Shown one piece after another: positions 1-63,718 of a DNA stretch of 63,718 nucleotides. The translations under genes and the position numbers were made by a program. A model generated the notes under the pieces. It searched no databases. It was not told the DNA's origin and saw only the letters and a list, made by a program, of their open reading frames with translations. Source of the DNA: a virus. Its lineage: Duplodnaviria; Caudoviricetes. Within the stretch, counting starts at the first letter, position 1. Each line of letters starts with the position of its first letter. The stretch is from positions 1 through 63,718 of the IMG/VR virus record IMGVR_UViG_3300048855_000181, one strand, 5' to 3'.

Positions 1-216
1 CTATTGGCTGTCTTCTACGCAGATGCGACCTGACACCCACGGTATAACTTCTTGACCGCCGTCTGAATATTGTACGGTCATAGCGGCTTCGAAATTCGCG
101 ACGATAGTGGCCCGAACCCACACCTCATCACCTGATCTGGGATCACCTCGCAAAACTTTGATAAGATCGCCCCGCTTTTTCGTACTGATCCTGTCGCCCG
201 TATCTGGATGTGTCAT
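1..216 (-). CDS. hypothetical protein (71 aa)
   Basis: ORF with AGGAGG RBS upstream of the ATG on the minus strand. Confidence 0.6.
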   Translation of the reverse strand: MTHPDTGDRISTKKRGDLIKVLRGDPRSGDEVWVRATIVANFEAAMTVQYSDGGQEVIPWVSGRICVEDSQ

Positions 217-541
217 AACATTTCCTCCTGATGCTCTAACCTCCAGAACCTCAGGAAGTTTCCGCTGGCGATGCTATGCAGCTTGCATGACCTGGCAATG
301 ATCCAGACGTTGTAACAGATCCACATAGATCAGAGTGCGCAGTGTTGCCCGTACCGGCCACGGCCGGAGTGCCACAGCCTGTTCACGCATGGCGCCGAGG
401 GGCATATCATCAACCGCTTCCATAAAGTCTCCCGCACGTCCCCAATCCAGACGCTGCAACACGATGTCAGATAGGCATCAATGGTCTCCGATCGCAACTC
501 ATCAATGCCGCAGCTATGCGTTTTCTTGGTGGACTTTCAAC

Positions 542-566
542 GGAACATGGGCTGGGTCCAAACGTT
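542..566 (+). promoter_or_regulatory. sigma-EcfG/RpoE2-type promoter
   Basis: GGAAC-N16-CGTT, ending 8 nt before ATG 575. Confidence 0.75.
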
Positions 567-574
567 CGGGCGAC

Positions 575-826
575 ATGGTGGAAATACGCTTCAAACCTGT
601 TTGTCTGAAGCTCGACGGCGGGCGGACACGGGTCGTCGCCTCAGTCTAACACGCTATGTTCGTCTTGCGACACAAATGGCCTATACATCACTCGGCTAGA
701 GAGAAAGCATTGCAGGTTTGCCAATATGCCTTGAATGGTGAAGTTCCTGCCTCTGCGGCCCGGGATGCACTTGTTCAGGCGGCTACCTTGGCTGGAATCT
801 ATATCAACATTACGCTTAAAACTTGA
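575..826 (+). pseudogene. DUF982-family gene with an in-frame stop (TAA 647-649)
   Basis: Reads MVEIRFKPVCLKLDGGRTRVVASV*HAMFVLRHKWP...ALQVCQYALNGEVPASAARDALVQAATLAGI; DUF982 W-P...C..A..G...AR.A...AA pattern. Confidence 0.7.
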
Positions 827-1150
827 CTTTGAGATCGCAGCCGCTTCGTCTACCACGTCAGAAGCGATGAAAGTCATCTGCGCGCGGATGCCCGAACGCG
901 TCTTGTTCACAGAGCGCGACACACTGAGGTGTTACGACAATGCGCTCGATCCTCCGACACGGCTCGAACTGGCCGTCGACAGGAGTTAGCAATCCACTCC
1001 GGCCGGTCATGGGATGCAACTTGAGACGCCATGCGGACGTTGTTGGCAGTCATGCACATCCTGGCCTTGGATTGGAGAGACCTATGGCTCAAATAAGGGA
1101 CCTGTACTACTGCCATACACCCTAAACGCTGGCTTGACTGCGAGCGGGCC

Positions 1151-1333
1151 TTGCAAGAGCGTTTTACGGCCATTGCGGAAAGAAATGAACGGCGGGTTGA
1201 ACTCCTTAAAGAATTGATTGTGGACGCCATTGAGGCTGGTTGGACGGAGCCGGAGTTGAAGCGTGCACTCGTGGACATGACAGAGGCCGGGGAGGACACT
1301 GGCAAAGCAGGCGATTCATGGCTGCCATGGTAG
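1151..1333 (+). CDS. hypothetical protein
   Basis: 60-aa ORF; A..AGW...E...AL pattern typical of small rhizobial proteins; start uncertain. Confidence 0.45.
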   Translation: MQERFTAIAERNERRVELLKELIVDAIEAGWTEPELKRALVDMTEAGEDTGKAGDSWLPW

Positions 1334-1349
1334 CCGGTCAGGAGCTGGC

Positions 1350-1559
1350 ATGGAAGCAATCCGTCGATGGGGAGATATGCAAAAAGGCGCGAATATCATG
1401 ATGGATGACGACGAGGAACTCATGCGCGAAATCAACCGGCAAGCCGACAGGGCCGAGGAGATGCGGCCGGCCCGGATAGACCGTTACGCCTTGGCGGTAA
1501 TGCTGGCTGGCCGCTTCCAGCAGCATAGCGCGGAGGAAATCGAAAAATTGCGTGTATAG
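1350..1559 (+). CDS. hypothetical protein
   Basis: AGGAG RBS before the ATG; 69 aa. Confidence 0.45.
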   Translation: MEAIRRWGDMQKGANIMMDDDEELMREINRQADRAEEMRPARIDRYALAVMLAGRFQQHSAEEIEKLRV

Positions 1560-1832
1560 TGCTTTTTTAACTGTGGAGGTGGAAGTACCGCAGCGCCTAA
1601 ACGGCAAATTGCAGTGCGCGAATGCCATACGACATTTTTATCGAGCAAGGCGGCATGAATGGCATATTTGATTTATACGATGGATCATTGTTAGGCGCTA
1701 ACCCATCAGCTCGTTGTCGGCCCTATGCAGTTTCTCCAGCAGGATCGTCAAACATGCGAAAGGCATTTGCTGTATCGTAAGGCAGCTCTTAATACAGCGT
1801 GACTTCAAGGTTCGCCGGGCGTAGTTTGCGCC

Positions 1833-2012
1833 ATGAGGTTCAATCGTTACGAAACGAAGCAGCAAACAGACGGTAGGTGGTCTGTCTTTGATATTTCCAC
1901 GGGGTTTCCAATTCTGGTGAACGCCTTTTTTACCATCGACATGTCGCGACAGCGGGCAGACGATCTAGCCGATCTCCTCAACCGTTCAGATGCAATAAAT
2001 ATAGGACGATAG
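1833..2012 (+). CDS. small hypothetical protein (59 aa), below the ORF-track cutoff
   Basis: MRFNRYETKQQTDGRWSVFDISTGFPILVNAFFTIDMSRQRADDLADLLNRSD...; W.V.D..TG.P / A.DL.DLLN pattern. Confidence 0.6.
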   Translation: MRFNRYETKQQTDGRWSVFDISTGFPILVNAFFTIDMSRQRADDLADLLNRSDAINIGR

Positions 2013-2035
2013 AAACTGACATAGGCCCGAGGTAG

Positions 2036-2767
2036 TCAGTCCTTCGTTCCTCCTTCATTGGGACGAGCCATAATCCGCTCGTATTCTTTCTCGGCCATAC
2101 CGTAAAAGCCTTTCGCCTCGACGATCAAACCCGCTCTGTCGAGTACCTTAACATTGCCGCGTGAGGATCTGATCAACTGCTTGCCTTCGAGCAAGTGCAA
2201 CGTTTCCGTGACCCAGGGACGGCGCATAGCCAGCATGACCGCGATAAACTCGTGCGTTATGGAAAGGTCCGAACTGGTTGTGCGGTCATGCAGCATCAAC
2301 AGCCAGCGGGCGAGCCTTGTTTCAGCATTGGCAATGCCGTTGATCAAGGCCGTCGACGCAGCTTGGACAACCAACGTTTGGATGTGACGCAGCAGCTTCT
2401 TCTCTAGTGTGTCGCTTGTCTTGAGGGCCGTCAACAAAACGTGTGACGGGAGGACGTAGCCAGATCCAGCAATCTGGATGTAGGTTTCGAGCGGCGTACT
2501 GACTTCTCCCAAGACGAGCGTTGTTCCGGTCATCCCTTCCAACCCAGTCAAACAGACTTCAACGTCTTCCCCTTCGGGGCTTTGCGCTACCGTTGAGGCT
2601 ATGACTGATTCAGGGAAAACCACATAAGTTATCAGTTGATTAGCGCGTTCAATGTAATGTTTCAGCGGAAATTCACGGTGCTCAAGATGGGGCTTTAGCA
2701 AAGCAAAATCTTTAGGAACAAGACTGTTGAGCAGCCGGTTGGTAATCGTTGATTGTTGGGTATCCAT
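2036..2767 (-). CDS. Crp/Fnr family transcriptional regulator
   Basis: N-terminal NRLLNSL, cNMP-like domain, RLARWLL and C-terminal HTH THEFIAVMLAMRRPWVTETL. Confidence 0.9.
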   Translation of the reverse strand: MDTQQSTITNRLLNSLVPKDFALLKPHLEHREFPLKHYIERANQLITYVVFPESVIASTVAQSPEGEDVEVCLTGLEGMTGTTLVLGEVSTPLETYIQIAGSGYVLPSHVLLTALKTSDTLEKKLLRHIQTLVVQAASTALINGIANAETRLARWLLMLHDRTTSSDLSITHEFIAVMLAMRRPWVTETLHLLEGKQLIRSSRGNVKVLDRAGLIVEAKGFYGMAEKEYERIMARPNEGGTKD

Positions 2768-3196
2768 GTCATCTTTCCGCCCGGCTCATGAAAAGCGTCG
2801 GGTGCTTCAAGATCATGATGATCCTGGACATTCACAGTGACCGGAATACGTTATCGCCGCAGTTCGTGGGCAATATATTGCACTCAGAAATCGAGCCGCT
2901 TCCCGATCACACCATATATCAATTTGGCCATATCCCCTAATCGCTCAGCCCTCCGTCAGATTTCCGCACAAAGGGTAGTGACGGGTGGCTTCCGAGGGTT
3001 AGAGTTCATTGTTTTGCTAGATTCTCCTGCCAATTCTGAATGTGGTGTGGAATGTGGCACGGTGTGCCCACCGTTTTCATCGATCAAACTTCCGGTGTGA
3101 CAGGCCGATAGATTGCCCTTTTGGATCAACAAACGTTTCAAATTTCCGCGCGCCCTAACGGGCGGCAAGCGGCAAAAGTTGAAACTCATTTTGGCG

Positions 3197-3559
3197 TCAT
3201 GGCCGCCCTGATCCGACTCCGACCGGTCTCCCTCCGCCCAAGTCAGAAGGTGTCTCCAAATATTCCATGAACGTTTGGAGTACTTGCCGTTGGGCCGTTT
3301 TGCGTTTTGGAACGACTCCGTTTATTGCCCGTGTTGTAAATGGCCTCCGGCCGAGCTGAAAATTGAAATACCAATCACCATGTTGAGGGCCGCCGGATAG
3401 GCGGCAGACGCGGCCGATAACTATACCAGATGCTATCGCGAGGATGTCATCCGGTCTTTGTCTGTCATCGAAATGGACCGGCTTCCAAACAAAATCCATG
3501 GCTGACGGACTTTCGAGTTTCCAGCTTCGAGAAAGAGCTGCGTGCGTTGCTCGGCTCAT
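3197..3559 (-). CDS. hypothetical protein
   Basis: 120-aa ORF (alternative start near 3499) with an EcfG-type promoter upstream. Confidence 0.5.
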   Translation of the reverse strand: MSRATHAALSRSWKLESPSAMDFVWKPVHFDDRQRPDDILAIASGIVIGRVCRLSGGPQHGDWYFNFQLGRRPFTTRAINGVVPKRKTAQRQVLQTFMEYLETPSDLGGGRPVGVGSGRP

Positions 3560-3594
3560 TGGATTAACCAGAGAACCGTGCCCGATATGACCCT

Positions 3595-3619
3595 AATCTT
3601 GGTCCGCGCTAATAGTTCC
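3595..3619 (-). promoter_or_regulatory. sigma-EcfG-type promoter
   Basis: Minus strand GGAAC-N16-GATT. Confidence 0.5.
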
Positions 3620-3696
3620 CCTCAGCTCGGTTAATTTAGGACTGGTTACGCTTCAGGGCGCGCTGTTGTGTTTCAGCAAAATCCAGCGGCATCAAC

Positions 3697-3722
3697 GGAA
3701 CTTATACATCGTTGAACACGTT
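3697..3722 (+). promoter_or_regulatory. sigma-EcfG-type promoter
   Basis: GGAAC-N17-CGTT. Confidence 0.7.
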
Positions 3723-3762
3723 GCCCACGACGGTTCAATCTCAAATCGGGTGCTCTACATCC

Positions 3763-3864
3763 ATGCTCGCTTCAACGCTTCTACTATTTGACTGGCAAGC
3801 TCTCGTGGCTGCACTCGTTGTCATTATAGCGTTTCTTTGGATCCATTTTGCTTTCACGTCTTAA
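3763..3864 (+). CDS. small membrane peptide (33 aa)
   Basis: MLASTLLLFDWQALVAALVVIIAFLWIHFAFTS; one hydrophobic helix, downstream of an EcfG-type promoter. Confidence 0.45.
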   Translation: MLASTLLLFDWQALVAALVVIIAFLWIHFAFTS

Positions 3865-3964
3865 CAGCCATCTGCATGGTGGTGGCAGGTCGGTTTTGAC
3901 GAGCGCGGCGGGAATGGTATTGCAGAAAGCAAAAGGCGATGCTTAACGATTGACGAGGTTGGGA

Positions 3965-4381
3965 ATGGAAAAATGGTTCAATAGAGCCGCCACAGCGGTA
4001 GCAACAGCAGCAGGCAAACCCACCGCCTTTGTCGTCTGTGTGAGCTTGGTCTTGATTTGGGCCGTAAGTGGCCCTTTTTTTGGTTTCTCTGAAACATGGC
4101 AGCTGATCATAAACACCTCAACGACGATCATCACATTTTTGATGGTTTTCCTTATCCAAAACACGCAGAATCGCGACGGAGCGGCCATCCAGGCCAAGCT
4201 GGACGAACTCATTCGCTCTGGGGCCGGATTGAATAAATTCGTTGGGATCGAGAAGCTTACGCTAAAAGAGGTCGAGGCTTTCCGCGATCAATGCGAAGCG
4301 GCCGCTAAAAAAGCAGCATCAACAAAGACCAAAATCGCGAAGGAAGGCTCGCGCATGCGCCAAAAATCTAACGTCAGTTAA
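3965..4381 (+). CDS. low-affinity iron permease (Fet4-like) family protein
   Basis: Signature SGPFFGFSETWQLIINTSTTIITFLMVFLIQNTQNRD..AIQAKLDELI. Confidence 0.9.
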   Translation: MEKWFNRAATAVATAAGKPTAFVVCVSLVLIWAVSGPFFGFSETWQLIINTSTTIITFLMVFLIQNTQNRDGAAIQAKLDELIRSGAGLNKFVGIEKLTLKEVEAFRDQCEAAAKKAASTKTKIAKEGSRMRQKSNVS

Positions 4382-4449
4382 GCATTGTAGACTGACAATG
4401 GAATGCGGCGGCCGATCGCGACCACCGCTTCTACTGAAGGTTCGGCTAA

Positions 4450-4944
4450 TCAGGCTGCTTTAGCCAATGAGTTGAGACTTGCCTCAGCAAGCGCGGTCAA
4501 AGCCTGGTCGGTAGCTTCTTCCTCGTTCAAGGTGGTCACGAGAAGTGCCTTTGCATCCTTCAACCCAAGGTCCCCGGCCCAACGAGCCAAGGTGCCGTAA
4601 CGGGCTATTTCGTAATGTTCAACCGCCTGTGCAGCCGATGCAAGTCCAGCATCAATGGCAGGTTGCCCCTTGAAATCTTCCATTATCTCTTCGCCTTCAG
4701 CGATTATCCCCTCGATTGCGTCGCAGGTCTTACCCTGTGCCCGCTTGCCGAAAATCTCAAACACCTGCTGCAGGCGTTCAATGTGAACTTCAGTTTCCAT
4801 GCGATGCTTTTCAAAGGCCGCTTTGAGGTCCGGGTGGGATGCAGCCTTTTCCATCTTCGGCAAAGCTTTCAGGATTTTCCGTTCCGCGTAATAGATATCT
4901 TTCAGTGTTTCATGAAAAAGCGTTTCGAGTGTTTTCTCGACCAT
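4450..4944 (-). CDS. yciF: ferritin-like DUF892 protein (YciF-like)
   Basis: LKDIYYAE, H..ETE.HIERL, AQAVEHYEIARYGTL motifs; GAGGGA RBS. Confidence 0.9.
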   Translation of the reverse strand: MVEKTLETLFHETLKDIYYAERKILKALPKMEKAASHPDLKAAFEKHRMETEVHIERLQQVFEIFGKRAQGKTCDAIEGIIAEGEEIMEDFKGQPAIDAGLASAAQAVEHYEIARYGTLARWAGDLGLKDAKALLVTTLNEEEATDQALTALAEASLNSLAKAA

Positions 4945-4982
4945 GTCATGTCCCTCTATTGCTTGATTGCAATCAGTGGGAC

Positions 4983-5007
4983 AACGACAGCAAGTCAAAA
5001 GGGTTCC
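4983..5007 (-). promoter_or_regulatory. sigma-EcfG-type promoter of yciF
   Basis: Minus strand GGAAC-N16-CGTT. Confidence 0.8.
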
Positions 5008-5046
5008 GGACATGCGGAGAAGACCTGCCGTCAGACAGGGTTGATC

Positions 5047-5211
5047 CTATTCTTCACCCTCTTTTTGATCCAGGCGTTTCAGCAGATCGCTGAAGCGGTT
5101 ATCTATCGGGACGGTTTTGTAGCGCGTTTGCAGCGCTTCACGTAACTCGTTCCGCCGCCACCGCTCTTTCGAATCGTTGCGATTCATGGATTTGTCTTTT
5201 TTGTCATTCAT
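5047..5211 (-). CDS. NepR-like anti-sigma factor (54 aa)
   Basis: LREALQTRYKTVPIDNRFSDLLKRLD resembles the NepR core L...Y....P.P.RF.DLL..LD; has its own EcfG-type promoter. Confidence 0.55.
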   Translation of the reverse strand: MNDKKDKSMNRNDSKERWRRNELREALQTRYKTVPIDNRFSDLLKRLDQKEGEE

Positions 5212-5237
5212 TGGCTTCGCTCGATTTCGCGAGCACA

Positions 5238-5262
5238 AACCAGAACATCCACTGTTTGTTCC
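5238..5262 (-). promoter_or_regulatory. sigma-EcfG-type promoter of the NepR-like gene
   Basis: Minus strand GGAAC-N16-GGTT. Confidence 0.65.
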
Positions 5263-5283
5263 CCGCGCAATCTCAAAAACCAC

Positions 5284-5540
5284 TCATTCGGAAGCAACCT
5301 GCGGCGCCAAGATTCCCGCTTCGTCGGCAGCAAGCACAAAAGCCGCTCTTGCATCGTCCGCTGAGCTGTCCCCGGAAATTGCACGGCGCAACGTCTAGAG
5401 AGCACTTCTTTCTTCGCTCCGGTATCTCTTGGCCAATGTTCCAACATGAATGCCAGCGCGGCAGGCTCTGAACCCAACTTCCTATGCTCGTGACAGCGCG
5501 GGCCTATGACCAAAACATTCGCAAATTTGAGCTTATCCAT
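5284..5540 (-). pseudogene. DUF982-family gene, frameshifted near 5395-5410
   Basis: 5' frame MDKLKFANV...AALAFMLEHWP; 3' frame LRRAISGDSSADDARAAFVLAADEAGIL*; length 257 nt is not a multiple of 3. Confidence 0.7.
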
Positions 5541-5648
5541 ATCCCCCGAACCCGGGGTCAAGAAAGGTTGCTCTATTAGTGACTAACAAAGGTTTAGCTG
5601 CCGAAACACGGTCCAGAGCTTGCGCCTCATCACGCTCGTAGTTGCCGA

Positions 5649-5954
5649 CTATGCAAGTTCGGTCGACTCGGCAGTGGGAGTTTGATCGGGAACAAGAATC
5701 GCAATTATCTTTTTCAGTCGCGAGCGCCGGGCATATATACCGACTTCTTTGGCTGCGACGATGAATGCGGTCCGCGCGATTTCGGCCGGCACCTTACCAG
5801 AGATGGCGTCCAGACATTTCTGGCGCGCGTCTTCGAGGACTAGACTTTGATGAGGCGGCCATTTCAAAAGGATAAATTCGGTTGCCTCAGGCAATGACGT
5901 GATGAGTATGGTTGTTGCACTTTCGGGTATACGTACCCTTAGGGGTTTGAACAT
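5649..5954 (-). CDS. DUF982 domain protein
   Basis: EATEFILLKWP...ARQKCLDAISG...ARTAFIVAAKEVGI; AAGGAG RBS. Confidence 0.85.
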   Translation of the reverse strand: MFKPLRVRIPESATTILITSLPEATEFILLKWPPHQSLVLEDARQKCLDAISGKVPAEIARTAFIVAAKEVGIYARRSRLKKIIAILVPDQTPTAESTELA

Positions 5955-5982
5955 TCGAAGCTCCTTTGCTTGTTTGGCGCAA

Positions 5983-6008
5983 AACAACATACGCGGCTAA
6001 AGGTTCCG
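5983..6008 (-). promoter_or_regulatory. sigma-EcfG-type promoter
   Basis: Minus strand GGAAC-N17-TGTT. Confidence 0.6.
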
Positions 6009-6266
6009 GTGCGCCGCAGTTTCAGCGTTGCAATCATTGAAGCGGGGCAAGTTCATTCGCCAAAGTATACCCCGTCAAAGGCACGATTGTTCGTGGCACA
6101 AGAGCAACCACAGCGACTGCCCAGTGCTGTTGTCCGCTGGCGGACATAGTCTTGACGACAGCCTCGAAATGTTTTTTATTAACAGTGTTCCTGGCATTCT
6201 GATAGCACGCCAGTGATTGAGAGATGCCAAGTGCTCCCGCCTAACACCAGTGCGGGAGGGATTTTA

Positions 6267-6530
6267 ATGCCCCGTCAACTCAGGAAGCTCATCTATTCCA
6301 GTGAAGACTGGAATCTCATGCAGAGTGCGCTTTTTAAGGCCACCAAAAAACTGCACAGGGCCCAAGACCACGAAGATACGGATCGTCTGGCACGAAGGGT
6401 GATGACGCTGTTCGATCGAGGTCTCCGCGACATCGATGTCATTGCGCGCGCAGCCGCCAATCAGGAAATATTGATCGCCAGAATTGTATCGCTGCGCAGC
6501 TCGGAAAGAGCCGCCGATGCACAGCAATAA
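6267..6530 (+). CDS. hypothetical protein (87 aa)
   Basis: GGGAGG RBS; RLARRVM.LFD.G.RD pattern common in rhizobial small proteins. Confidence 0.7.
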   Translation: MPRQLRKLIYSSEDWNLMQSALFKATKKLHRAQDHEDTDRLARRVMTLFDRGLRDIDVIARAAANQEILIARIVSLRSSERAADAQQ

Positions 6531-6744
6531 CAACCAACGCCTCGATAGCAAACTTGAATGCGCAAAGTGCCAAACGATCTACCTCACTTTTACCCAAGAT
6601 ATGGCGCTGAGCACACCCATCGTTTGTAGCTCTTGTGGAGAATACATGGGTACGTGGGGTGATTTGGAGGCAGATTTTTACGCTCAAGGCGGGGGCGACG
6701 GCGTGTTTGAAATGCGCGATGGTCAGATCATACGAAAAGGATGA
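6517..6744 (+). CDS. small zinc-ribbon protein (75 aa)
   Basis: CAKC...CSSCG; overlaps the upstream stop. Confidence 0.7.
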   Translation: MHSNNNQRLDSKLECAKCQTIYLTFTQDMALSTPIVCSSCGEYMGTWGDLEADFYAQGGGDGVFEMRDGQIIRKG

Positions 6745-6748
6745 GGCC

Positions 6749-6871
6749 GTGCGGCTTGATTTTGATGATGGTCCAGATGGCCGACCAAGCGTCCTGTCGT
6801 TCTGCGTAGGTGGCATCTTAGTGGTTTCGATGCTTCTCATAGCAACGAGCTATGCTGGCTACTTGTGGTGA
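6749..6871 (+). CDS. small membrane protein (40 aa)
   Basis: GTG start after AGGATGAGG; MRLDFDDGPDGR plus a TM helix; paralogous to 6989-7138. Confidence 0.5.
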   Translation: MRLDFDDGPDGRPSVLSFCVGGILVVSMLLIATSYAGYLW

Positions 6872-6988
6872 AAGGACGCGGAGTTTTACAAAGCGAATGT
6901 TCTGCCATGGTAGATTGCCGCGAGTATGACACGCTGCAACGGCGTCTTTGAAATGCATGACGCCCAATCGCAGGCAAGGAGTGATCCC

Positions 6989-7138
6989 ATGCGAATACAT
7001 TTCGATGACGACCCCGAAGACGGGCGGAATGATCTGGCCCTTCATCATTACTTCGCGCTGTTCTGTATTGCTCTTGTCCTTGCCGGCGTAGCTTGTTGGA
7101 TGATGTGCTTAGAAAAAATGGAGCCGATAGTTTTTTAA
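6989..7138 (+). CDS. small membrane protein (49 aa)
   Basis: AAGGAG RBS; MRIHFDDDPEDGR plus a TM helix. Confidence 0.55.
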   Translation: MRIHFDDDPEDGRNDLALHHYFALFCIALVLAGVACWMMCLEKMEPIVF

Positions 7139-7276
7139 GAACCGAGCACTTTGCGGATGGTGCTGACGAGTTTCCGAGGCTAAGTACGATTACTGTTTTT
7201 TCTCTATTTTTGGCCCGTTGCCGCAACTGATGGAAGCCAGGCTTGAACGCTGCCAAGGCAAAGGGCGGGAGCTAAC

Positions 7277-7600
7277 ATGGCCATCGACTGGATATCAACT
7301 CTGGAAGAACAAGCAGAATTCGTCACACGCATAGCGGAGGATGTGACACTTACGCTTGAGCTCCCGCAGTTAAGTGATGTCCAAGTGTCCAGGCTCTTCC
7401 GGGTTGTCGAACAGGGAGCATCCACGTTTGACCGGATCATAGAGGAAATGGAACAAGAAGACGGTGTTGATGACGACCTTTTCGCAGCCGCAGCAGACAT
7501 TGCCGATACGTGGACGAACCTTTCAATTTCAACTGCAAACAAATTGCGCTCTCTGCAGGGGTTGTCGCCGATAGAGTTTCCTCCTGATAACGGCGGCTAA
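7277..7600 (+). CDS. hypothetical acidic protein (107 aa)
   Basis: GGGAG RBS, clean ORF. Confidence 0.7.
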   Translation: MAIDWISTLEEQAEFVTRIAEDVTLTLELPQLSDVQVSRLFRVVEQGASTFDRIIEEMEQEDGVDDDLFAAAADIADTWTNLSISTANKLRSLQGLSPIEFPPDNGG

Positions 7601-7624
7601 TGAAAATTGACTATTGCGCAGTGC

Positions 7625-7650
7625 GGAACTCGGCCCCGTCCTGCACCGTT
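7625..7650 (+). promoter_or_regulatory. sigma-EcfG-type promoter of the ligase (probably leaderless transcript)
   Basis: GGAAC-N17-CGTT ending 8 nt before ATG 7659. Confidence 0.8.
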
Positions 7651-7658
7651 CAGGGTGA

Positions 7659-8729
7659 ATGGCAAAAAGCTCGACACGCAAACTGAAGACAATCGGACTT
7701 CTGACCGATCTCAATGCACCACTCAAGAGCCAACCGACCAAGCCCCGTGAGAAGCGCCAACCGCAGCTGGCGCTGGATTCCATGCCAGCGCGTATTGAAC
7801 CTCAATTGGCGACGCTCGCCACAAAGGTGCCCAATGGGGGTGGCTGGGCCTACGAGGTCAAATGGGATGGCTATCGTCTTGCGGTACACGCCGAACCCGA
7901 CGAAATTCGTATTATTACGCGAGGTGGCCACGATTGGACACGCTATTTCCCTGCGATCGACGAAGCAGCAAGAGCCCTCGGTCCCGCGAGGTTCATTCTT
8001 GATGGAGAAGCTGTCGTCCTCGATGACAAGGGCGTGCCGAACTTTGGCCTGCTGCAACAGGAACTAGGCGGTCGGCGTGCAACCCGCGCGGCTAACAGGG
8101 CCGTGCTCTATGCCTTTGATCTGCTCTATTTGGATGGCCACGACCTAACCGGTCTTGAGCTGTCGTCGCGGCGACGTCTGCTCGAAACGTTCCTGGAAGG
8201 CCAGACAGGTGCGATTCGTCTGTCGGAAGAGATTGAGACTGATGACGCAGCAGCTTTGCTGCGTTCGGCCTGCTCCCACGGGCTTGAGGGGATTGTTGCC
8301 AAGCGCAAGGACAGGCCCTATCGGTCTGGCCGGTCGATCGACTGGCTGAAGATCAAATGCTCGAACAGCGAAAGCTTCGTTGTAATCGGCTACGAACCAT
8401 CCATCCTGGTTCGCGGTAGCATCGCAAGCCTGTTGCTCGCTGCGCGCAAGGACGACGGCTTGGTCTATGTCGGCCATGTCGGCACCGGCTTTTCGACAAA
8501 GCTTGCTCGAGACTTGAAGGTTCAACTGGATGGCATGCGCGTCGCCGTTCCGGCTGCCAGCGGCATCAAAGGGAAGAAATACGTGTTCGTGGAGCCAACC
8601 TTAGTTGTCGAGACAACCTACGGCGCCTGGACGCATGATGGAAAACTGCGCCATGCTTCGTTCAAAGGTTATCGCGAGGTGGCAGATCATTCGGAAGTCT
8701 ATCAACTAACAACATCGACGGAAGTCTAG
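7659..8729 (+). CDS. ligD: ATP-dependent DNA ligase, LigD-type ligase domain only
   Basis: Motif I EVKWDGYR, LDGEAV, AFDLL, EGIVAKR, WLKIK, and OB-fold LRHASFKG. Confidence 0.92.
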   Translation: MAKSSTRKLKTIGLLTDLNAPLKSQPTKPREKRQPQLALDSMPARIEPQLATLATKVPNGGGWAYEVKWDGYRLAVHAEPDEIRIITRGGHDWTRYFPAIDEAARALGPARFILDGEAVVLDDKGVPNFGLLQQELGGRRATRAANRAVLYAFDLLYLDGHDLTGLELSSRRRLLETFLEGQTGAIRLSEEIETDDAAALLRSACSHGLEGIVAKRKDRPYRSGRSIDWLKIKCSNSESFVVIGYEPSILVRGSIASLLLAARKDDGLVYVGHVGTGFSTKLARDLKVQLDGMRVAVPAASGIKGKKYVFVEPTLVVETTYGAWTHDGKLRHASFKGYREVADHSEVYQLTTSTEV

Positions 8730-8809
8730 GCAGAAGGTAAGGCCAAGCGAGGCGGCCCGGCACAGTCCGAAAGTCGATCTAACAAAAACAAAGTTTCCGG
8801 CCCGCAGTT

Positions 8810-8834
8810 GGAACGATATAGACGCGCCTTTGTT
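8810..8834 (+). promoter_or_regulatory. sigma-EcfG-type promoter of yciE
   Basis: GGAAC-N16-TGTT. Confidence 0.7.
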
Positions 8835-8861
8835 AGCGGTTTTTTGGATGGAGGAAGTTCA

Positions 8862-9371
8862 ATGACTGTTGCAGATAAAACCCTGAATGACTGGCTGCGT
8901 GATGCGCATGCTATGGAAGAACAAGCGCTTACTATGCTCAAGGGACAACAGAGCCGACTCGAAAACTATCCGGAGCTTCGCGAACGCATTAGCCAACATA
9001 TAGCCGAAACCGAACGGCACGCCCAATTGGTTCGAAGTTGTCTGGAACGTCGCAATACTGACACCTCAGGTATGAAGGATGCGGGTGCCAAGCTCACTGC
9101 CTTGGGGCAATCCTTGAGCGGAATATTCGTCAGCGATGAGGTCGTTAAGGGCTCATTGGCGAGCTATACTTTCGAGCATATGGAAATCGCCAGCTATACT
9201 ATGCTTGCTGAGGCAGCTAGCTTTGTCGGAGACACCCAGACCCAACAAGTCTGTGAAGAGATTTTGGCAGAAGAAGAGGCTATGGCGCAATGGCTTGCCG
9301 ATCACGCTGGCGAAGTGACGCGAACATTCCTGGAGCGGGAATCGACTGACGCAGAGACGGCAAAGCGATAG
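8862..9371 (+). CDS. yciE: ferritin-like DUF892 protein (YciE-like)
   Basis: WLRDAHAME.QA..ML..Q..RLENYPEL, DEVVKG, FEHMEIASY; GGAGG RBS. Confidence 0.92.
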   Translation: MTVADKTLNDWLRDAHAMEEQALTMLKGQQSRLENYPELRERISQHIAETERHAQLVRSCLERRNTDTSGMKDAGAKLTALGQSLSGIFVSDEVVKGSLASYTFEHMEIASYTMLAEAASFVGDTQTQQVCEEILAEEEAMAQWLADHAGEVTRTFLERESTDAETAKR

Positions 9372-9418
9372 GCTGCGCCCCACTATCGAGGACAGTGTCG
9401 AAATGTACACGATTGACG

Positions 9419-9525
9419 GGAACTAATGCCTCTAACAAGAGTTGGAGAGCGTTGTCCGGAAGGCATTGATAACCACTTGGCAACAGAGGCTCGGAGGTTT
9501 CATAGGCCGCCGAGCCTCACCACTT
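9419..9525 (+). ncRNA. candidate sRNA unit A (EcfG-type promoter plus two hairpins)
   Basis: GGAAC-N16-AGTT 9419-9443; GAGGCTCGG/CCGAGCCTC stem 9486-9518 followed by ACC. Confidence 0.55.
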
Positions 9526-9560
9526 CTGCAACAGAACTTCGTGCCATATCGTACACAGCC

Positions 9561-9676
9561 GGAACGATAAATTCGCGAGACGATTTAAACTTCGTCGGAG
9601 ACGTAGACATCTCCTGACAGAGGCTCGTCGCAATTAGCCCACCCCTGGTAACTTCTAGCGGCGGGCCTCACCTTTT
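9561..9676 (+). ncRNA. candidate sRNA unit B
   Basis: GGAAC-N16-GATT 9561-9585; GTCGGAGA/TCTCC-T-GAC hairpin; 12-bp stem GAGGCTCGTCGC/GCGGCGGGCCTC 9620-9669, then ACCTTTT. Confidence 0.55.
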
Positions 9677-9741
9677 GTTAACCATACAGGCGCACGCTTT
9701 GGGTGCTGACCATAGTGCCACTGGGTCGGCACCCGGCCTGC
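9662..9741 (+). repeat. ~80-nt direct repeat, copy 1 (copy 2 at 12396-12476)
   Basis: CGGGCCTCACCTTTTGTTAACCATACAGGCGCAC...GTGCTGACCATAGTGCC...GTCGGCACCCGGCCTGC is shared by both copies. Confidence 0.9.
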
Positions 9742-9900
9742 TTTCGTATTGCGTATCCGGCAGTCGGGACATCGCGTTCGCTCACGCCCTCGCAACGTGG
9801 ATGAGCCGGAACGTGGACGCCGACGGGCAAGTCGTTCCGGTGGCATAAGAGCAAGCCGCGGCGCAGAGCCTGATACTTTTGTCCACTGCCGGACTAACGT

Positions 9901-10094
9901 GGAACAAGAACTAAGCGCTCGTGTTTTGTGTCTGCTGATACCCCCGGTTCAGCAGACGGCCTGCCTTAGAAGGTGGCACTTCTTTTTCACGACAGGCCGT
10001 ATATTAGTCCGCCCGCCGGTGCTCGCGTTCTGGCAGGTCGGGCTATAGAGGCTCGTCGCGCTTTTGGCTGACAGCTGCGGCGAGCCTCGCCTTT
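9901..10094 (+). ncRNA. candidate sRNA unit C (four hairpins)
   Basis: GGAAC-N16-TGTT 9901-9925; stems TCTGCTGA/TCAGCAGA, ACGGCCTG/CAGGCCGT, TAGTCCG/CGGGCTA, and GAGGCTCGTCGC/GCGGCGAGCCTC 10048-10088. Confidence 0.55.
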
Positions 10095-10104
10095 GCTGGC
10101 GCAT

Positions 10105-10143
10105 AAACAAAAAAGCCCGCCAACCGGAGATCCGGCGGCGGGC
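10105..10143 (-). terminator. intrinsic terminator ending the late/lysis operon
   Basis: GCCCGCC...GGCGGGC stem followed by a U-tract on the minus strand. Confidence 0.8.
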
Positions 10144-10255
10144 AAATCTATGTCAAATAAGGGTGTAAGGGTTCCTATAGTCGAGACAAGCTTTCTACTC
10201 GGGCAGTGATGAATGATAGCCCCTTTCCCGGCAGCCCTGACCGGCAGGGCGATTG

Positions 10256-10624
10256 CTATCTGTGAAACAGTCTGGATATCCACTCGATCGAGCTGGCAAG
10301 GCTGATGCCTAGTGCCGTACAAGCGATCCCGACGACCCCTAAGCCACCCAGCCCCATCGCGCGCCATTGTTTCACCTGGTCTGTGACTTTTTTGCTGTCC
10401 TTGACCTGATCCGTAATGGCCGCGATGTCTGTCTTAATATCGCCAACCTCGTTGACGATCTCATCCATACGGCGGTGAACAACAGCGCGCTTCTCATCAG
10501 CTTCACGGTTCTCGGCAAAGGCACGCCGTTCCGACGCTTCCATGTCGCGCCGAAGCCCCTGCACTTCTGCAGTGAGCGCACCGATCGACTTGTAGATGTC
10601 ATTCAGACTGAGATCGACCATCAT
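10256..10624 (-). CDS. lysis-module coiled-coil protein with C-terminal TM helix (DUF1515-like)
   Basis: IGAL.AEV..LRRD...SE...R..VH.RMDE, then a TM helix; last gene of the lysis cassette. Confidence 0.7.
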   Translation of the reverse strand: MMVDLSLNDIYKSIGALTAEVQGLRRDMEASERRAFAENREADEKRAVVHRRMDEIVNEVGDIKTDIAAITDQVKDSKKVTDQVKQWRAMGLGGLGVVGIACTALGISLASSIEWISRLFHR

Positions 10625-10944
10625 TGCGCCTTTGCCCAATCGTCAATGAACCGATTGCATCGATCGATCTGTGCGTCGATGAGATCGGCATTGTAGAGCC
10701 AGCGATACTGTATGGAACGGTTCTTGTCCCCAACCTTGGGATTGACGCGAACCATATGCCTTTCGCACTCCGCCGGCTTTTTTGGAGCAACAGGCCGAGC
10801 TGCCAACTGACCTTGGATGGTGGCGGCCGCGAGGACTCGTTCAGTCTGTTTTTGCTCGGTGGTCACGCAACCACTTATCGTCATCAGCAGTCCAAGTGCT
10901 GCCGGGAGCAGTATCGCTGCGAATAGTCTCTTCAAGTTTTTCAT
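10621..10944 (-). CDS. putative o-spanin (Rz1-like lipoprotein)
   Basis: MKNLKRLFAAILLPAALGLLMTISG-C lipobox; overlaps the i-spanin 3' end in another frame. Confidence 0.65.
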   Translation of the reverse strand: MKNLKRLFAAILLPAALGLLMTISGCVTTEQKQTERVLAAATIQGQLAARPVAPKKPAECERHMVRVNPKVGDKNRSIQYRWLYNADLIDAQIDRCNRFIDDWAKAQ

Positions 10945-11284
10945 CTCTAACCTTCTTCGCTGCTGCTGCCACTGCTGCACGCTGTCGTGCCTGGTGCTGA
11001 AGTTGCGCCGCCCTGAGCGTTTCTTGCCTCTCACGGTCAAGCTGTGCCTGAAGGGCGGTCTTTTCGGATAGTTGGACGTATCCGGCCCGAGCTGCTGTCG
11101 CAGCCTTAGCCGCTTCGGTTGCCACCCTGCCCGTTGCAAGCTCGCCAATGACCGGGATGGAACCGATGTAAGGAATGTTCCGCACGAGAGGCACACCCTC
11201 ATAAATGCCAAGCATGAGGAGGAAAGACGCTGCAGCGCCAAGCGCACCATATGCGGCGGCTTTGATGCTTTCGAGGATACCCAT
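10841..11284 (-). CDS. putative i-spanin (Rz-like)
   Basis: N-terminal TM helix plus coiled coil, directly after the endolysin. Confidence 0.65.
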   Translation of the reverse strand: MGILESIKAAAYGALGAAASFLLMLGIYEGVPLVRNIPYIGSIPVIGELATGRVATEAAKAATAARAGYVQLSEKTALQAQLDRERQETLRAAQLQHQARQRAAVAAAAKKVRDEKLEETIRSDTAPGSTWTADDDKWLRDHRAKTD

Positions 11285-11287
11285 CAG

Positions 11288-11926
11288 CTAGAGCCCCGAA
11301 ACGCAGAGTTCAGCTTCGCCAAGGCGCTGCTTGTCACCCATCTCACGACGCAGCACCAGGCCATTGACGATGCGACCGCCAGCCTTGTTGAATGCCGTCT
11401 GCGCTTCGCAGGCTTGACGATATTTGCGGGCAGTGGTGAGCCTAGCCGCGGTCGATCTCTTCGCAGCCGAAACACCGAAGTTGTAGGCACCGGAGAGCAA
11501 CGATGCCTGAACCGATACAGGTGCCTCGACATAGCCTTTCACACCGTCAACCAGCGGAAGGAAATAGTCATTGATGACGCGGACCTTCAACATGGCCAGG
11601 CACTCGGCCGGCGTGAAGCTCATGCCGGCGGTAACAGGTTTGCCGTTGATCCGGGTCTCGCCGTAGCAGATATCCCAGATCTTGGCGAAGCCGTCCCAAT
11701 GGGACTGGAGAACAAGGCTTTCCCACGGAATGATCAGCTTGTTGACCGCCAGATCGACCGCAGGCGGGGTGATACCCTGATCGATCGCCGCATGAACGCT
11801 TGCCGGAGTGATCCGATCAGGGGAGAAAAACGCCAACCAGCCACTGGCAGAAGCGGATAAAATAACTGCGGCGATGGCGGCTTTTGCGCGGCCGCTTGAC
11901 CTGATCTTGTTGATTGGCATCTTCAT
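11288..11926 (-). CDS. endolysin, GH24 phage lysozyme with N-terminal hydrophobic (SAR/signal) segment
   Basis: E...D...WDICYGET catalytic region, SGAYNFG, GLVLRR. Confidence 0.88.
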   Translation of the reverse strand: MKMPINKIRSSGRAKAAIAAVILSASASGWLAFFSPDRITPASVHAAIDQGITPPAVDLAVNKLIIPWESLVLQSHWDGFAKIWDICYGETRINGKPVTAGMSFTPAECLAMLKVRVINDYFLPLVDGVKGYVEAPVSVQASLLSGAYNFGVSAAKRSTAARLTTARKYRQACEAQTAFNKAGGRIVNGLVLRREMGDKQRLGEAELCVSGL

Positions 11927-12146
11927 TACCTTTCAGATTTTCTTGAGCGATGAGGCGAGAAACGTAGGCAGCGGCGACCGCAAAGAGGGTCAGCACGGCA
12001 AAAAGTCGCTGCGGGATTGGAAGAAGGCCGTCGAGCAACGGAAGAGCGACCTCGATGCCGGACAGCAGACCGGCAAGCAGCATCAGGCGCATTGACCACG
12101 CTTTGCGCAGCACAGATCGCCAGTCGTCTATGAAACGCATGGTCAT
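11817..12146 (-). CDS. putative holin
   Basis: MRFIDDWRSVLRKAWSMRL plus two TM helices, upstream of the endolysin; AAGGA RBS. Confidence 0.7.
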   Translation of the reverse strand: MTMRFIDDWRSVLRKAWSMRLMLLAGLLSGIEVALPLLDGLLPIPQRLFAVLTLFAVAAAYVSRLIAQENLKGNEDANQQDQVKRPRKSRHRRSYFIRFCQWLVGVFLP

Positions 12147-12179
12147 TTCCTTGATTATGGATTGGGCGTATAATTGGGG

Positions 12180-12258
12180 TGCTGATCTAAGGATCGTCAG
12201 CAGAGGCTTGGCTGAAGGTAATCTTCCACGAGGCAATGAGGCCAAGCCTCACCGGTTG
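12180..12258 (+). ncRNA. candidate sRNA unit D
   Basis: TGCTGA/TCAGCA hairpin, then GAGGCTTGGCT/GGCCAAGCCTC 12203-12250 plus ACC; promoter unclear. Confidence 0.45.
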
Positions 12259-12278
12259 TTCTGGCAATGGATCAATCA

Positions 12279-12410
12279 GGAACAATATTCCGCTGTCGTG
12301 GTTCGTAGGCCTGTCGGAGAGCGGGAGACCCTCTTCCGCACGAGGCCCGGCGTGTCACCGCCCAAAAATCCCCGCGTCGGGTCTCACCGGTAGATCGGGC
12401 CTCACCTTTT
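12279..12410 (+). ncRNA. candidate sRNA unit E
   Basis: GGAAC-N16-GGTT 12279-12303; GTCGGAGAG hairpin as in unit B; GAGGCCCGGCGTG/CGCGTCGGGTCTC 12342-12385 plus ACC. Confidence 0.55.
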
Positions 12411-12476
12411 GTTAACCATACAGGCGCACCCTTTGAGTGCTGACCATAGTGCCCACTTCGTCGGCACCCGGCCTGC
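12396..12476 (+). repeat. ~80-nt direct repeat, copy 2
   Basis: Matches 9662-9741; differences concentrated in predicted loops. Confidence 0.9.
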
Positions 12477-12687
12477 CCTCGTTGTTGTGCGTATGTGAAC
12501 AGGCAGGTCGGGTACCTTAAAAAGGAGCGTGTCATGCGTAGCGGATTCACTCAATTTACAATCCTTGACTTGTTCACCATCATTTCTGGGATTGCATCGA
12601 TATCGACTCTCTGCTGGTTTTTCGTGTCGTGATACAGCACGCGCGTTGAGCCCCAAATGTGAGCAAGGCGCAGTCTATCGCAACTCC

Positions 12688-12712
12688 GGAACATTCTTTC
12701 CCTACCGCCGTT
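12688..12712 (+). promoter_or_regulatory. sigma-EcfG-type promoter inside the late operon (antisense)
   Basis: GGAAC-N16-CGTT. Confidence 0.75.
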
Positions 12713-12759
12713 AGGCGTCTGAAAAAAAGCTGTCACAACGGAGATAGAGGACAAGCCTA

Positions 12760-12873
12760 GTGAGAATTTTTGCAGTGGTTTCCTGCATACTCCTCATAAT
12801 CTTGACCGCGGCAGCTTACTTCACCGCCGTGACGATATTCGCGGAACCGCCTACAGAGCAGACGCAGCCGTAA
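12760..12873 (+). CDS. small membrane peptide (37 aa) moron
   Basis: GAGGA RBS, GTG start; MRIFAVVSCILLIILTAAAYFTAVTIFAEPPTEQTQP. Confidence 0.5.
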   Translation: MRIFAVVSCILLIILTAAAYFTAVTIFAEPPTEQTQP

Positions 12874-13228
12874 AGAACGCATCTACCTGCTCGACCGTGA
12901 AGCCGAGCCCGGCAAACCCCTGCTGAAGCATCTCGTCATCGCGCCGGAACGTGGCAGACTTGTTGAACGCGATCGGCACGAGAGGATCTTGCTGTGCCAC
13001 CCACGCGCTCACTTGATCGGTAAGTCCCGACAGCGCGAGTTGTAGGAAGAACTGCCTGCTGGAGATCACGGCAGGGATGATAGCCGCAGGTACGAACGGC
13101 ATATTCGCTTCCGCAACCACGCTTTCGAGCGTCTGCCCTTCCCGCCCGACGAACAGACCGTCGGTCGAATGAAGCCATTGGTTTGGCTCACCTTCAACGG
13201 GGCAAAAATCTTCAATTTTGTATGTCAT
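12851..13228 (-). CDS. tail fibre-associated/chaperone-like protein
   Basis: Follows the tail fibre; ISSRQF.LQL...F.R.D.....LG....QVDAFF.AA pattern of fibre-associated proteins. Confidence 0.65.
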   Translation of the reverse strand: MTYKIEDFCPVEGEPNQWLHSTDGLFVGREGQTLESVVAEANMPFVPAAIIPAVISSRQFFLQLALSGLTDQVSAWVAQQDPLVPIAFNKSATFRRDDEMLQQGFAGLGFTVEQVDAFFTAASAL

Positions 13229-13242
13229 TTTTGCTTGTCCCT

Positions 13243-14370
13243 TTAGGTCGCTGGTCGGGTGCGAAGAAAAAGGATGCCATAGGCAACCGTTCCACCCCGC
13301 ACGTTCTGGACCTGGTAACGGCCAAACGACGACTCATAGAAGACGTTTGTGAATCCTGCTTGGTTGGGGGTGCCAGGCGAAAACGAACCGCCGACATTGG
13401 CTATCATTTGCACTTGGCCGCCGCCACAAGCGAAGACCCCGACGCCTCCGTTATTGAAGTCATTGACTATGAGGAGACCCGACCCCACGCTATAAAGAAT
13501 ACCGCCGCCATTCGAGATTGCGACACTTCCGGCCGCGTCGAGCTGATAAACGTTATTGTTGGGTGGGGCCAATCCAAGCCCGCCCGTCATGGCAACCGAG
13601 CCATTAGGATTGATCGGCGTATATCCAAGGGTATTCTGCTTCGTGGCTATAGCCGCCGCTTGCGCTGTCGAAACGGGCTTGCTCGCGTCGCTAGTGTTAT
13701 CGACGTTGCCAAGACCAACATCGGCCTTGACCAAGGATAGAGCCGTCTTCTGTGCCGCCACATTGGCCGCGCCCGCCAAGACACGTCCCGCCGCCGTTAG
13801 ATCAAACAAAGCCGCCGTACTGGCGTCGGTAAAATACACGCCCTTGTTGGCCGCAATCGTCAATGCGAGCATCGAACGCGCCCACGCTTTGAAGTCGACA
13901 AGACCCATCGTTGTATCGTTGACGAAATATGGGATCTTGTCAGCCGCCGCCGTCAGCCCCAGAAACGACCGAGCCCAAGCCTTGAATTCAGCGAGCGCCA
14001 TGACCCCGGCAGCAGTGAAGTATGGCAGCTTATCTGCCGCGCCAGTGAGCGCCTGAAGCGCAGCCAGGCTGCCACTGGAAATCGATGACAGGAGTTCAGT
14101 CAGCGCCGCCATGAAGCGGGAGCCGACCGGCTGATAGCGAATATAATAAGCTGCGCCGGAAAGGTCCGGGCCACGCCAAGGGTCCAAGAGAGTGATGGAT
14201 GTGGTGCTGTTGACGGTGTCGATACGGCAAGGTGGGTAACCGCCGCTCGCAAACATATCGCCTTTGGAAATACTAGCAGCGTTCCAAAACATTCCGCCAG
14301 TCCCGGTCAGCGCCAACGATCCTTCTGTGATCGAGACCGTGCCAGCGACATAGTCTGGTTTGTCCACCAT
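13243..14370 (-). CDS. tail fibre protein
   Basis: N-terminal Y..GTVSI..GS..LTG; three ~31-aa AADKLPYF...WARS repeats; KADVGLGNVDNTSD..KPVSTAQ motif. Confidence 0.85.
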   Translation of the reverse strand: MVDKPDYVAGTVSITEGSLALTGTGGMFWNAASISKGDMFASGGYPPCRIDTVNSTTSITLLDPWRGPDLSGAAYYIRYQPVGSRFMAALTELLSSISSGSLAALQALTGAADKLPYFTAAGVMALAEFKAWARSFLGLTAAADKIPYFVNDTTMGLVDFKAWARSMLALTIAANKGVYFTDASTAALFDLTAAGRVLAGAANVAAQKTALSLVKADVGLGNVDNTSDASKPVSTAQAAAIATKQNTLGYTPINPNGSVAMTGGLGLAPPNNNVYQLDAAGSVAISNGGGILYSVGSGLLIVNDFNNGGVGVFACGGGQVQMIANVGGSFSPGTPNQAGFTNVFYESSFGRYQVQNVRGGTVAYGILFLRTRPAT

Positions 14371-14627
14371 TAGTCCTCCTCCCCCGTCTGTTCTGGGTGC
14401 GGACTGGGCTCTGACTTGAGACCAGACAATTCAGCGGTCAGTTTTTCATTCGCAGCTGTTAGCTCCGCCACCTTTGCTGTCTCCCTGCGGTATGCCGCCC
14501 GCAGGGCCAAGGTCCGCCCTTTCAGGTGTTCCACCAGAGCGATTGCTTCCTCGGCCATGTCGACCGGAAGAATTTTGTTCGTATCAGGCGACATCATTGC
14601 CGCGAGCGCTTCGAGGTCTTTTGACAT
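14370..14627 (-). CDS. hypothetical coiled-coil tail-region protein
   Basis: AAGGAG RBS; coupled to the fibre gene. Confidence 0.7.
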   Translation of the reverse strand: MSKDLEALAAMMSPDTNKILPVDMAEEAIALVEHLKGRTLALRAAYRRETAKVAELTAANEKLTAELSGLKSEPSPHPEQTGEED

Positions 14628-14676
14628 AGGTTCTCCTTCCCGCGATGAGCGGGTTGCATAGGGTTTTCGGGTGAGG

Positions 14677-17600
14677 TCAGCGCTTCCAGAACAATGACCG
14701 CAACGTCACGTTTCTCGTCTGATTAAGGCCTGTTGTTGCACCGGGATTCTGGGTGATACGGAAGGTATTGCTACCGGCTGCGTTACTACCGAAGAAGAAG
14801 AAAGTGTCGATGATCCGGTTGTTTGAGCCACTTCCGAATGGGCCGAAGCTTTTTTGAAAAACAATCGCGCCGGTAGTGAGGTTTTGGACTGTGACGGTTG
14901 GCGAACCCCCGTTCGTGGCGTAATTATAAGTCAGGTCAATCGCCAACTGCATCAGTGAGCGATTGGCGACAGGCATATTGATCGCACGATCAGCAAAGCT
15001 GCCACCCGCTTGAATGTCCGTAGTAGGACCGATGTCGAATGACGACACAGCATCGATGCCGATATTCGAAGTTCCGACGACCAGATTGTTAATCACTGCA
15101 TCATCGATATCTGCCCACGTGACGACCAGATCGACAATATTAGCGGAGCGAACCTTGAGCTGATCGGCATAGAGAACGCCGCCGTCAATCACAAATGCCG
15201 GTATTTTGGCGCCCGCCCCGATCACATAGAAACGACTTGCCAGAACGCCGACTTCACTCAAACCGCCTGCAACGGCGCTGACAAACAATGCCGCCTGCGT
15301 GGTAACCCCAAACTCACTTGCAGCGGCGCTGATCCCGATCGTGACCGATGCCCCGCCAATCGATGCAACGGATTCCACGCGAAGCGAACCCTCTGCGTAG
15401 AAATTGCCGACGCGGGCAGAGACGACATTAACGAGGTTTGCTACCGACTCCAATTCGGTCGAAACAGCAGAGATCGTGCTGACAACCTCGGCGATACTTT
15501 CACCGATCTGCGTATTGACCGTCTCAATGCGAGCTGCATTTGCTTCGGTTTCTGTCGCGACAGTAATGATCTGGCTCTCATATTTGGCGCTGACAGCGCC
15601 GACTTGAGACCGTATCGTGATAATATTCAGAGCCGATTGCGCGCTAAGCTCATTTGCTAGAGCCGCGCTGTGCTCGATCTGATCCTGGGCAAAATGCGAG
15701 CTTTCAGCCTGCCACGCGAGGTGCGCAGTCATACTCGCTTTGACGGCATCGGTCAGTCCATCCGGATAGATGTCGTCAATACCAAGACGGATGTCGAAGG
15801 TCGTAACATCGATCAGGCCAGACCATGTAAAATTCTTTCCGATATTGGAGACGAAAATCCCGCGAACCAGATAATCCGTGTTTGGTGCAAAGACGCCGAC
15901 CAGCTTAGATGAGTATTGCTCATCGAGTGGCGCGTCATACGGTATTTCACCCTCGAACCAGAGAGAGCCAGTGTCCTTCTGATAGACCTCAATACGGATG
16001 CGATCGACACCGTCCTGATCACCGGCATAGAATACCTCGATCGTCGGGCGGCGTGGACCGCTGCCATCATCCAGGGTAGCCGGCAGCGCCTGCCAACCGA
16101 ACATCGGATGAGACGGATTGACGATCGGACCGACCGGGCCGGCCGATGTCGGAACCTGCTCATCCGTCGACCAGTCGTAGTCAGATGGATCGATTTCCTT
16201 CAGCACGGCGAGCTGCAGCATGCCGCGCTCACCATCGATACGAACGATCAGGAATTTCTTGTTCACATAGCCGTTGCGGACAGAGGTCCAAGAAACAACG
16301 TCATTCGGCTCAAGAGGAAACGCATCTGGCGGCAGATAGAACGAATGGATGCGGAATCGCCGGTCTTCCTCGATCAGCAGCTTCATCAAGCGCTGGACCT
16401 GAACCGAGAATGGAACCGCTTCGAAGATTACGCCAGATGCTAGACGCCGGTTGCCATCTTGAGCCTCAAGGTCGAGCGAATAGCGGGCTGGCGCATCCTT
16501 CGTTGCCCACTTCTCCAGTGGCTCCGGATAGGTTGCCTCAATCCCGTTGTACGTTGCGTCGAGACCGGGAAACGGCGTGTAGGTTTGCCCCTTGGTGACG
16601 AGGATGTCACCATCGCTGAAGGAATAGACCGCAGCACCAGGTGCGCCGACAAGCATCTTGAAGATGCCGCCATTTTCCGCGACACGGCCATTGCAAGCCT
16701 TCTTCAGCTTCTCAATGACAGACAGCGGCTCCATATCGCAGGTCACTTCGGTGCCGCAGCGGAACTGCTTTTCGAGACCACCCCCGGCAAGCGGAATCAA
16801 CCGATCGCATTCGTTCGCGGCAGCCATCCAATTCGATGCCGGCAAGCGGAATGCGGGTAGGTTTTGACCGCCATAGACCCATTCATCACCATAATAGACG
16901 CCGCGGGTGATGTTGTAGATCAGAACAACCGGGTTATCAGAAGGCTCCCATGTCGCCGGATTGTCCCAACGGTGCGAGCCAGATCCGCCAACACTCGAGT
17001 CCTTCCGAAGATCATACCAAGCCGATAGCGGTGCTTCGCAGAGATACACCGGCTGTTGTGGGAAGAAGTCTTGGTTAAGCCGAGCCGTTGCAACGAAGTA
17101 GGGGCAGCCCCGGCCGATCATTGTCGACTTATATGGACGGTCCGGATCAGCGCTGAACTTTGCCAACAGAAAGGCTTCGGCCGCAGTCTGGGTGCCGTCG
17201 TAGTATTTGAACCAGAGGTAGTCCTTGCCGTCTTTACGGTATTCTAGGACCGGATGCCCCTGCTCAACCGGAGGCTCACCCCAGAGAACCGTGACTTTCT
17301 GATCGTCAACCCAGAAGACAGGCTGACCAACCGCGGGAATGTTCCCCACTTCGATGACATCAGTCATGAAGGCATTCGGCGTTTTACCGTCCTTGCCCCA
17401 TGCGCCGATATATTTGCGCTTTCCGGCGGTCGCACTTGTCCCGGCGATGAACGACATTGGTTTGTCGTCGCCCATCTGAACATTGAGCTCGACACCCTGC
17501 GTCTGTGTCTGCTCATCAACGCCGAACAGGGCCTGAGAGAGCAGGCTGACGCCATAGGCAATACCGGCGCCGATGACATAAGAGATTGCGGCAGCGAGCA

Positions 17601-17721
17601 ACGGATTGGCAGCGACGAACGCGGCGCCAAACAATGCCAGCGTAACCGGCTCTGCATGGGCAAGCGGGGTCGCCGCCAGCATGAACCATGCAGCGGTCAG
17701 TAGAACAGCAATGATTTTCAT
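14677..17721 (-). CDS. central tail tip/host specificity protein (TipJ-like)
   Basis: 1014 aa after the NlpC-like gene; YDLRKDSSVGGSGSHRWD, LEPNDVV, coiled coil and DUF1983-like segment. Confidence 0.88.
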   Translation of the reverse strand: MKIIAVLLTAAWFMLAATPLAHAEPVTLALFGAAFVAANPLLAAAISYVIGAGIAYGVSLLSQALFGVDEQTQTQGVELNVQMGDDKPMSFIAGTSATAGKRKYIGAWGKDGKTPNAFMTDVIEVGNIPAVGQPVFWVDDQKVTVLWGEPPVEQGHPVLEYRKDGKDYLWFKYYDGTQTAAEAFLLAKFSADPDRPYKSTMIGRGCPYFVATARLNQDFFPQQPVYLCEAPLSAWYDLRKDSSVGGSGSHRWDNPATWEPSDNPVVLIYNITRGVYYGDEWVYGGQNLPAFRLPASNWMAAANECDRLIPLAGGGLEKQFRCGTEVTCDMEPLSVIEKLKKACNGRVAENGGIFKMLVGAPGAAVYSFSDGDILVTKGQTYTPFPGLDATYNGIEATYPEPLEKWATKDAPARYSLDLEAQDGNRRLASGVIFEAVPFSVQVQRLMKLLIEEDRRFRIHSFYLPPDAFPLEPNDVVSWTSVRNGYVNKKFLIVRIDGERGMLQLAVLKEIDPSDYDWSTDEQVPTSAGPVGPIVNPSHPMFGWQALPATLDDGSGPRRPTIEVFYAGDQDGVDRIRIEVYQKDTGSLWFEGEIPYDAPLDEQYSSKLVGVFAPNTDYLVRGIFVSNIGKNFTWSGLIDVTTFDIRLGIDDIYPDGLTDAVKASMTAHLAWQAESSHFAQDQIEHSAALANELSAQSALNIITIRSQVGAVSAKYESQIITVATETEANAARIETVNTQIGESIAEVVSTISAVSTELESVANLVNVVSARVGNFYAEGSLRVESVASIGGASVTIGISAAASEFGVTTQAALFVSAVAGGLSEVGVLASRFYVIGAGAKIPAFVIDGGVLYADQLKVRSANIVDLVVTWADIDDAVINNLVVGTSNIGIDAVSSFDIGPTTDIQAGGSFADRAINMPVANRSLMQLAIDLTYNYATNGGSPTVTVQNLTTGAIVFQKSFGPFGSGSNNRIIDTFFFFGSNAAGSNTFRITQNPGATTGLNQTRNVTLRSLFWKR

Positions 17722-18155
17722 TATCCGACCTTGAAGGCTCTCTTCGCGTCGAGCAGATCCACTGTTCCGACGCCTTCAGGGCGCAGAACAAACACGCGCT
17801 CGCCGTTCACGACGCCGAGAGAAAATCCAAATGGGCTGTCCATCGGTATGGCAACGATATCGCCGAGGCTGGCCTGGCATGGCCCACCGGGATATTCTGG
17901 CAGGAAGGACGCGACGAGGTCTGCGAGATTGTCGAAACCCTCGCTGCGCATGACCTTCAGCGCGCCCTTAGCCGTTTTGTACCGACCCTGATATTTGACC
18001 GTAAGATCTTCACCCGTCAGCGCATAGACCAGGCGGCCAGCAAGACCGGGACCGCAGTCATGCTGTGTCGACCAATCGAACGGGACATATTTGATTTCAT
18101 CGATCGCCGCTTCGAAACGGGAGCGCCAATTATCGCAACGTTTGAGCTCAATCAC
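17721..18155 (-). CDS. tail-associated NlpC/P60-like protein (DUF6950-like)
   Basis: PFDW..HDC and GDI motifs; GTG start coupled to the upstream gene. Confidence 0.75.
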   Translation of the reverse strand: MIELKRCDNWRSRFEAAIDEIKYVPFDWSTQHDCGPGLAGRLVYALTGEDLTVKYQGRYKTAKGALKVMRSEGFDNLADLVASFLPEYPGGPCQASLGDIVAIPMDSPFGFSLGVVNGERVFVLRPEGVGTVDLLDAKRAFKVG

Positions 18156-18774
18156 GCTTCTGCCCCCACGGTACTTTCCAAGAGCTGATAGTGCTCGAAT
18201 AGAGCCCCCATTCGTCTCCACCCCGCCGCTTCTGCCCTTCGTAGGAGCTCTTGCGGGGATTGGTGCGCGTGAGCATGCTGATCGCGTCAGAGACGAGCTC
18301 AAGCTGGATAGAGCCATCTTCTCCGACTGCCGGCGTATTGATGGGATTGCCGTTGACCTCGCCCATGAACACGATCTCAGGCGTTCCCGACACAAGCCGG
18401 GTACTGAGATCAAGGGTGACTTCGTAGATATCCGCTTTGGCAAGACGAAGATCATACTCCCGCGCGATCTCTTGCACAGCCGTAGCGATCTGCGTCAGAT
18501 CGATCGTCACAGTCTGAATCGTGAGGTCAGACACTCGTGGGATCGAAGTTATCGAGAGGTTCATGCCGCCGAGGAAGTCCCGATTGACGACAACGCCGGT
18601 ATCGCGATCAGGAACGCCTATGGTGATGTCGGCGTCACCGGTCCAGAAACCACGAAGGAGGGGCAATCCTGTTGATCGCGATATGGCCGCGATCAAAACG
18701 AACTGCCGAGTGATCAAACCCTGATCGCGCGCAACCGCTAGAGCAGCGGCCATGCCTGCACTGATATTTTTCAT
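18148..18774 (-). CDS. minor tail/baseplate hub protein
   Basis: Position between Dit and NlpC; S...Q.RR.GD...W. C-terminus. Confidence 0.75.
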   Translation of the reverse strand: MKNISAGMAAALAVARDQGLITRQFVLIAAISRSTGLPLLRGFWTGDADITIGVPDRDTGVVVNRDFLGGMNLSITSIPRVSDLTIQTVTIDLTQIATAVQEIAREYDLRLAKADIYEVTLDLSTRLVSGTPEIVFMGEVNGNPINTPAVGEDGSIQLELVSDAISMLTRTNPRKSSYEGQKRRGGDEWGLYSSTISSWKVPWGQKRD

Positions 18775-18777
18775 GGC

Positions 18778-19434
18778 TTATTTCTTCTGGATTGCTTTAA
18801 AGGCACCATCAGTAGTGATGAGCGGGCTGCCAGTGCCGGGATTGTGAGAACCGGGCATGATGATCATTCTGCAGGCCGGTTTAATCAGGGTGACGACATC
18901 GTTCACGGCAACACCAACAGGCGCATTCGGAAACACTTCGAACGCACTGGTCACGCCACCACCGCTTGCAACTACCGTCTGGTCGGAAACTTCAAGGAAG
19001 GCATAGCGTACAGGAGATGTCGCGTATGCAATCTGCATCTTGTCGGCGAGCGTGAGCACATATCCCGCTGGCAAGCCATTCAGGCTGATCGTCCGGCCTC
19101 CGGCCCCGACACTGTCGATCCTGACGACCGATGCGCCAAGGAGCGAACCGTCCGGATCGGCTTGCGGATATCGAGACATCGGATCGTAGAGGAAGAAAGA
19201 TTCCTGGGCGCCGTGTAGTTTACGGATCAGCGCTGCGATCTGCTTCATGTTGTTATTGTAACCGGCCGCCAGATTGACGGTTGCCGACCACAACGGATCT
19301 GCCAATTCAGCTTGCCAGATACGGGAATCACCAGAACCGGACAATTCGTCATTTCGCTGCACATCCCAGACTAGCGAAGCAATCTTCAGCCGGTCGGCGA
19401 GGAAGGAAACTGAGTATGGATAGGTAATGGCCAT
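18778..19434 (-). CDS. distal tail (Dit-like) protein
   Basis: Directly after the tape measure; W.A.V, L.G...SF..YDP motifs. Confidence 0.75.
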   Translation of the reverse strand: MAITYPYSVSFLADRLKIASLVWDVQRNDELSGSGDSRIWQAELADPLWSATVNLAAGYNNNMKQIAALIRKLHGAQESFFLYDPMSRYPQADPDGSLLGASVVRIDSVGAGGRTISLNGLPAGYVLTLADKMQIAYATSPVRYAFLEVSDQTVVASGGGVTSAFEVFPNAPVGVAVNDVVTLIKPACRMIIMPGSHNPGTGSPLITTDGAFKAIQKK

Positions 19435-19436
19435 GC

Positions 19437-22400
19437 TCAGCCGCCTCCCCGCTTACGTGGGTTCATTTTGATCTGGTTCATGCGATCTGGCAGCACTGAA
19501 GAGCTGAAGTTGCTGACAGCCTTGCTGGAGACCTTAATTGACTGCTGTTCGGCCTGGCTGAGAACCTGCGCGACGAGATCTGGAGACAGCGAGACCTCAA
19601 GCGCAGATTTTCCACCGCCACCGGCCCGCACCTTCGACGAACCAGTATCCAGCGCCGAATGGATGTCTTTGGTCTGGTCCTGAGTAAAGACGGACTCGCC
19701 TTCCTCAAGAAGCGACAGGACTTCCTTGTGACCGATCGCACCACCGCCGGGCCCGCCACCGGTATGAAATGTTGGAAGCGAGCGGTTGTGATTGTATCCA
19801 TCCTTACCGGCATCACCACCGTCATGCAGGATGCCTGGGATGATCGAACCACCCAACAGGCCTTTGAAGCCGCCGGGTGCCGGCGGAAAGTAGTTCAATC
19901 CCGAACCAGTGCCACCACCAAGGAGACCGCCGAGCGCGGATTTGAGGCTCTTGATGATCGGTTCGAAGACGAGGATCTGGAGACTGAGGTCGAGCAGCTG
20001 CTTGCCGAAGTCCTCGAGACTAAACTTCCCATCCTTGATGCTGGTCAGCATGTCACCGAAGGCATCGCCAACACCATTGGCGAAATCAATGATCTTCTGA
20101 TTTTCAGCGGTCTTCTCCAGTTCCGCGCGGATCTGGGCAATCTCGGGCGAGATCGTCGAGAGATCACCACCCTTCGCGGCAACAATGAAATCACGGATTT
20201 TCGATTCCGCCACACCGAACGAACGCGCAGTCTCGATGACGTTCTGGTCGAGCTCCGAAAAGAACATGGAGACATTGCTGTCTTTGAGATCGCCGAGATG
20301 CTTCTGGAAATCCAGTTTCTGAATTGCCTCGAGCGCATCTTTGATCTGCACAAGTTCGGCCGGCGGCGTGCCCTCTCCCTTGGTGGACGCGATGAAGGCT
20401 TTGACCTTGTCGTCGGCGATACCGATTTTCTCGGCAGTTGAAACAACCTCCTGGTCGATATTGTCGAGATTGAAGGTCGATGCCTTGTTCTGAAGCTCGT
20501 CCAACTCCTTACGGAATTTCTCGGCGATCTTCTCGTCATCGGTCTTGCGGTGACGCGGCTGCTTGTCCAGCTTGGTATTCGACGAATCCAGCTTGTCTTC
20601 AAGTTTTTCGCCGTTCATGCGCTGCCACATCGCAATGGTCGCCGAGAGATCGCTTATGCCCTCGCCGCCTTGCTTCGGCCCCTTCAGTCGGCCACCTGGC
20701 TTCAGTCCGGCGGCAACATCCATCCCGCTAAGGAACTTGTCGCTTACGGCTCCCAGCGCAATGACACTGTTGCCAAGGGCGATGACGACACCACGAGCAG
20801 CTTCAGCCTCACGAACAATTTTTTGCATCGCAGAGACAATGCCGGAAACGTTCGGATTGGCCTTGGCGATATCATCAATCTTGTCGATAAGATCTTGCGC
20901 CGAGATCTGACCGTCTTCGAATTTGGTTATCAACTCCTCGATCTGCTGACCAACTTTCGTTGAACCGCCACCGGTAATGAAGGCACCGCCGGCAACTTCG
21001 GTGCCCACGGCTTGTGCCTGATGACGGAGATCCGCGAAGCTGGCAGTTAAATCCGTGGTGGCCGTCTTCATAGCCTCCAAACGCTGTGCAGCGGTGACGG
21101 CCTTGGTTACCAGATCAAGACCAGCCGCAGCATCCTTGATCCCGACACCCGCCTTTCCCGACTCTACACCAGCCTTCTGGATGGCCTCGGCATATCGGTT
21201 GGCGCGCTCTTCTGCGACTGCCGCCTGGTTCGACAGGATATACATCCCAGCGCCGAGGGCGAGCAGAGCGGCACCGAACGGACCACCGATAAAAGACCAT
21301 GCTGCTGCTGCAGCTTTACCGGCCGTTGAGAACGCAACAGCCCTGATCGATGCAGCCTGTAGAGCAGCGCCATGTGCCGCGGTGGCAGAGGACAAGCCCT
21401 TCGTGGCAGAGGATAGGGCCTGCGTGGCTTCTAGGTTCGCAAGGTTTGCAGCCTGGACCTCACGTCCTGTCTTGACCAGCGAGGAACCCAAAGCAGCATT
21501 TGCCTTCGCAGACTGGTAAGCCATATCAGCGGTCTTCAGTCTGGCGGCAGCGGCAACTTTATCAGCCTGTGCAGCCTGCAAAGTGGCACTCGCAGATTGC
21601 AAGGTGGCACTAGCAACCGACACCGTTTCAGTACGCAGCGCTCTCATTTCAGCAGAACGCGCGGCGATACCGCTTATAGCCCGACCGCCTAAGCTCGATG
21701 CAAACGCGCCGCCGAGCAGCAAGACTGCTTCAGCAACCGTATCAATGTTATTGGCCAAAGCATTGAGAACAGTAATGATTCCGTTCGATGCGACAGTGAC
21801 GTTCTTTGAATTTCCGACATAGTCGAGAATGGCGTTGTCGACAACGACCATTGCCTGACCAATCGTCGATGTCGTCTTGGCGAATTCGGCATCGATCGAA
21901 GCGCTGGCATCGATAATGGCCTGTGTCACCACCTTTGCGGTCAGCAAACCTTGCGTCGACATTTCGCGAAGCTTGCCGATGGTGACGCCCAAGCTCTTGG
22001 CGATACCATTGAGGAGAACCGGAGCGTTTTCCGCCACGGATTTGAATTCGTCGCCGCCGAACCGGTCGGAAGCAATACCTTGTGACAGCTGGATCGCCGC
22101 GCCCTGCGCTTCTTGGGGTGAAGCACCGCCAATCGCAAAGGACTTCTGCACCGTCTCGGTGAGGCGCAAAAGCTTCTCCTGCGAGATCCCGAGCTTGTCA
22201 GTGGCCCGGGCGGCACGGGCATAAATGGTGACTGTGGATTCGAATGACGACCGAGTCCGCTGCGCCACACCGAAGAGAGCTTCCTGCGTATCCTTGAGAT
22301 CGGCACTGCTCTTCGTGACAGTGCTGAGACTGTTGGAAAACAGATGGGCTCGATCAGCCATTTTGAGGAGGTAGGCACCAGACAGTGTCGGCACCAAACC

Positions 22401-22676
22401 ACCCATGAGCGCCGAGGTAGCCAACAGGACTCGGTTTAGCTGTGTGATCGAGTCCGTCGACCGCAAAGCGGAAACTGCAAGACCGCGAAAGCTGGCGCCG
22501 TTGATCTGGCCCAGCGAGCGGTTCATGGAGCTGACACTACGGTCGACGCCACGAACTGCCTGCTGTGACCGGGAGCCGCCTTGCTCTACCGCACTGGCAA
22601 AGCGGTTAATTCCCGCTATGCCCTGGTTGGTTTGCACCGAAAACAGGACGTTGATTGAACCAACGGTGGCGGCCAT
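19437..22676 (-). CDS. tape measure protein (1079 aa)
   Basis: Ala/Gly-rich; tape-measure N-terminal domain QLSQGIASDRFGGDEFKSVAENAP. Confidence 0.95.
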   Translation of the reverse strand: MAATVGSINVLFSVQTNQGIAGINRFASAVEQGGSRSQQAVRGVDRSVSSMNRSLGQINGASFRGLAVSALRSTDSITQLNRVLLATSALMGGLVPTLSGAYLLKMADRAHLFSNSLSTVTKSSADLKDTQEALFGVAQRTRSSFESTVTIYARAARATDKLGISQEKLLRLTETVQKSFAIGGASPQEAQGAAIQLSQGIASDRFGGDEFKSVAENAPVLLNGIAKSLGVTIGKLREMSTQGLLTAKVVTQAIIDASASIDAEFAKTTSTIGQAMVVVDNAILDYVGNSKNVTVASNGIITVLNALANNIDTVAEAVLLLGGAFASSLGGRAISGIAARSAEMRALRTETVSVASATLQSASATLQAAQADKVAAAARLKTADMAYQSAKANAALGSSLVKTGREVQAANLANLEATQALSSATKGLSSATAAHGAALQAASIRAVAFSTAGKAAAAAWSFIGGPFGAALLALGAGMYILSNQAAVAEERANRYAEAIQKAGVESGKAGVGIKDAAAGLDLVTKAVTAAQRLEAMKTATTDLTASFADLRHQAQAVGTEVAGGAFITGGGSTKVGQQIEELITKFEDGQISAQDLIDKIDDIAKANPNVSGIVSAMQKIVREAEAARGVVIALGNSVIALGAVSDKFLSGMDVAAGLKPGGRLKGPKQGGEGISDLSATIAMWQRMNGEKLEDKLDSSNTKLDKQPRHRKTDDEKIAEKFRKELDELQNKASTFNLDNIDQEVVSTAEKIGIADDKVKAFIASTKGEGTPPAELVQIKDALEAIQKLDFQKHLGDLKDSNVSMFFSELDQNVIETARSFGVAESKIRDFIVAAKGGDLSTISPEIAQIRAELEKTAENQKIIDFANGVGDAFGDMLTSIKDGKFSLEDFGKQLLDLSLQILVFEPIIKSLKSALGGLLGGGTGSGLNYFPPAPGGFKGLLGGSIIPGILHDGGDAGKDGYNHNRSLPTFHTGGGPGGGAIGHKEVLSLLEEGESVFTQDQTKDIHSALDTGSSKVRAGGGGKSALEVSLSPDLVAQVLSQAEQQSIKVSSKAVSNFSSSVLPDRMNQIKMNPRKRGGG

Positions 22677-22677
22677 A

Positions 22678-22977
22678 TTAATCTACCTGCTGAAACTTCG
22701 GTGCTGCTTTGAGCTTGTCGACAATGCTTTTCATCGTGGGCGGTTTCTGATCGCCCATGATCTTTTTAAGAGATGGTATTTTGGCAGCCTTGGCCAACTT
22801 TGCATTGAGGTATTCTAGCGAAATCAATCGCTTGAACGCTTCTGCTTCAGTTTTCGAATGAACTGTGGCGAAGGCTACAATCTCGACCGGACAGAGCGTC
22901 CAGATCTCATGGGGTCTTAGGCCTGAACGATACCCAATTTGAAGATAGCGCTGGCTAAGACTTCCTCGCTGAAAGGG
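22678..22977 (-). CDS. tail assembly chaperone C-terminal (GT) extension via programmed -1 frameshift
   Basis: Slippery C-CCT-TTC at 22971-22977 in frame; the -1 frame reads PFQRGSLSQRYLQIGYRSGLRPHEIWTLCPVEI...QVD* up to the TMP start. Confidence 0.8.
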   Translation of the reverse strand, partial: PFQRGSLSQRYLQIGYRSGLRPHEIWTLCPVEIVAFATVHSKTEAEAFKRLISLEYLNAKLAKAAKIPSLKKIMGDQKPPTMKSIVDKLKAAPKFQQVD

Positions 22978-23387
22978 ACACCGGCTTCATCAGCGGCCTC
23001 CTTCAGTTCCTTGGCCGCCTCGGTGATCTGCTTCTTGCGAGCAGTCTGCACCTCGTCAATGAGCTGCTTGTACGTCTTCTGTGTCCAAGCCATAGACAGA
23101 GCATCCATGATCGGCTCGCAGGCATCGCGAAGTGCGAACTGAATATCATCGACCTCTTTGTAGACCGGGACAGCCTTGTCGGCCGCATCACGAAGGCGGA
23201 TGCCACGAACAGAGAGATCCGTGATGATCTTCGGGCTGACTTTGGTGATGCCATTCTCAATGACACCGAAGAAATCCTCGCCGTAGGCTTCCTCGAGAGA
23301 AACCAGATCGGAGAGGTTGAACATGATGAAGGCCCCTTTCCCAGCTTTTGGGAAAGAGACTTCACCGCGGAGCTTATTCGCTACCAT
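22917..23387 (-). CDS. tail assembly chaperone (G)
   Basis: Between major tail and TMP; ANKLRGEV start. Confidence 0.85.
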   Translation of the reverse strand: MVANKLRGEVSFPKAGKGAFIMFNLSDLVSLEEAYGEDFFGVIENGITKVSPKIITDLSVRGIRLRDAADKAVPVYKEVDDIQFALRDACEPIMDALSMAWTQKTYKQLIDEVQTARKKQITEAAKELKEAADEAGVPFSEEVLASAIFKLGIVQA

Positions 23388-23395
23388 GGATCACC

Positions 23396-23833
23396 TTATG
23401 GCGTGATGGTGTACGGAGTTACGTCACCGGTCTTCTTGATTGTGACCTGCATCTCCATCGCCTCAGCGACAGGATACGACCGGCTGCAATTCATTACGAT
23501 TGCTGCGAAACCGAAGCCTTCGAGCATGCCAGGCTCTTCGAGTTTGAAATCGACGTTCTGCCCGATCTTGGCCTGCAGACCAGTGGAACGGTCGTGGGTC
23601 GGATTGTCCGGAATATAGTTTACGGTGAAAGTCACCTCACCGCCGTCGATCAGACCACCGATATACTCCCGACGCTTGCCGGGAGACTGGTGGCTGGTAA
23701 CCTCGACGAGATCAACAGAATCCTCGTCGTTTGGACCGTCTTTGATTTCGCCGATTTCACTGAAAACGGGAGTCGGCGTGGCCATGTCGCTCATCTTGAG
23801 CTTTGTGCCGTAACCAAGTTTTGCGTCGGTCAT
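23396..23833 (-). CDS. major tail tube protein
   Basis: MTDAKLGYGT..., EVTSHQSPG.RREYIGGLIDGGE; AAGGA RBS. Confidence 0.9.
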   Translation of the reverse strand: MTDAKLGYGTKLKMSDMATPTPVFSEIGEIKDGPNDEDSVDLVEVTSHQSPGKRREYIGGLIDGGEVTFTVNYIPDNPTHDRSTGLQAKIGQNVDFKLEEPGMLEGFGFAAIVMNCSRSYPVAEAMEMQVTIKKTGDVTPYTITP

Positions 23834-23850
23834 GGTATTAGTTCCTTTCA

Positions 23851-23878
23851 ACAAAAAACCCGCCACTTCGGACGGGTC
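23851..23878 (-). terminator. intrinsic terminator upstream of the major tail gene
   Basis: ACCCGTCC...GGCGGGT stem plus U6 on the minus strand. Confidence 0.65.
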
Positions 23879-23904
23879 GGGACATTCGAGATTGTGGAGT
23901 TCGC

Positions 23905-24132
23905 TCAGTCGTCGTCGGTGGCGTACCGAACTTCTTTGCAGGTGTGCGCCTTGGCCACACCCTGCTTGAATGTCGTGGCGCCGCACCGTGGGCATTCCCA
24001 CATCGGACGGCCGGCCCATGCCTTCTCAACCATCCCGCCAATCGGCCGGACTCTGCCAGCGTCAGTTGCTGGTTCGGTTGTAGAAGGCTCTGAAGTCTGT
24101 GATTTGCCGATAGATTTTCGCGCCCGAGTCAT
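23905..24132 (-). CDS. small zinc-finger protein
   Basis: WECPRCG...H.C; AGGA RBS; overlaps the tail terminator gene. Confidence 0.5.
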   Translation of the reverse strand: MTRARKSIGKSQTSEPSTTEPATDAGRVRPIGGMVEKAWAGRPMWECPRCGATTFKQGVAKAHTCKEVRYATDDD

Positions 24133-24460
24133 AATCACTGTTCCTGTTCAAGTGTTGGATCAACTGGACCTCATGCCCGTAGAGAACGCCGGTCCAGCGC
24201 TTCAATGCCATCTCAACGGCGGTTCCGAGTTCTCCCGCCTGCTGGGCTGTCTCACCACGGCAATAAACGCGCACGAGATCGTCATGGAGATTGTCAGGGC
24301 CCATGTGTGTGTAGCCCTCACCGCCGCTGACTAGCAGCAATACTATGTTCGGACGCTCTGAATCTTGTTCCGCCTCATTGAGATAGATTCCACCCCTGCG
24401 TTTGGCGGTGACGGCGGCATTATCGCCAAGGATTTTTTTGAAGACGGTGAGGATTTCCAT
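24062..24460 (-). CDS. tail terminator/completion protein (DUF3168-like)
   Basis: Position before the major tail gene; coupled start. Confidence 0.75.
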   Translation of the reverse strand: MEILTVFKKILGDNAAVTAKRRGGIYLNEAEQDSERPNIVLLLVSGGEGYTHMGPDNLHDDLVRVYCRGETAQQAGELGTAVEMALKRWTGVLYGHEVQLIQHLNRNSDYDSGAKIYRQITDFRAFYNRTSN

Positions 24461-24906
24461 CAGCGGACCCTTGAAGCCAGGCGCGCAGCCTGTGCTTCCA
24501 ATGCTTGACCATAAGCCTTTCCAAATATCTGGATGGCGAGATGGTCGTTTTCGTGGAATGCGGGCGTCAGAAAAGGAAACGGTCTGGCACCTGGATGCAT
24601 CCAATTTCGCTTCGGCTGCCAATGAGCTTCAGTGCCGAATTCTACGAGATGTGCGATCCCCACACCCTTGCCGGTGGCCGTAACAGCCCAGACAATCTGC
24701 GCGGCTGACGCCTTCAGTCGTCGGATCTGCATCGACCGGTAAAGGATACCACGATGATAGGAATCGTTCGCCTTCAGGTTGTCCTTCGATTCCTTCAGGA
24801 TAGGCGTCAAGGCGGCCTTGGATGCCTCACCGACTGGCTTGGTAGCAAGCCGCCCCAACTGACGAAGGGCCCGGGCAGCTTCTTTATAACCAGTTACCGA
24901 AGACAC
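24460..24906 (-). CDS. HK97 gp10-like neck protein
   Basis: HLVEFGT...HPGARPFPFLTPAF. Confidence 0.9.
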   Translation of the reverse strand: MSSVTGYKEAARALRQLGRLATKPVGEASKAALTPILKESKDNLKANDSYHRGILYRSMQIRRLKASAAQIVWAVTATGKGVGIAHLVEFGTEAHWQPKRNWMHPGARPFPFLTPAFHENDHLAIQIFGKAYGQALEAQAARLASRVR

Positions 24907-24908
24907 GA

Positions 24909-25295
24909 TCAGCCTTCCGGCGTTAACTCGCCGAACCGGCGTCCAAGCTGTTCTGCTTTGATCATGATGTCCTCGTGGCCATCCTCGTCGACCATAACCG
25001 CGAGGATATCAAAAACCTTGGCAGTGGGCGGTATGGGCTCGTAAACACCAGGTTCGGAATCGATGATACGCATCTTTTCCTCGACATCTACCAGCTCAAA
25101 ATAGTCACCGCGGATGGTATGGGTGACGATGCTTTCGCGTTCATCAGAACGAAAGATCTCGCGACCACGATCCGGATTGATCGATACCCAAGCCTGCGTG
25201 AACATGATCCATTGCTTGGTTTCGCCCCACTGGCCATCGGTGGTGGTGTACCGTTGGATCAGGACAAAGCAATTATTGCGCCTCGCCGGTATCAT
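24909..25295 (-). CDS. head closure/head-tail adaptor protein
   Basis: WVSI.P..GRE...TH.IR motifs. Confidence 0.85.
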   Translation of the reverse strand: MIPARRNNCFVLIQRYTTTDGQWGETKQWIMFTQAWVSINPDRGREIFRSDERESIVTHTIRGDYFELVDVEEKMRIIDSEPGVYEPIPPTAKVFDILAVMVDEDGHEDIMIKAEQLGRRFGELTPEG

Positions 25296-25882
25296 CAGTA
25301 CCCACCATTCAGCAGAGCATCGATATTCGGGATACGGTAATTACCGACGAGTTGGTCGACACCGTACTCAATCTTTTTATCGACTTGTGTCAGCCGCGGG
25401 TCCATGAAGGCCGCCTCGCGGCTTGTTGTGTAGTGGCTCGCGAGCAAGAGCGCGGCCTGACGAAGCGGAAAAGGGACATCCTCTTCAGCATTCGCACCGG
25501 CAACATACTCGATCGATACCGAGCCCGGCACCGAACAGGTGATCCCCGGGATGGCAAACGTCGGCAGCATATTGACCATGCGTGGTTTCAGATCAACATG
25601 CGGGACAGTCGTCTCAACACCATCACGCGTATATTTGATGGAAACGAAGCTGTCGAACGGCGGGCGCGGAAGCTGAATTTCAGGAAGCACACGCTGAACC
25701 GTAAGGACCAAAGTCTGCTGCATCATGCAGCGGTTCGTCACGTCCTCAATGTACTTGTCAGCAACATTGATCCAAAACTCAATTAGATCGTCCTCTTTTG
25801 AGGATAGAATGCGTTTATTCGCCTTTACGAAATCCGTCGTGATCGAGGTTTTTGTCGGACCGGTTTTTATCTGAAGATCCAT
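25295..25882 (-). CDS. head-tail connector (gp6-like)
   Basis: EDDLI...I..A..YIE..T.R; VP.PLRQAALLLASHY..RE. Confidence 0.85.
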   Translation of the reverse strand: MDLQIKTGPTKTSITTDFVKANKRILSSKEDDLIEFWINVADKYIEDVTNRCMMQQTLVLTVQRVLPEIQLPRPPFDSFVSIKYTRDGVETTVPHVDLKPRMVNMLPTFAIPGITCSVPGSVSIEYVAGANAEEDVPFPLRQAALLLASHYTTSREAAFMDPRLTQVDKKIEYGVDQLVGNYRIPNIDALLNGGY

Positions 25883-26006
25883 TGCGCTTGTCCTCGTCAA
25901 ATCGGCTGCGTGCCATACGGTCTCTGTCCCGTCCGTCTGCGGACCGATCAGAGTACCCACCCGCACTTTCGTCAGTGCGGGTGGGCTTATTGTTGTCCTT
26001 GGCCAT
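25815..26006 (-). CDS. small highly charged hypothetical protein (63 aa)
   Basis: AAGGA RBS and TAATG coupling; low complexity. Confidence 0.5.
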   Translation of the reverse strand: MAKDNNKPTRTDESAGGYSDRSADGRDRDRMARSRFDEDKRNGSSDKNRSDKNLDHDGFRKGE

Positions 26007-26377
26007 TATTCCTTCGGAGGCTTCGGTGTTTTCAGCGCGGCGAGTTCCTTTCGGAGACTGTCGAGCTCTGTCGAAGTGTCGCTCAGCGCTTTTTCAGCCG
26101 CTTCACGCTTGGTCTTTTCTTCGGCAGCTTCGGCACGAGCCTTCTCTGCAGCTTCGAGGTCAGTATCGGCCGCAGGTTTATCGACTTCGACCGCGACGTA
26201 CTTCACGCCCTCAGCCTTGGCACTGAGCTTGAACCGATTGGTTGCAATGAGCTGAGCCGCCTTGTCGGGATCGAAGCCACTGACATCACCCTTTGCAAAG
26301 GGACCGACAGAGGCCAAGCAAACCAATGGGACGAGCCCGGTGGCAGCAACCGCGTACAATTTCGTTTTATCCGCCAT
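26006..26377 (-). CDS. hypothetical head-region protein
   Basis: AAGGAG RBS; follows the capsid gene. Confidence 0.75.
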   Translation of the reverse strand: MADKTKLYAVAATGLVPLVCLASVGPFAKGDVSGFDPDKAAQLIATNRFKLSAKAEGVKYVAVEVDKPAADTDLEAAEKARAEAAEEKTKREAAEKALSDTSTELDSLRKELAALKTPKPPKE

Positions 26378-26439
26378 GGTAATTCTCCTTGTGGTTGGCG
26401 AAAAGAAGACAGGGCACGAATGCCCTGTTAATTCTGCTA

Positions 26440-27786
26440 TTAGGCGGACGCGCCCCACTGAACGGCACTCAGGACGTTGACGGCCTGGTTGTAGCGGATG
26501 CCGAAATCGTGCTCCATCGTCGCACGGATTGCCGTGGAGTCGGTGGAGAACATCGACACCGGATCGCCAGTCGGGCCGTTCGGCATGATCGTGGCCTCAT
26601 CCGAAACCTTGATCGAAAGACCCTTGGTCTCGCCAAAGAGCACGTTGCGGAAAGAAACGAGCGCAAGGTATGTCTCGTTCGTTGCGGTGCCGAGGTTTTC
26701 AGGGATAGTGCCGGTTACGAGAACCGGATAACCCTTCCACATCGGAGTAGCAGAAGCGAGCTCGGGGAACACCTTCGAGCCATCGGTGTTTCGAAGGTCA
26801 TAGAGCCAATCGAACACGCGTGGTGTCATCACCCATTTGGCACCGGCACGAAGCGCGGCGTAACGGGTCATGATGCCGGATTTGCTGCGAGCCGCGCCAT
26901 CGATCACTGCCGTCGAAGGAGCAACACCAGCCGCAGCAGCGGAGGTATTGATGCCTGGGCGGCGGAAGATGCCGAGCGGATCATTGCTGGTGCCAGTGCC
27001 GAGATAAGCCATCTCATCCAGCTTGGTGGACATCGCGGAACCCATGTCTTCACGAATAAATTCCATGGCAGCGCCGAGAGACCAACGAAGGAGCTGGTTC
27101 GTAGCCGGCACGATGACGGACAAGAGCTTGGCGCTCATGTTGATGTCAGCGAGCGTGGGCTGGGATACCGAGATATCTTCGCCTTCTGCGCGGTACGAAG
27201 CAGTCGCACCGGACAGACCCTTGGGCTGATGATAGTTACCCGTTGGCATGTTGATAATGCGCGGGCCACCAGCCATGAACGTGGAGGTCTCATACAGCAG
27301 CGGTATGATGTCCAAATTCCACGATGGAGGAGTAAGAATACCACCGTCAGCACCGACGATTGTGGTCATCGTCTTCTGCTGGATCAGATACTCGTCGGCA
27401 ACACCGTCGTAGCCAAGTTCACGCATCTGCTCGGCAGCAGCAGCGCTGGAGCGGCCCTTGCCGTCCTTGTATGCCTTCACGGCACCGAGGAGGAAGATAC
27501 CAAGCTTTTCATTGGCATCTTTCGCCATGTGCTTGGCGCCGGCCGGAACTGGAGCGATCGTCTCGCTGCCAGCAGGAGTGTTGGCTGGAGCAGCCGCACG
27601 CTTTTCGGTCGCTTCGGCCTTTTCGAGCAGAGCGATCTTGGCTTCTAGCGACTCGATTTCCGCCAAGGCATCTTCCAGCACCTTGGTGTCATCTGCGGTG
27701 GCCTCGGTTCCAAAGGCTTTCGCCTTGAGGCCAGTCAATCCCTTGACCAGTTCCGCGAGGGCTTTTCGGAGTTGTTCGAGATTCAT
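26440..27786 (-). CDS. major capsid protein (HK97 fold with N-terminal delta domain)
   Basis: Coiled-coil N-terminus; DGG.L.P, G.GTSNDPLGI, L....G..F, GYPV motifs. Confidence 0.95.
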   Translation of the reverse strand: MNLEQLRKALAELVKGLTGLKAKAFGTEATADDTKVLEDALAEIESLEAKIALLEKAEATEKRAAAPANTPAGSETIAPVPAGAKHMAKDANEKLGIFLLGAVKAYKDGKGRSSAAAAEQMRELGYDGVADEYLIQQKTMTTIVGADGGILTPPSWNLDIIPLLYETSTFMAGGPRIINMPTGNYHQPKGLSGATASYRAEGEDISVSQPTLADINMSAKLLSVIVPATNQLLRWSLGAAMEFIREDMGSAMSTKLDEMAYLGTGTSNDPLGIFRRPGINTSAAAAGVAPSTAVIDGAARSKSGIMTRYAALRAGAKWVMTPRVFDWLYDLRNTDGSKVFPELASATPMWKGYPVLVTGTIPENLGTATNETYLALVSFRNVLFGETKGLSIKVSDEATIMPNGPTGDPVSMFSTDSTAIRATMEHDFGIRYNQAVNVLSAVQWGASA

Positions 27787-27805
27787 ATCTCGGTCCTTTC
27801 TCTCA

Positions 27806-27833
27806 ATAAAAAACCCGCCACAAAGGGCGGGTC
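27806..27833 (-). terminator. intrinsic terminator upstream of the capsid gene
   Basis: ACCCGCCC...GGCGGGT stem plus U6 on the minus strand. Confidence 0.65.
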
Positions 27834-27876
27834 GGTTGGTGTTCCTCGCGGAACAGTTATCGGGTTGCCCCGAACT

Positions 27877-28995
27877 TTAAGCAGCGTCTTGGTGACGTGC
27901 CTCGATTGCTGCAAGGCGCTCGTTTAGTGCCTTTTGTTTCTCCGGATCAGCGGCAACAGGTGCCGGCGGATCTTCTGGGGTCTGCTCCGGTTCGACATCA
28001 GGGGATTTGAAAACGGCACGGATGCCGTCGAGGAGCTTGGACAAAGTGCCCCTGCGTTCGCCCTCCTCTTCGGGAATGGCGTCTATCTTCGGAGCGAAGT
28101 CTTTCAGAAAGCCCTCGACATTAAGTTCGAGCTCTTGGACGACGGGGTCTGGAATGGCTGCCGGCGTACCGGGTTCAAGAACCCCACGATGCGAAGCCAT
28201 GGCGGTTTTTATCTTCTCCAGAGCTTCGTCTGTCAGATCACCAGTAATCGTGAAGCTGGTCGGAGCAAGCTTTTCCATACGGTCGACGAGTGACCGAACT
28301 TCACCCAGCCATTCCGGGGCCTCAACAGTGACGGTGGTCTTGTTCCCGGTGGCTTCCTTGTGTGCGGCTTCAAAATCAGCGCGTGAGATGATCACACCGG
28401 CGGCCGTCTTAACGTACGTATCAAGCATTTCTTCCAGCAGATCGCGGGCCATCGTGTTGCCATCAGCAACCGACTTGGCCAAAGCGGACGGATTCGCCGG
28501 AATGCTGACGATACTGCATTCGTACAAATCCCACTCGTGGATGATGTAGGACCAAAGCGGCTCGCCGTTATCATCCAGGCGGCGCTCGACCTTTTTTGGC
28601 ATGAAGCCAATCGAAGCGGCGCGCAAAATCCCCTGAGACATCAAGGCATATGCCTCGTCAACGTGTGGCGACGTGCCTTCCAAAGCAACGGTAACGGTGC
28701 CCTCTATGGATTTCGGTTTCGTGACGATGTCGCCCCAGGTTCCAATGATCCTGTCCGATTTATGATTCAAAAGAGCTATCGGATTGCTCTTGAACCGCTC
28801 CAGATCGGCTCCCTTTGCCTTGACTATGTCACCGTAGCTGTCGACCGTTTCGTCGGTCATAATCAGAGTTGCCGATCGCAATTCTGCATTGAACGATTTG
28901 GGCATCTTTGCGGCACGATACACCATGCCATCATGGGAGCTGAGCGAACGCTTGCTGAGATATTCGTCGACGCTGATTTCAACGGGTGCAGGCAT
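27877..28995 (-). CDS. HK97-type prohead protease with long C-terminal extension
   Basis: NP..LLNH, SIGF, LYECSIVSIPANP.A. Confidence 0.92.
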   Translation of the reverse strand: MPAPVEISVDEYLSKRSLSSHDGMVYRAAKMPKSFNAELRSATLIMTDETVDSYGDIVKAKGADLERFKSNPIALLNHKSDRIIGTWGDIVTKPKSIEGTVTVALEGTSPHVDEAYALMSQGILRAASIGFMPKKVERRLDDNGEPLWSYIIHEWDLYECSIVSIPANPSALAKSVADGNTMARDLLEEMLDTYVKTAAGVIISRADFEAAHKEATGNKTTVTVEAPEWLGEVRSLVDRMEKLAPTSFTITGDLTDEALEKIKTAMASHRGVLEPGTPAAIPDPVVQELELNVEGFLKDFAPKIDAIPEEEGERRGTLSKLLDGIRAVFKSPDVEPEQTPEDPPAPVAADPEKQKALNERLAAIEARHQDAA

Positions 28996-29006
28996 CGTCG
29001 CCTCCT

Positions 29007-30374
29007 TTACTGTACGACGCGCAAGGTTTTTACCTTGTCGCCATCTGGTTTTGTGGTTTCGGCGGGCTCGCCATCTTCTTTCGTCGCGTTTGGCGCATTG
29101 CCACCCGCCTTCAGAACCACCTCGTTCTTTTCATCAACGAGGACGAAATTGCCGCTCATCATGCGAACCCTGCCGGCCTCGCCTCCAACGGCATTGAAAC
29201 CGATCTCGGTACGCATGTCGTCGTAAGTGATCATTCCGTTTTTCCAACGGGATTCCACAATTTTCTGACGGCGTTCCGGGTCCATGGAAAACGCCATTTC
29301 CGCGTCAAACTCCAAGAAATAGTCGTCCTGCTCTTCTTCCGTCAGCAAGACCGGCGCCAAACCTTCGCAAATGCACTGAAAATAACTGGTCAGCGTATCG
29401 TCGACATAGGTTCGTTCGGCGCTATCAAGATTGTCGTATTTCACCGATTCCAGCAGAAACGCCTTGTGTGGAGGCACACGGAAATAGCGAAGCATCTCAT
29501 TGGCCGCGGCGATATTCGATTTCACGAAATCTGCATCGGCCGATGTCATGGTCAGCTTTTCGATCTCGGGAACCTTGCCGCCCTTCCCCTCAAGGATGAT
29601 CGGCTTGCCGGATTTCTTCGATTTCTCGATGGACTCGTTGATGCCTTTGTTGAGACGATCAAACTGAATGTCAGTCAGCTCGTCAGGGAACTGGAACGCC
29701 ACCGTGGGCATGCCATTGTTCTTGAACACCGAAGTTTGGAAGCTCTGCATGCTTTCCAGCAGTTCACGCGAATTCTCAGACAAGGCGAATGTCGACAGAG
29801 CGTCCAAGCCGTTCATTGAGCGCTTACGGATATGGGCGCACTGCTTGTTCGATAAGCCACCTTCCGCCCAGCCATAAAGCGCCTGCTCGTGGAGCGTGCC
29901 CGGGGTGATGTCGTAGTACCATTTGCGGGTGAGTGGATTGACCCTGGTCGACACCTGGCGACGAGGCACCCCGGCAAATTCGATCACTTCTCCCGCGAAG
30001 TTCCTGCGAACGGGCACATAATACTCGCTGGCGATCGCTAGATGAGCCACCATTTGGCGGATAAACTCACCAATACCGTAGTACTCATTCGGACGGCGAG
30101 CGAGCAGCCGCGCAACAGGATGTTCCTTTGGTTGAACAATCTCAGATCCACCAGGAGTGCGACGGCGTAGGTAAATTGGAGTTTTCGCAACGTCCTGCTG
30201 CAGCACATCGATACAAATCAGGCTGATGGAAAGACGAAACAGGCCGGTCCTTGAACCGAACAAATAACCGCCGCGCGAGAAAGCAAGATCATTCTGCGGG
30301 TCAAACGTTGTCCAAACGTCCTTTTCTACAACTCGGTTTGGCCCGACGAGCGATGTTTTTTCTGACACGTCCAA
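29007..30374 (-). CDS. portal protein (HK97 family)
   Basis: HP..RLL..RPN.Y, FRVPPH, between TerL and protease; start codon uncertain. Confidence 0.92.
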   Translation of the reverse strand: MDVSEKTSLVGPNRVVEKDVWTTFDPQNDLAFSRGGYLFGSRTGLFRLSISLICIDVLQQDVAKTPIYLRRRTPGGSEIVQPKEHPVARLLARRPNEYYGIGEFIRQMVAHLAIASEYYVPVRRNFAGEVIEFAGVPRRQVSTRVNPLTRKWYYDITPGTLHEQALYGWAEGGLSNKQCAHIRKRSMNGLDALSTFALSENSRELLESMQSFQTSVFKNNGMPTVAFQFPDELTDIQFDRLNKGINESIEKSKKSGKPIILEGKGGKVPEIEKLTMTSADADFVKSNIAAANEMLRYFRVPPHKAFLLESVKYDNLDSAERTYVDDTLTSYFQCICEGLAPVLLTEEEQDDYFLEFDAEMAFSMDPERRQKIVESRWKNGMITYDDMRTEIGFNAVGGEAGRVRMMSGNFVLVDEKNEVVLKAGGNAPNATKEDGEPAETTKPDGDKVKTLRVVQ

Positions 30375-30389
30375 TTCCTTTTCAACCCA

Positions 30390-32213
30390 TCACTGCAGGA
30401 TACGAACGCCGCGCTCAGCCATAGGATTTGGACCTTCCGGCTCTTCCTGCTTGTGGAGCTCCATTCGGCCCACATCGGCTTGGACCAGCGCGTCGAACCC
30501 GTCGATTTTCATGTTTGAGTGTGGGGATATCTTCTTAGGAAGCACCAATTCTGCGGTGTTATACCCACCAATGACATTATCTACGTTCCAACCCAGAACC
30601 GGGTTGCCGCTATGCGCCAATCCCTTGTTCTTCCCCACAACCCGGGCAACGATGTCCTTCGTTGGATCGGAGAAATTCGGCGCATTCTTTCGGTACGAAA
30701 ACACCGGTTTGTTCTTTTTGGTCAGGAACGACATGAGCTCATTAGCTTCACGATCGTCGACGATGATGGCCTCGACATCATGGTTGTTGCAGAGCTCGAG
30801 CAAGTCCGCCTTCAACTCATCGTAGGAATGGAAGCTCCCCGGTGTGAAGGTTAGATGTTCAGATTCATGCCAGGCTTCGTAGATATCGCGGATCTCATCA
30901 TCCTCCCGCCATGGCCCATGTTCGGGTACATAATGCTTAGCGAAAGGAACGATAAAGCCATCGAATTCAAAGAGAATGACCAAGACAATCATGTCGTTTC
31001 GGGAGGCCAAATCCACCCCGATCCAGCATCTATGTCCACGGAAGGCAGCAAGGGTTAATGCAGAGATCTCGCAAGCGTCCCAAGCGTCCTTGGAGATCAA
31101 CTTGGATTCACCCAATCCCCAGATATTGAACCTGGTGCGCAAGACCTCGTTTTTGTTGCGCGGATTAGTGTAGATCTCCTCGATTTCCTGCAAAACCTTG
31201 CGTTTCGGCGTCGAAATGCCGAAATTCGGATTTGCCTTTTTGATAACCCTCTCACTACGCCAATTACCGAAATCTTCCGGATCAATGGTGTAGATCGCGA
31301 CGAACAGCTCTGGTCGACTACGTTTGCCCTCCAGAACCTCGATCGCCATGTTCCGCTCATCCCAGCCAACACCAAAGGCGTTGTAACCAGCCGAGCCGAT
31401 TTCAAGGAACAGCGATTCCGGACGCGCGCCCTGCGAAGACTTCATGACGTTGAAGATCGACGCCGGCAGAGAGTGGAATTCGTCGGCAATAACGACCTTC
31501 GGATCGTGACCGTCCTGCTTTTTACCCGCTGATGCGAGGATGACGGCATAACTCTCCGTCTCGCCGACATCGATGCGTTCAGTCAGCGCGACAATGCCGT
31601 AGAACTCCTTCAGCGGTGGATTGTACTCCACCATCTTCCGCATTGGCTCCAGAACCTTCAGCGCCAATGCCGCGGTTGGAGCGATGACATAAAGATCGTC
31701 GCCGATATGAGCGTTCGGCCCCAACTCGTAGAGGGCAAGACCGGCCGCAAGAAGCGACTTGCCCTGCTTTCGCGTGATTTCCAGCTGCGCGATGGTGACG
31801 ACGCGATCGCCAGTATCTGTCCAGCGAAAGCCGTAGATCGCGATCACGATCCAAATCTGCCAGCCTTCGAGCTCAATATTCTGTTTCGCCAGAACACCTT
31901 TGACGTGCGTCAGGCTCTCAATGAACGCACATGGCTCAACTGCATGTTCATTTGACCAGTAAATGTCGCCCTTCCCGGTCTTTGCCTCCTCGTACATGTC
32001 GAGAAAGCGCTTGGCTGCCAGCATTAGATAGCGACAGGCCGGGACAACCTCGTCGGCAATCAATCGCGCGTAGCCAACGCCCATGGCGACATAGTGCGGG
32101 TAGGCTTTCCCTTCGATTTTAAGCGTGGCGCTGCTGTTTAGCTCTTTTCGCGAACCCGAACGCGGCGTAAGGGTTTTCACCGCGCCCCGGGCCTTCGATG
32201 TGCGTATCGGCAT
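30390..32213 (-). CDS. terL: terminase large subunit
   Basis: LEGWQ, Walker A RKQGKS, Walker B ADEFH, GVDLAS, KIDG; start uncertain (overlaps terS). Confidence 0.95.
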   Translation of the reverse strand: MPIRTSKARGAVKTLTPRSGSRKELNSSATLKIEGKAYPHYVAMGVGYARLIADEVVPACRYLMLAAKRFLDMYEEAKTGKGDIYWSNEHAVEPCAFIESLTHVKGVLAKQNIELEGWQIWIVIAIYGFRWTDTGDRVVTIAQLEITRKQGKSLLAAGLALYELGPNAHIGDDLYVIAPTAALALKVLEPMRKMVEYNPPLKEFYGIVALTERIDVGETESYAVILASAGKKQDGHDPKVVIADEFHSLPASIFNVMKSSQGARPESLFLEIGSAGYNAFGVGWDERNMAIEVLEGKRSRPELFVAIYTIDPEDFGNWRSERVIKKANPNFGISTPKRKVLQEIEEIYTNPRNKNEVLRTRFNIWGLGESKLISKDAWDACEISALTLAAFRGHRCWIGVDLASRNDMIVLVILFEFDGFIVPFAKHYVPEHGPWREDDEIRDIYEAWHESEHLTFTPGSFHSYDELKADLLELCNNHDVEAIIVDDREANELMSFLTKKNKPVFSYRKNAPNFSDPTKDIVARVVGKNKGLAHSGNPVLGWNVDNVIGGYNTAELVLPKKISPHSNMKIDGFDALVQADVGRMELHKQEEPEGPNPMAERGVRILQ

Positions 32214-32523
32214 CCAGCTTTTCCAACTTCATCATTGCCGCACGCTTGGCTTCCATCGCCTGCCGGGTCGGTCGTTTCCCCTTATTGATGGTGAAAGCAA
32301 TGTCATCCGTGGCGATGGCCAGCATCTCGACGTACTCGCGACTTTTCATCGTGAGCATCCCTGACTTGATCAGGGTTCGGCACCATTCGTCGTAAACTCG
32401 CTGACCCTCTTTGAGCAGCGGGACGTTTGGCGCCGGGATTTCCTTGTAATTATCGAGAATGTGCAGTGTCGCCGTGGGTTTCTCCTCGGCAGCAGCGCCT
32501 TTCTTCTCAGTCCTTTTGACCAT
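32119..32523 (-). CDS. terS: terminase small subunit
   Basis: Position upstream of TerL; P.P...L...G...Y...C..L..SG and ENPY..F. Confidence 0.75.
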   Translation of the reverse strand: MVKRTEKKGAAAEEKPTATLHILDNYKEIPAPNVPLLKEGQRVYDEWCRTLIKSGMLTMKSREYVEMLAIATDDIAFTINKGKRPTRQAMEAKRAAMMKLEKLDADTHIEGPGRGENPYAAFGFAKRAKQQRHA

Positions 32524-32950
32524 GATCGAGCTTCCCCAACGGCCCATATTTCATGATCTGAAAGTGAGCAGGCCGAGTATCCGGATGCTTGATCCACTGC
32601 GGCAGCAATTTGATTGCCCCGGTCTTGCGGGCATAGTCCTCAATTCGGCGCTTAAAGCCGTTGTGATGAACGTGACAGAGCCCGTCCAGGTTGTGCTTGT
32701 CGAGCCGATGGTCGGGCTCGTCCGTGACGGGCATCATGTGGTCGATGACATCGCACTGATGCAGATATCCGCGGCGAAGGCATTCCTCGCATTGGCCGGC
32801 GATCGATTTCTTGTATTCTGCCGCCAAGTTATCCCATTCGCGGGTATAGCCTCGTTCCCGAGCAGATCCGCGAAACTTCTCGCGTTCCCGCTTCGGTGCA
32901 TCGCCGCCGAGACGCGGTACAGATTTGCGGCGAAACGATGCAATAGTCAT
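32507..32950 (-). CDS. HNH endonuclease (terminase-associated)
   Basis: RGY...W, CEEC, DH..P, NLDGLC..HH..K. Confidence 0.9.
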   Translation of the reverse strand: MTIASFRRKSVPRLGGDAPKREREKFRGSARERGYTREWDNLAAEYKKSIAGQCEECLRRGYLHQCDVIDHMMPVTDEPDHRLDKHNLDGLCHVHHNGFKRRIEDYARKTGAIKLLPQWIKHPDTRPAHFQIMKYGPLGKLDHGQKD

Positions 32951-33075
32951 ATCCGGCGTCCGTGATTACCGAGCATCAATGACTTTCGCCCCCTCGGTAG
33001 GTTCTTAGCCACGATCAAAACAGACCTTTTTCTCCTTAGCCGGCATCTGGAGCAGAAACGGGGCAAAACTGAATG

Positions 33076-33348
33076 CTACCGAAGAGGCGAGCAGCCAACG
33101 ATCAGATTATTGATATGCGCGTCGCTGATGTCGACCGAGCCGAGGCAAGCTGACAATGCGCTGAGACTGTCGCAACGGACCTCATTGAGATAGAGCGTGC
33201 CACCGCTGAAGATGAACGGGGGCTTGGCGCTGATCTCTCGACCAGCCGTACCAGCGAGTTTCACCGGGTCTGTCGGCCGTGGCAGTGCAGCCGCTACGCC
33301 GACGACAGGCGCGGCAAGGATGTAGGCAAGAAGTGAGCGCCGGTTCAT
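33076..33348 (-). CDS. small protein with twin-arginine-like N-terminus and a tail-tip-like C-terminal segment
   Basis: MNRRSLLAYILAAP...; C-terminus resembles the TipJ segment at ~15075-15215. Confidence 0.65.
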   Translation of the reverse strand: MNRRSLLAYILAAPVVGVAAALPRPTDPVKLAGTAGREISAKPPFIFSGGTLYLNEVRCDSLSALSACLGSVDISDAHINNLIVGCSPLR

Positions 33349-33476
33349 GATTTCCATCCCATGATGAGATTAACGAGCCATACAGTTTGCGGCTCTCCGA
33401 GTTGGTAAGCCGCCCAATCAATGAGGATCACAGCCAAGGCAACGGGGATGAGCATCCACGCGCGAAACTCGATCAT
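33345..33476 (-). CDS. small membrane protein (43 aa)
   Basis: ATGA coupling on both sides; hydrophobic. Confidence 0.5.
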   Translation of the reverse strand: MIEFRAWMLIPVALAVILIDWAAYQLGEPQTVWLVNLIMGWKS

Positions 33477-33679
33477 GACGGCTTGAACCACTTCGTCACG
33501 GTGCCAAGCTCAATGATGGCGTGAAAGAACGGGCCATGCGTGTCACCGGTCGCTTTCACGCCGATGTAGGAGCCGCGATGCTCCTGCCATGTCGCCAGCA
33601 TCAGACCGTGTTCCTTGTGGGTAACAAGGATGGCATCAGTCATTGCCGGTTCAGGCTCGCCTTTGGTCCATCTCATCAC
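33473..33679 (-). CDS. hypothetical protein
   Basis: Coupled ORF in the operon. Confidence 0.6.
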   Translation of the reverse strand: MMRWTKGEPEPAMTDAILVTHKEHGLMLATWQEHRGSYIGVKATGDTHGPFFHAIIELGTVTKWFKPS

Positions 33680-33879
33680 TGCACCTTTGCCGATACCAAG
33701 AAGCCGGCAGCGCTAGCGATGATCAAAGCAGCGCCCAAGGCATAGGAGATGCTGACCGGAGCGAATATCGCCACGACTGCGCTGATGACGATTGCGAGTA
33801 TGAAAGCCAGACCGAAGCACGCCACGACGAGCAGCATCTTGAATGCGCCGCCGATATCACCCATGCGCCGAAACTCCAT
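33676..33879 (-). CDS. two-TM membrane protein
   Basis: Two hydrophobic helices; coupled ORF. Confidence 0.6.
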   Translation of the reverse strand: MEFRRMGDIGGAFKMLLVVACFGLAFILAIVISAVVAIFAPVSISYALGAALIIASAAGFLVSAKVQ

Positions 33880-34087
33880 TCGAAGCGGTCAACCGACCGG
33901 CTGCGATCTGGCGGAGACGCCGTGTGCATTCACGCGTGCCATTGGGGCTGTAACGCTCGCCACCGAACCAATACCGCTTACCGCTGGTTCTGGTTGGCCG
34001 CGGCTCTGCGAGCGATATCGTCGGGAAAGATGACATTCCGAACATTGAGGCAACGGCAAGCCCGATGGAGGACATAAACCCACGCAT
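33857..34087 (-). CDS. hypothetical protein
   Basis: GGAG RBS; PNG.RE..RR.RQIAAG.L pattern. Confidence 0.6.
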   Translation of the reverse strand: MRGFMSSIGLAVASMFGMSSFPTISLAEPRPTRTSGKRYWFGGERYSPNGTRECTRRLRQIAAGRLTASNGVSAHG

Positions 34088-34108
34088 GACATTCTCCGGT
34101 TGTTTTGA

Positions 34109-34492
34109 TTAAAGCCATTCGAGCCGGGCAAACTCTTGGTCGCCGGTCATCTTGAAGACTGAGGTTTCAGACATGTAGTCCCGCGGGTTTTCACCCTTCG
34201 ACTGCAACCACCGGCATTCGACGGTGATCGCCTCGACCTCGTTCCCGATCGCAGCGCCCTGCCTGTGCTGAATCCAATGGGTCAGTTCATGCACAAGCGT
34301 TGCCTGATCTTCCAGATTGCCGTCACGCCAATCTCGCAGGATGATGACGGGCTCCCGAAACAGGTACCGCTGAAACAGCCCATGACATTCCAGATCAGGT
34401 TTGATCCTTATCTCGGGAACGTCTTCCGGACATTCGTATTTCAATACATTGGCGGCATAAACCATCAACTCGCGTGCAAGATCGAGGTCCAT
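34109..34492 (-). CDS. putative zincin-like metallopeptidase domain protein
   Basis: LVHELTHWIQ (HExxH) plus downstream E.EA. Confidence 0.7.
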   Translation of the reverse strand: MDLDLARELMVYAANVLKYECPEDVPEIRIKPDLECHGLFQRYLFREPVIILRDWRDGNLEDQATLVHELTHWIQHRQGAAIGNEVEAITVECRWLQSKGENPRDYMSETSVFKMTGDQEFARLEWL

Positions 34493-34543
34493 GGTCGGCC
34501 TTTAAAAGTGTGATAGCGTGTCCCCAAAAACCGGAGAAAGATC

Positions 34544-34768
34544 ATGCCGAAGTCAGAATTGTCACCCGAGCAAGAAGTCCTTGCAGCCCACATGTCCGCG
34601 TTTACGGTGGCTATGCAGATGCTCGTGGTCTGTCTGCAAGACAATGGCTCTCTTCGACCCGGCCAATATCCTGCGGCATTACATGGCTACATGGAAATGG
34701 CGAAGGACAAGGCGAACCCGTTGACACTGGCAATGCTGGACGATTTGCGCCAAGCGCTGCTGAATTGA
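34544..34768 (+). CDS. hypothetical protein (moron, opposite strand)
   Basis: GGAGA RBS; followed by a hairpin. Confidence 0.65.
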   Translation: MPKSELSPEQEVLAAHMSAFTVAMQMLVVCLQDNGSLRPGQYPAALHGYMEMAKDKANPLTLAMLDDLRQALLN

Positions 34769-34792
34769 AAACCCCGCACTAGGCGGGGCTAT
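34768..34792 (-). terminator. intrinsic terminator, possibly bidirectional
   Basis: CCCCGC/GCGGGG stem with a U-tract on the minus strand. Confidence 0.6.
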
Positions 34793-34860
34793 TGGCAGTT
34801 ATTCGGTATTTCCGAACAACTCAGTGCAAATGCCCTTCTTGGGCCATGCATCGTTGGTTA

Positions 34861-35008
34861 TCAGGACGGCGCGGCACCCGTCTCCGTGCGCTGCCTCCGG
34901 TTCTCAGGAATTCGCAGCCTTTCGACTGTCGGCTCTGCCGAGTTTAACCGCTTGCGCGATCCCTGCCAGTGCGTCTAACCGTACTGGGGTTTTTCCCGTC
35001 CGTCCTGA
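34861..35008 (-). ncRNA. candidate structured leader RNA of the late operon
   Basis: 9-bp closing stem TCAGGACGG/CCGTCCTGA enclosing multibranch helices with GCAA and GAAA tetraloops. Confidence 0.45.
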
Positions 35009-35255
35009 AGTGAAATCTGAGTCGGTCACCGTTGGACGCAACTGTATGATTCGCAGTAAAATTGACTCAGAAATCACACGACGTAAAGCTTGATTTTTCA
35101 ATGACTTTCACAGATTGATTCAAGTTCTGCATCTAAGTATTTGACACAGAATCACTTTTCACTCATCAAAATTATTTATCAACAGGCATAAAAGCATCGC
35201 TAAACGGAATGATTGGTACATTGATTGACCGGGAACATCCTGACAGATTTAACAG

Positions 35256-35819
35256 ATGAGCGAGTCGCTGCCTGAAGACGCCCGATCCCAGAAGACTTAT
35301 CAACGGCTTCAGCGCTTGTTGATCTCGACGCAAGATTTCCAGATTGCCGGCAGCGCCGCAACCTTCCTTTTGGAAGACGTTGATGAGACTAAAACGCGCT
35401 ATTCGCTAGAAGAGCTCAGACGACTCCGTTGCTATGAGACAACGATGGTCGTGGCTTATGCCCGACCTTTTTCGATGGCGAAGGGTACGGTTGGACCACT
35501 ATCGCTGAAGGATGTCTCGTTAAAAAAATCAGATCCCTTCTTCGCTCTGCATCAAAAGCTGATTGAACACCGAAATACACTTTATGGACATTCAGACGCC
35601 GAGCATGTCGAAATGCGGGTTTGGTCGATGCAGCCCTTCAGCGATCGAAAGGACATAAACCTCATCATGCCACGGTTCGATGAAGGGATGCGATTTTCTG
35701 ACGATGAGATCGACCTGATCCATCAAAAGCTACGTGAATTCGTACACGTCCTGCTGCTTAGTTCTCAGAAACTCGGACTTCCTTACAAGGATCAGTTTCA
35801 CAAAGTTCCGGATGACTGA
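35256..35819 (+). CDS. HEPN-like (AbiU2-type) protein, candidate defence RNase
   Basis: VVAYARPF and RNTLYGHSD (R-x5-H); moron orientation. Confidence 0.6.
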   Translation: MSESLPEDARSQKTYQRLQRLLISTQDFQIAGSAATFLLEDVDETKTRYSLEELRRLRCYETTMVVAYARPFSMAKGTVGPLSLKDVSLKKSDPFFALHQKLIEHRNTLYGHSDAEHVEMRVWSMQPFSDRKDINLIMPRFDEGMRFSDDEIDLIHQKLREFVHVLLLSSQKLGLPYKDQFHKVPDD

Positions 35820-36365
35820 CATCGATTGCGACACCTCAACCGGATCTGTACCGAAATGCGAGTGCGTGATGGTGGTTTTGCGATCCGTCGGCACAGCTGA
35901 AACCCTCCTTGAGCCGGGTGTCATGTCGAATGTTTACCTGCTGCAACTTCCTACGCTATCGCCGTGTCCTCGATCGTCAGCCGCGCCACCACCATATGCT
36001 TCAAGAGCCCTCGCCGGGCATGTCGGTCCGAAGCAGGTGCCGCGGGCTACCCTTGTCGGACAGCAAATGCTATATTACCCAGCTCAAAGAATGGCGCCGA
36101 GCAACAAATCCAATCATCTGGATCGGCGGCAGCAGGCATAAAGCGACATAAGTAAAGGGCGCTCCGCTAATACCTACTATGGTGGACGCGACAGCTGTGC
36201 AGCGTGACTTGCGGGAGGCTGTGATGACGTTTGCAGCGTGACCGACCATAACCGGTGGTATTAGGACATCGTGACGGGCGACGATTTCCGAGGCGTTCCC
36301 AAAGAGAATGGGTAGCCGGCACGCCGAAAGTCGGAATGAGTCCGGCACCAAGGGGAGGATTGTCA

Positions 36366-38183
36366 ATGTTGTTTCCTGGCCATTATTGGAGCCCGGCCGC
36401 GGCACTCATTTTTGCGTTGATAACTACAGGAGCGGCAGCGAGCTGCCCGGAATGTCAGGACGAGAGATGTGCTTTTGGGGTAGCATGCGTTTGTGTTCCA
36501 CGTATCGGCTGCAAGCTTTCCATTCCAATACCTGGCACGACTCCTCCTGGTCAGTTCCTTCCCCTCTCGCCCGTCCCTTTGCCGCCGTATATCCAAAAGG
36601 AGGTCGACAAGGGAGGCGGTGAAATCTCTCGCGTAGTGGAGAAGCTCGGCCAAGATACGTTCATTACCATTAAAACTGCTGCCGGCGATACAATTCGCAC
36701 GTTGGAAAAGGCTGGCGGCGACGCCATTAACACCGTCGAGAAAGCGGGCAGCGACACTGTCGAGACAACCACCAAGGCAGCCGGTGATGTAACCGCGACC
36801 TATAAAAAGGCATGGCGTGACGTTGACGATCAAAGCAAACGCAGTTTCAAGGACGCAGTCGATGCCGGAAAAGCAGCAGCCAACTTTGTCAAGAACCAGG
36901 CCGAGGCTCATCAGGAAGCTTGGAAGAACGCTGAAAAGCGCCTGCGAGACGGAAAGGTGGTCGATTCCATGTGGGGTTTGGCGACCGATCCCGCGAAATC
37001 TGGCGAAAAGAACTTTGCCAAGGCTACCCAGGAGAGCGACCTGCTCAACACGGCAGCTGCAACCGCAGCGTCAGTCTATGGTGGCCCGGCAGGTGCAGCA
37101 GCCTATGCTGCCTGGTCCACCTACCGGCGCACCGGCGATGCGAACCTGGCGTTGCGTGCCGGTATAACGGCGGGTGTTACATCGCAGGTTGGCGGTTCGG
37201 TGGCTAAGTTACCGGCCGGCACTGCTGGTGAAGTTGTCAAGAAGGCAGCGCTGTCTGGCGCGGCGGGTGGCATCGCAGTAGCGGCCGCAGGCGGTGACGA
37301 GCAAGCGATCAAGGACGGCTTTCTCAAATCTGCCGGAGCTGTGCTGGTTCAAGGAGGCACTGACAGACTTAAGGCGTACTCGCCCGAAGCCAAGGATGCA
37401 TATGATACCGTGCAGTGCTTATCCGCCCGTGATGTGGACTGCTTGTCGAACACCACCTGGGCACGAAATGCCAAAGGCAAGATTCTCTATGACGATAAGG
37501 GAAAACCCAGGATCGATACCAGCAAACTCGATCCAAATCAGTACGTGGGAAAATGGACGGGTCTTGATCCGAAATCAATTGAGGCAATGAAGAACGCTTA
37601 CGTCACACAGGTTTCCAAGCTGCCTGATACGGAAGCAATTCCGCTCATGAAAAACCAGTGGGTGCTGACTTGGAACCTCGGCAAGGAGCAAAACATACCG
37701 CACAACAATCCGGCTGTCGTGCTTACCTATGTGGGGAAAGACCCGCCCTTTAATTCCACAGTGGAGTACGGTGGAGCGGTCAAGAAATCTCCGAAGTCCG
37801 GCACCGGCAAAAAACAGACCGCTGCAATCGACCCGTCGCAGGTTCCCGGCACAGGAAACAGGGGGGCAGCAAGAAAGGGTATGACCTCGAAAGGTGTCCA
37901 AATGTTCACAGTTGAACTTCGAGAGATACCTGGCGCCATTCGGTCATATAAGAAATTGCCCAACGGTTCGTGGACCAGAGTGGCTTCAGAAACCGGGATA
38001 GTCACCCAATGGCGGACAGTGGGGCGAATATCGCTAAATGGGTGCAATGGAACGACGCTTCTCCTATTGCCCAGTGAGCAATATGAGGTGTTCGTTCCCG
38101 ATCGCGGCTGTCAAGCCATGGTGGCGTGGAGCCGCATCGGCGGAGCCTGGTTTGTTATGGGTACGATTAAAAGCATAAGGTGA
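36366..38183 (+). CDS. large exported protein of unknown function (605 aa)
   Basis: GGGGAGG RBS, signal peptide, Cys-rich N-terminus, 11-aa repeats, Gly/Ala-rich hydrophobic core. Confidence 0.8.
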   Translation: MLFPGHYWSPAAALIFALITTGAAASCPECQDERCAFGVACVCVPRIGCKLSIPIPGTTPPGQFLPLSPVPLPPYIQKEVDKGGGEISRVVEKLGQDTFITIKTAAGDTIRTLEKAGGDAINTVEKAGSDTVETTTKAAGDVTATYKKAWRDVDDQSKRSFKDAVDAGKAAANFVKNQAEAHQEAWKNAEKRLRDGKVVDSMWGLATDPAKSGEKNFAKATQESDLLNTAAATAASVYGGPAGAAAYAAWSTYRRTGDANLALRAGITAGVTSQVGGSVAKLPAGTAGEVVKKAALSGAAGGIAVAAAGGDEQAIKDGFLKSAGAVLVQGGTDRLKAYSPEAKDAYDTVQCLSARDVDCLSNTTWARNAKGKILYDDKGKPRIDTSKLDPNQYVGKWTGLDPKSIEAMKNAYVTQVSKLPDTEAIPLMKNQWVLTWNLGKEQNIPHNNPAVVLTYVGKDPPFNSTVEYGGAVKKSPKSGTGKKQTAAIDPSQVPGTGNRGAARKGMTSKGVQMFTVELREIPGAIRSYKKLPNGSWTRVASETGIVTQWRTVGRISLNGCNGTTLLLLPSEQYEVFVPDRGCQAMVAWSRIGGAWFVMGTIKSIR

Positions 38184-38483
38184 AGTCTGATCCCCGCACA
38201 CTTTCCTGTGCGCGCCTTCGCAACGGTCAGTGCCGGATCACGATCCGCGCCGTCGAAGCGCACTCACAGTGCTTAGAGCCCATGCTCTGAATTGAGCAGC
38301 GGTCCAATTCGCTGGCTTTTCGACCTCTCGGAAGGCTGATTTCCTGAAACTTGGCATAGTGACCCGTGGCTGTTGCACTGATTTGCAAACTGACCACTCA
38401 TAAATTTCGTTATTTCTGTTACAAGTCAACAGACTTTCTGTTGTATATAATAGGTGTTTTTATCTGGATTGAATTTTTCACTT

Positions 38484-38493
38484 CGCACGCCGG
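38484..38493 (-). other. candidate cos (cohesive end) site
   Basis: GC-rich GGGA-CCGGCGTGCG followed by an A-rich tract on the minus strand, in a ~550-nt non-coding gap between divergent modules; HNH plus HK97-type terminase implies cos packaging. Confidence 0.35.
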
Positions 38494-38680
38494 TCCCGGG
38501 GCCAGGTCGAGAAAATTAACTCGAAGGGCGGTAGAGGTCCAGCATTATCAGGGGATTGTCTGATTTTTGTCGATCATCGAGCGACTTGGCACAGTCCTTG
38601 CAACCTTGCGCGTGTTCAATGGTTTGCATTGCTCTTTGGTGAGCTGCAGCAATTATTATTTCTAAACCAACATTTTTTCT

Positions 38681-38709
38681 GTTGACTATGGCTGCGGGTG
38701 ATGCAATGT
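38681..38709 (+). promoter_or_regulatory. sigma70-type promoter of the 38.7-45.4 kb operon
   Basis: GTTGAC-N17-CAATGT; predicted +1 at the first motif hairpin. Confidence 0.6.
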
Positions 38710-38749
38710 TGTGAGCGTCAAATGTGACACAGTGAAAGGACACAGACTT

Positions 38750-38974
38750 ATGAAAGCCCTGATATTCTTACTTCTGCTCAACCAGCCTAACGGCGCACAG
38801 ACTGAGATCATAGTAGCGCGCGATCTGACTTTCGAGCAATGCGACCTGATGCAACGCAATGTCTGGAATGCTGGTGCTGAGACCATAGGACGCGATGCTG
38901 AGGGCCCTATCCCTGCCTATGACGCCGCATGCGTCTATCCCGTCCAGCTCGTCAAGGTGAACGTCAAGCAATAG
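38750..38974 (+). CDS. small exported/hypothetical protein
   Basis: AAAGGA RBS; hydrophobic N-terminus; two Cys. Confidence 0.7.
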   Translation: MKALIFLLLLNQPNGAQTEIIVARDLTFEQCDLMQRNVWNAGAETIGRDAEGPIPAYDAACVYPVQLVKVNVKQ

Positions 38975-39041
38975 CTTGTTATTGGCCGCTCTTGTGGCGG
39001 CCTATCGCTGGCAATTGTGCCAAACACGAAAGGAACCTGAA

Positions 39042-39176
39042 ATGTCCAAACATCCTAGTGCACGTGAAACCTTCGCAAACCGTATCGAGGGACGAGTCCG
39101 CCGTGATGATCGCCGCCAGGCACGCAATGCAAAGCGCGCTTTCCTGCTGGACGGTCTCACCATCAAGCCTTGGTAA
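39042..39176 (+). CDS. small basic protein (44 aa)
   Basis: Motif plus AAAGGA RBS; MSKHPSARETFANRIEGRVRRDDRRQARNAKRAF. Confidence 0.65.
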   Translation: MSKHPSARETFANRIEGRVRRDDRRQARNAKRAFLLDGLTIKPW

Positions 39177-39267
39177 TCCTGCAATCGCTCTTTCATGGCC
39201 GCGTCCCTCGGCCATGCGACGGCAATTAGCCGAAACGCCAATTGTGGCAAACAAAAAGGAACTGAAA

Positions 39268-40134
39268 ATGACTGTTTACACTCACACCGCACGCTTTGAT
39301 TCCGCTCGCGCCATGACTGAGGATGAATTGCGCAAAGCCGCGCCGTCAATCTTCGCAATGACCGCACATGAAAGCCGGTCTGAACGTTTCCAGCCTATCC
39401 CCACAATCGAAGTTTTGCGCGGTCTTATGGCTGAAGGCTTCATGCCAGTAGGCGCAAAGCAGTCGCGGACTCGTGATGTCGGCAAGGCTGACTTCACAAA
39501 GCATCTCATCCGCCTACGTCGTGTAGATGACGGCAAAACCTACAACGTCGGCGATACGGTTTGCGAAATCCTCCTCAAAAACGCAAACGACGGAACGTCG
39601 GCTTATGATCTGATGGCCGGTCTTTTCCGCGTCCGTTGCCTGAATTCCTTGGTGGCACAGACAAGCACCATTGACAGCGTGAAGGTCCGCCATAGTGGCG
39701 ATGTCGGCGCAAAGGTCATTGAAGGGACGTACCGAGTCCTGAACGAGGCGGAAAAAACGCTGGCAGCTCCGGCCGATTGGGGAACCGTCAATCTCAACAA
39801 AGATGAACGCATGATCTTTGCCGAGTCGGCGCACATGGTTCGCTTTGCTGATGCGGAAGGCGAGATCGCAACGCCTATCAAGCCCGAACAACTCCTCATC
39901 CCTCGCCGATATGATGACCGCGCCGACGACCTTTGGACAACGTTCAATGTTGCGCAAGAAAATATCATCCGTGGCGGTTTGCGCGGTGTCGCTCGTGACG
40001 ATGAAGGCCGCCGTATTCGCCGGGTTTCAACTCGCGCGGTAAACGGTATCGATCAGGATATCAAACTCAATAAAGCGCTTTGGGTGCTTGCTGAACGCAT
40101 GGCTGAACTGAAGGGCATTAAGGCCGCCGCCTAG
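39268..40134 (+). CDS. DUF932 domain protein
   Basis: APSIFA..AHESRSERF.PIPT, F.KHLIRLR, N.NDGTSAY.L.AGLFR..CLN.LV, LN.ALW.LAE. Confidence 0.9.
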   Translation: MTVYTHTARFDSARAMTEDELRKAAPSIFAMTAHESRSERFQPIPTIEVLRGLMAEGFMPVGAKQSRTRDVGKADFTKHLIRLRRVDDGKTYNVGDTVCEILLKNANDGTSAYDLMAGLFRVRCLNSLVAQTSTIDSVKVRHSGDVGAKVIEGTYRVLNEAEKTLAAPADWGTVNLNKDERMIFAESAHMVRFADAEGEIATPIKPEQLLIPRRYDDRADDLWTTFNVAQENIIRGGLRGVARDDEGRRIRRVSTRAVNGIDQDIKLNKALWVLAERMAELKGIKAAA

Positions 40135-40196
40135 CCCTTGGTTCCACGGGTGGCGCTTGTCGCCACCCTATCCCCACGATTTGAAAGAAGGACGCC

Positions 40197-41741
40197 ATGA
40201 ATCAGATTATGCCACGCGCGACGATTGAAGATATCGTCAACTATCGAAATGAAGCCTTGCGCCTATATGAAGTCGCCTATGGCGTCATTGGACAAGCCAG
40301 CGCTGCAGTGAAGGAAGCTGCAGAAATGGCTCGCCGCTGTTACCCCGGCATCAATGCTTATAATCACAGCCAGGCGGATGAGGTGAAGGCCTTTGACCGC
40401 GCGGTATGTATGCCAGATCGCGAGCGCTATTTGCGGACCGCGCGCCGCTTGATCGATTTGAACGCATGGGCTTGGATTATCGAGCGCACAGACCTTGAAC
40501 GGCTGATGGATAAGCAGGCAAAAGACCAGTTGCGCGCGCAAATGGCCTATATCCCTGAAAAGGTCGACTATCACACGCAACAGCTCATCAATGGCGATGA
40601 AATCGAAAAGGGCATGCCACCGCTTAGCGTTGACAACATCATGGCGACGTTGGAACAGTTTGCCTTAGATGCCGACACGATATTCCGACGCGGCATTGCA
40701 AATGCTTTCTCAAAGCTGGACCGTCGTTTCCGCTCACATGATGGTTTCAAGGTAGGTTCGCGGGTTATTCTCACACGTGCATTCAATGATTGGGGTAGTC
40801 TCGATTATGGCTATGTGCGCGATACTCTGATCGATATCGAACGCGTTTTTGCGGTCCTTGATGGCAAACCCGAAGCGTCTTTCACTTCAGCGCTATACGC
40901 TCTTGAGCATGACAGACGCGGAACGCATGGCCGCCGGCAAAGCGAGGTCGAGACCGAATATTTTAAGATTCGCGGCTTCATGAATGGCAACGCTCATCTT
41001 TGGTTTGAGCGCAAAGACCTAGTCGAGAAAGTGAATAAGCTTCTCGCTGAATACTATGGCGAGGTGATAGGCGATGGACAGCAAGCCGAAGAAGACCCTT
41101 TTGCCAACATCAAGAATGTGCCCGCAAAGCGCTATGGTTTCTATCCGACTCCGGACGGCGCTTGCAGTGCATTGTTTCGCGATATCTCACTGCTTCAGCG
41201 TGCGGATCAGCCGCAACTCGCAATTCTTGAACCAAGCGCGGGAACTGGCAATTTGGCGCGGCGCTGTGTCAATACCGTTAAAGAGCTGGACAACTGGTCA
41301 GGTGGTCGCAAGGAATATCAGGACCGGTTCCGCTTCGATAATCAAGTCGACTGCGTAGAAATTCAGCCACATCTCGCCGCTGATTTGGACGCTGAAGGCA
41401 TATATCGCCGGGTTTACAATCAAGATTTCTTGCAGCTCCAGCCAGCGACAACTGGTCTCTATGACAAGGTTATCATGAACCCGCCTTTTGACCGCGAACG
41501 CGACATTGACCACGTCATGCACGCAATGAAATTCCTGAAGGATGACGGCTGCCTTATCGCGATCATGTCAGCCGGTACGGAATTCAGAGAGACCAAAAAA
41601 TCGAAGGCATTCCGCGAGTATATGGACAAATTGAATGCGAAATGGACCGACTTGCCCGCCGGTTCATTCTCCGAAGTTGGAACGCATGTGAATACCATAT
41701 TCGTGAAGGTCTTCAAGAATGGCGGTCAACGCCGCTACTAA
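40197..41741 (+). CDS. DUF4942 domain plus N6-adenine DNA methyltransferase
   Basis: F.NGN.HL.F (DUF4942), FYPTP, LEPSAGTG, VIMNPPF, F.E.GT.V.T. Confidence 0.88.
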   Translation: MNQIMPRATIEDIVNYRNEALRLYEVAYGVIGQASAAVKEAAEMARRCYPGINAYNHSQADEVKAFDRAVCMPDRERYLRTARRLIDLNAWAWIIERTDLERLMDKQAKDQLRAQMAYIPEKVDYHTQQLINGDEIEKGMPPLSVDNIMATLEQFALDADTIFRRGIANAFSKLDRRFRSHDGFKVGSRVILTRAFNDWGSLDYGYVRDTLIDIERVFAVLDGKPEASFTSALYALEHDRRGTHGRRQSEVETEYFKIRGFMNGNAHLWFERKDLVEKVNKLLAEYYGEVIGDGQQAEEDPFANIKNVPAKRYGFYPTPDGACSALFRDISLLQRADQPQLAILEPSAGTGNLARRCVNTVKELDNWSGGRKEYQDRFRFDNQVDCVEIQPHLAADLDAEGIYRRVYNQDFLQLQPATTGLYDKVIMNPPFDRERDIDHVMHAMKFLKDDGCLIAIMSAGTEFRETKKSKAFREYMDKLNAKWTDLPAGSFSEVGTHVNTIFVKVFKNGGQRRY

Positions 41742-41784
41742 TTCCACCCGTCAATTGTGACAAATAGAAAAGGACTATCAGACC

Positions 41785-42948
41785 ATGACTAATTCCGCTC
41801 TCGCAGTTTCCACCCGTTCAAGTGCCGTCATCGATCGCACAGCAATGACTCGCGCCATCGATGTCGTGGCCAATGTGATTGAACGCCGTAACACCGTTCC
41901 AATCTTGAGCAATGTTCGAATCCTTGGTGATGCCGGGCGCGCTTTCATTACTGGCACGGATTTGGATATCGAGCTCACAGTCGGCATTGATGCCGCGATT
42001 GATGCTGATTTCGGTTTGACCGTTCCGGCGCATCTCCTGAAAGACCTACTGAAGAAAGCTACCAAAAGCGAATACGTGGCATTTACAGCGCCTTTGCAGG
42101 ATGGTGACAGCAATTCGACCATAGTCGATTTCGAGCGCGTCAAGTACGATCTGCAAGCGCTTCCAATCGCTGACTTTCCTGATTTGGCTGGACCGGACGC
42201 CGCAACGTCGAAGCGCTTCACATTGACCGGCGCGGCCTTCTGGAATGCGCTTGACGGCGTGATGAACGCCATCAGCTCCGAAGAGACGCGCTATTATCTC
42301 AACGGTATCTATATGCACCATGTCGACGGTCAATTTCTGATGGTGGCGACTGATGGCCATCGGCTTTACTTGCAGGATTTGGGACCGGTCGACGGCACAA
42401 AGGATATGCCAGGCGTTATCTTGCCACGGCGAACCGTATCCCTCCTGCACAAGCTCCTGAAGGGCAAGGCTTGTCCGTCATCGGTCGATATCGAGCTGAC
42501 CGAAACAAGAGTCCGCATTCAATTCGATGATGTCACAGTAACCAGCAAGTTCATTGATGGCAGTTTTCCGGACTATCGCCGCGTTATTCCTTCACAGAAT
42601 GACAAGCGTGCCACCATTGATGCTGAAGCGTTCCTTGAAGCCGTCCGTGCCGTTCAGCTCATATCCAGCGAGAAAGGCCGCGCCGTCCGCTATGATTTCA
42701 GCGCCGGTCGATGCCGACTCGTCGTCGTCAATCCTGATCAAGGCCGCGCCGAAAGCACAATCGCAGCTGACTATTCGGACGGTGATTTAGATATTGGTTT
42801 CAATGCCGGTTACATGATCGATGCCGTCTCAACTGCTGCGACAGACGGTGGATCAATTTCCCTCCTGCTTAGTGATGCCGGTTCCCCTGCAATACTCACT
42901 GGATCACGGGAAGGCTGGAAAGCCGTCTTGATGCCAATGCGCGTCTAG
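41785..42948 (+). CDS. dnaN: DNA polymerase III beta clamp (phage-borne)
   Basis: RRNTVPILSNV, TGTDLDI, ETRYYLNG, VATDGHRL, FPDYRRVIP, VLMPMRV. Confidence 0.95.
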   Translation: MTNSALAVSTRSSAVIDRTAMTRAIDVVANVIERRNTVPILSNVRILGDAGRAFITGTDLDIELTVGIDAAIDADFGLTVPAHLLKDLLKKATKSEYVAFTAPLQDGDSNSTIVDFERVKYDLQALPIADFPDLAGPDAATSKRFTLTGAAFWNALDGVMNAISSEETRYYLNGIYMHHVDGQFLMVATDGHRLYLQDLGPVDGTKDMPGVILPRRTVSLLHKLLKGKACPSSVDIELTETRVRIQFDDVTVTSKFIDGSFPDYRRVIPSQNDKRATIDAEAFLEAVRAVQLISSEKGRAVRYDFSAGRCRLVVVNPDQGRAESTIAADYSDGDLDIGFNAGYMIDAVSTAATDGGSISLLLSDAGSPAILTGSREGWKAVLMPMRV

Positions 42949-43021
42949 GACGCTTCCACCAGCCAAGGGCGCGCGAATGCGCCCTACTCTCTCAATTGTG
43001 AGACATCGAAAGGATAAAGAA

Positions 43022-43234
43022 ATGACACTGACAGACGAATATCGAGACAACATCCGCGCCGCGCTGGCCATCTATCGCGACAAAGGCCCTATGACGCTGG
43101 TCGAATGGTATATCTGCAAGGCTCTTGGCGTTGCCAATAGAGCGAAGAACCGCCGGGCGAAGTCCGCTTGCCTTTCCCTCATCAATCGTGCTCGTCGTCT
43201 CGCTGCAGCACAGCGCTCGCAGGTGGCAGCGTGA
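43022..43234 (+). CDS. hypothetical basic protein (70 aa)
   Basis: Motif plus AAAGGA RBS. Confidence 0.7.
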   Translation: MTLTDEYRDNIRAALAIYRDKGPMTLVEWYICKALGVANRAKNRRAKSACLSLINRARRLAAAQRSQVAA

Positions 43235-43851
43235 CTGCAACCAGAGAAGATCGCCAGCCAAAGAGCTATACGCCTCTTCAGATGGAAGCCGCGCTTTGTG
43301 CATGGGAACAGATGATGGAATGGCGTTTCAACCCAGCCCAACAGGCCGAGGTTGAGAAAGAGCCGGAGAAGTTCTTAGCGCATCAGATACATATGAATGA
43401 GCAGTGGGAAGGCATCGGCTACGCTGGAATGCGCTCGGTTGCCACGCAGGCTGGGTCCATTGCACTTGCTGTGTATGACCTGATGGAATCCCAAGGCGCC
43501 GAATTCAACTGTGCATATGATTGGGAATTCATACCGGCTGTGCTCGCTCTACTGGATTGGAAGGCTCTGTGCGATGACAACCAGTATGGCGCGGCGGCCT
43601 ATAAGCCGAACATTTCCGTCATCCTAAAGGACATGATGGAGACAATGGCGGACGATTTCGACGCCACCCCCAAGAAATCTGCTTGGCTAGCACAGGCCAG
43701 GTATGCGGCTCAGAAGCTGTTCGCCTATTCGGACCTCATCAGCGACCACGAAGACCGAGCCGATGCTGCGTTTGAAGCCGATGAAGACCCCGCTGAATTC
43801 GCCGAGTGGCTAGGCGACAAGTACGACCTCACCCGCGTCCACGCCTACTGA
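43231..43851 (+). CDS. hypothetical protein (206 aa)
   Basis: GTGA coupling; AGGTGG RBS. Confidence 0.7.
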   Translation: MTATREDRQPKSYTPLQMEAALCAWEQMMEWRFNPAQQAEVEKEPEKFLAHQIHMNEQWEGIGYAGMRSVATQAGSIALAVYDLMESQGAEFNCAYDWEFIPAVLALLDWKALCDDNQYGAAAYKPNISVILKDMMETMADDFDATPKKSAWLAQARYAAQKLFAYSDLISDHEDRADAAFEADEDPAEFAEWLGDKYDLTRVHAY

Positions 43852-43881
43852 ACTGGCAATCGTGCCGACAAGAAAGGACTG

Positions 43882-44130
43882 ATGATGATTGACAACATGG
43901 ACCGCGTTGGATGGGCCGCCACCGCAATTGAAGCATTCACGACAGAATGCCGGATGGATGGTGAGGACGATCAGACGAAGGCGAAAGACCTCATCACCAA
44001 CCTTTGTCACTTCCTGCGACTGAGTGTCGGCATGACGGCCGAAGAAGCTGCGAGCGTCGCCACCGCTGCGATCAATATGTTCGAGCAGGAAGTCGCCGAG
44101 GACGAAGACGGGACCGACGACGAGGATTAA
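43882..44130 (+). CDS. small acidic protein
   Basis: Motif plus RBS; DLITNL.H pattern; very acidic C-terminus. Confidence 0.75.
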   Translation: MMIDNMDRVGWAATAIEAFTTECRMDGEDDQTKAKDLITNLCHFLRLSVGMTAEEAASVATAAINMFEQEVAEDEDGTDDED

Positions 44131-44172
44131 TCAGACCACCCGGCAATTGTGCCAGAACAGAAGGAGATAGAC

Positions 44173-44358
44173 ATGAAAATCGTCAAGATTGCTGCACTTA
44201 TTGGAACCGCCAGCCTTGCCGGTTGCGGCACCTATAACAGCTGGTCGCCACGCGAGGCGAGTTATGAACCAGCGGAACGCAGTTGTGCTTCGGGCTATTA
44301 CAACTGCGAGCTCCGCACCAGCGGCGAAGCTGGACGACGCGGGCCGGGCAGACGATGA
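44173..44358 (+). CDS. small lipoprotein
   Basis: MKIVKIAALIGTASLAG-C lipobox; motif plus AAGGAG RBS. Confidence 0.7.
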   Translation: MKIVKIAALIGTASLAGCGTYNSWSPREASYEPAERSCASGYYNCELRTSGEAGRRGPGRR

Positions 44359-44494
44359 CTCGGGCATTCATTCAGGAGGTCGACCGCATTATCGTGGTCG
44401 AAGATTGAGGATATCGCGCAGCTCGTGGCATCCTCTATCGCGCGCTCGTCGTGTTTTGCATCGCAGTCGCCATCGCACTTTACAGGAGGTCATC

Positions 44495-44680
44495 TTGAGC
44501 AAGGGAATAGACACAGTGCCGTGCGGACGTTGCCAAAAACTGTTCGATCATCGCCTCGTAGATGCGATCATGCGGGACGCAGATGGCAATCACTGTTCAG
44601 ACGAGGCTTTTTGCCAACCATGTTTTGAATTAGTCAAGATTATCGCCGATGACCAGTGGCGCCCGCTTGGAGAGTTTTGA
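44495..44680 (+). CDS. small zinc-finger protein
   Basis: AGGAGG RBS, TTG start; CGRC...CQPC. Confidence 0.55.
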   Translation: MSKGIDTVPCGRCQKLFDHRLVDAIMRDADGNHCSDEAFCQPCFELVKIIADDQWRPLGEF

Positions 44681-44744
44681 ATAAATCGATAATCGCATAG
44701 CGCTCGACACGATTGCCAAGTGTGGCATAGAGAAAGGAACAATT

Positions 44745-45107
44745 ATGCTCCAGCATACTGAACAGCAGCCATCACGAGGACAAAACGTGTCGAGACGATT
44801 CGAATACGAGCGCATGAAGCCAAATGATTTCCGCGACGAGCTCGCGGCGATCGACATGCCATCCAAAGCCTTCGCTCGAATCTTCGGTGTCAATTCCAAC
44901 GTCGTCGATCGATGGATCAAGGGTGATCAGGACATACCAGCCTGGGTTTACGTCGCCCTGTCCCTCATCCGACTACCTGAAGGCTTCTCTACGGCACGCC
45001 AAGCAGCGGCACAGCACATCAAGAAGGACAATCTCCGTCCGGAACTAGGTGATTATCCCTACCTGTCGTCACAGGACCAAGACTTTTTGGAGGGTGACGA
45101 GGAATGA
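44745..45107 (+). CDS. HTH DNA-binding protein
   Basis: M.PNDFR..L......FARIFGV....V.RW..G...IP (XRE-like); motif plus RBS. Confidence 0.75.
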   Translation: MLQHTEQQPSRGQNVSRRFEYERMKPNDFRDELAAIDMPSKAFARIFGVNSNVVDRWIKGDQDIPAWVYVALSLIRLPEGFSTARQAAAQHIKKDNLRPELGDYPYLSSQDQDFLEGDEE

Positions 45108-45427
45108 GCCTGCACATCACAGAATTCGTTCGCGGCTTTGCTGGTGCTGTCCTGCTTCGTATCGAAGATTTGGTTACCCATGGCGTACCTTTCGATCAGG
45201 CAAAGCAGCAGGCGATAAAGGAACATGCATCGCAGCTAAAGGGCGCCGGCACACACAACGCCATGGCAATCAGGATGGTTGTGGAAGGCTTGCGGTTCAC
45301 TGATATGAGCGGCGAGACGATCAAAGCCCGTGAGGCATGGAGGCTGCATCAGATCGAGCAGCACCGCGGCCGGTCGGCCGGGTTCCTCGAAAAGATTTTA
45401 TTCAGATTTAGCGGATACTCATTCTAA
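45104..45427 (+). CDS. hypothetical protein
   Basis: ATGA coupling. Confidence 0.65.
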   Translation: MSLHITEFVRGFAGAVLLRIEDLVTHGVPFDQAKQQAIKEHASQLKGAGTHNAMAIRMVVEGLRFTDMSGETIKAREAWRLHQIEQHRGRSAGFLEKILFRFSGYSF

Positions 45428-45445
45428 GGGTGGAATCGGAAAGAT

Positions 45446-46708
45446 TTACTCCCCCTCTTTGGCGGCCATTTTAGACCCTTTGGGAGGGATTTTGAAGCTG
45501 GCACCACCCGGTCCCACGCTCATCTCCGGCCCTAAACTCAATATCGCCCCTAGCGCACTTAGTGGGGTGACATCTGCCTCCTGCTTGGGTGAGTTATGGA
45601 AGAGACCACTAACGGCCCCCTCGATCCATTTTTCAGGAAGGATTGCGCCTTCCTTCGTGGTCATTTCCATTGCTGTCTCAATCACCCAACTCGCCCGATT
45701 AATGTCCATACCATATCGGCGAAGCTCTCTTTGGTACACTAACTCTTCATCGTGAGAACGTCTTAGCAAGTTGATGCCGTAAATGCCCAATCCTAAGCAT
45801 ACAATGGTAAGTAATACGCCTCGTGCACCGAGAATCCAAACAAGGTACACTAGACTTCCAACCGGATCTATCGGACCCGCGTTACTCAATCGCTGCGCTA
45901 CCTGTATGAATTCTTGGAAGGTTAGAAACGCAAACGATCCTGCCATGAGGGAAATTGCGAATATTGCTACAATAAGCAGAGAGAATTTCCACCTAGTGGA
46001 ATAATTTCCCTGCGGCAACGTAAGAAACTCTTGAACCTGACTGCTAATTTCTTCTCGCTGTTTTCGTCTTGCCCGCTGGTGATCTGAAAAATCGAACTCT
46101 TTTATTCTCTCTTCGAGGGCTTCGCGATCCTTTGCAATCCGCTCCAAACTACCGCGCTCTGCAAGTTTCAGCTCGGCGTCGGCATCAGCTCTTTCCTGGT
46201 TCAGTTGAGTGCGGCTTTCAGCGTACTGAGCTTCTAAATTTGCTCTAACTTCCGCCGTCTCTGCGATCATTCGTTCATGCAAATCAGCTAAGGAAGCTAT
46301 TTGCTTTTCTAATAGCCCCACGGAAGTCGAGGCAGTGCTGTTCGGGGTCGATAGCTTTGGGAAAGTTACTATCGATCTTATTATCGCATCCAAGCGGATT
46401 GCTTGGGCCGCGGACATAACAGGATTGGTATTGGTCTGAGGGGTTATCGTAATCTCATCAAAGTATGCATCGTTGGCCTTAGATTTTATGTCCAGCCTAA
46501 AAAGATTATCCTCGGGATGGATCAACGAGTTCGTAAGTAGATAAGTTGGAGAGCTTTTCTTGCGTAGAGATTCAATATCTTCTCCGGCCAAGACAATCTC
46601 ACCATACTGATGAGTTCTGTGTTTCTTACCGAACTCTTCCTCAATCGCATCAAAGAGTTTAATAGTTGTGGTGTCAGGCATCTTGCCGACAATGTGTGTA
46701 ATCGGCAT
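45446..46708 (-). CDS. AT-richer moron membrane protein (coiled coil plus two TM helices)
   Basis: 420 aa; GGAGGG RBS; visibly lower GC than the flanks. Confidence 0.8.
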   Translation of the reverse strand: MPITHIVGKMPDTTTIKLFDAIEEEFGKKHRTHQYGEIVLAGEDIESLRKKSSPTYLLTNSLIHPEDNLFRLDIKSKANDAYFDEITITPQTNTNPVMSAAQAIRLDAIIRSIVTFPKLSTPNSTASTSVGLLEKQIASLADLHERMIAETAEVRANLEAQYAESRTQLNQERADADAELKLAERGSLERIAKDREALEERIKEFDFSDHQRARRKQREEISSQVQEFLTLPQGNYSTRWKFSLLIVAIFAISLMAGSFAFLTFQEFIQVAQRLSNAGPIDPVGSLVYLVWILGARGVLLTIVCLGLGIYGINLLRRSHDEELVYQRELRRYGMDINRASWVIETAMEMTTKEGAILPEKWIEGAVSGLFHNSPKQEADVTPLSALGAILSLGPEMSVGPGGASFKIPPKGSKMAAKEGE

Positions 46709-46792
46709 ATGCACCGCCCTCCCGAAATCCCCCCACACTTATTGTAGTCGCAGGCGATTGCAAAGCGATATATCTTCGAAAAATATGCTTGG

Positions 46793-47581
46793 TTAGATTT
46801 TAATTACTTTGGCAGAATGCACAGCGGGACGTAGATCGCGCTGATAGAAGAACTGCGCAGCTTCAGGCCAACGCGCGCACAGTTCCGGTTTATCGATCTC
46901 TGCCCTGCCCTTGCGGTCGACACCCATCTGGTGCGCGGCAAAGTCCAGCGTGTAACGAATGTCCTGCAGGATGCGATCTGCTATCTTTCGGTCCTGTACC
47001 AACCAAGGCATTTCATCCGCAATGATGACCGATTCAATGATGCGGAGGCACTTGGGAGGGAGATTGTTGCGCAAGTCTCGGATGATCTTCTGGCAGTCGA
47101 GCGCATGATCGGAAACATGGCGCGGACCAAACCCGCCGGACGGCGCAGCACCGAAGTCAACGGCCTTCAGGCCCCCAATAGCAGCACCATCCCATAGATC
47201 ACGAAGGCGATGGCCGGTCTCGATACGCAGCTGACCTTCATTCATGGCAATGGTCATCTTGCGATCGGTGCGCGGATGTTCAATCTTGGAATTGAGGAGA
47301 CGCTTCACCTCGAGCATTTCCAGAGAACCGGACGCAGCATTCCAGAATACCCTACTCCCACGGCCACCAATCTTCTTCCCCTGAAAGATCTTGCCGTCTC
47401 GCCCAGGCTCACCCGTGACAGGCACAAAGGACTGTACTGGTGCCTCCCATCCCTCGAAGCCGTACTCGGCCGCCATGCGGCCATAGAACAAAGCCCGCGC
47501 CTTCTCAAAATCCTTATCGCCAGCGCGATAGGTGTCCGATGGCAGCTTTCGCAGTAGTTTTACGATGTCATCGAGTTTCAT
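46793..47581 (-). CDS. putative late-gene regulator (DUF6456-like)
   Basis: Last gene of the replication operon; L..LW..A..G...AVDF pattern. Confidence 0.5.
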   Translation of the reverse strand: MKLDDIVKLLRKLPSDTYRAGDKDFEKARALFYGRMAAEYGFEGWEAPVQSFVPVTGEPGRDGKIFQGKKIGGRGSRVFWNAASGSLEMLEVKRLLNSKIEHPRTDRKMTIAMNEGQLRIETGHRLRDLWDGAAIGGLKAVDFGAAPSGGFGPRHVSDHALDCQKIIRDLRNNLPPKCLRIIESVIIADEMPWLVQDRKIADRILQDIRYTLDFAAHQMGVDRKGRAEIDKPELCARWPEAAQFFYQRDLRPAVHSAKVIKI

Positions 47582-47584
47582 GGA

Positions 47585-47863
47585 TCAGGCGGCCTTGAAA
47601 TAGGGATCAGGGAGAATGCCGCCATCTGCACGATTGGCTTTTAGCATATCGAGAATTTTCTGTCGTTCCGCAATCGTCATCTTGTTCCGTCCACGGAAGT
47701 CCTGATTGATCTGGCCAGATACCTGGCCCTTCGTCATTGGTGTAGCGAAGTATTTGGTCATCAAGGCTGCGATCGCATTCTCAGTATGCCCGCGGATGTA
47801 GAGCACACCGATGATGAAGCGCTGCTTCTCGGTATAGGTGCGGGAGCGGCCACGGCCTAACAT
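47585..47863 (-). CDS. hypothetical HTH-like protein
   Basis: Coupled ORF. Confidence 0.65.
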   Translation of the reverse strand: MLGRGRSRTYTEKQRFIIGVLYIRGHTENAIAALMTKYFATPMTKGQVSGQINQDFRGRNKMTIAERQKILDMLKANRADGGILPDPYFKAA

Positions 47864-48210
47864 GCCCTCGCCCTCCCTTTGATGACGACTACTGTCTTTC
47901 CTGTGCCCGGCTTGTGCATAGTTTGCGCGGCCTTCAGATCCTCGCGCTTGGATTTAAGCCACTCCTCTACTCCAAGGGATTCGGCGACCTTCTTTTCATT
48001 CAGCGGCATGGTGCCGGTGAGGGCCGGGAAGAGGATAGCCAGCGCCCGCTCGCGTGCTGCGTTTCGAGCGGCAGTTTCGGTCGGGAATATCCGCTTCTGT
48101 CCCTTCTCCTTCAGGTAGCGCCAGACGGCAGCACCTGGCAGACGATAAATGCCATAGATAACACCCTTAAAAACGAAGGCTTTCCATTCGGGCTGAAGGA
48201 AATCTGTCAC
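47857..48210 (-). CDS. hypothetical protein
   Basis: Coupled ORF. Confidence 0.65.
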   Translation of the reverse strand: MTDFLQPEWKAFVFKGVIYGIYRLPGAAVWRYLKEKGQKRIFPTETAARNAARERALAILFPALTGTMPLNEKKVAESLGVEEWLKSKREDLKAAQTMHKPGTGKTVVVIKGRARAC

Positions 48211-48419
48211 GATTTGTTTCTCTTCTGGTCGAGTGCGCTGCGCCCCGGTATTGGATCTCCGAAGGCGCGTTGGGTTATGTTGCGGGTGTCTCGCGGGACC
48301 ATCGACATCAAGCGCTCCGCCTGCGTCCGCACGAGTGTATGATTACGAGCCGTCGAAAGCCGTGCAGCGATTTTCCCGGCCGCGCCCTCCTTCACTCTCT
48401 GATTGTCCAACTTGGTCAT
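48207..48419 (-). CDS. hypothetical protein
   Basis: P.DTR..T....GDP.PGRSAL motif common in rhizobial phages. Confidence 0.7.
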   Translation of the reverse strand: MTKLDNQRVKEGAAGKIAARLSTARNHTLVRTQAERLMSMVPRDTRNITQRAFGDPIPGRSALDQKRNKS

Positions 48420-48420
48420 G

Positions 48421-49932
48421 TCAGACCAGCATCATTGGATTTGCGGCGAGTTCAGCCACGACTTCCAACTCGGCACCGCCGCCGAGTTCATAGAATGTGG
48501 TGGTTGCTCCATCCCAGCCGGTATCGACATCGCGCGGCCATCTGGATTCGCGGGAAAGAGCCAGGACGATCTTCGCCTTGTTCTCATTGGCCTTTGCCAA
48601 ATCCTCCCAGAAAGCTCGTAGGTGAGAATCCTCGGCGGGTTCATGCTCCATGAGGAAGACATAGGGCCGAAACGGTATGATGACGTGGTCGGCGTCCCGT
48701 TCCATGGCGCCGATGAGATCCACGTATTTTGGGCGGCGGGCGAGAATGGCATTCAGGAATTTCTCGTTTACGGGACCGCGCGTTGTATCGTTGAAGACAT
48801 TCTTCTTCAGCTGGGCGCAGCCGATCACAGGACAATCGAGCTCCCGGGCAAGCATCTTTAGCTTCATGGTAACGATCTGGCCAAACTCCCAATCAGAAAG
48901 GTTTCGTTCCGCATGCGACCGCTCGACAAGGCCGATGTGATCAATGACGAATAAGCCCTTGCCCTTCTTCTTCACGAACTGCCGGCAGCGCTCGATGATC
49001 ATGTCGATCGTGAGGCGCTTCTGCTGAATGAAGATCGGCTTGTCTCGATTGGCGTTCCGGAATTCAACAAGGCGTTCGAAATCCGGTTCCTGTACTTTGC
49101 CGCGTTTCTGGCGATTTACCGAAACTTTTGTCTCGCGGCTGCTTTCACGCATAGCGAGCTCTACTGCTGTCATCTCACCGGAATAGAACCAGACCGGGAC
49201 ACCTTCAGATGCAGCACCCATGGCAAGCTGGCCGGCAAGCGCCGATTTACCCTGCTTCGTTGCACCGCCGAGGATGATGAGCTGGCCACCGCACAGCGGT
49301 CCAATCAGACGTTCAAGAGGTGGGAAGCGGTAGTTCACGCCGACCGGCTTCTTGCCGCTGTAAGCGGTATTGGTATTTTCCAGCGCCTCGTCGAGAGCAT
49401 CACCGAATGCAGTGGCGCCGTAAATGCCGTCGTCATCCGATATCGCAGACGAGATGTTGCTGATCGTCGCCTCTCCCAGATCTTTGGGATCAACGTCAAC
49501 GGCCATGTTTCTGGCATCCCGGATCAGGTTTTCGCCGATCACGAGCAGCTGCCGACGTTTTGCGAGATCGTAAATTAGCTTGGCATTTGTCGGCATCATC
49601 ATCGGCGATGCAGCGCTTACCGCGAGCCTGGCTAAGTATGTCGCCAGTGTGATCTCACCAATCTTCTCATGTTCGGGCAAGAAGGACTTAATCGTGAGCG
49701 GATTGGCTACCTTCCCAGCTCTGATCATGTCCTGGGCCACATCGTAGATCTTGCGATGGACAGGTTCGAAAAAATGCGACTCCTCCAGAAAATTTGAAAC
49801 AAGCGACATAGTGTCGTTGTTCATGAGGATCGTGCCGAGTAGTTCTTGCTCAACCTCGATATTGACGATCGCCTCTGGAATTGGATCGTCCGTCCGCCGG
49901 GATCTCTGTTCTTCTTCAAATCGTGAATTCAT
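48421..49932 (-). CDS. dnaB: DnaB-like replicative helicase
   Basis: N-terminal EQELLG...FFEP.HR.I; Walker A GGATKQGKS; IDH; LAREL.CPV...QL; E.DAD. Confidence 0.92.
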   Translation of the reverse strand: MNSRFEEEQRSRRTDDPIPEAIVNIEVEQELLGTILMNNDTMSLVSNFLEESHFFEPVHRKIYDVAQDMIRAGKVANPLTIKSFLPEHEKIGEITLATYLARLAVSAASPMMMPTNAKLIYDLAKRRQLLVIGENLIRDARNMAVDVDPKDLGEATISNISSAISDDDGIYGATAFGDALDEALENTNTAYSGKKPVGVNYRFPPLERLIGPLCGGQLIILGGATKQGKSALAGQLAMGAASEGVPVWFYSGEMTAVELAMRESSRETKVSVNRQKRGKVQEPDFERLVEFRNANRDKPIFIQQKRLTIDMIIERCRQFVKKKGKGLFVIDHIGLVERSHAERNLSDWEFGQIVTMKLKMLARELDCPVIGCAQLKKNVFNDTTRGPVNEKFLNAILARRPKYVDLIGAMERDADHVIIPFRPYVFLMEHEPAEDSHLRAFWEDLAKANENKAKIVLALSRESRWPRDVDTGWDGATTTFYELGGGAELEVVAELAANPMMLV

Positions 49933-50588
49933 TTTGCTGGTCCTCCGAAGTTCAAGCGGGCCTGCCCTTTTTTGGCAGCCGTCTTTGCTTTCTTGTCTGC
50001 TTTTTTCTGGATGAGAGTTGAGCCGCCGCCGTTGACGACGAATAGGAGAATTCCGAATGCATCGGCCTCGTTGTCGTTCGAGGGACTGAGGCCACGCTTG
50101 CGGCAGTTCTGAAGCGACTGCTCTTTGGCCCATTTCTGACGGGCTACACTCTTCTCTCTGCGGATCTTGTCAGTGTCTCTTCTGTCGGTACGGAGTTCCG
50201 AGGGAACTGGCCCGATGCCGGTCTTGGCGTTTTTCCAAGACATCGGTGGAACGAAGAGCGGTTCGTCGAGACCTTTTGTCTCGCAGTAGAAGCGGGCAAG
50301 CGTTTTCCAGCCATCGGCGAGATCCTGCGACTCTTCGGTGCCGATCGAGCCAAACGATTGACCCTCGATCGCGATCTGAAGTGGCTGGTCTTCGATTCCG
50401 TGATCTTTGCGAAGCTGGGTAATGCTCTTCCAGAACCGAACGAAATAAAGCCCCTGCCGGACCCTCGCCTTGTTCTTGATTTCCAGCGGTGTTTTCAGCT
50501 TCCATGTTCCGAGAACGGGCACATTAGTTCCCGCTTTCAGCAGTGCCCATCCACAATTCAAAGAAGGATCTATTGCGAGGAAGTGCAT
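49929..50588 (-). CDS. RuvC-like Holliday junction resolvase
   Basis: LAIDPSL..GWA, IAIEG, DNEADA. Confidence 0.75.
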   Translation of the reverse strand: MHFLAIDPSLNCGWALLKAGTNVPVLGTWKLKTPLEIKNKARVRQGLYFVRFWKSITQLRKDHGIEDQPLQIAIEGQSFGSIGTEESQDLADGWKTLARFYCETKGLDEPLFVPPMSWKNAKTGIGPVPSELRTDRRDTDKIRREKSVARQKWAKEQSLQNCRKRGLSPSNDNEADAFGILLFVVNGGGSTLIQKKADKKAKTAAKKGQARLNFGGPAK

Positions 50589-50794
50589 TATTGTGCCCTT
50601 TCGAACTGTGTGCAGTCGCCTCGACGCTCATCACGGGCAATCGTGAGAACGCGAAGAACCCATGGTTCTGAACGACCGAGTGTTTCAGCGATTTGGAGGG
50701 TGTCTTGGCCGCGGGCGAACAGGTTGTTCGTCATCCGCTTGTGCCGCTCGTATTTGCTTTCGTATTTCTCGGAGGCAATGAGACAGGTGGTCAT
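50588..50794 (-). CDS. small HTH-like protein
   Basis: LFARG.DT..IA..LG..E..V. Confidence 0.65.
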   Translation of the reverse strand: MTTCLIASEKYESKYERHKRMTNNLFARGQDTLQIAETLGRSEPWVLRVLTIARDERRGDCTQFERAQ

Positions 50795-51372
50795 GCGACT
50801 TCTCCGAATTTTCCAGCCTCATCGCCCCAGACACTCCAGCCAGGACGATTGGTGCGACTGAAGAGTTCGACGCGACGAGCCTTCGGCATCAATCTCTCGG
50901 CTTCGAAATATGCCTCATCTGGCTTGCGAGAGTGCTCCCGCGCTTTGCCGTGAATGACGGATCGTGTCGACCTGGTGAGTTTCGGTTCGCCGCGCTTTGC
51001 AATAATGAAGGGCTCATGAGCACCGCGCAGCCCGTAGCCCGTGCCGAATGCCACTTTGCCGTGGGTGGTCATCTTCACCCAAACGCCCTCAGTACAATAC
51101 TCAAACCCCCACGCTTTGACGGTCGTTAGTTGCTGCGGCAACATCGGAGCGGTACACCAAAGCCAAAGCACGCAATTTGGACCGGCGAGATCCATGACAG
51201 GCATTGCGTTGATATCTACCAAGGCCATCGTGTTGTAATGGGCTTGGGCGCTCTTCCCCTCGCCCTTTTCTGACCTGAGCTCAAAGCGCCAAGGAGGGTC
51301 GGCCATGATAAAATCAAACCCTTGCGGGCTGAGGTCGCCAAAAGGCCAGTTAAAGAGTGGTCCGAAATTCAT
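50791..51372 (-). CDS. MT-A70 family adenine methyltransferase
   Basis: MADPPW, LWLW, WVK, REHSRKP, ELFSR. Confidence 0.92.
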   Translation of the reverse strand: MNFGPLFNWPFGDLSPQGFDFIMADPPWRFELRSEKGEGKSAQAHYNTMALVDINAMPVMDLAGPNCVLWLWCTAPMLPQQLTTVKAWGFEYCTEGVWVKMTTHGKVAFGTGYGLRGAHEPFIIAKRGEPKLTRSTRSVIHGKAREHSRKPDEAYFEAERLMPKARRVELFSRTNRPGWSVWGDEAGKFGEVA

Positions 51373-51453
51373 CGAATGTATCCTGGGGGAAAGAATGGCG
51401 GTGATGAGCTCACCGCCGGAAGCTACGCAGGTACGCTGTACTCGCAGAATGGC

Positions 51454-52020
51454 TTATTCAGCCGCGACGGACTGATCTTCGTCATCTTCATCAGCATCGG
51501 AATCGTCGGGGTCATCGCCCTTGACGAGCTCATTTTCGGTATCTTCGAGAGCAAGCACGAGGACGCGCTCTTCAGTGCCGCCATGGAAACCAGTCATCCA
51601 CGATTGGCCCTGCTCGCTATCGAGCGCATAAGGGTTTTCGCTTGTGCCATTGCCCATGATTCCGTGGTAACGGCCCTGCTCCCGGGCTTTGTCCACGCCG
51701 GGTGTGCGAGGTGTTTCGAGACGGAAAAGATCAGCCTGGGCCTTCGTGACCGGAGTTCCTAGAATGTAGAGATATTCGAGACGGGCTTTGAGTTCGGCAA
51801 CAGCTTCATCCAGCTTGCCGGACTTCTGAATGCGAATTGCCCATCCAGCCGCCTTGAGGTTGATACCCTTACCTTCGACATGCTTGATGACTGACTGGTG
51901 ATCATTCTTCGCAGCCTGCAGGGATTCATCGGCGCGTCTCAATTTGCTGAGATTGAGCGCGGTCACCGCATCTTCCGGCGGACCGTTCCGAAGCGCCACA
52001 ACGTTATCTTTCTTATTCAT
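51454..52020 (-). CDS. hypothetical protein, GapR-like N-terminus plus Rmf/CrpP-like C-terminus
   Basis: V.K.....G.NLKA...AIR..K and A...G...G..G.....NPY......W..GF..G. Confidence 0.6.
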   Translation of the reverse strand: MNKKDNVVALRNGPPEDAVTALNLSKLRRADESLQAAKNDHQSVIKHVEGKGINLKAAGWAIRIQKSGKLDEAVAELKARLEYLYILGTPVTKAQADLFRLETPRTPGVDKAREQGRYHGIMGNGTSENPYALDSEQGQSWMTGFHGGTEERVLVLALEDTENELVKGDDPDDSDADEDDEDQSVAAE

Positions 52021-52091
52021 TGAATTTCTCCGATCTTTAAGGTTTGCGTTGTCCGGCGCCGTGCGAATGACGATGTCGGTGTTTCATCTGC

Positions 52092-52508
52092 TCAATTTTG
52101 AGCAGCACGAATTCCCACGCTCGGTTGAGCGTGCTCCGGATTAATCTCATTGGAGTCCCTTAGTTCGACGCGCTTGGCTTTACTGTTGGCCGCGGCCTCG
52201 TCGTTGAGCCGGCACATTTCGTTGTATGCCAGCATGAGTTTGATGACGGTTTCGCCGCCCACATCTTTCATGTCTGCCCAACGCTGCCAGATCCGTTTGG
52301 CCATCGATAACTCGACGCCAGCGTTTTTGGCTGCCCGATCCCGGGCGGCAGTCCATGTGTCATATCTGCCGCGGTATGCGGCTTCAGACAGTTTCTCCAG
52401 CCAGAACAAAGTGCGTTGTGGCGTCGGCATGCCCTCAGTGTCGGTTAATGCACGCATGCGTTCACCGGCACGTCTTGTGTCGAATTCGACACGTATGATG
52501 TCACCCAT
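52092..52508 (-). CDS. CII-like regulator
   Basis: Downstream of cro; AAGGAG RBS; HTH-like AA..AGV......RIW. Confidence 0.6.
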   Translation of the reverse strand: MGDIIRVEFDTRRAGERMRALTDTEGMPTPQRTLFWLEKLSEAAYRGRYDTWTAARDRAAKNAGVELSMAKRIWQRWADMKDVGGETVIKLMLAYNEMCRLNDEAAANSKAKRVELRDSNEINPEHAQPSVGIRAAQN

Positions 52509-52647
52509 AACTTCTCCTTTTCTATAGCGTTGGCTACATCGAAGTGAGCGGTTGAAGGGAGACACACAGATGCACAAGCTTGACCGTCGCGAAACTGAGC
52601 AGCAAGTGCGGGTAGATTCGGTGGAACGAAATCGAGGATTGCCGGGA

Positions 52648-52848
52648 TCATTCGGCGGCCTCATTTGTTGTGTTGAAGAACGAAGCTGGGGGAACCAGGC
52701 CATCGGTAGCAACACAGATTTTATCCATGATCCTCTTGCTGAGATTTTCACCTCGCATGTAGCGATGGACTTGCATCCGACTGCGGTCAATCTTGGCCGC
52801 AAAATCGGTTACAGTGGTGTGGTCGCGAATGTACTGTTCAAGGGTCAT
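52648..52848 (-). CDS. cro: Cro-like repressor
   Basis: 66-aa HTH, I..AT.G.V...F; divergent from cI. Confidence 0.85.
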   Translation of the reverse strand: MTLEQYIRDHTTVTDFAAKIDRSRMQVHRYMRGENLSKRIMDKICVATDGLVPPASFFNTTNEAAE

Positions 52849-52909
52849 GTAGCAATATCTGCTACATTATTTGTTACACGTCAAGCACTATGTAACATTT
52901 TCTGGCATA
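52848..52909. promoter_or_regulatory. OR-like operators (TGTAGCA-N5-TGYTACA) and cro promoter
   Basis: Perfect palindrome 52848-52866; degenerate copies 52860-52878 and 52891-52909; minus-strand CTTGAC at 52880-52885. Confidence 0.75.
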
Positions 52910-52924
52910 GAAGGAATCAATCAG

Positions 52925-53734
52925 ATGCAGGATAAATGTGTCATGGTAGCAAAAAATTGGCTTGATCCTTTTATTAAGGCATCAAAGGTAGAGTCCCAAG
53001 AAAAGCTTGCGGATCTCATAGGCGTCTCTCGCGCTACAATTAACCGGCTCGCAAACGATCATTCGAAATTGAAAAAGGACCGGGCAGAGCAATTGTCGGG
53101 CCCGCTCGGCGTGACGGTTGACGAACTGATGCTAAACACACCACCGTCGAAAAAGGTCAAGGACAACAGGGCTAAGCTAGTTGCCAGCTATGACCCCGAC
53201 AATGCCGACACCATCGAGGCCGATGTCTCCATGTCTATTGGATCGGAGACGGGTTTGAATGGTGCGCCTGAAGGCAGCTCCGCTCAAATCGACGTAACCG
53301 GCGGAATGGGTGGTGGTGGACTTTCAATCATAAACGAAGGTGTTCCCGGCAAGCACGGAATGACTTTTGCAGCAGACCAGGTAAAAGACTACTGGCGGCT
53401 GCCTCCTTCTATCCTGGTTGCGCTCGGACTTTCTGCGAATGATGTTTCAATCGTTTCAGTTCAGGGGGATTCGATGCAACCGACTCTTGACGAAGGCGAT
53501 TGCGTATTCATCGACACCCGCCATCGGTGGCCATCGCCGGATGGTCTGTATGCCATCTTGGACGAGGTCGGAGGACTGGTAATAAAGCGGCTTGAAATTT
53601 CCAGCCATCACAGCGCCGAGCGGCAGACAATCAGCGTTATTTCAGACAATCCGCGTCATAAGACGAAGGAGTGGCTCGCTGACGAGCTACGCATCGTCGG
53701 CCGCGTACTGCGCCGGTTCGGCATCGTGAAGTAA
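52925..53734 (+). CDS. cI: CI-like repressor (HTH plus S24 peptidase)
   Basis: SQEKLA..IGVSR.TI.RL; V.GDSM.PTL..GD; IKRL. Confidence 0.92.
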   Translation: MQDKCVMVAKNWLDPFIKASKVESQEKLADLIGVSRATINRLANDHSKLKKDRAEQLSGPLGVTVDELMLNTPPSKKVKDNRAKLVASYDPDNADTIEADVSMSIGSETGLNGAPEGSSAQIDVTGGMGGGGLSIINEGVPGKHGMTFAADQVKDYWRLPPSILVALGLSANDVSIVSVQGDSMQPTLDEGDCVFIDTRHRWPSPDGLYAILDEVGGLVIKRLEISSHHSAERQTISVISDNPRHKTKEWLADELRIVGRVLRRFGIVK

Positions 53735-53742
53735 GGGACGCA

Positions 53743-54054
53743 ATGATCTATTTGATAGTCGCCCTGATCCTCGCCGTTTTGCTCTTCGGGTCGTCCGCGG
53801 TCATCGGTGTGATCGGACTGATTCTTGGCGTGGTGGCCACGGTCATTGCAATAGTTCTTGTGGTCGCTCTCTATGGAGTCACAGCCAATTCACTTCTCGG
53901 CGCCGGCATACTCTGCGTCGTCGCGATAGGTGTTATCGCGACCGTCTACCAAAGTTCGGAAAAGAAAAAGCGCGCAGAACTTGGACCGGATGCATTGAGG
54001 ATGCTGAAGGATGCTGAGCGTAAAGCCGCCGACAACCTCAAAAGCCGTGCTTAG
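53743..54054 (+). CDS. membrane protein co-transcribed with cI
   Basis: Three hydrophobic segments; AAGGGA RBS. Confidence 0.75.
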   Translation: MIYLIVALILAVLLFGSSAVIGVIGLILGVVATVIAIVLVVALYGVTANSLLGAGILCVVAIGVIATVYQSSEKKKRAELGPDALRMLKDAERKAADNLKSRA

Positions 54055-54266
54055 GGCGCAATATGGATTTTCACCAATTCCTCATAACTGAAAGTCACAC
54101 CGATCGCTTTCAGCGCGTCCACGAGCTGCGGCCAGTATTTGACAGGAAGTGTGTTCTTCCTACGCATTTCGGAAGCAGTGCTTTGCTTGACACCGATCAC
54201 GCGCCCAAAGGCGCTCGTGCCACCAAGTTTTTCAGCGATGTCCGATATAGTCTCGATCGTTTCCAT
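54051..54266 (-). CDS. second Cro-like HTH protein
   Basis: TI.DI...LGG..AFGR.IGV..S..SEM.R....P..YW..L. Confidence 0.75.
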   Translation of the reverse strand: METIETISDIAEKLGGTSAFGRVIGVKQSTASEMRRKNTLPVKYWPQLVDALKAIGVTFSYEELVKIHIAP

Positions 54267-54303
54267 GCTTCGGTGAGTAACAGTAATTCTGTCGGATTTC
54301 AAC

Positions 54304-54720
54304 ATGGATAATGTTAGTGCAAAAGCGATTGGTGACCGTCTCAAGCAGGCCAGGTCAAAGAAGTTCTCATCGGCTGCTAAGGCTGCTGCAGCGCTTGGTG
54401 TGAACTCCAGTACATATAGAGCCCATGAGAACGGCCAGATACCCGTCAATATTCAGACGGCGGTCCTCTATGGCGACTTCTTCGGTTGTGCTCCTGAATG
54501 GCTTATGACTGGTGCCGATCGGGTTGAGACGCGCGGCCGGCCACGAAAAGCAAGGCCGGATTACGCTCAGGTGTTGACTGATCTCGCAAAGGACCTCGAC
54601 AGCAAGACGCCAGAAGAGACAAAGGTGATCCTGCTCGAGACCGCGCGACACATCCGCGAAACAAATCAGTCGATGGCGAAATTGAAGCGCCTGTTCGCCC
54701 AGGTGATGGATGATGTTTGA
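54304..54720 (+). CDS. XRE-family HTH regulator
   Basis: RLKQAR...F.SA..AA..LG....TYRAHENG; PEWL.TG. Confidence 0.85.
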   Translation: MDNVSAKAIGDRLKQARSKKFSSAAKAAAALGVNSSTYRAHENGQIPVNIQTAVLYGDFFGCAPEWLMTGADRVETRGRPRKARPDYAQVLTDLAKDLDSKTPEETKVILLETARHIRETNQSMAKLKRLFAQVMDDV

Positions 54721-55099
54721 GAAGACTTATCGATCACTTCTACCAGCCCTGTGTTTAATCGCTTCAATCTTGCCTGCCCGTGCGCAGGATGCAGACCATA
54801 TCATCATTGCTACGCACATTGACGCCGCTCTACGCGCGATCGAGCGTGGTGGATCTTGGGCCGCTGGATGGGGATGCACGCTGGCATGGATGCCCGGTAC
54901 TTCAGCCAAAGATTTGGAGGTAGCGCTTGAGAGTGTAAGAGCCAGCATTTGGGCAAACGAGGTCGCCACGCGATGTACCGGAGGACCGTGCCCCTCGCCT
55001 GAACGAGATTTAATCCAGCAGGGTTTAGACGCAGAGTTCAATCAATGTGTGTCGACGGAACAACTCAATGAGAACCTCAAACGTCGGCGCTCTCAGTGA
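54710..55099 (+). CDS. exported hypothetical protein
   Basis: Signal peptide ...ILPARA-Q; four Cys in the mature part. Confidence 0.65.
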   Translation: MMFEKTYRSLLPALCLIASILPARAQDADHIIIATHIDAALRAIERGGSWAAGWGCTLAWMPGTSAKDLEVALESVRASIWANEVATRCTGGPCPSPERDLIQQGLDAEFNQCVSTEQLNENLKRRRSQ

Positions 55100-55644
55100 T
55101 CGATGTCCCACGGTACGGTGACTGACTCATAGTCTCTCTATTATGATGGTCCTTCACACACCGAAGGGCATCCATTCCTGCAGCTATCCCGTAGCCACCA
55201 AGCATCCATAGAACCGATATACCCAAAGCTAATTTTGATTTCGCAGATCCTACTGCGCTTCACACCGGCATACCGAATGAGCTGGTCAGGCTTCGGCTTG
55301 TCCGATACGTGCATTTCCCGTGACTTTGGGAAATGGTGATAAGGCTGCTTTGGTTATCTCCTTCGCTGCAAACGAATTTCTGAAGCGGGCCATCAACCCC
55401 GTCTGGTTCTGTCCAGTCAGCCTGAGACTGGAATCGCTAGGAGTTCATGCGCCAGATGATTGGTGCTGCGGGTCAGCTCCGAAAAAGACCGCCGCCTCCA
55501 CGCTCTGACCACCCTATCTTGGCGGGAACCTCCGAGCGGACCCAAGATATTGCGGTTTTTGCGTCGGGTAACAGCTTTTTATGGTTGTGATTTGTCGCAT
55601 AAATTGCTACAAATGACTTCGAAAAGCCTGTTACTTTTGTTACC

Positions 55645-55680
55645 CGCCCCCGTTGGATCATCCCTCGGGGGCTTCTTTTT
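55645..55680 (+). terminator. intrinsic terminator
   Basis: GCCCCCG/CGGGGGC plus TTCTTTTT. Confidence 0.75.
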
Positions 55681-55709
55681 GCTACAATTTGAGTTTCTTG
55701 TCAAAACTT

Positions 55710-55762
55710 TTGCTCAATAAATGTTACATCGGTGTTGACAGTGTAGCATTCTCTGTTACATT
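55710..55762 (+). promoter_or_regulatory. PL/OL-like promoter-operator of the early operon
   Basis: TTGACA 55735-55740; TGTAGCA-N5-TGTTACA 55742-55760; degenerate copy 55710-55728; another at 55593-55611. Confidence 0.75.
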
Positions 55763-55786
55763 TATCCCAACACAAGGGATAAACCG

Positions 55787-56161
55787 ATGGCGCATAAACG
55801 AGTATCCAGAGAAGAGCGTGTTCGGCGCGGCCTCTCTCTCTCCTTCCCAGATTGTTTCTGCGGTAAAGGACAACCGAAAAAACCGCTCGCAATTGGCATC
55901 TACAAAGAGATCCGGAACCAACTACCGGAGATCAAAGCCCGCGAGCTTTTCCAGGCACTAAGCGATTACACGGGCGGTCCGCTCTATCTGAAGTCACTCG
56001 TTGCCGGCGCAAAGCGCTTCAATCTCGACGGAGGTCCTGCAGGTTTTGTTTCAGAAGCCCAGGCCGCAACGGCAATCGAACACCTCAAAATCCACAACAA
56101 GAAAAACCGGAAAGCTTCGCAGCGCCCAGCTCGCGAACAGAACGAGCAGGTATTGGCATGA
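55787..56161 (+). CDS. ProQ/FinO family RNA-binding protein
   Basis: FP..F....KKPLAIGI...ALSDYT....YL..L..GA.RFNLDG.P.G.V. Confidence 0.88.
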   Translation: MAHKRVSREERVRRGLSLSFPDCFCGKGQPKKPLAIGIYKEIRNQLPEIKARELFQALSDYTGGPLYLKSLVAGAKRFNLDGGPAGFVSEAQAATAIEHLKIHNKKNRKASQRPAREQNEQVLA

Positions 56162-56547
56162 CCAAATTCAGAAAAGGTGACGTTGTCTCGATCGAGGTAA
56201 CTGTCGCGTCCGACTACATCCACAATGACACGACCAAGGTGATGGCTGGCGGCTACAATGATTTTTTCATTGAGTGCGCAGGCATGACAATGGTTCGACC
56301 TGTCCTGAAAAACGGCGACATGGTTTGGAACCGCCAGCTCCAGCATTTTGGGACGATCCTGTCTATCCATGGCGAGCTGCTATGGGTCGAAGCGGACAGT
56401 GGTACCTTCCCTACCTGGCTCATCGGCGATGTCGATCGTGTCGACAACTCTGCACCTTCGGATGTCATCCCTGGAACCGCTGCGACGAGCATCATTGTCG
56501 ATGAAACAATGCAGCCACCTTCGTTCCCGGGTGCTCCGAATGAGTGA
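56158..56547 (+). CDS. hypothetical protein
   Basis: ATGA coupling. Confidence 0.7.
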   Translation: MTKFRKGDVVSIEVTVASDYIHNDTTKVMAGGYNDFFIECAGMTMVRPVLKNGDMVWNRQLQHFGTILSIHGELLWVEADSGTFPTWLIGDVDRVDNSAPSDVIPGTAATSIIVDETMQPPSFPGAPNE

Positions 56548-56722
56548 AGACGCTGACACCGCGGACGAGCTCAAAGCTCAACTCGAAGATGCCATGGCGC
56601 GGAGATACTGCGCTGACATGATCGAGGAACCCTTTCGGCGTTGCAGAGAACTCGACAGATGGGACCGGCAGGTCGCCTTCCTCAGAGGAAAAGTCGCCGA
56701 ATTGGAGCAGGCCCATGAATAG
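56540..56722 (+). CDS. hypothetical protein
   Basis: Coupled ORF MSEDADTADELKAQ... Confidence 0.6.
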   Translation: MSEDADTADELKAQLEDAMARRYCADMIEEPFRRCRELDRWDRQVAFLRGKVAELEQAHE

Positions 56723-56870
56723 GCCGCTCTACCGCCCATCCCAAGACGAACTTCTCAAAGCAATCGAAATTCTCCTCGCATCCGACATTCCCACTGAAGC
56801 GCGTCGCTTCATCCGCCAGATGGAACAGGAGATGTCCAAGAAGCGAGGTGAAAGTGGATCGCATCACTGA
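56715..56870 (+). CDS. hypothetical protein (51 aa)
   Basis: GGAG RBS; MNRPLYRPSQDELLKAIEILL. Confidence 0.55.
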   Translation: MNRPLYRPSQDELLKAIEILLASDIPTEARRFIRQMEQEMSKKRGESGSHH

Positions 56871-57033
56871 AATCGCGTTCGCCATATACGCGGAATTCTC
56901 CCGAGAAAGAGATCCAGCCCGCGCCCGGCGCCGCTTCGACAAACTACCAGAACACGTCCTCAATCAATTCAAACGCGAAGCCAAGGCCGCCGATCGTGTG
57001 TCCGAAGCATTTCGTATCGGAGACTACACATGA
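56848..57033 (+). CDS. hypothetical protein
   Basis: Coupled ORF. Confidence 0.6.
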   Translation: MKVDRITEIAFAIYAEFSRERDPARARRRFDKLPEHVLNQFKREAKAADRVSEAFRIGDYT

Positions 57034-58109
57034 CCGACACTTTTGAGCCGCTTGGTAACCTGGCATCAAAAATCGTGGATCGCTGGGATTGGTGGCGGCG
57101 AGCGCTTACTGATCTCTCAAAGGTCGGTAGCAAGGAATTGCCGGTCCATGAATCCCACCCACAACAGGGTTACTACAGGTCGAAAGCCTATAAGGATGGC
57201 CCTCTCCTTCCCGTTGCAATCTGGTTCACCGAAGAAGGTGATCTGGTTGCGTATCGGAACGGCAAAGAAATCGATCCCCACGATATCTGGACCTATTGTT
57301 GCCGCGCGCCGGTAACGGTCGAAGAGTATGACGCCGTTATGGCCGGCGGGAACTGGAGCGATGAACCGCCGATAGCCAAGATCGGTGATAACAGTGGATC
57401 GGATGATCCCTTCGAAGCGCTGAATATTGAATTCGAAGGCGAAAAAGAGACCGCTGAAGAGTTTCTGAAAAAGCCGGTCAAGACCCAGACCGATGCTGAC
57501 AAGGTCGGGATCTGGGCAAAGCGCCTTTCATCCATCAAATCTCGCGCCGAAGATCTGCATCGTGTTGAGAAGCAACCAAACCTTCTTGAAGGCCGCCGCA
57601 TCGACGACAAGTGGCGTGGACTGAAAACCGATCCAGACGCCCTTGCAAAAAAGCTGAAACAACACACCCAACCGTTTCTCACAGCGAAGAAACGAGAGGA
57701 AGAAGACCGGGCGCGCAAAGAGGCAGAGAAAGCAGCCGAGCTTCGCCGCAAAGCCGCTGAGGATGCCAAGAAGGCCGAGGACGAGGCGCGCGAGCAGCTA
57801 GAAAAAACCGGAGAAGTCGACCTCGAAAAGGCAGCCGCCGCGGAAGCCCAGAAGCTGGAAACCATCAGACAGGCACAACAAGCCGAAGCATCTGCCAAAG
57901 TCAAAAACGCTTCGGCGGGCCGCACCGGTTCGAAGATTTCAGTTCGCACCGAAATGCGGGCACGCATCGTTGATTACGACAAAGCTCACATGGCTCTCAA
58001 AGGCCACAAGGAAATGAAGGAGCTGGTCGCGACATTGGCGCAACGTGCCGTGAAGGCTGGCGTTGATGTCGACGGTGTCGAAGCCGAACCCTTCGAGACG
58101 GTGGTGTGA
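57030..58109 (+). CDS. conserved phage protein with coiled coil (recombination module, possibly Gam-like)
   Basis: PQ.GYYR...PVAIW, IGDN, K.P.L..GR.ID.KW; upstream of bet. Confidence 0.7.
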   Translation: MTDTFEPLGNLASKIVDRWDWWRRALTDLSKVGSKELPVHESHPQQGYYRSKAYKDGPLLPVAIWFTEEGDLVAYRNGKEIDPHDIWTYCCRAPVTVEEYDAVMAGGNWSDEPPIAKIGDNSGSDDPFEALNIEFEGEKETAEEFLKKPVKTQTDADKVGIWAKRLSSIKSRAEDLHRVEKQPNLLEGRRIDDKWRGLKTDPDALAKKLKQHTQPFLTAKKREEEDRARKEAEKAAELRRKAAEDAKKAEDEAREQLEKTGEVDLEKAAAAEAQKLETIRQAQQAEASAKVKNASAGRTGSKISVRTEMRARIVDYDKAHMALKGHKEMKELVATLAQRAVKAGVDVDGVEAEPFETVV

Positions 58110-58110
58110 G

Positions 58111-58314
58111 ATGACCGCTCGTACCATCGCCGCTGTCCGCTTCGCCGGATCAGATCGCGCCTACGACTTCATTGCGCCTTTCGAGGTCAAGGTCGGTCAA
58201 CTCGTAATCGTCAACACCAACAGAGGTGAAGCCACCGTCGAAGTTGTCGAGATCAAGGCTCATTCCGATCGCGCGACGGCTGAGATCAAACGGATCGCGG
58301 AGGTGGAGTTCTGA
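58111..58314 (+). CDS. hypothetical protein
   Basis: V.F......YDF.....VKVG..V.V....G. Confidence 0.65.
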   Translation: MTARTIAAVRFAGSDRAYDFIAPFEVKVGQLVIVNTNRGEATVEVVEIKAHSDRATAEIKRIAEVEF

Positions 58315-58502
58315 TGCTCACGCGCCTCGCCACCCGCATCACCATCATTCTTGTCGCCCCTCCCGTAGTGGTCTGGACGTTTTTCGCCGAGCTCACATGG
58401 GAACTCGGTTGGTCTGTTCTCCTAGCATGGGAAGCCACCGCTGATGAGATCGAAGCCGTCCGCCAGGCCTGGAAAGCCATCAATGAAGATATGGAGATCT
58501 GA
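58314..58502 (+). CDS. small membrane protein
   Basis: TGATG coupling. Confidence 0.55.
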   Translation: MLTRLATRITIILVAPPVVVWTFFAELTWELGWSVLLAWEATADEIEAVRQAWKAINEDMEI

Positions 58503-58505
58503 ACC

Positions 58506-59552
58506 ATGAATGCCGTAACAAACATTCAGCCGTCGCGCATGCCCATCCCGGCGGCCGTCGCCAAAGAGTTTGAAATTCAACCCGCCGATTGGCGCGTTCT
58601 CGTGGAGCAGATCTTTCCTACTGCTAAATCTATTGAGGCCGTGATGATGGCACTTGCGTATTGTCGCAAGCGTAATCTCGATATCTTCAAGAAGCCCGTC
58701 CACATCGTTCCTATGTGGTCCAGCGCTAAGAAGGCGATGGTCGAGACTGTCTGGCCTGGCATTGCTGAGATCCGCACTACGGCTACGAGAACAAAGCAAT
58801 ATGCTGGTATCGACGCTGTTGAATTTGGCCCGATGGTTGATCGCACCTTTACAGGTCAAACCGGTGGTCAGAAAAGCGAGACCATCTCAAAGAAGGTTCG
58901 TTATCCGGAGTGGGCCAGTGTTGTCGTCTATCGGATTGTTGCTGGCCAGCGATGTGCCTACCACGCGAAGGTCTTCTGGGAGGAAACCTATGCGACAATG
59001 GGCAAATCCGATGTTCCCAACGATATGTGGGCGAAACGATCACGCGGACAACTGGATAAATGTGTCGAAGCCGCGGCACTGCGTAAAGCCTTCCCAGAAG
59101 AACTTGGGAATGTATATGCCGCCGAGGAAATGGAAGGTCGTTCTCTCGTGGATAGCGGAGACACGATCGAGCACGTTGTCACGGCGAAAGCGGCCCCGAC
59201 ACCCCCGAGGCCACCAGCGCTTTCGAAGCCAAGCATTGATCCAGAGCAGAATAACCACGTCGAAGACCATGCTCAGGAGGACGAGGTAGAAGATCAAGCG
59301 TCAGGCACGACTATCGATCATGAGACGGGAGAAGTAACCGACCAAGACGACGGCGAAAAATCCATAGCCGATATGGATAACACCGAGTTCTTTCAGGCAT
59401 TGGAAGCGCGCCTCGGTAAGGCGGAAGATCCGGCATCGGTCGAGGAAATCTGGACTGAGTTTGATGCCCTGTCCCGGTTTGAGGGCGATGAGGACAGCCA
59501 AGGCATTGCCACTGCCATCAAACGCCTCCGTCTGAAGACCATCGGAGTATAG
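58506..59552 (+). CDS. bet: single-strand annealing recombinase Bet/RecT family
   Basis: YC..RNLD.FKKPVHIV, MW.KR...QL.KC.EA.ALRKAFPEE. Confidence 0.9.
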   Translation: MNAVTNIQPSRMPIPAAVAKEFEIQPADWRVLVEQIFPTAKSIEAVMMALAYCRKRNLDIFKKPVHIVPMWSSAKKAMVETVWPGIAEIRTTATRTKQYAGIDAVEFGPMVDRTFTGQTGGQKSETISKKVRYPEWASVVVYRIVAGQRCAYHAKVFWEETYATMGKSDVPNDMWAKRSRGQLDKCVEAAALRKAFPEELGNVYAAEEMEGRSLVDSGDTIEHVVTAKAAPTPPRPPALSKPSIDPEQNNHVEDHAQEDEVEDQASGTTIDHETGEVTDQDDGEKSIADMDNTEFFQALEARLGKAEDPASVEEIWTEFDALSRFEGDEDSQGIATAIKRLRLKTIGV

Positions 59553-59556
59553 TCCA

Positions 59557-60381
59557 TTGGCTAAGTCTGACAAACCTCATCTCAGGATGCGCGTTGAGCA
59601 AGGCGGGTTGCGGCCCGCCACCGCCTACGATCAGGAAGTTATCAACTCCTATCGGATCGGTTCAATCGTGTCCTGCAGATTTGTTCCAGAGGGACAAACA
59701 TGGCGGCATCGCAAGTTTTTCGCGATCGTTCGACAGGTCATCAAGAGCTGTCCGACGCCATGGAAGACCATCGATCAGGCCGTTGAAGCCATCAAACTTG
59801 CGCTGGGGTATGTGAACCTCGGCAAAACCATTTCGGGTAATTTCATGCAGTACCCGCGCAGCATCACGGAGATGGACGAGCCCGAGTTCAAGGAATTCTA
59901 CGATCAGGCTCTAGTTCTACTCGAAAAGATCACGGGTGTTGATCCTCTCACACTGCAAGTCGAGTCGGCGGATGTCGGCACAGATGAAGTTAATGAATCG
60001 CCGGATGGTGACGCCATCACGTCCGGTGACAAGGGCGGCGCCGTGGACCTCCATCCTCCCAGCGGTGCCGCCCTTTCTCAATCAGACACCAACGACAATC
60101 GGCAGCTGACCGACGCTGATTGGATTTGGGTCCGACAGGCAGCGAAGCAGCTATGGGCCGCCAGTATGCCGGATGGAGATCCGACTGTCGTCAAGATGAC
60201 CGCGAAGAGCGTCGGCACCACCATGCCCGCGGACGCGCCGAAGCTGGCCAAGGAAAAGGCCAGGACAATCACCGGGCTCTGTTTCGATGTCTGTGAAAAC
60301 AAGACGACGGTCGAGCTCGCAAGAAAGCAGATCGCCGGAATAGCCGGCACGGAAGAAACCGAACTTGGAGGAATTCAGTGA
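59557..60381 (+). CDS. hypothetical protein, DUF1367-like N-terminus
   Basis: HRKFFA, K...G, P.SI..MDE.EF..FY. Confidence 0.65.
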   Translation: MAKSDKPHLRMRVEQGGLRPATAYDQEVINSYRIGSIVSCRFVPEGQTWRHRKFFAIVRQVIKSCPTPWKTIDQAVEAIKLALGYVNLGKTISGNFMQYPRSITEMDEPEFKEFYDQALVLLEKITGVDPLTLQVESADVGTDEVNESPDGDAITSGDKGGAVDLHPPSGAALSQSDTNDNRQLTDADWIWVRQAAKQLWAASMPDGDPTVVKMTAKSVGTTMPADAPKLAKEKARTITGLCFDVCENKTTVELARKQIAGIAGTEETELGGIQ

Positions 60382-60659
60382 GCCATGTGATCCATAAATA
60401 TCAGATGCCTATTCAGGAGCATTTCACAATGCCCCTCCCCAAAGGCGCCGACATAATCCGCATGGCAGCCGAGGGCGGCATGTTCTGGCTCTGGGCGGTT
60501 GTGCGGACTGATGTTCCCGATGAGGAACGGAAATTCCACGCGTTCAAGACCGGCGGGCCAATTCCTGATTATCCCAAAATCCGATACGTCGGCTGCTGCT
60601 CCATCTTCGTGCAAATGGAACTCATGCTCTATATTTTTGAGGACATCGGCCATGAATGA
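60378..60659 (+). CDS. hypothetical protein
   Basis: GGAGG RBS; I.KY.....LP.GA....LWA.V....TG. Confidence 0.7.
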   Translation: MSHVIHKYQMPIQEHFTMPLPKGADIIRMAAEGGMFWLWAVVRTDVPDEERKFHAFKTGGPIPDYPKIRYVGCCSIFVQMELMLYIFEDIGHE

Positions 60660-61317
60660 CATCTATGGCGCTCCCCCGATTGATCTCGGCTTGTTCGACA
60701 TCGCGCCAAAGGAAATGATGTTTTGGCTGTATTGCCCGGTAAAGCTGCCTGGGCATGCACATCTAACGTTTCCTCCTAACCTTGAGCAGTTCAGAAATCT
60801 GGTAGCCAAAGTCTCGATCGACATCCTGGATCGCGAGGGCATCGATCATTTCATCGACAGCTATTTCTATCTGACTGCCAAGACGCTGTTCGTCACCGCC
60901 GACAATCCCGGCAATCGTCCCGGCTGGCATTCCGATGGCTTCATGACCGACGATCTGAATTATGTCTGGTCGGATTGCAACGGTACGCTGTTCTGGGAAC
61001 CACAGGAACGTGGCAGCTTCATACAGGATGAATGGCATTCCCTCTCCGAGATGGCCGCCGCTGCATTTGATGGGCCGGTCAAATCCTATCCTGACAAGCA
61101 CCTCTTGAGACTTGACCAATCCGTCATTCACCGCGTTGCCGATGTAACCGAGCCAAGGGTACGGACATTCGTCAAGGTCTCCGTCTCTCGGGATAAATAC
61201 AACCTCGTCGGCAACTCTGTGAATCACCAGCTTGCACCGGACTGGACCTACTTCGACCGGTCCGAAGATCGCAATGTTCCAACCGCCACAAGCAAAGAAC
61301 CGGAGGTGATCTTCTGA
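60652..61317 (+). CDS. putative 2OG-Fe(II) dioxygenase-like protein
   Basis: RPGWHSDG (HxD), VIHR, RTFVKVS. Confidence 0.55.
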   Translation: MNDIYGAPPIDLGLFDIAPKEMMFWLYCPVKLPGHAHLTFPPNLEQFRNLVAKVSIDILDREGIDHFIDSYFYLTAKTLFVTADNPGNRPGWHSDGFMTDDLNYVWSDCNGTLFWEPQERGSFIQDEWHSLSEMAAAAFDGPVKSYPDKHLLRLDQSVIHRVADVTEPRVRTFVKVSVSRDKYNLVGNSVNHQLAPDWTYFDRSEDRNVPTATSKEPEVIF

Positions 61318-61787
61318 TGGCCTACGCCAAAGACACCTCCGTATCGGTCAGCAAGTCGGAAGCCGAGATTAAGGCCGTGATCCGCAAGCATGGCGCGAAA
61401 AGCTTCGCGTCGTTCGAAACTGATCTCGCGGCCATGATCGCCTTTGAGATGAGCGGCCGGCGCGTCGTCTTCAAGTTGCCCTTGCCCGATCGCAGTTCGC
61501 GGGAGTTTACCGAGACACCATCTGGACGGTGGTCGCGGACTGACAAGCAGGCTGCAGATGCATGGGAACAGGCTTGCCGATCACGCTGGCGGGCATTGCT
61601 TCTGTCGATCAAAGCAAAGCTCGAAAGTGTCGAGGCCGGGATAGAGACCTTCGAAGATGCCTTCCTCGCGCATATTCAGATGCCAGATGGGATGTCAGTT
61701 TCAGAGCATGTCCGTCCGCGTATCGCAACTGCTTATAAGACAAATTCGATGCAGCCCCTGTTGCCTGGTCCGCGGGGTGATCAGTAA
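61317..61787 (+). CDS. conserved phage hypothetical protein
   Basis: YA..T.V...S..EI; RWRAL.L.IKAKLE.VE.GI.TFE..FLAH. Confidence 0.8.
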   Translation: MAYAKDTSVSVSKSEAEIKAVIRKHGAKSFASFETDLAAMIAFEMSGRRVVFKLPLPDRSSREFTETPSGRWSRTDKQAADAWEQACRSRWRALLLSIKAKLESVEAGIETFEDAFLAHIQMPDGMSVSEHVRPRIATAYKTNSMQPLLPGPRGDQ

Positions 61788-62173
61788 TGGCTCGCATCGT
61801 GCGACCGGACACAGCGTTCAGCTTGGACCGTTCCAGCAAGGATACGGCGAGGATGTTCGACGACAAGCACCTCGCCTTCGTCAGGACGCTACCAAGCGTG
61901 ATCAGCGGTCAATTCGGTGTTGAAGCATGCCACATCCGTTTCGGCGACGGCCGGTACAATAAGCCGACCACCGGAAAGGCACAGAAGCCAAGCGACTGCT
62001 GGGTACTTCCGCTCACGCCAGAAGAGCATAGAGACCAGCACTCCCGCAACGAAGTGCAGTGGTGGAAGAGCCATGGCATCGATCCCTGCAGGCTTGCCAA
62101 TGAGATCTATCAACTCAGCGGTGACTATGAGGAAGCCGTGCGGGCGATTGTCAAGGCGAGGATGGCGCTCTAA
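61787..62173 (+). CDS. DUF968-like (HNH-related) protein
   Basis: HLAF.R.LP, EA.HIR, KPSD.W.LPL..E.H..QH. Confidence 0.75.
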   Translation: MARIVRPDTAFSLDRSSKDTARMFDDKHLAFVRTLPSVISGQFGVEACHIRFGDGRYNKPTTGKAQKPSDCWVLPLTPEEHRDQHSRNEVQWWKSHGIDPCRLANEIYQLSGDYEEAVRAIVKARMAL

Positions 62174-62397
62174 TGGCACGCGTTTATACGGAAGCCGACG
62201 AGTTCAGTATCGAGCAATTGGAAGAAGTGCTCGATTTCCTGGCGCACGCGATCGACAAAAGTAAAGATGGCGGCGAAGGCTTCTTCCCGATTTGGAACCG
62301 CATTGAGCACGAGATCAAGCTGCGTGAAGAGAAGAGAGATATCCGTAGCGCAGTACGGGAACGAATTAGACGATCTGCGGATCAAACGGCAGCTTAA
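62173..62397 (+). CDS. hypothetical protein
   Basis: TAATG coupling; converges on the integrase. Confidence 0.65.
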   Translation: MARVYTEADEFSIEQLEEVLDFLAHAIDKSKDGGEGFFPIWNRIEHEIKLREEKRDIRSAVRERIRRSADQTAA

Positions 62398-63718
62398 TCT
62401 TTAACAGTTCATCGCGCTTCCATTTCAGTGAACCCCCAGAGCCATATTTAGGCCTATCGACGGTGTGTCCCATCAGTATCCGGCGCAACTCATCCTCTAA
62501 GCCAGCATCCTTCATCCGATCTTCGAACGAATGTCGCAGTGAATAGATTTTGTGCTTGTCGGTCGGGAACAGCTTGTTTTCATTGAAATAAGCCATAAGG
62601 GCCGCGGACATCGAATCCTCTTTGTCCTTGTAGCGCGGGAAACCCTTCGGGTGTTTCTTAAAGACCTCCAGTGCCATACCTATAAGCGGAACAGTTCTAA
62701 CGGAGGAGTCTGTCTTGATCTCCCGTGGATCATCCGGATCACTCCTTGGCTCAATCTTCAAATGCGGAATTTCGTGTTCCAGGACGATCATATCCTCCGT
62801 GAGGTTGCATAACTCGGACGGCCTGGCGCCAGTCTCTATCAATGCCAGGAGGACACCGCGGGCCTCGTCGTTCATGCCTGCAAGCGCGCCTACTGCGAGG
62901 ATCTTGGTCTTGATCCAATCCAACGAGAATGGCGGCCGGCTCCGCTTCTTCTTTTCGGAAAATGACAATCCATCGAATGGATTCTGGCGATCCGGCTCGC
63001 CCATGTGAGCGAAGTATTCCTTGAAGAGTATACGCATGTTGCCGATATCGCGATTTCCGCTAGACGCCGAATGTGTCGGCTTGCCGTTCTTCGGAGCGAT
63101 ACGATCCAACCAATGCTTATGGATCTTCTGGGCATCCTCGCGCATGATATCGCCGATAGCTTTGTCGCCGACAATCTCAACGAAATTATTCACTGCCCGC
63201 TGCTTGACCTTTTTCCAGGACCGCTTCTGGTTCGCGCTTTTGTTGACCAGCTCGCCGGGTACAATGTCCTCGAGATAAACCTTGAAGGCTTTCGTTACCT
63301 TCACAGACGGCTTTTTGGTTGTCCCGAAAAGTGATTCCGTAGCGGGCTGAAAGCTTTGTTCTGCGGCAGAAGAGTACCTGCTCATTATCTCGTGGAGTGG
63401 AGACTTTGCCAGTTCGGTGCTCGCACGATACGCGAAGCCAAGAGCTTCAGCACGCTTCACCGCGGACTCGTAGTGTTTTACCGCAGCATCCTTTTCGTTG
63501 CCGTAAAGGAGTGCGGCCCAATATTCATCGTCGGCTTGCTCATAGGAGTCGCGTTTCAATCTTGCGAGTGCAAGGTCGTCTGTCTTGAGTGAAATTCGGA
63601 CAAGTGGCGATCGCTCATCGAGCTCCATAACGTTCAAAGGGACTCGCCGCATATATTGGTAAATACCCTTGCGATCGATCAGATATCGATCTGGGTTTTT
63701 CAGACGCCGTGGTCCCAT
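62366..63718 (-). CDS. int: tyrosine integrase with DUF6538-like N-terminal domain
   Basis: TGARPSE (R), IKT..S.R (K), YSLRH, MGH, PKYG catalytic set; N-terminal Y.Y.RRVP...RISLKT.D. Confidence 0.93.
   Translation of the reverse strand: MGPRRLKNPDRYLIDRKGIYQYMRRVPLNVMELDERSPLVRISLKTDDLALARLKRDSYEQADDEYWAALLYGNEKDAAVKHYESAVKRAEALGFAYRASTELAKSPLHEIMSRYSSAAEQSFQPATESLFGTTKKPSVKVTKAFKVYLEDIVPGELVNKSANQKRSWKKVKQRAVNNFVEIVGDKAIGDIMREDAQKIHKHWLDRIAPKNGKPTHSASSGNRDIGNMRILFKEYFAHMGEPDRQNPFDGLSFSEKKKRSRPPFSLDWIKTKILAVGALAGMNDEARGVLLALIETGARPSELCNLTEDMIVLEHEIPHLKIEPRSDPDDPREIKTDSSVRTVPLIGMALEVFKKHPKGFPRYKDKEDSMSAALMAYFNENKLFPTDKHKIYSLRHSFEDRMKDAGLEDELRRILMGHTVDRPKYGSGGSLKWKRDELLKIKLPFDPQIV

Follow-up and report, generated by a model that had tools for sequence, protein, structure and literature searches.

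The stretch of DNA analyzed here (the window, all 63,718 nucleotides of a Caudoviricetes record) carries, on both sides of its lysis genes, five short non-coding units that end in similar hairpins. What are they: small RNA genes, leaders of the genes that follow, or marks left in DNA by a mobile element? On balance, we lean toward reading the five units as genes that belong to a so far undescribed, Phyllobacterium-centered family of small RNA modules, most of them driven by promoters of EcfG, the sigma factor for general stress.

The five units and their surroundings

The units share a common anatomy. Each has a 5' hairpin, a GAGGC...GCCUC helix (beginning at 9486, 9620, 10048, 12203 and 12342 in units A to E, respectively), and an RCC tail (Table 1). 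The pattern GAGGCYYG-N10-40-CRRGYCTCRCC matched five times in the window, always on the plus strand, compared to 0.01 matches expected from shuffled sequences. There were no reverse-strand matches and no control matches across the whole record. A first-pass annotation, made from the sequence alone, had described five such hairpins with stems of 9-13 bp; all were located where it had placed them, on the plus strand only, with uninterrupted stems of 9 (A), 12 (B), 13 (C), 11 (D), and 13 (E) bp. Its pairing of the 5' hairpins also held: GTCGGAGA is present at 9594-9601 and 12313-12320 (B and E), and TGCTGA/TCAGCA at 9933-9954 and 12180-12202 (C and D). Folding z-scores on the plus strand were -3.9, -4.2, -4.4, -1.8, and -2.1, and scores with model R1 were 39.8, 41.3, 37.9, 38.4, and 39.8 bits for A to E.

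Table 1. Features in and around the array of structured units.
Feature	Position	Strand	Promoter motif or upstream signal	Structure and remarks
ATP-dependent DNA ligase	7659-8729	+	GGAAC-N16-CGTT, 7625-7650	
DUF892	8808-9371	+	GGAAC-N16-TGTT, 8810-8834	true start probably later
Unit A	9419-9521	+	GGAAC-N16-AGTT, 9419-9443	5' hairpin GUUGUC..GGCAAC; helix 9486-9518; tail ACC(A); probable start near 9450
Unit B	9561-9679	+	GGAAC-N16-GATT, 9561-9585	5' hairpin GUCGGAGA..UCUCCUGAC; 12-bp helix 9620-9669, loop CCCACCCC; tail ACC, then UUUUGUU; probable start near 9593
Module F	9673-9768	+		conserved, ~96 nt, starting at the U-run that follows unit B; two helices predicted, GCUGACC..GGUCGGC and CCGGCCUGC..GGCAGUCGGG
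Unit C	9901-10095	+	GGAAC-N16-TGTT, 9901-9925	5' hairpin UGCUGA..UCAGCA 9933-9954, then diverged F-like body (repeat family D2); helix 10048-10088; tail GCC, then UUUG
Late operon end	10117-12146	-		
Intrinsic terminator	10138-10117	-		
DUF1515	10256-10639	-		
Two overlapping ORFs	10621-11250, 10841-11284	-		no family match
Endolysin	11288-11926	-		
Holin	11926-12146	-		
Unit D	12169-12253	+	TATAAT, 12169-12174	5' hairpin UGCUGA..UCAGCA 12180-12202; 11-bp helix 12203-12250, loop motif UAAUCUUCCA; tail ACC
Unit E	12279-12388	+	GGAAC-N16-GGTT, 12279-12303	5' hairpin GUCGGAGAG..; 13-bp helix 12342-12385, loop CACCGCCC..UCCCC; tail ACC
Orphan helix 3' arm and tail	12396-12406	+		CGGGCCUCACC, then module G
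Module G	12407-12512	+		repeats F, with 97% identity in the first 58 nt
32-aa hydrophobic peptide ORF	12534-12632	+	AAGGAG 8 nt upstream	directly behind module G
37-aa hydrophobic peptide ORF	12760-12873	+	perfect GGAAC-N16-CGTT, 12688-12712	

Unit A follows the DUF892 and ATP-dependent ligase genes in a host-like stress island; the order ligase-DUF892-unit A recurs in genome G151, where homology with the window's initial 20 kb stops at unit A. As had been proposed, units D and E lie just upstream of holin and are antisense, over their full length, to the late transcript; the tail-fibre genes are on their other side, and the TATAAT of D stands back to back with the start of holin. The description of the array as prophage-borne was only partly correct: unit A is in the host-like island and the GAGGC family is chromosomal and genus-wide in Phyllobacterium. 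Downstream, A runs into the promoter of B, C into the convergent late terminator, and D into the promoter of E. Within 9000-13000, two soil metatranscriptome contigs cover only 9478-9693 (identical) and 9697-9763, a weak hint of possible expression, weak because the library could contain contaminating DNA.

A module of ~96-106 nt, missed in the first-pass annotation, is repeated as F and G. We found 11 distinct copies of F from 10 sources, each behind a hairpin-ACC (once behind a plain terminator hairpin). The start of F is exact, right behind ...CCUCACC, and the flanks diverge after GGCAGGUCGGG. No compensatory changes were seen in the F helices. The two small plus-strand ORFs behind G had also been missed. 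The 32-aa peptide had no Pfam match and is conserved, with one residue changed, in a related locus (L129).

A Phyllobacterium family with signs of selection as RNA

The family is concentrated in one genus. In 31 Phyllobacterium genomes the motif was found 101 times, compared to 5 for the control, and was present in 28 of them, with 0-9 pattern matches per genome; model R1 gave 12 copies in one genome. Among 150 other genomes of the surrounding GTDB family, only seven had R1 matches. A comparison with Rfam had been proposed, the rhizobial alpha-r families included, and the units matched none of its 4227 models: the window had no match at the gathering threshold (three unrelated weak ones had E values of 2.8-6.6), and scans of 7 and 12 related loci gave no match on any unit, even at E up to 10. 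None of the candidates, among them ar7, ar9, ar14, ar15, ar35, ar45, C4, and suhB, reached its family gathering threshold. An ar35-like match and an Atu_At1 match in neighboring loci fall away from the units. Our literature search listed no paper on sRNAs of Phyllobacterium.

The helix is conserved by pairing rather than by sequence alone, and on one strand. Family statistics are based on 81 distinct members; these were aligned from the pattern search, whose criteria in part impose pairs 1-8 and the RCC tail. Pairs 9, 10, and 11, which the pattern did not select, were paired in 91%, 83%, and 78% of members, compared to 62%, 74%, and 52% in the shuffled comparison, and pairing dropped to background at pairs 12-13, indicating a helix of ~11 bp. 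The helix covariation score was 0.396 versus 0.196, and none of 500 shuffles reached 0.396. Pair 6 is U-G in 29 of the 81 members, G-U pairs fit the plus strand only, and model R1 gave 38-41 bits on the plus strand and 14-17 on the minus strand. Covariation, U-G counts, and strand asymmetry all agree with the earlier claim of compensatory changes and plus-strand G-U pairs. For example, three homologues of unit A have an A-U in place of G-C at pair 9 and keep GGAAC and AGTT.

Could the hairpins be terminator relics or REP-like repeats with no function of their own? U-runs do follow a 3-nt spacer in B and C (they are absent in A, D, and E), and a U-rich tail comes after RCC in 19 of the 81 members, but only in those. 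The ACC spacer separates the helix from any U-run, and the terminator scan called none of the five units an intrinsic terminator. The low copy number (~3-9 per genome), the fixed distance to a promoter, the conserved adjoining 5' hairpin, and the loop motifs conserved within each type also argue against relics, and we consider this explanation extremely improbable and already largely refuted. A REP-like or other high-copy intergenic repeat would have tens to hundreds of copies and no linked promoter, unlike the few matches per genome and the linked promoters seen here.

The loops are biased in composition and conserved by type. Loops across the 81 members are 35% C, with CCCC in 29 members versus GGGG in five. 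The loops had been thought unrelated to one another; this was incorrect for B and E, which are related and both contain CCNCCC/CCCC tracts, and the loops of A, C, and D are not C-rich. Homologues were found for B (four loci), D (two, and L129, in which the 5' stem is kept and the loop differs), and E (five). Each type retains its own loop motif across genomes, which suits pairing in trans. Duplex predictions against neighboring mRNAs gave nothing robust.

The family is associated with EcfG-type promoters. The consensus for sigma-EcfG is GGAAC-N16/17-CGTT. By motif, units A, B, C, and E each have a putative, near-consensus promoter of this type directly upstream, with -10 elements (AGTT, GATT, TGTT, and GGTT) that differ from CGTT; D has no GGAAC, and a sigma-70 scan gave no -35 for its TATAAT. 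The loose motif GGAAC-N16/17-NNTT occurs 28 times in the window versus 14.2 expected, and therefore one site alone is little proof. The support comes from family-wide statistics: 31 of the 81 members have GGAAC-N16/17-NGTT upstream, with its end 27-44 nt before the hairpin, compared to a background of 0.8% per 56-nt window (302 kb). Of 79 look-alike hairpins taken from other viral contigs, none has such a promoter. CGTT itself is the -10 in only three of these 31; among homologues GGAAC and RGTT are conserved and the spacer sequence varies. The motif is missing in 50 of the 81 members (~60%), and some members have sigma-70-like TTGAC boxes. NepR was found in all four Phyllobacterium genomes tested. 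The link to EcfG-type promoters, proposed from the four window sites, is strong at the level of the family. Of the statement that four units start just behind their own promoters, the motif is there at all four sites, but in C a stretch of 147 nt that includes two more helices separates the promoter from the GAGGC hairpin downstream.

ProQ, suggested earlier as a partner, does not fit the distribution of the family. ProQ/FinO (PF04352) is in none of the 31 Phyllobacterium genomes and therefore cannot be the general partner. In the GTDB-family sample it occurs in nine of 151 genomes, and all eight RNA-positive genomes lack it. Only this prophage carries one (55787-56161).

Leaders, integration sites, and processing signals

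Some members precede genes. If the modules were cis-acting 5' leaders or attenuators and not trans-acting sRNAs, the helix and an optional U-run would control the share of transcription or translation that continues into a small gene downstream. Possible cargo would be DUF3606 genes or membrane peptides of 31-37 aa, which might resemble type I toxins, and the copies in the window would be leaders whose cargo was swapped or lost. DUF3606 ORFs are downstream of units in two loci in which Pfam was scanned, and similar ORF starts in two more could be a DUF3606-like arrangement. A conserved small hydrophobic peptide follows B-type units in two of the B homologues, and a 31-aa peptide follows in another locus. 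Within the window, the 32-aa ORF that E and G lead into has a strong Shine-Dalgarno (SD) sequence, and a further EcfG-type promoter precedes the 37-aa ORF. However, an SD and ORF are within 90 nt downstream in only nine of the 81 members; A, C, and D lead into other signals, as described above; two loci contain ORF-free tandem arrays of 2-4 units; and the loop motifs of each type are kept between genomes. We therefore regard leaders as a doubtful explanation for the family as a whole, and for the nine members a cis-acting role is at least as well grounded. Several paralogues are leaders of genes for DUF3606 or small hydrophobic peptides, so that free-standing sRNAs do not make up the whole family. 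Of the earlier picture of an sRNA array with a constant scaffold and variable loops, the RNA-level family, constant helix, and type-specific loops stand.

The repeats might instead act mainly as DNA, as sites at which prophages and islands integrate or recombine, with the RNA-like features secondary and the helix arm and F/G module marking cassette boundaries. Arrays are found at the borders of mobile elements: that of the window is at the left edge of the prophage, whose right end carries an integrase-like gene, and in another locus (L274) the order is ligase, four units, integrase. The exact start of F, the orphan 3' arm, the variable cargo in the tail-to-holin slot of related prophages, and the recombination of array pieces in many combinations are all consistent with such joints. 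On the other hand, a P. trifolii prophage contig had no second copy of the proposed core, the 'empty-site' junction was absent at the other prophage ends searched, and the G-U pairs, fixed promoter distance, and strand bias point to RNA-level selection. We consider a mainly DNA-level role quite improbable. It would be compatible with RNA genes, because phages often integrate into small RNA genes.

The helix and tail may resemble part of a tRNA. As a mimic of the acceptor/T-arm minihelix they would be a processing signal: RNase P would cut just 5' of G+1, exonucleases would trim to the tail, and arrays or leaders would be diced into hairpin RNAs. According to PMC4919922, bacterial RNase P RNA binds the 3' RCCA by base pairing with the GGU of its L15, and RNase P cleaves hairpin model substrates, pre-4.5S RNA, and the precursor of phage P1/P7 C4 RNA. 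The helix is ~11 bp versus 12 bp for the acceptor plus T stem, and the 5' hairpin is within 0-4 nt of it. G+1 and a single-stranded RCC are in all five units; for the wider family this is partly circular, since the pattern required both (A in 63 and G in 18 before CC). With the tail constraint dropped (~200 hairpins), ACC was still commonest, and ACU, AUU, AUG, and ACA also occurred. These other tails argue against RNase P, as do the base at N-1 (A in 41 of the 81 members, not the preferred U), the base after CC (U in 43, A in 12), and the fixed GAGGC sequence, which RNase P would not need. We judge processing by RNase P to be improbable, and we assign a similarly small chance to the broader idea that RNase P dices EcfG-driven arrays of tRNA mimics whose ends are integrase targets. 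If true, this would be a stress-switched, phage-spread 'polycistronic sRNA' system, and tRNA-like ends would explain both the arrays at prophage and island borders and the shuffling of cassettes.

Proposed function and comparison with known systems

We return to the reading that we favor, a family of small RNA modules. A module would consist of a promoter, a short 5' hairpin, the ~11 bp helix 5'-GAGGCYCG...CGRGCCUC-3', and an unpaired tail of A/G-C-C. Activation of the PhyR-NepR-EcfG cascade in a lysogen would lead to transcription of A, B, C, and E from their EcfG-type promoters and of D from its TATAAT-type promoter, giving products of perhaps ~70-85 nt (~160 nt for C). The constant helix would provide stability, and the 3' end would form by weak termination at the U-run (B and C) or by processing. 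The exposed loops (C-rich in B and E, UCUUCC in D) may pair with G-rich or SD regions of mRNAs, much as in GsrN. In some paralogues the module would be the 5' leader of a DUF3606 or small membrane-peptide gene, and E plus G may lead into the 32-aa ORF.

To our knowledge, few sRNAs under the alphaproteobacterial general stress sigma factor have been studied, GsrN being the main example. The family would add ~3-12 paralogues per genome in one genus, with a constant 3' module in common and with several loop 'specificities' among them. Some copies ride on a prophage between tail and lysis genes. It would be a tractable case for learning in what ways riboregulators are taken up and diversified by stress regulons, how a prophage connects to the stress circuit of its host, and what recognizes a sequence-fixed helix with an ACC tail.

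The modules resemble several known systems in part. They share with leaders of type I toxins and small membrane peptides the 31-37 aa hydrophobic ORFs directly downstream of structured modules, but most units have no ORF, and duplex predictions identified no antisense or complementary antitoxin. The C4 antisense RNA of P1/P7 is a small RNA carried by phages; like the units it has a constant scaffold, and its specificity resides in the loops. C4 and pre-4.5S RNA are hairpins that RNase P accepts as substrates, and their 3' tails are of the RCC(A) type. In contrast to C4, the units have their own promoters, mostly no A after the tail, and no Rfam C4 match.

Most GsrN homologues adjoin the ecfG-nepR-phyR locus. 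No family member is beside the NepR locus, as model R1 at E up to 1 had no match in four 3-kb NepR loci. According to PMC5869019, the sRNA GsrN of Caulobacter depends on sigma-T/EcfG and works through an exposed C-rich loop, its BLASTn matches are reported within Caulobacteraceae only, and EcfG-regulated sRNAs are predicted to be widespread in Alphaproteobacteria. The units are like GsrN in having a promoter (here a motif) for the general stress ECF sigma factor and a small structured RNA, and the C-rich loops of B and E may be exposed for target pairing in a similar way. This likeness does not imply homology. The units are multi-copy and often arrayed, their C-rich tracts are mostly in the second hairpin, and they share a GAGGC helix and an ACC tail for which no counterpart in GsrN is described. 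The rhizobial Rfam families (such as ar14, ar15/AbcR, and ar35), which differ in that the units match no Rfam model, are likewise multi-copy and lineage-restricted in Rhizobiales, and some rhizobial multi-copy sRNAs carry C-rich anti-SD loops and occur in tandem.

Five hairpin units in and beside the prophage

The endolysin of the provirus shares 95-96% identity with prophage genes of Phyllobacterium sp. 1468 and of P. trifolii CECT 7015, and on that basis we assign the host to Phyllobacterium. The provirus boundary is probably near 9.5-10.1 kb. In its left arm (1-9400), the "provirus" resembles a host general-stress island; GGAAC-N16-CGTT or -TGTT lies ahead of several of the stress genes there (e.g., at 7625 and 8810), and the first 10 kb contains 16 of the 28 GGAAC-N16/17-NNTT sites in the window. 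A tRNA scan of the window found no tRNA.

Positions of features in the window
Feature	Position	Strand	Remarks
Host-like stress genes	1 to ~9,400		Crp-like regulator, low-affinity iron permease, two DUF892, DUF982, ATP-dependent DNA ligase
Units A, B, C, D, E (helices)	9486, 9620, 10048, 12203, 12342	+	
Modules F, G	9673-9768, 12407-12512		two copies of one element
Prophage	~10.1 kb to window end		
Late operon		-	terminase, portal, capsid, tape measure, tail fibre (13243-14370), holin (11926-12146), endolysin, DUF1515
Terminator ending late operon	10138-10117	-	
Orphan 3' arm of helix	12396-12406		
32-aa hydrophobic peptide ORF	12534-12632	+	strong SD
37-aa hydrophobic peptide ORF	12760-12873	+	perfect GGAAC-N16-CGTT at 12688 upstream
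Right part of prophage			replication genes, CI-like repressor, ProQ/FinO gene (55787-56161), RecT
Prophage-borne DNA polymerase III beta clamp, DnaB-type helicase, MT-A70 methyltransferase	41785-42948, 48421-50133, 50791-51372		
Integrase-like gene	right edge of window		

The first-pass annotation had described five hairpins with stems of 9-13 bp, four GGAAC-N16/17-NNTT sites and 5' hairpins shared between units, and we found all of these. There were five matches to the hairpin pattern, all on the plus strand, versus 0.01 expected; neither the minus strand nor the reversed control gave a match across the whole 63,718-base record. A covariance model of the helix family (R1) found the five units alone in the window, with 38-41 bits on the plus strand versus 14-17 bits on the minus strand. 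The folding z-scores of the plus strand were -3.9 (A), -4.2 (B), -4.4 (C), -1.8 (D), and -2.1 (E). In unit C, which is composite, a diverged F-like body separates the promoter and 5' hairpin from the GAGGC helix. Unit D lacks GGAAC and has a TATAAT (12169-12174) back to back with the start of the holin gene.

The orphan helix arm, modules F and G, and two small ORFs between the tail-fibre genes and holin had been overlooked. The module (about 96-106 nt) starts in the window exactly after the ...CCUCACC tail. Two helices are predicted in it. An alignment of seven of its nine copies with the core of unit C had 25 predicted pairs but showed no compensatory changes, and we therefore regard the structure as putative. 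Across genomes the module (AACCAUACAGGCGCAC...GGCAGGUCGGG) is 82-97% identical, with other copies in loci L133, L135, L192, L201, L202, L205, L220, and L238; the copies always begin at the U-run after a hairpin, and the flanks diverge immediately beyond the module. Neither peptide matched Pfam above the cut-off. Possible roles are those of small stress proteins of the membrane or of type I toxin-like peptides.

A helix family in Phyllobacterium

The five units belong to a family of such hairpins. A slightly relaxed pattern gave 101 matches in 28 of 31 Phyllobacterium genomes, versus five for the reversed control, and in a sample of 121 genomes of the surrounding GTDB family a stricter pattern gave 31 matches, versus 19 for the control. 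For R1 we started from the 74 distinct hairpins whose stems reach at least 9 bp, left out 19 near-identical orthologues and used the other 55. The model found 12 copies in P. trifolii (G002) and matches in only seven of 150 other genomes of the GTDB-family sample. The 101-match scan, the R1 genome search, and the free-tail scans and ProQ searches described below include one unpublished genome (G081), on which no claim rests.

The helix was conserved as a paired structure. We gathered 92 distinct pattern matches and took as members the 81 with at least eight uninterrupted pairs. Pairs 1-8 are partly fixed by the search pattern; the unselected pairs 9, 10, and 11 were formed in 91%, 83%, and 78% of members versus 62%, 74%, and 52% after shuffling. 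Pairing at positions 12-13 was at background level, and therefore the helix is about 11 bp. In the 55-sequence alignment there were two-sided changes at 7 of 12 pairs, the covariation score was 0.396 versus 0.196 (none of 500 shuffles reached 0.396), and slid controls paired in only 32-45% of cells. At pair 9, A-type homologues have A-U in place of G-C. G-U pairs, which had been said to fit the plus strand, were indeed frequent (e.g., 29 of 81 members have U-G at pair 6) and would be C-A mismatches on the opposite strand. With the tail left free, there were about 200 such hairpins in the genus (414 strand matches versus about 64 in the control). The commonest tail among the matches listed was ACC, followed by ACU, GCC, and others, an approximate ranking that indicates a variable tail.

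The family was not found among the RNAs of Rfam. The first-pass annotation had suggested this comparison; no Rfam family matched the units, whether those of the window or those of 19 related loci. Comparison of 9380-10260 and 12130-12860 with the phage collection by blastn gave no match. Near chromosomal family members there are matches to known rhizobial sRNAs, namely to Atu_At1 (96 bits) and, below the gathering threshold, to an ar35-like RNA (39 bits), at 163-269 of L171 and 2006-2105 of L187.

A pattern scan of IMG/VR gave at least 121 loci, with 79 distinct hairpins among the matches listed. As a negative control, none of these 79 had an EcfG-type promoter at the right distance, and the 20 loci that were searched against Rfam gave no match. 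We treated these look-alikes as unrelated or chance hairpins, though some recur up to 12 times. Two other elements stand out in L022, L028, L030, and about 20 further IMG/VR loci. One, a two-hairpin element, CCGUCUCGCAGCGACGG..AGAGGCCUGGCGCCUGCCUCC..GGGCCUCGCC, has an identical hairpin in up to 12 viral contigs. The second, GCCGCC..GGCGGCC-AGAGGCUCGUUGC..., recurs six times, and L028 carries both. Neither element has an EcfG promoter, nor an Rfam match among the 20 loci tested.

Promoters, loops and downstream genes

Many family members have a promoter motif of the type that the sigma factor for general stress recognizes. In 31 of 81 members, GGAAC-N16/17-NGTT ended 27-44 nt 5' of the helix. 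The background, 302 kb from the same loci with the true sites included, had 45 occurrences of the motif, or 0.8% per 56-nt window. The -10 elements of the 31 were AGTT (14), GGTT (9), TGTT (5), and CGTT (3). In homologues of A, B, and E only the spacer sequence varies, between a retained GGAAC and RGTT, and other members have TTGAC-type boxes such as the recurrent ATGTGATTTGAC. NepR was present in four of four Phyllobacterium genomes tested, and therefore the PhyR-NepR-EcfG system exists in the host.

For transcription of the A-B-F stretch we have no more than a hint. In one soil metatranscriptome, a 216-nt contig is identical to 9478-9693, and a 162-nt contig matches 9697-9763 and then runs into sequence unlike the window. 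Contigs from an RNA library may be contaminating DNA, and these give no start, end or strand. The rest of the compared stretch, outside 9478-9763, had no metatranscriptome cover, which says nothing about expression.

The loops are C-rich and specific to each type. They are 35% C, with CCCC in 29 of 81 members and GGGG in five, and each type keeps its motif across genomes: CACCCRCCC...CCCC in types B and E, UAUUCUUCC or UUCCUCC in type D, and GUUUCAUAGG in type A. We predicted duplexes between nine loops and seven neighbouring mRNA regions (59 pairs after removing four trivially antisense ones). Three of the 59 had z below -2, and one alone reached -5.1. In that lead, the 5'-hairpin loop of unit E (12321-12332) would pair with the 37-aa ORF over its first codons (12760-12790), at a predicted -19 kcal/mol.

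We lean toward the view that the units are stress-switched small RNA modules. EcfG-type promoters would fire under general stress, and unit D would be transcribed from its TATAAT-type promoter. The constant helix would stabilise the RNA and set its 3' end, and the type-specific loops would bind mRNAs by pairing at their G-rich or SD regions, in the manner of GsrN.

The main rival is that the units are cis-acting leaders or attenuators of small downstream genes, which we consider rather unlikely as a general account, even with some paralogues demonstrably in that layout. Units lie 5' of DUF3606 ORFs in L141 and L138; L269 and L270 have similar downstream ORF starts (the Pfam scan covered L141 and L138). 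In L268 and L203, the ORF 3' of the B-type unit encodes a small hydrophobic peptide that is conserved, and E plus G with the 32-aa ORF is possibly a leader layout too. When the 81 members were roughly classed by what comes after the tail, 18 had a U-run (one of these also with an ORF), nine had an SD and ORF within 90 nt, seven had another EcfG promoter within 110 nt, and 48 had none of these.

Mosaicism, the fixed helix and known systems

The modules are mosaic and often tandem. In genome G127 a ligase gene, four units within 1.3 kb, a DUF1254/1214 protein gene and an integrase gene follow in that order, and in G151 the window's order of ligase-DUF892-unit A recurs, but with the B-type units 15 kb off. 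Among five related proviruses found via the endolysin, L129 alone has units D, E, and G. Only the window provirus and L129 have D, E, G, and the peptides in the slot between tail fibre and holin; in related prophages other DNA is found there. A joint for integration or recombination at the DNA level would fit the element borders and this mosaicism, but both tests for a repeated core were negative: the empty-site junction (up to three mismatches) had no match in G002, G001, or three provirus records, and the proposed 15-nt att core occurred just once on the P. trifolii prophage contig. We regard such a joint as improbable.

Neither the small RNA reading nor the leader reading accounts for the helix's fixed sequence and its ACC tail. 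The boldest reading, that helix and tail form a tRNA-like minihelix cut by RNase P, seems to us improbable. RNase P is known to act on hairpins that end in a 3' RCC(A) tail, on pre-4.5S RNA and on the P1/P7 C4 precursor (PMC4919922), but neither the N-1 base nor the base that follows CC fits the tRNA pattern well. A local tRNA-Cys gene encodes its own CCA.

The phage ProQ, which had been put forward as a partner, is rejected at the level of the family: it was found in none of 31 Phyllobacterium genomes and none of eight RNA-positive genomes of the wider sample. Because those 31 genomes have none, the prophage-encoded ProQ/FinO-domain protein is a candidate phage-specific RNA chaperone.

Literature searches returned GsrN and general RpoE2/EcfG work (PMC5869019 and PMC3616915), and nothing on sRNAs of Phyllobacterium. 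The supplementary tables of PMC3616915 contain RpoE2-dependent intergenic transcripts and might include a related Sinorhizobium RNA. Returning to the units as stress-switched small RNAs, PMC5869019 shows pairing of the GsrN loop with mRNA targets in Caulobacter; for the units here, such pairing is a proposal by analogy. We conclude that the units are an undescribed RNA family within a known class, probably that of sigma-factor-controlled riboregulators, with unusual features in the sequence-fixed helix with its ACC tail, the tandem arrays, the probable use both as sRNA and as leader, and the presence of copies in a prophage.

Follow-up and report, generated by a model that had tools for sequence, protein, structure and literature searches.

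In lambdoid phages the N protein reads the boxB hairpin of the nut sites, and in T4 the RegA protein is a translational repressor of many early mRNAs, acting at unstructured A/U-rich sites that overlap the start codon. The early promoters of N4 and LUZ7 are hairpins with stems of 4-7 bp in which the start lies 11-14 nt from the hairpin centre and the non-conserved stem bases need only pair (PMC4496689, PMC9163698, PMC3715699). The start-associated sequences (SAS) and extended SAS (ESAS) of Cluster K mycobacteriophages are short repeats found only in the non-structural half of their temperate siphovirus genomes (PMC3203893). Here we describe what is probably a new RNA control signal, a small hairpin standing before the ribosome-binding sites of eight genes in the window (the whole 63,718-nucleotide stretch of viral DNA that was analysed), in a repressor-type and putatively early operon of a temperate siphovirus-like soil Rhizobiales prophage.

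The consensus across elements is a C-R-A-N-N-G-U-G core with paired flanks, then an A-rich spacer of 6-7 nt, the Shine-Dalgarno sequence (SD) AAAGGA and a start codon. All eight sites of the initial annotation were found as written, its positions 39009, 42990 and 44714 denoting the same sites with one extra pair counted. The bit scores given below for the eight 12-mers are those of a covariance model, R1, trained on 39 copies with the window's eight included.

38717..38728, + strand: hairpin 1, GTC-AAATGT-GAC, 25.4 bits; 6 nt further the SD AAAGGA, and downstream a 74-aa ORF (38750-38974)
39010..39021, + strand: hairpin 2, (T)GGC-AATTGT-GCC(A), 26.7 bits; before the 44-aa arginine-rich ORF
39237..39248, + strand: hairpin 3, GCC-AATTGT-GGC, 30.5 bits; before the DUF932 gene (39268-40134)
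41750..41761, + strand: hairpin 4, GTC-AATTGT-GAC, 31.8 bits; before the DnaN-like sliding clamp gene (41785-42948)
42991..43002, + strand: hairpin 5, (T)CTC-AATTGT-GAG(A), 29.5 bits; before a 70-aa ORF (43022-43234)
43855..43866, + strand: hairpin 6, (T)GGC-AATCGT-GCC(G), 27.0 bits; before an 82-aa ORF (43882-44130)
44142..44153, + strand: hairpin 7, GGC-AATTGT-GCC, 33.2 bits; before a 61-aa ORF (44173-44358)
44715..44726, + strand: hairpin 8, (T)GCC-AAGTGT-GGC(A), 27.2 bits; before a 120-aa HTH-like gene (44745-45107)

Taken alone, the core CAANNGTG was counted 23 times on the window's + strand and 22 times on its - strand. When two Watson-Crick flanking pairs were added the counts became 9 and 1, and with a ribosome-binding site 3-9 nt downstream, that is the pattern NNC-AANNGT-GNN plus RBS, they became 8 and 0. 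Chance expectation was taken from 200 dinucleotide-preserving shuffles, which gave means of 2.2 for the hairpin alone and 0.015 (maximum 1) for the hairpin with its RBS. R1 recovered exactly the eight copies (25.4-33.2 bits), all on the + strand inside 38.7-44.8 kb, and its next match on either strand reached 11.8 bits; this gap between 25.4 and 11.8 bits indicates that late, replication and other genes are not preceded by further copies, and for late and replication genes none had been seen by inspection. Over 177 loci (2.3 Mb, both strands) every one of the 37 R1 matches lay on the operon strand and 35 fell in the canonical carriers. No enrichment of the motif was found elsewhere in three host genomes, and comparison of the hairpin with Rfam matched no known family, in keeping with the novelty suggested for it.

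An imperfect relative of the element and a possible second one were also seen in the operon.

39220..39232, + strand: degenerate extra copy CGGC-AATTA-GCCG, 4 nt 5' of hairpin 3, a hairpin in the local fold and below the R1 noise level
40175..40183, + strand: CACGATTTG, before the methyltransferase SD, with no R1 match and no intact hairpin

The latter may be a decayed hairpin copy. The view that translationally coupled genes lack the hairpin was borne out for those genes, but they are not the only ones without it, as no intact copy accompanies the methyltransferase gene (start 40197, after a 62-nt intergenic gap) or a TTG-start ORF at 44497, both of which have an SD of their own. Internal copies can begin 3-8 nt past the upstream stop codon with no terminator in between (hairpin 6 begins 3 nt past the stop codon of the preceding gene), a spacing that fits a polycistronic mRNA.

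In the comparison of the 39 copies, the two outer pairs covary, the C-G pair within them never changes, and an inner pair, either A-U or G-U, closes the tetraloop A-N-N-G. The closing C-G pair had rightly been called invariant; the AA-N-N-GT loop had not, as its first A is A in 27 copies and G in 12, and since this position pairs with the last U of the loop (AU 27, GU 12, unpaired 0) a 4-bp stem with an ANNG tetraloop describes the element better. One outer pair is GC in 26 copies, CG in 11 and AU in 1, and the other CG in 18, GC in 13 and UA in 8. Pairing reaches 99.4% of stem cells vs 75.5% in shuffles, a value attained by 0 of 500 shuffles, and the covariation score is 0.652 vs 0.217 in shuffles; the stems of the copies show many double changes, and slid-register controls gave 21-59% pairing. 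A further selection, blind to pairing, used only core, SD and start and covered the + strand of six loci with hairpins, L145 of the N4-like phage G001 among them. Of the 46 sites it gave, 44 have the first flanking pair and 43 the second, and two are evident false positives.

This strong covariation sustains the earlier argument for a folded single strand as opposed to a double-stranded operator. We regard it as very improbable that the site is read as double-stranded DNA, either as the operator of a dimeric regulator or as the -10 box of a host promoter at each gene. The palindrome CAATTG within the core of many copies, the retention in RATTGT of A2 and T6 of TATAAT (both invariant) and a CTACGA-like box 14-18 nt upstream in 5 of the 10 L037 copies would suit it, but the flanks stay complementary in 38/39 and 39/39 copies while their letters change, for which a double-stranded reader has no need. 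Besides, the window has no conserved upstream box, promoter-like sites in the operon do not exceed shuffles (7 vs a mean of 8.0), and a constitutive promoter at each gene would defeat lysogenic silencing.

The G-U inner pair and the fixed place before the SD fit RNA of the coding strand, and from these we infer that folding takes place in RNA rather than DNA. Local RNA folding placed each of the eight hairpins in the minimum-free-energy structure, with a 4-5 bp stem and a 4-nt loop; no RNA run was found to contain the sequence. The local folds are no more stable than shuffles in seven cases and marginally so in the eighth (z -1.79 to +0.90), and a 4-bp hairpin is itself only marginally stable. 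A non-template DNA hairpin formed in the transcription bubble, for which the ops/RfaH hairpin is a precedent, could instead act at each cistron start, by making RNA polymerase pause or by recruiting a factor. Its fold would be on the coding (non-template) strand, where G-T pairs are tolerated, and 12 nt is the size of the exposed bubble strand; the sequence is however unlike the ops consensus, a NusG paralogue was not found in the window, and ops sites occur once per operon and not ahead of every gene, so that we give this mechanism very little weight.

The same element recurs in four other elements, namely two Mesorhizobium genomes, one Rhizobiales isolate and one viral contig, at 4-12 copies each: 10 in L037, five in L035/L191 (Mesorhizobium sp. 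LSJC280B00), four in L150 (Mesorhizobium sp. ANAO-SY3R2) and 12 in L200 (the Rhizobiales isolate). The recurrence anticipated for related Rhizobiales prophages is thus seen in a few of them. The carriers are scattered over a quick DUF932 tree, requiring 5 changes of which at least 2 are forced by starred branches, and they have the hairpin-spacer-SD cassette in common with few genes, as seven ORF clusters are common to at least three of six sources and three of these are frames overlapping DUF932. L037, L200 and G001 each have their own longer conserved flank around the core. These features would be expected if the cassette were kept mainly as a homology joint for swapping early genes between prophages, with regulation secondary, and PeSL cassettes of T4-type phages offer a proposed precedent (PMC4122927). 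We nevertheless hold this to be improbable, as the shared core of ~12-30 nt is short for homologous recombination, and compensatory stem changes with a fixed SD distance point to selection on structure and position and not on mere identity.

The surroundings of the hairpins contain the following features.

38682..38710, + strand: sigma-70-like promoter TTGACT, 17 nt, AATGTT, recognised by eye, ending 6 nt before hairpin 1
starts near 38414, 38437 and 38675 (approximate, counted by eye): three TTTCTGTT(A/G) repeats near the promoter
38984..39002, + strand: GC-rich intergenic hairpin without a U tract, 7 nt 5' of hairpin 2
39194-39216, 40148-40168 and 42967-42985: similar GC-rich hairpins

The -10 box of the window promoter matches 3/6 positions and fails the consensus scan. 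Those of L200 and L037 pass it: the first hairpin starts 8 nt past TTGACA-16-TAGATT in L200 and 7 nt past TTGACA-18-TATGGT in L037, each the sole promoter-like site in 1 kb. The first copy in these three elements is at the predicted mRNA 5' end, 6-8 nt after the -10 box. The local folds cover the GC-rich hairpins at 38984-39002, 39194-39216 and 42967-42985, and none of the four appears in the terminator-like listing of the window.

These features suit another reading, in which the same mRNA hairpin works without a dedicated reader as a structural cap against 5'-end-dependent decay and may also shield the SD from upstream structure. Protection would extend to the primary transcript's 5' end and, after endonucleolytic processing, to that of each cistron; a 5'-terminal stem-loop reportedly stabilises the ompA mRNA of E. 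coli. The first copy at the predicted +1 agrees with it, and so do the GC-rich hairpins that stand a few nt before several of the internal copies, since a cut between the two would leave one product with a 3' hairpin and the other with a 5' hairpin. Non-carrier DUF932 loci have unrelated small hairpins (CCGC-UUC-GCGG, CCG-UUUU-CGG), some with UUC/UUCG-like loops, at the same place and SD distance, which hints at a generic structural role without a dedicated reader. The variant and look-alike hairpins without the peptide described below point the same way. Against this, C7, A9, G12, U13 and G14 are identical in 39/39 copies as the stems change, which a purely thermodynamic cap does not need, no conserved cleavage motif was found 5' of the hairpins, and the processing step is wholly inferred. 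We consider a plain cap possible, though on balance unlikely. The initial annotation had left out both this stabiliser and a DNA-hairpin promoter.

Such a promoter would be extruded from supercoiled DNA and read, as in N4, by the RNA polymerase of the phage itself or of a superinfecting N4-like phage. The case for it comes from G001, an N4-like phage retrieved solely through the motif pattern, which has six canonical-looking copies (stem, CAAT[G/T/A]GTG, stem, AAAGGA), each preceded by a GC hairpin with a T tract, and three RNA_pol (PF00940) matches, one within a 4253-aa frame as for virion RNA polymerase; the N4 and LUZ7 hairpins are its precedent (PMC4496689, PMC9163698, PMC3715699). In the window, by contrast, there is no PF00940 match at E<=10 and the largest ORFs are tape measure and tail fibre, and the canonical carriers are integrated proviruses or chromosomal elements. 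Internal copies there have no terminators before them, some beginning 3 nt after a stop codon, and a host-type promoter precedes the first copy. Also, on the template strand 12/39 copies would have an A-C mismatch in place of the inner pair, and the loops are of 4 nt, not 3. We see a slim chance for this reading.

As the loop letters are fixed while the stems turn over, sequence-specific reading by a trans factor is suggested, and we looked at the proteins that might provide it.

39042..39176, + strand: gene for the 44-aa arginine-rich peptide, with block RRDDRRQARNAKRAFL, candidate hairpin reader

Among the trans factors initially listed, the basic 44-aa protein gained support, since its homologues are found only in hairpin loci, and the others did not. 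A carrier provirus that is 100% complete has no ProQ/FinO, the 70-aa protein has a homologue in 0/147 DUF932 loci, other carriers included, and the HTH protein occurs in only 2/4 other canonical carrier elements (L191/L035 and L150). The peptide family (34-63 aa) was found only in the five canonical carriers; a tblastn search of five family members against the 147 DUF932 loci matched 5, all hairpin carriers, and the peptide profile matched at the element with E 1e-16 to 1e-20 in G005, G002 and G007. Synonymous codon differences in the conserved block indicate coding constraint, and no match to Pfam or PHROG families was obtained. The link between peptide and hairpin is weakened by two cases. 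The relative G081/L240, in which the window's genes for methyltransferase, DnaN, g7 and HTH have homologues, has five copies of the loop variant C-R-A-N-N-A-U-G and no detectable peptide, and none was found in G001, so the peptide is not needed for every hairpin of such shape. Short peptides are hard to detect, which makes "absent" a weak statement. The peptide gene adjoins DUF932 in 4/5 carriers, and the co-occurrence could be simple linkage in one operon type.

From sequence evidence we tentatively favour, at a probability of about 0.4, a cis-acting mRNA hairpin that is read sequence-specifically by a trans factor, likeliest the arginine-rich peptide, and tunes the marked cistrons together. 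In each cistron that initiates independently, the hairpin would be the 5' border of the translation-initiation region. The likeliest reader would be the 34-63-aa peptide of the same operon, whose own gene is hairpin-preceded, and by binding it may adjust translation of the marked cistrons, the stability of their mRNA, or both, for all of them at once. As the primary transcript is predicted to begin at the first copy, 5'-end protection may belong to the mechanism, and would extend to internal copies only after processing.

As in N/boxB, a small RNA hairpin keeps its loop while its stem letters are free to vary, the first copy is near an early promoter and a phage-encoded arginine-rich peptide is a plausible reader. 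The element differs in lacking a boxA-like partner (GCTCT or CGCTC occurs in 9/39 upstream regions at scattered positions), in its number, eight per operon as against one or two, with every copy linked to an SD, and in a candidate peptide of 34-63 aa with no detectable homology. As with RegA, one phage factor could act at many early initiation regions, its own included, but the site is structured and upstream of the SD and not an unstructured one at the start codon. With the N4-like virion RNA polymerase promoters the element shares short early-region hairpins whose non-conserved stem bases need only pair and a fixed distance to the downstream start (PMC4496689, PMC9163698), and G001 carries its look-alike set; the window and the other canonical carriers, however, are proviruses without a phage RNA polymerase, with a host-type promoter before the first copy, 4-nt loops and pairing that favours the non-template strand. 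PeSL cassettes are likewise repeated intergenic regulatory units of variable content between small early genes, but they combine a sigma-70 early promoter with a terminator-like stem-loop (PMC4122927), and the internal hairpins here have no promoter boxes. The likeness to SAS extends to the restriction to one genome half, a single orientation directly upstream of many unrelated gene starts, absence from the host and a suspected, unproven role in translation initiation (PMC3203893). SAS, however, is linear, a 13-bp sequence that includes the SD and lies 3-7 bp from the start, and its authors found little support for the ESAS inverted repeats pairing in RNA (PMC3203893). The element described here is a 12-14 nt hairpin upstream of the SD with strongly compensatory pairing, and it is unrelated to SAS in sequence and host phylum.

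The window spans the whole of a 63,718-base virus record, which IMG/VR classes as a provirus at about 85% completeness; its sequence was found in a soil-metagenome DNA run and in no RNA run (two such DNA runs are listed, one of them perhaps the source). Its late genes (terminase, tape measure and J-like tail fibre) lie on the - strand, and the operon that carries the element, a mini-hairpin placed 5' of the SD with the core C-R-A-N-N-G-U-G and paired flanks, lies on the + strand and encodes a 74-aa ORF, a 44-aa basic ORF, DUF932, a DUF4942-methyltransferase, a DnaN-like clamp and an HTH-like protein, along with several small ORFs of no known family. The DnaB helicase, RecT, exonuclease and ProQ/FinO protein are encoded elsewhere in the window, outside this operon. 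The features of the region are as follows:

36255-38183, + strand, 642-aa ORF without Pfam or PHROG match, situated between operon and late genes
~38414-38444 and ~38675-38683 (approximate, by eye), three copies of TTTCTGTT(A/G) around the promoter-like boxes
38717-44726, + strand, the eight hairpin copies
39042-39176, + strand, 44-aa basic ORF
39220-39232, + strand, degenerate extra hairpin CGGC-AATTA-GCCG adjoining hairpin 3
40175-40183, + strand, hairpin-less remnant CACGATTTG before the methyltransferase SD
44497-44680, + strand, small Cys-rich ORF (CGRC...C...CQPC) with a TTG start and its own AGGAGG SD, without hairpin

The 642-aa ORF is hydrophobic at its N-terminus, contains repeated KAGGD/TVEK-like segments and may be a secreted or surface moron protein; it was also considered as a polymerase and rejected, as no family was found and its appearance is secreted and repetitive. 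The Cys-rich ORF looks like a zinc-ribbon protein.

All eight hairpins claimed in the initial annotation were recovered where it had placed them. The bare core CAANNGTG is equally common on both strands of the window (23 copies on + and 22 on -), and the asymmetry appears when two Watson-Crick flanking pairs are demanded (9 and 1) and is complete when an RBS 3-9 nt downstream is added (8 and 0). Dinucleotide-preserving shuffles (200) contained on average 2.2 such hairpins and 0.015 hairpins followed by an RBS, so that the comparison with shuffled sequence proposed earlier comes out at 8 observed against 0.015. Under R1, a covariance model built from 39 copies that include those of the window, the eight score 25-33 bits and the best other match in the window, on either strand, reaches 11.8 bits, in agreement with the earlier remark that the element was not seen before late or replication genes. 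The minimum-free-energy fold of each intergenic RNA includes the element as a 4-5 bp stem with a 4-nt loop; compared with shuffles, seven of the eight local folds are no more stable and the eighth is marginal (z -1.79). The claim that translationally coupled genes lack the element holds for the overlapping genes starting at 43231 and 45104, but these are not the sole class without it, as the methyltransferase (40197) and the TTG-start ORF (44497) have their own SD and yet carry no copy. The degenerate hairpin and the remnant before the methyltransferase suggest a turnover of copies.

Over the 39 copies, 99.4% of the cells of the four pairs are standard pairs, compared with 75.5% when the 3' partners are shuffled (0/500 shuffles reach the observed value), the covariation score is 0.652 against 0.217 in shuffled sets, and sliding the partner by 1-3 columns leaves a pairing of 21-59%. 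GC, CG and AU/UA types are seen at the two outer pairs, where double changes number 12 and 21, the C-G pair is invariant, and the inner pair is A-U in 27 copies, G-U in 12 and unpaired in none, while the core positions C7, A9, G12, U13 and G14 of the model are identical in 39/39. Among 46 sites chosen separately by core, SD and start alone, with pairing disregarded, the outer pairs are formed in 44 and 43, and two sites are clear false positives. The element is well supported as a real structure. As the flanks swap identity while they are kept complementary, a double-strand reader is disfavoured; the earlier argument that covariation points to a single strand rather than a dsDNA operator is borne out, and recognition of the element as a dsDNA site is very improbable. 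Since the inner G-U would become an A-C mismatch on the opposite strand, the coding strand is the one that folds, and we infer that the fold forms in RNA rather than DNA. As the stems turn over while the core letters stay fixed, the loop letters appear to be under selection, most simply by a sequence-specific reader.

The initial annotation had also proposed a scan of Rhizobiales relatives, and there the element does recur in multiple copies. Searching through DUF932 gave 147 loci, 67 of them viral and 80 from named genomes, and the carriers among them are L037 (10 copies), L035 (five; this element and L191 of Mesorhizobium sp. LSJC280B00 are one and the same), L150 of Mesorhizobium sp. ANAO-SY3R2 (four) and L200 of a Rhizobiales isolate (12). 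In these carriers G is sometimes found as the first loop letter (CGATTGTG), there is free variation at the two middle loop positions, and the SD can also read AGGAG or GGAGA. R1 run over 177 loci (2.3 Mb) gave 37 matches, all on the operon strand, and no additional carrier. Two of these 37 are an isolated match of 22 bits in two low-GC (33%) viral contigs of more than 200 kb, probably due to chance:

L083, 85-117, AATCAATTGTGATA followed by AAAAGG
L084, 86-118, the same match

Relatives among viral contigs found through DnaN (29 loci, 28-43% identity) included no multi-copy locus and a single copy in one of them, L009, and Rhizobium phage RHph_TM3_3_3, found by a methyltransferase match, was without the motif. 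A motif-pattern scan of viral contigs returned 23 stretches, with multiple copies only in G004, the contig of L037, and in a further viral record, G001; 20 others were single matches consistent with chance. In the family of G005, 121 genomes were scanned with R1 (an unpublished one among them was used for no statement); the matches were mostly isolated, at 19-27 bits, and the 11 new loci (L229-L239) had no cluster and no SD/start context. As to use of the element across the host, the GC-flanked pattern did not clearly exceed its reversed control in the three host genomes scanned.

Most DUF932 relatives, some of them at 81-82% identity, have no copy. In a quick DUF932 tree (rows restricted to HSPs of 250 aa or longer with identity of 55% or more; identical sequences merged, 75 of 81 remaining) the carriers are scattered, with 5 changes of which at least 2 are forced by well-supported branches. 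That the hairpins are simply a recombination cassette is an account to be considered beside this scatter, and we hold it improbable. Non-carriers have another small hairpin at the element's place:

40 nt upstream of DUF932 in L148, L149, L151, L153, L156, L194, L205 and others, CCGC-TTC-GCGG, CCGC-TAC-GCGG or CCG-TTTT-CGG, with an A-rich stretch and AGGAG after it

Operons with DUF932 may generally carry hairpin cassettes ahead of the SD. Repeated modules of other kinds were also observed before several genes, in the Pseudomonas DUF932 loci L214, L216, L217 and L221 (pUTK21 plasmid included) as a nested ~60-nt structure around GCGGCGGCAACCGC followed by GAAGGAG, and in Bosea lupini (L183/L034) as GGCCCTGGCAGGGGCC followed by CCGGAGA.

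The position of the first hairpin relative to promoter-like sites was similar in three of the carriers. TTGACA-16-TAGATT ends 8 nt before it in L200 and TTGACA-18-TATGGT 7 nt before it in L037, each being the sole sigma-70-like site within 1 kb, and the window's counterpart, TTGACT-17-AATGTT, stops 6 nt short of hairpin 1; it was recognised by eye, and its -10 fails the consensus scan. As these boxes end just before it, the first hairpin is predicted to lie at the extreme 5' end of a host-polymerase transcript. A repressor may use the TTTCTGTT(A/G) repeats upstream of the operon as operators; in L200 the TTGACA box is similarly flanked by a pair of CCAAACGGCAT. The internal copies begin 3 to ~60 nt after the preceding stop codon, some of them behind a GC-rich hairpin that lacks a U tract, and the scan called no terminator-like site at the intergenic GC hairpins before internal copies. 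The close spacing and the lack of called terminators fit a polycistronic mRNA and count against per-gene promoters. No conserved box, -35 and -10 included, was found upstream of the internal copies in the window, and promoter-like sites in the operon do not exceed the shuffle level. A hairpin acting as a plain structural stabiliser, as a 5' cap or insulator independent of any reader, is a possible explanation for which the predicted 5' position of the first copy speaks; the internal copies would then need processing, and loop letters that stay fixed while the stems turn over are not what a reader-independent cap calls for; we consider it less likely than the reading favoured below.

In the record G001 (63,334 bases), retrieved by the motif pattern, the unit stem-CAAT(G/T/A)GTG-stem with AAAGGA after it occurs six times, the stems covarying, and ahead of every copy, among the small genes at the left end of the record, stands a GC hairpin with a T tract. 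G001 also has three matches to RNA_pol (PF00940, T7-like), one within a 4253-aa frame, whose resemblance to phage polymerases already known is remote (best tblastn identity 25-31%):

G001:C1 (locus L145), 200-3100, left-end hairpins
G001:C1, 4613-5623, 13306-14364 and 50427-50771, RNA polymerase matches

A polymerase match inside so long a frame is a signature of N4-like phages, and G001 looks N4-like. As described in PMC4496689, PMC9163698 and PMC3715699, N4-like early promoters are DNA hairpins whose stem letters are free but paired, with transcription starting 11-14 nt downstream of the hairpin centre. Given the polymerase signature and the hairpin form of such promoters, the G001 hairpins are, by analogy, most simply and probably virion-polymerase promoters. 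No protein was common to the window and the parts of G001 that were compared, and a profile search did not find in G001 the arginine-rich peptide discussed below; the likeness of its hairpins to the prophage element may be either convergence or a shared reader, each as a candidate.

This likeness brings in the reading of the element as an N4-type DNA hairpin promoter, including its hijack by a superinfecting phage. Such a promoter needs a virion RNA polymerase in the genome, and the window has no PF00940 match, in a search whose control genomes also gave none, yet which found the same family in G001. N4-type promoters moreover have a 4-7 bp stem and a conserved 3-nt loop on the template strand, whereas the loop of the element is 4 nt and its inner pair, read on the template strand, would be A-C in 12/39 copies. 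We regard this reading as quite improbable.

ORF clustering across the carriers left few common families, namely DUF932, the methyltransferase, an 82-aa ORF, the HTH and a small basic ORF. The methyltransferase is a weaker candidate reader, being present in six non-carriers as well. Of the trans factors suggested initially, ProQ/FinO is absent from G002 (a complete carrier provirus), G004 and G001, homologues of the 70-aa protein are missing from other carriers, and the HTH occurs in only two of the four other canonical carrier elements (L191/L035 and L150); these three are less well supported. The fourth, the basic 44-aa protein, belongs to an arginine-rich family of 34-63 aa with a conserved block RR(D/E)xRRxxRxxK(R/H)AxL, in which synonymous codon differences indicate coding constraint. 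With five family members as tblastn queries, 5/147 DUF932 loci were matched and all are carriers; the family profile matches at the element in G005, G002 and G007 (E 1e-16 to 1e-20), and the peptide gene is itself preceded by a hairpin in 5/5 carriers. It matched no Pfam or PHROG family, a word-based search of a large protein set gave only three close homologues, and a locus search from the peptide alignment gave 26 pattern matches of which none was confirmed. On these distributions the peptide appears to be the best candidate reader, so the suggestion stands in so far as the family is confined to carriers within the 147 loci, and is weakened in so far as the peptide was detected in neither G001 nor G081, a relative with a variant loop. 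The latter cluster was found by the R1 family scan:

L240, G081:C1:2093000-2110000, - strand, chromosomal element

It encodes homologues of the window's methyltransferase (61%), DnaN (40%), g7 and HTH, and five variant hairpins CGC-CAANNATG-GCA precede its genes, the methyltransferase included. Variant hairpins in a locus with no detectable arginine-rich peptide are evidence against a simple peptide story.

In the reading we favour, the mRNA hairpin would mark the 5' edge of each independent translation-initiation region and be read sequence-specifically, with the arginine-rich peptide as best candidate, and this reading would lead to co-ordinated control of translation and/or stability of the marked cistrons. 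RegA acts at the ribosome-binding sites of many cistrons, and in N/boxB an arginine-rich phage protein binds a hairpin. Put together, a 34-63-aa arginine-rich peptide and a 12-14-nt hairpin before every independently initiated cistron may form an operon-wide post-transcriptional switch, with N/boxB-like recognition and RegA-like use at each RBS, the peptide's own included, the cassettes also serving as joints for the exchange of unrelated early/anti-defence genes among Rhizobiales prophages; we put this tentatively, at a probability of about 0.22. The marked genes are DUF932, the sliding clamp and small unknown ORFs (an orphan adenine methyltransferase may be listed with them, which has no intact copy in the window). 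Since these genes look like establishment or anti-defence sets, what happens in the first minutes after induction or phage entry may be timed by the signal. To our knowledge, few phage groups are known to have cis signals that accompany translation starts throughout an operon, none of them with a demonstrated mechanism, and the SAS is unexplained. The element offers clean compensatory structural evidence, a defined target of 12-14 nt, two named culturable carriers (the Mesorhizobium strains) and one small candidate reader accessible by peptide synthesis, and these make the role of start-associated repeats directly testable; if the peptide binds, it and the hairpin together would make a very compact orthogonal RNA-peptide module.

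Among known systems, the boxB/N pair is alike in architecture, and like the nut site the element is a small RNA hairpin with a conserved loop and a covarying stem; an arginine-rich candidate peptide co-occurs with it. A nut site has boxA beside boxB and occurs once or twice per operon, ahead of terminators through which transcription then continues, whereas the element has 4-12 copies per operon, each tied to an SD, and the GC hairpins near it lack U tracts and are not called as terminators. No boxA-like word, judged against the boxA consensus, was enriched upstream of the copies (GCTCT or CGCTC in 9/39 upstream 60-mers, at variable distances). In ops/RfaH an ops-like 12-mer works with a NusG paralogue; the motif of the element differs from the ops consensus and the window has no PF02357 match to a NusG paralogue, so an ops-like hairpin of the non-template strand is highly improbable. 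PeSL cassettes (PMC4122927) have a similar distribution but a sigma-70 early promoter in each cassette, which the element lacks. The closest analogue by behaviour is the SAS/ESAS of Cluster K mycobacteriophages (PMC3203893), the SAS being a 13-bp GGGATAGGAGCCC-like sequence that includes the SD and lies 3-7 bp from the start; the element lies 6-7 nt upstream of the SD with another sequence and another structure and is not a member, so that its initial description as analogous to and distinct from SAS is sound. No description of the element was found among the papers listed in a full-text search for the 8-mer or in literature on intergenic stem-loop, RBS or early-gene repeats, and the papers listed for DUF932 and leading regions dealt with plasmid leading regions only. 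Novelty with respect to Rfam, raised at the outset, is upheld, as Rfam 15 gave 0 matches at gathering score over the whole window and, at E<=1 over 38300-45300, only a chance miRNA on the - strand (21.7 bits against a gathering score of 87). We rate the element, which matches no Rfam family, as akin to start-associated phage regulatory repeats and to small hairpin operators.
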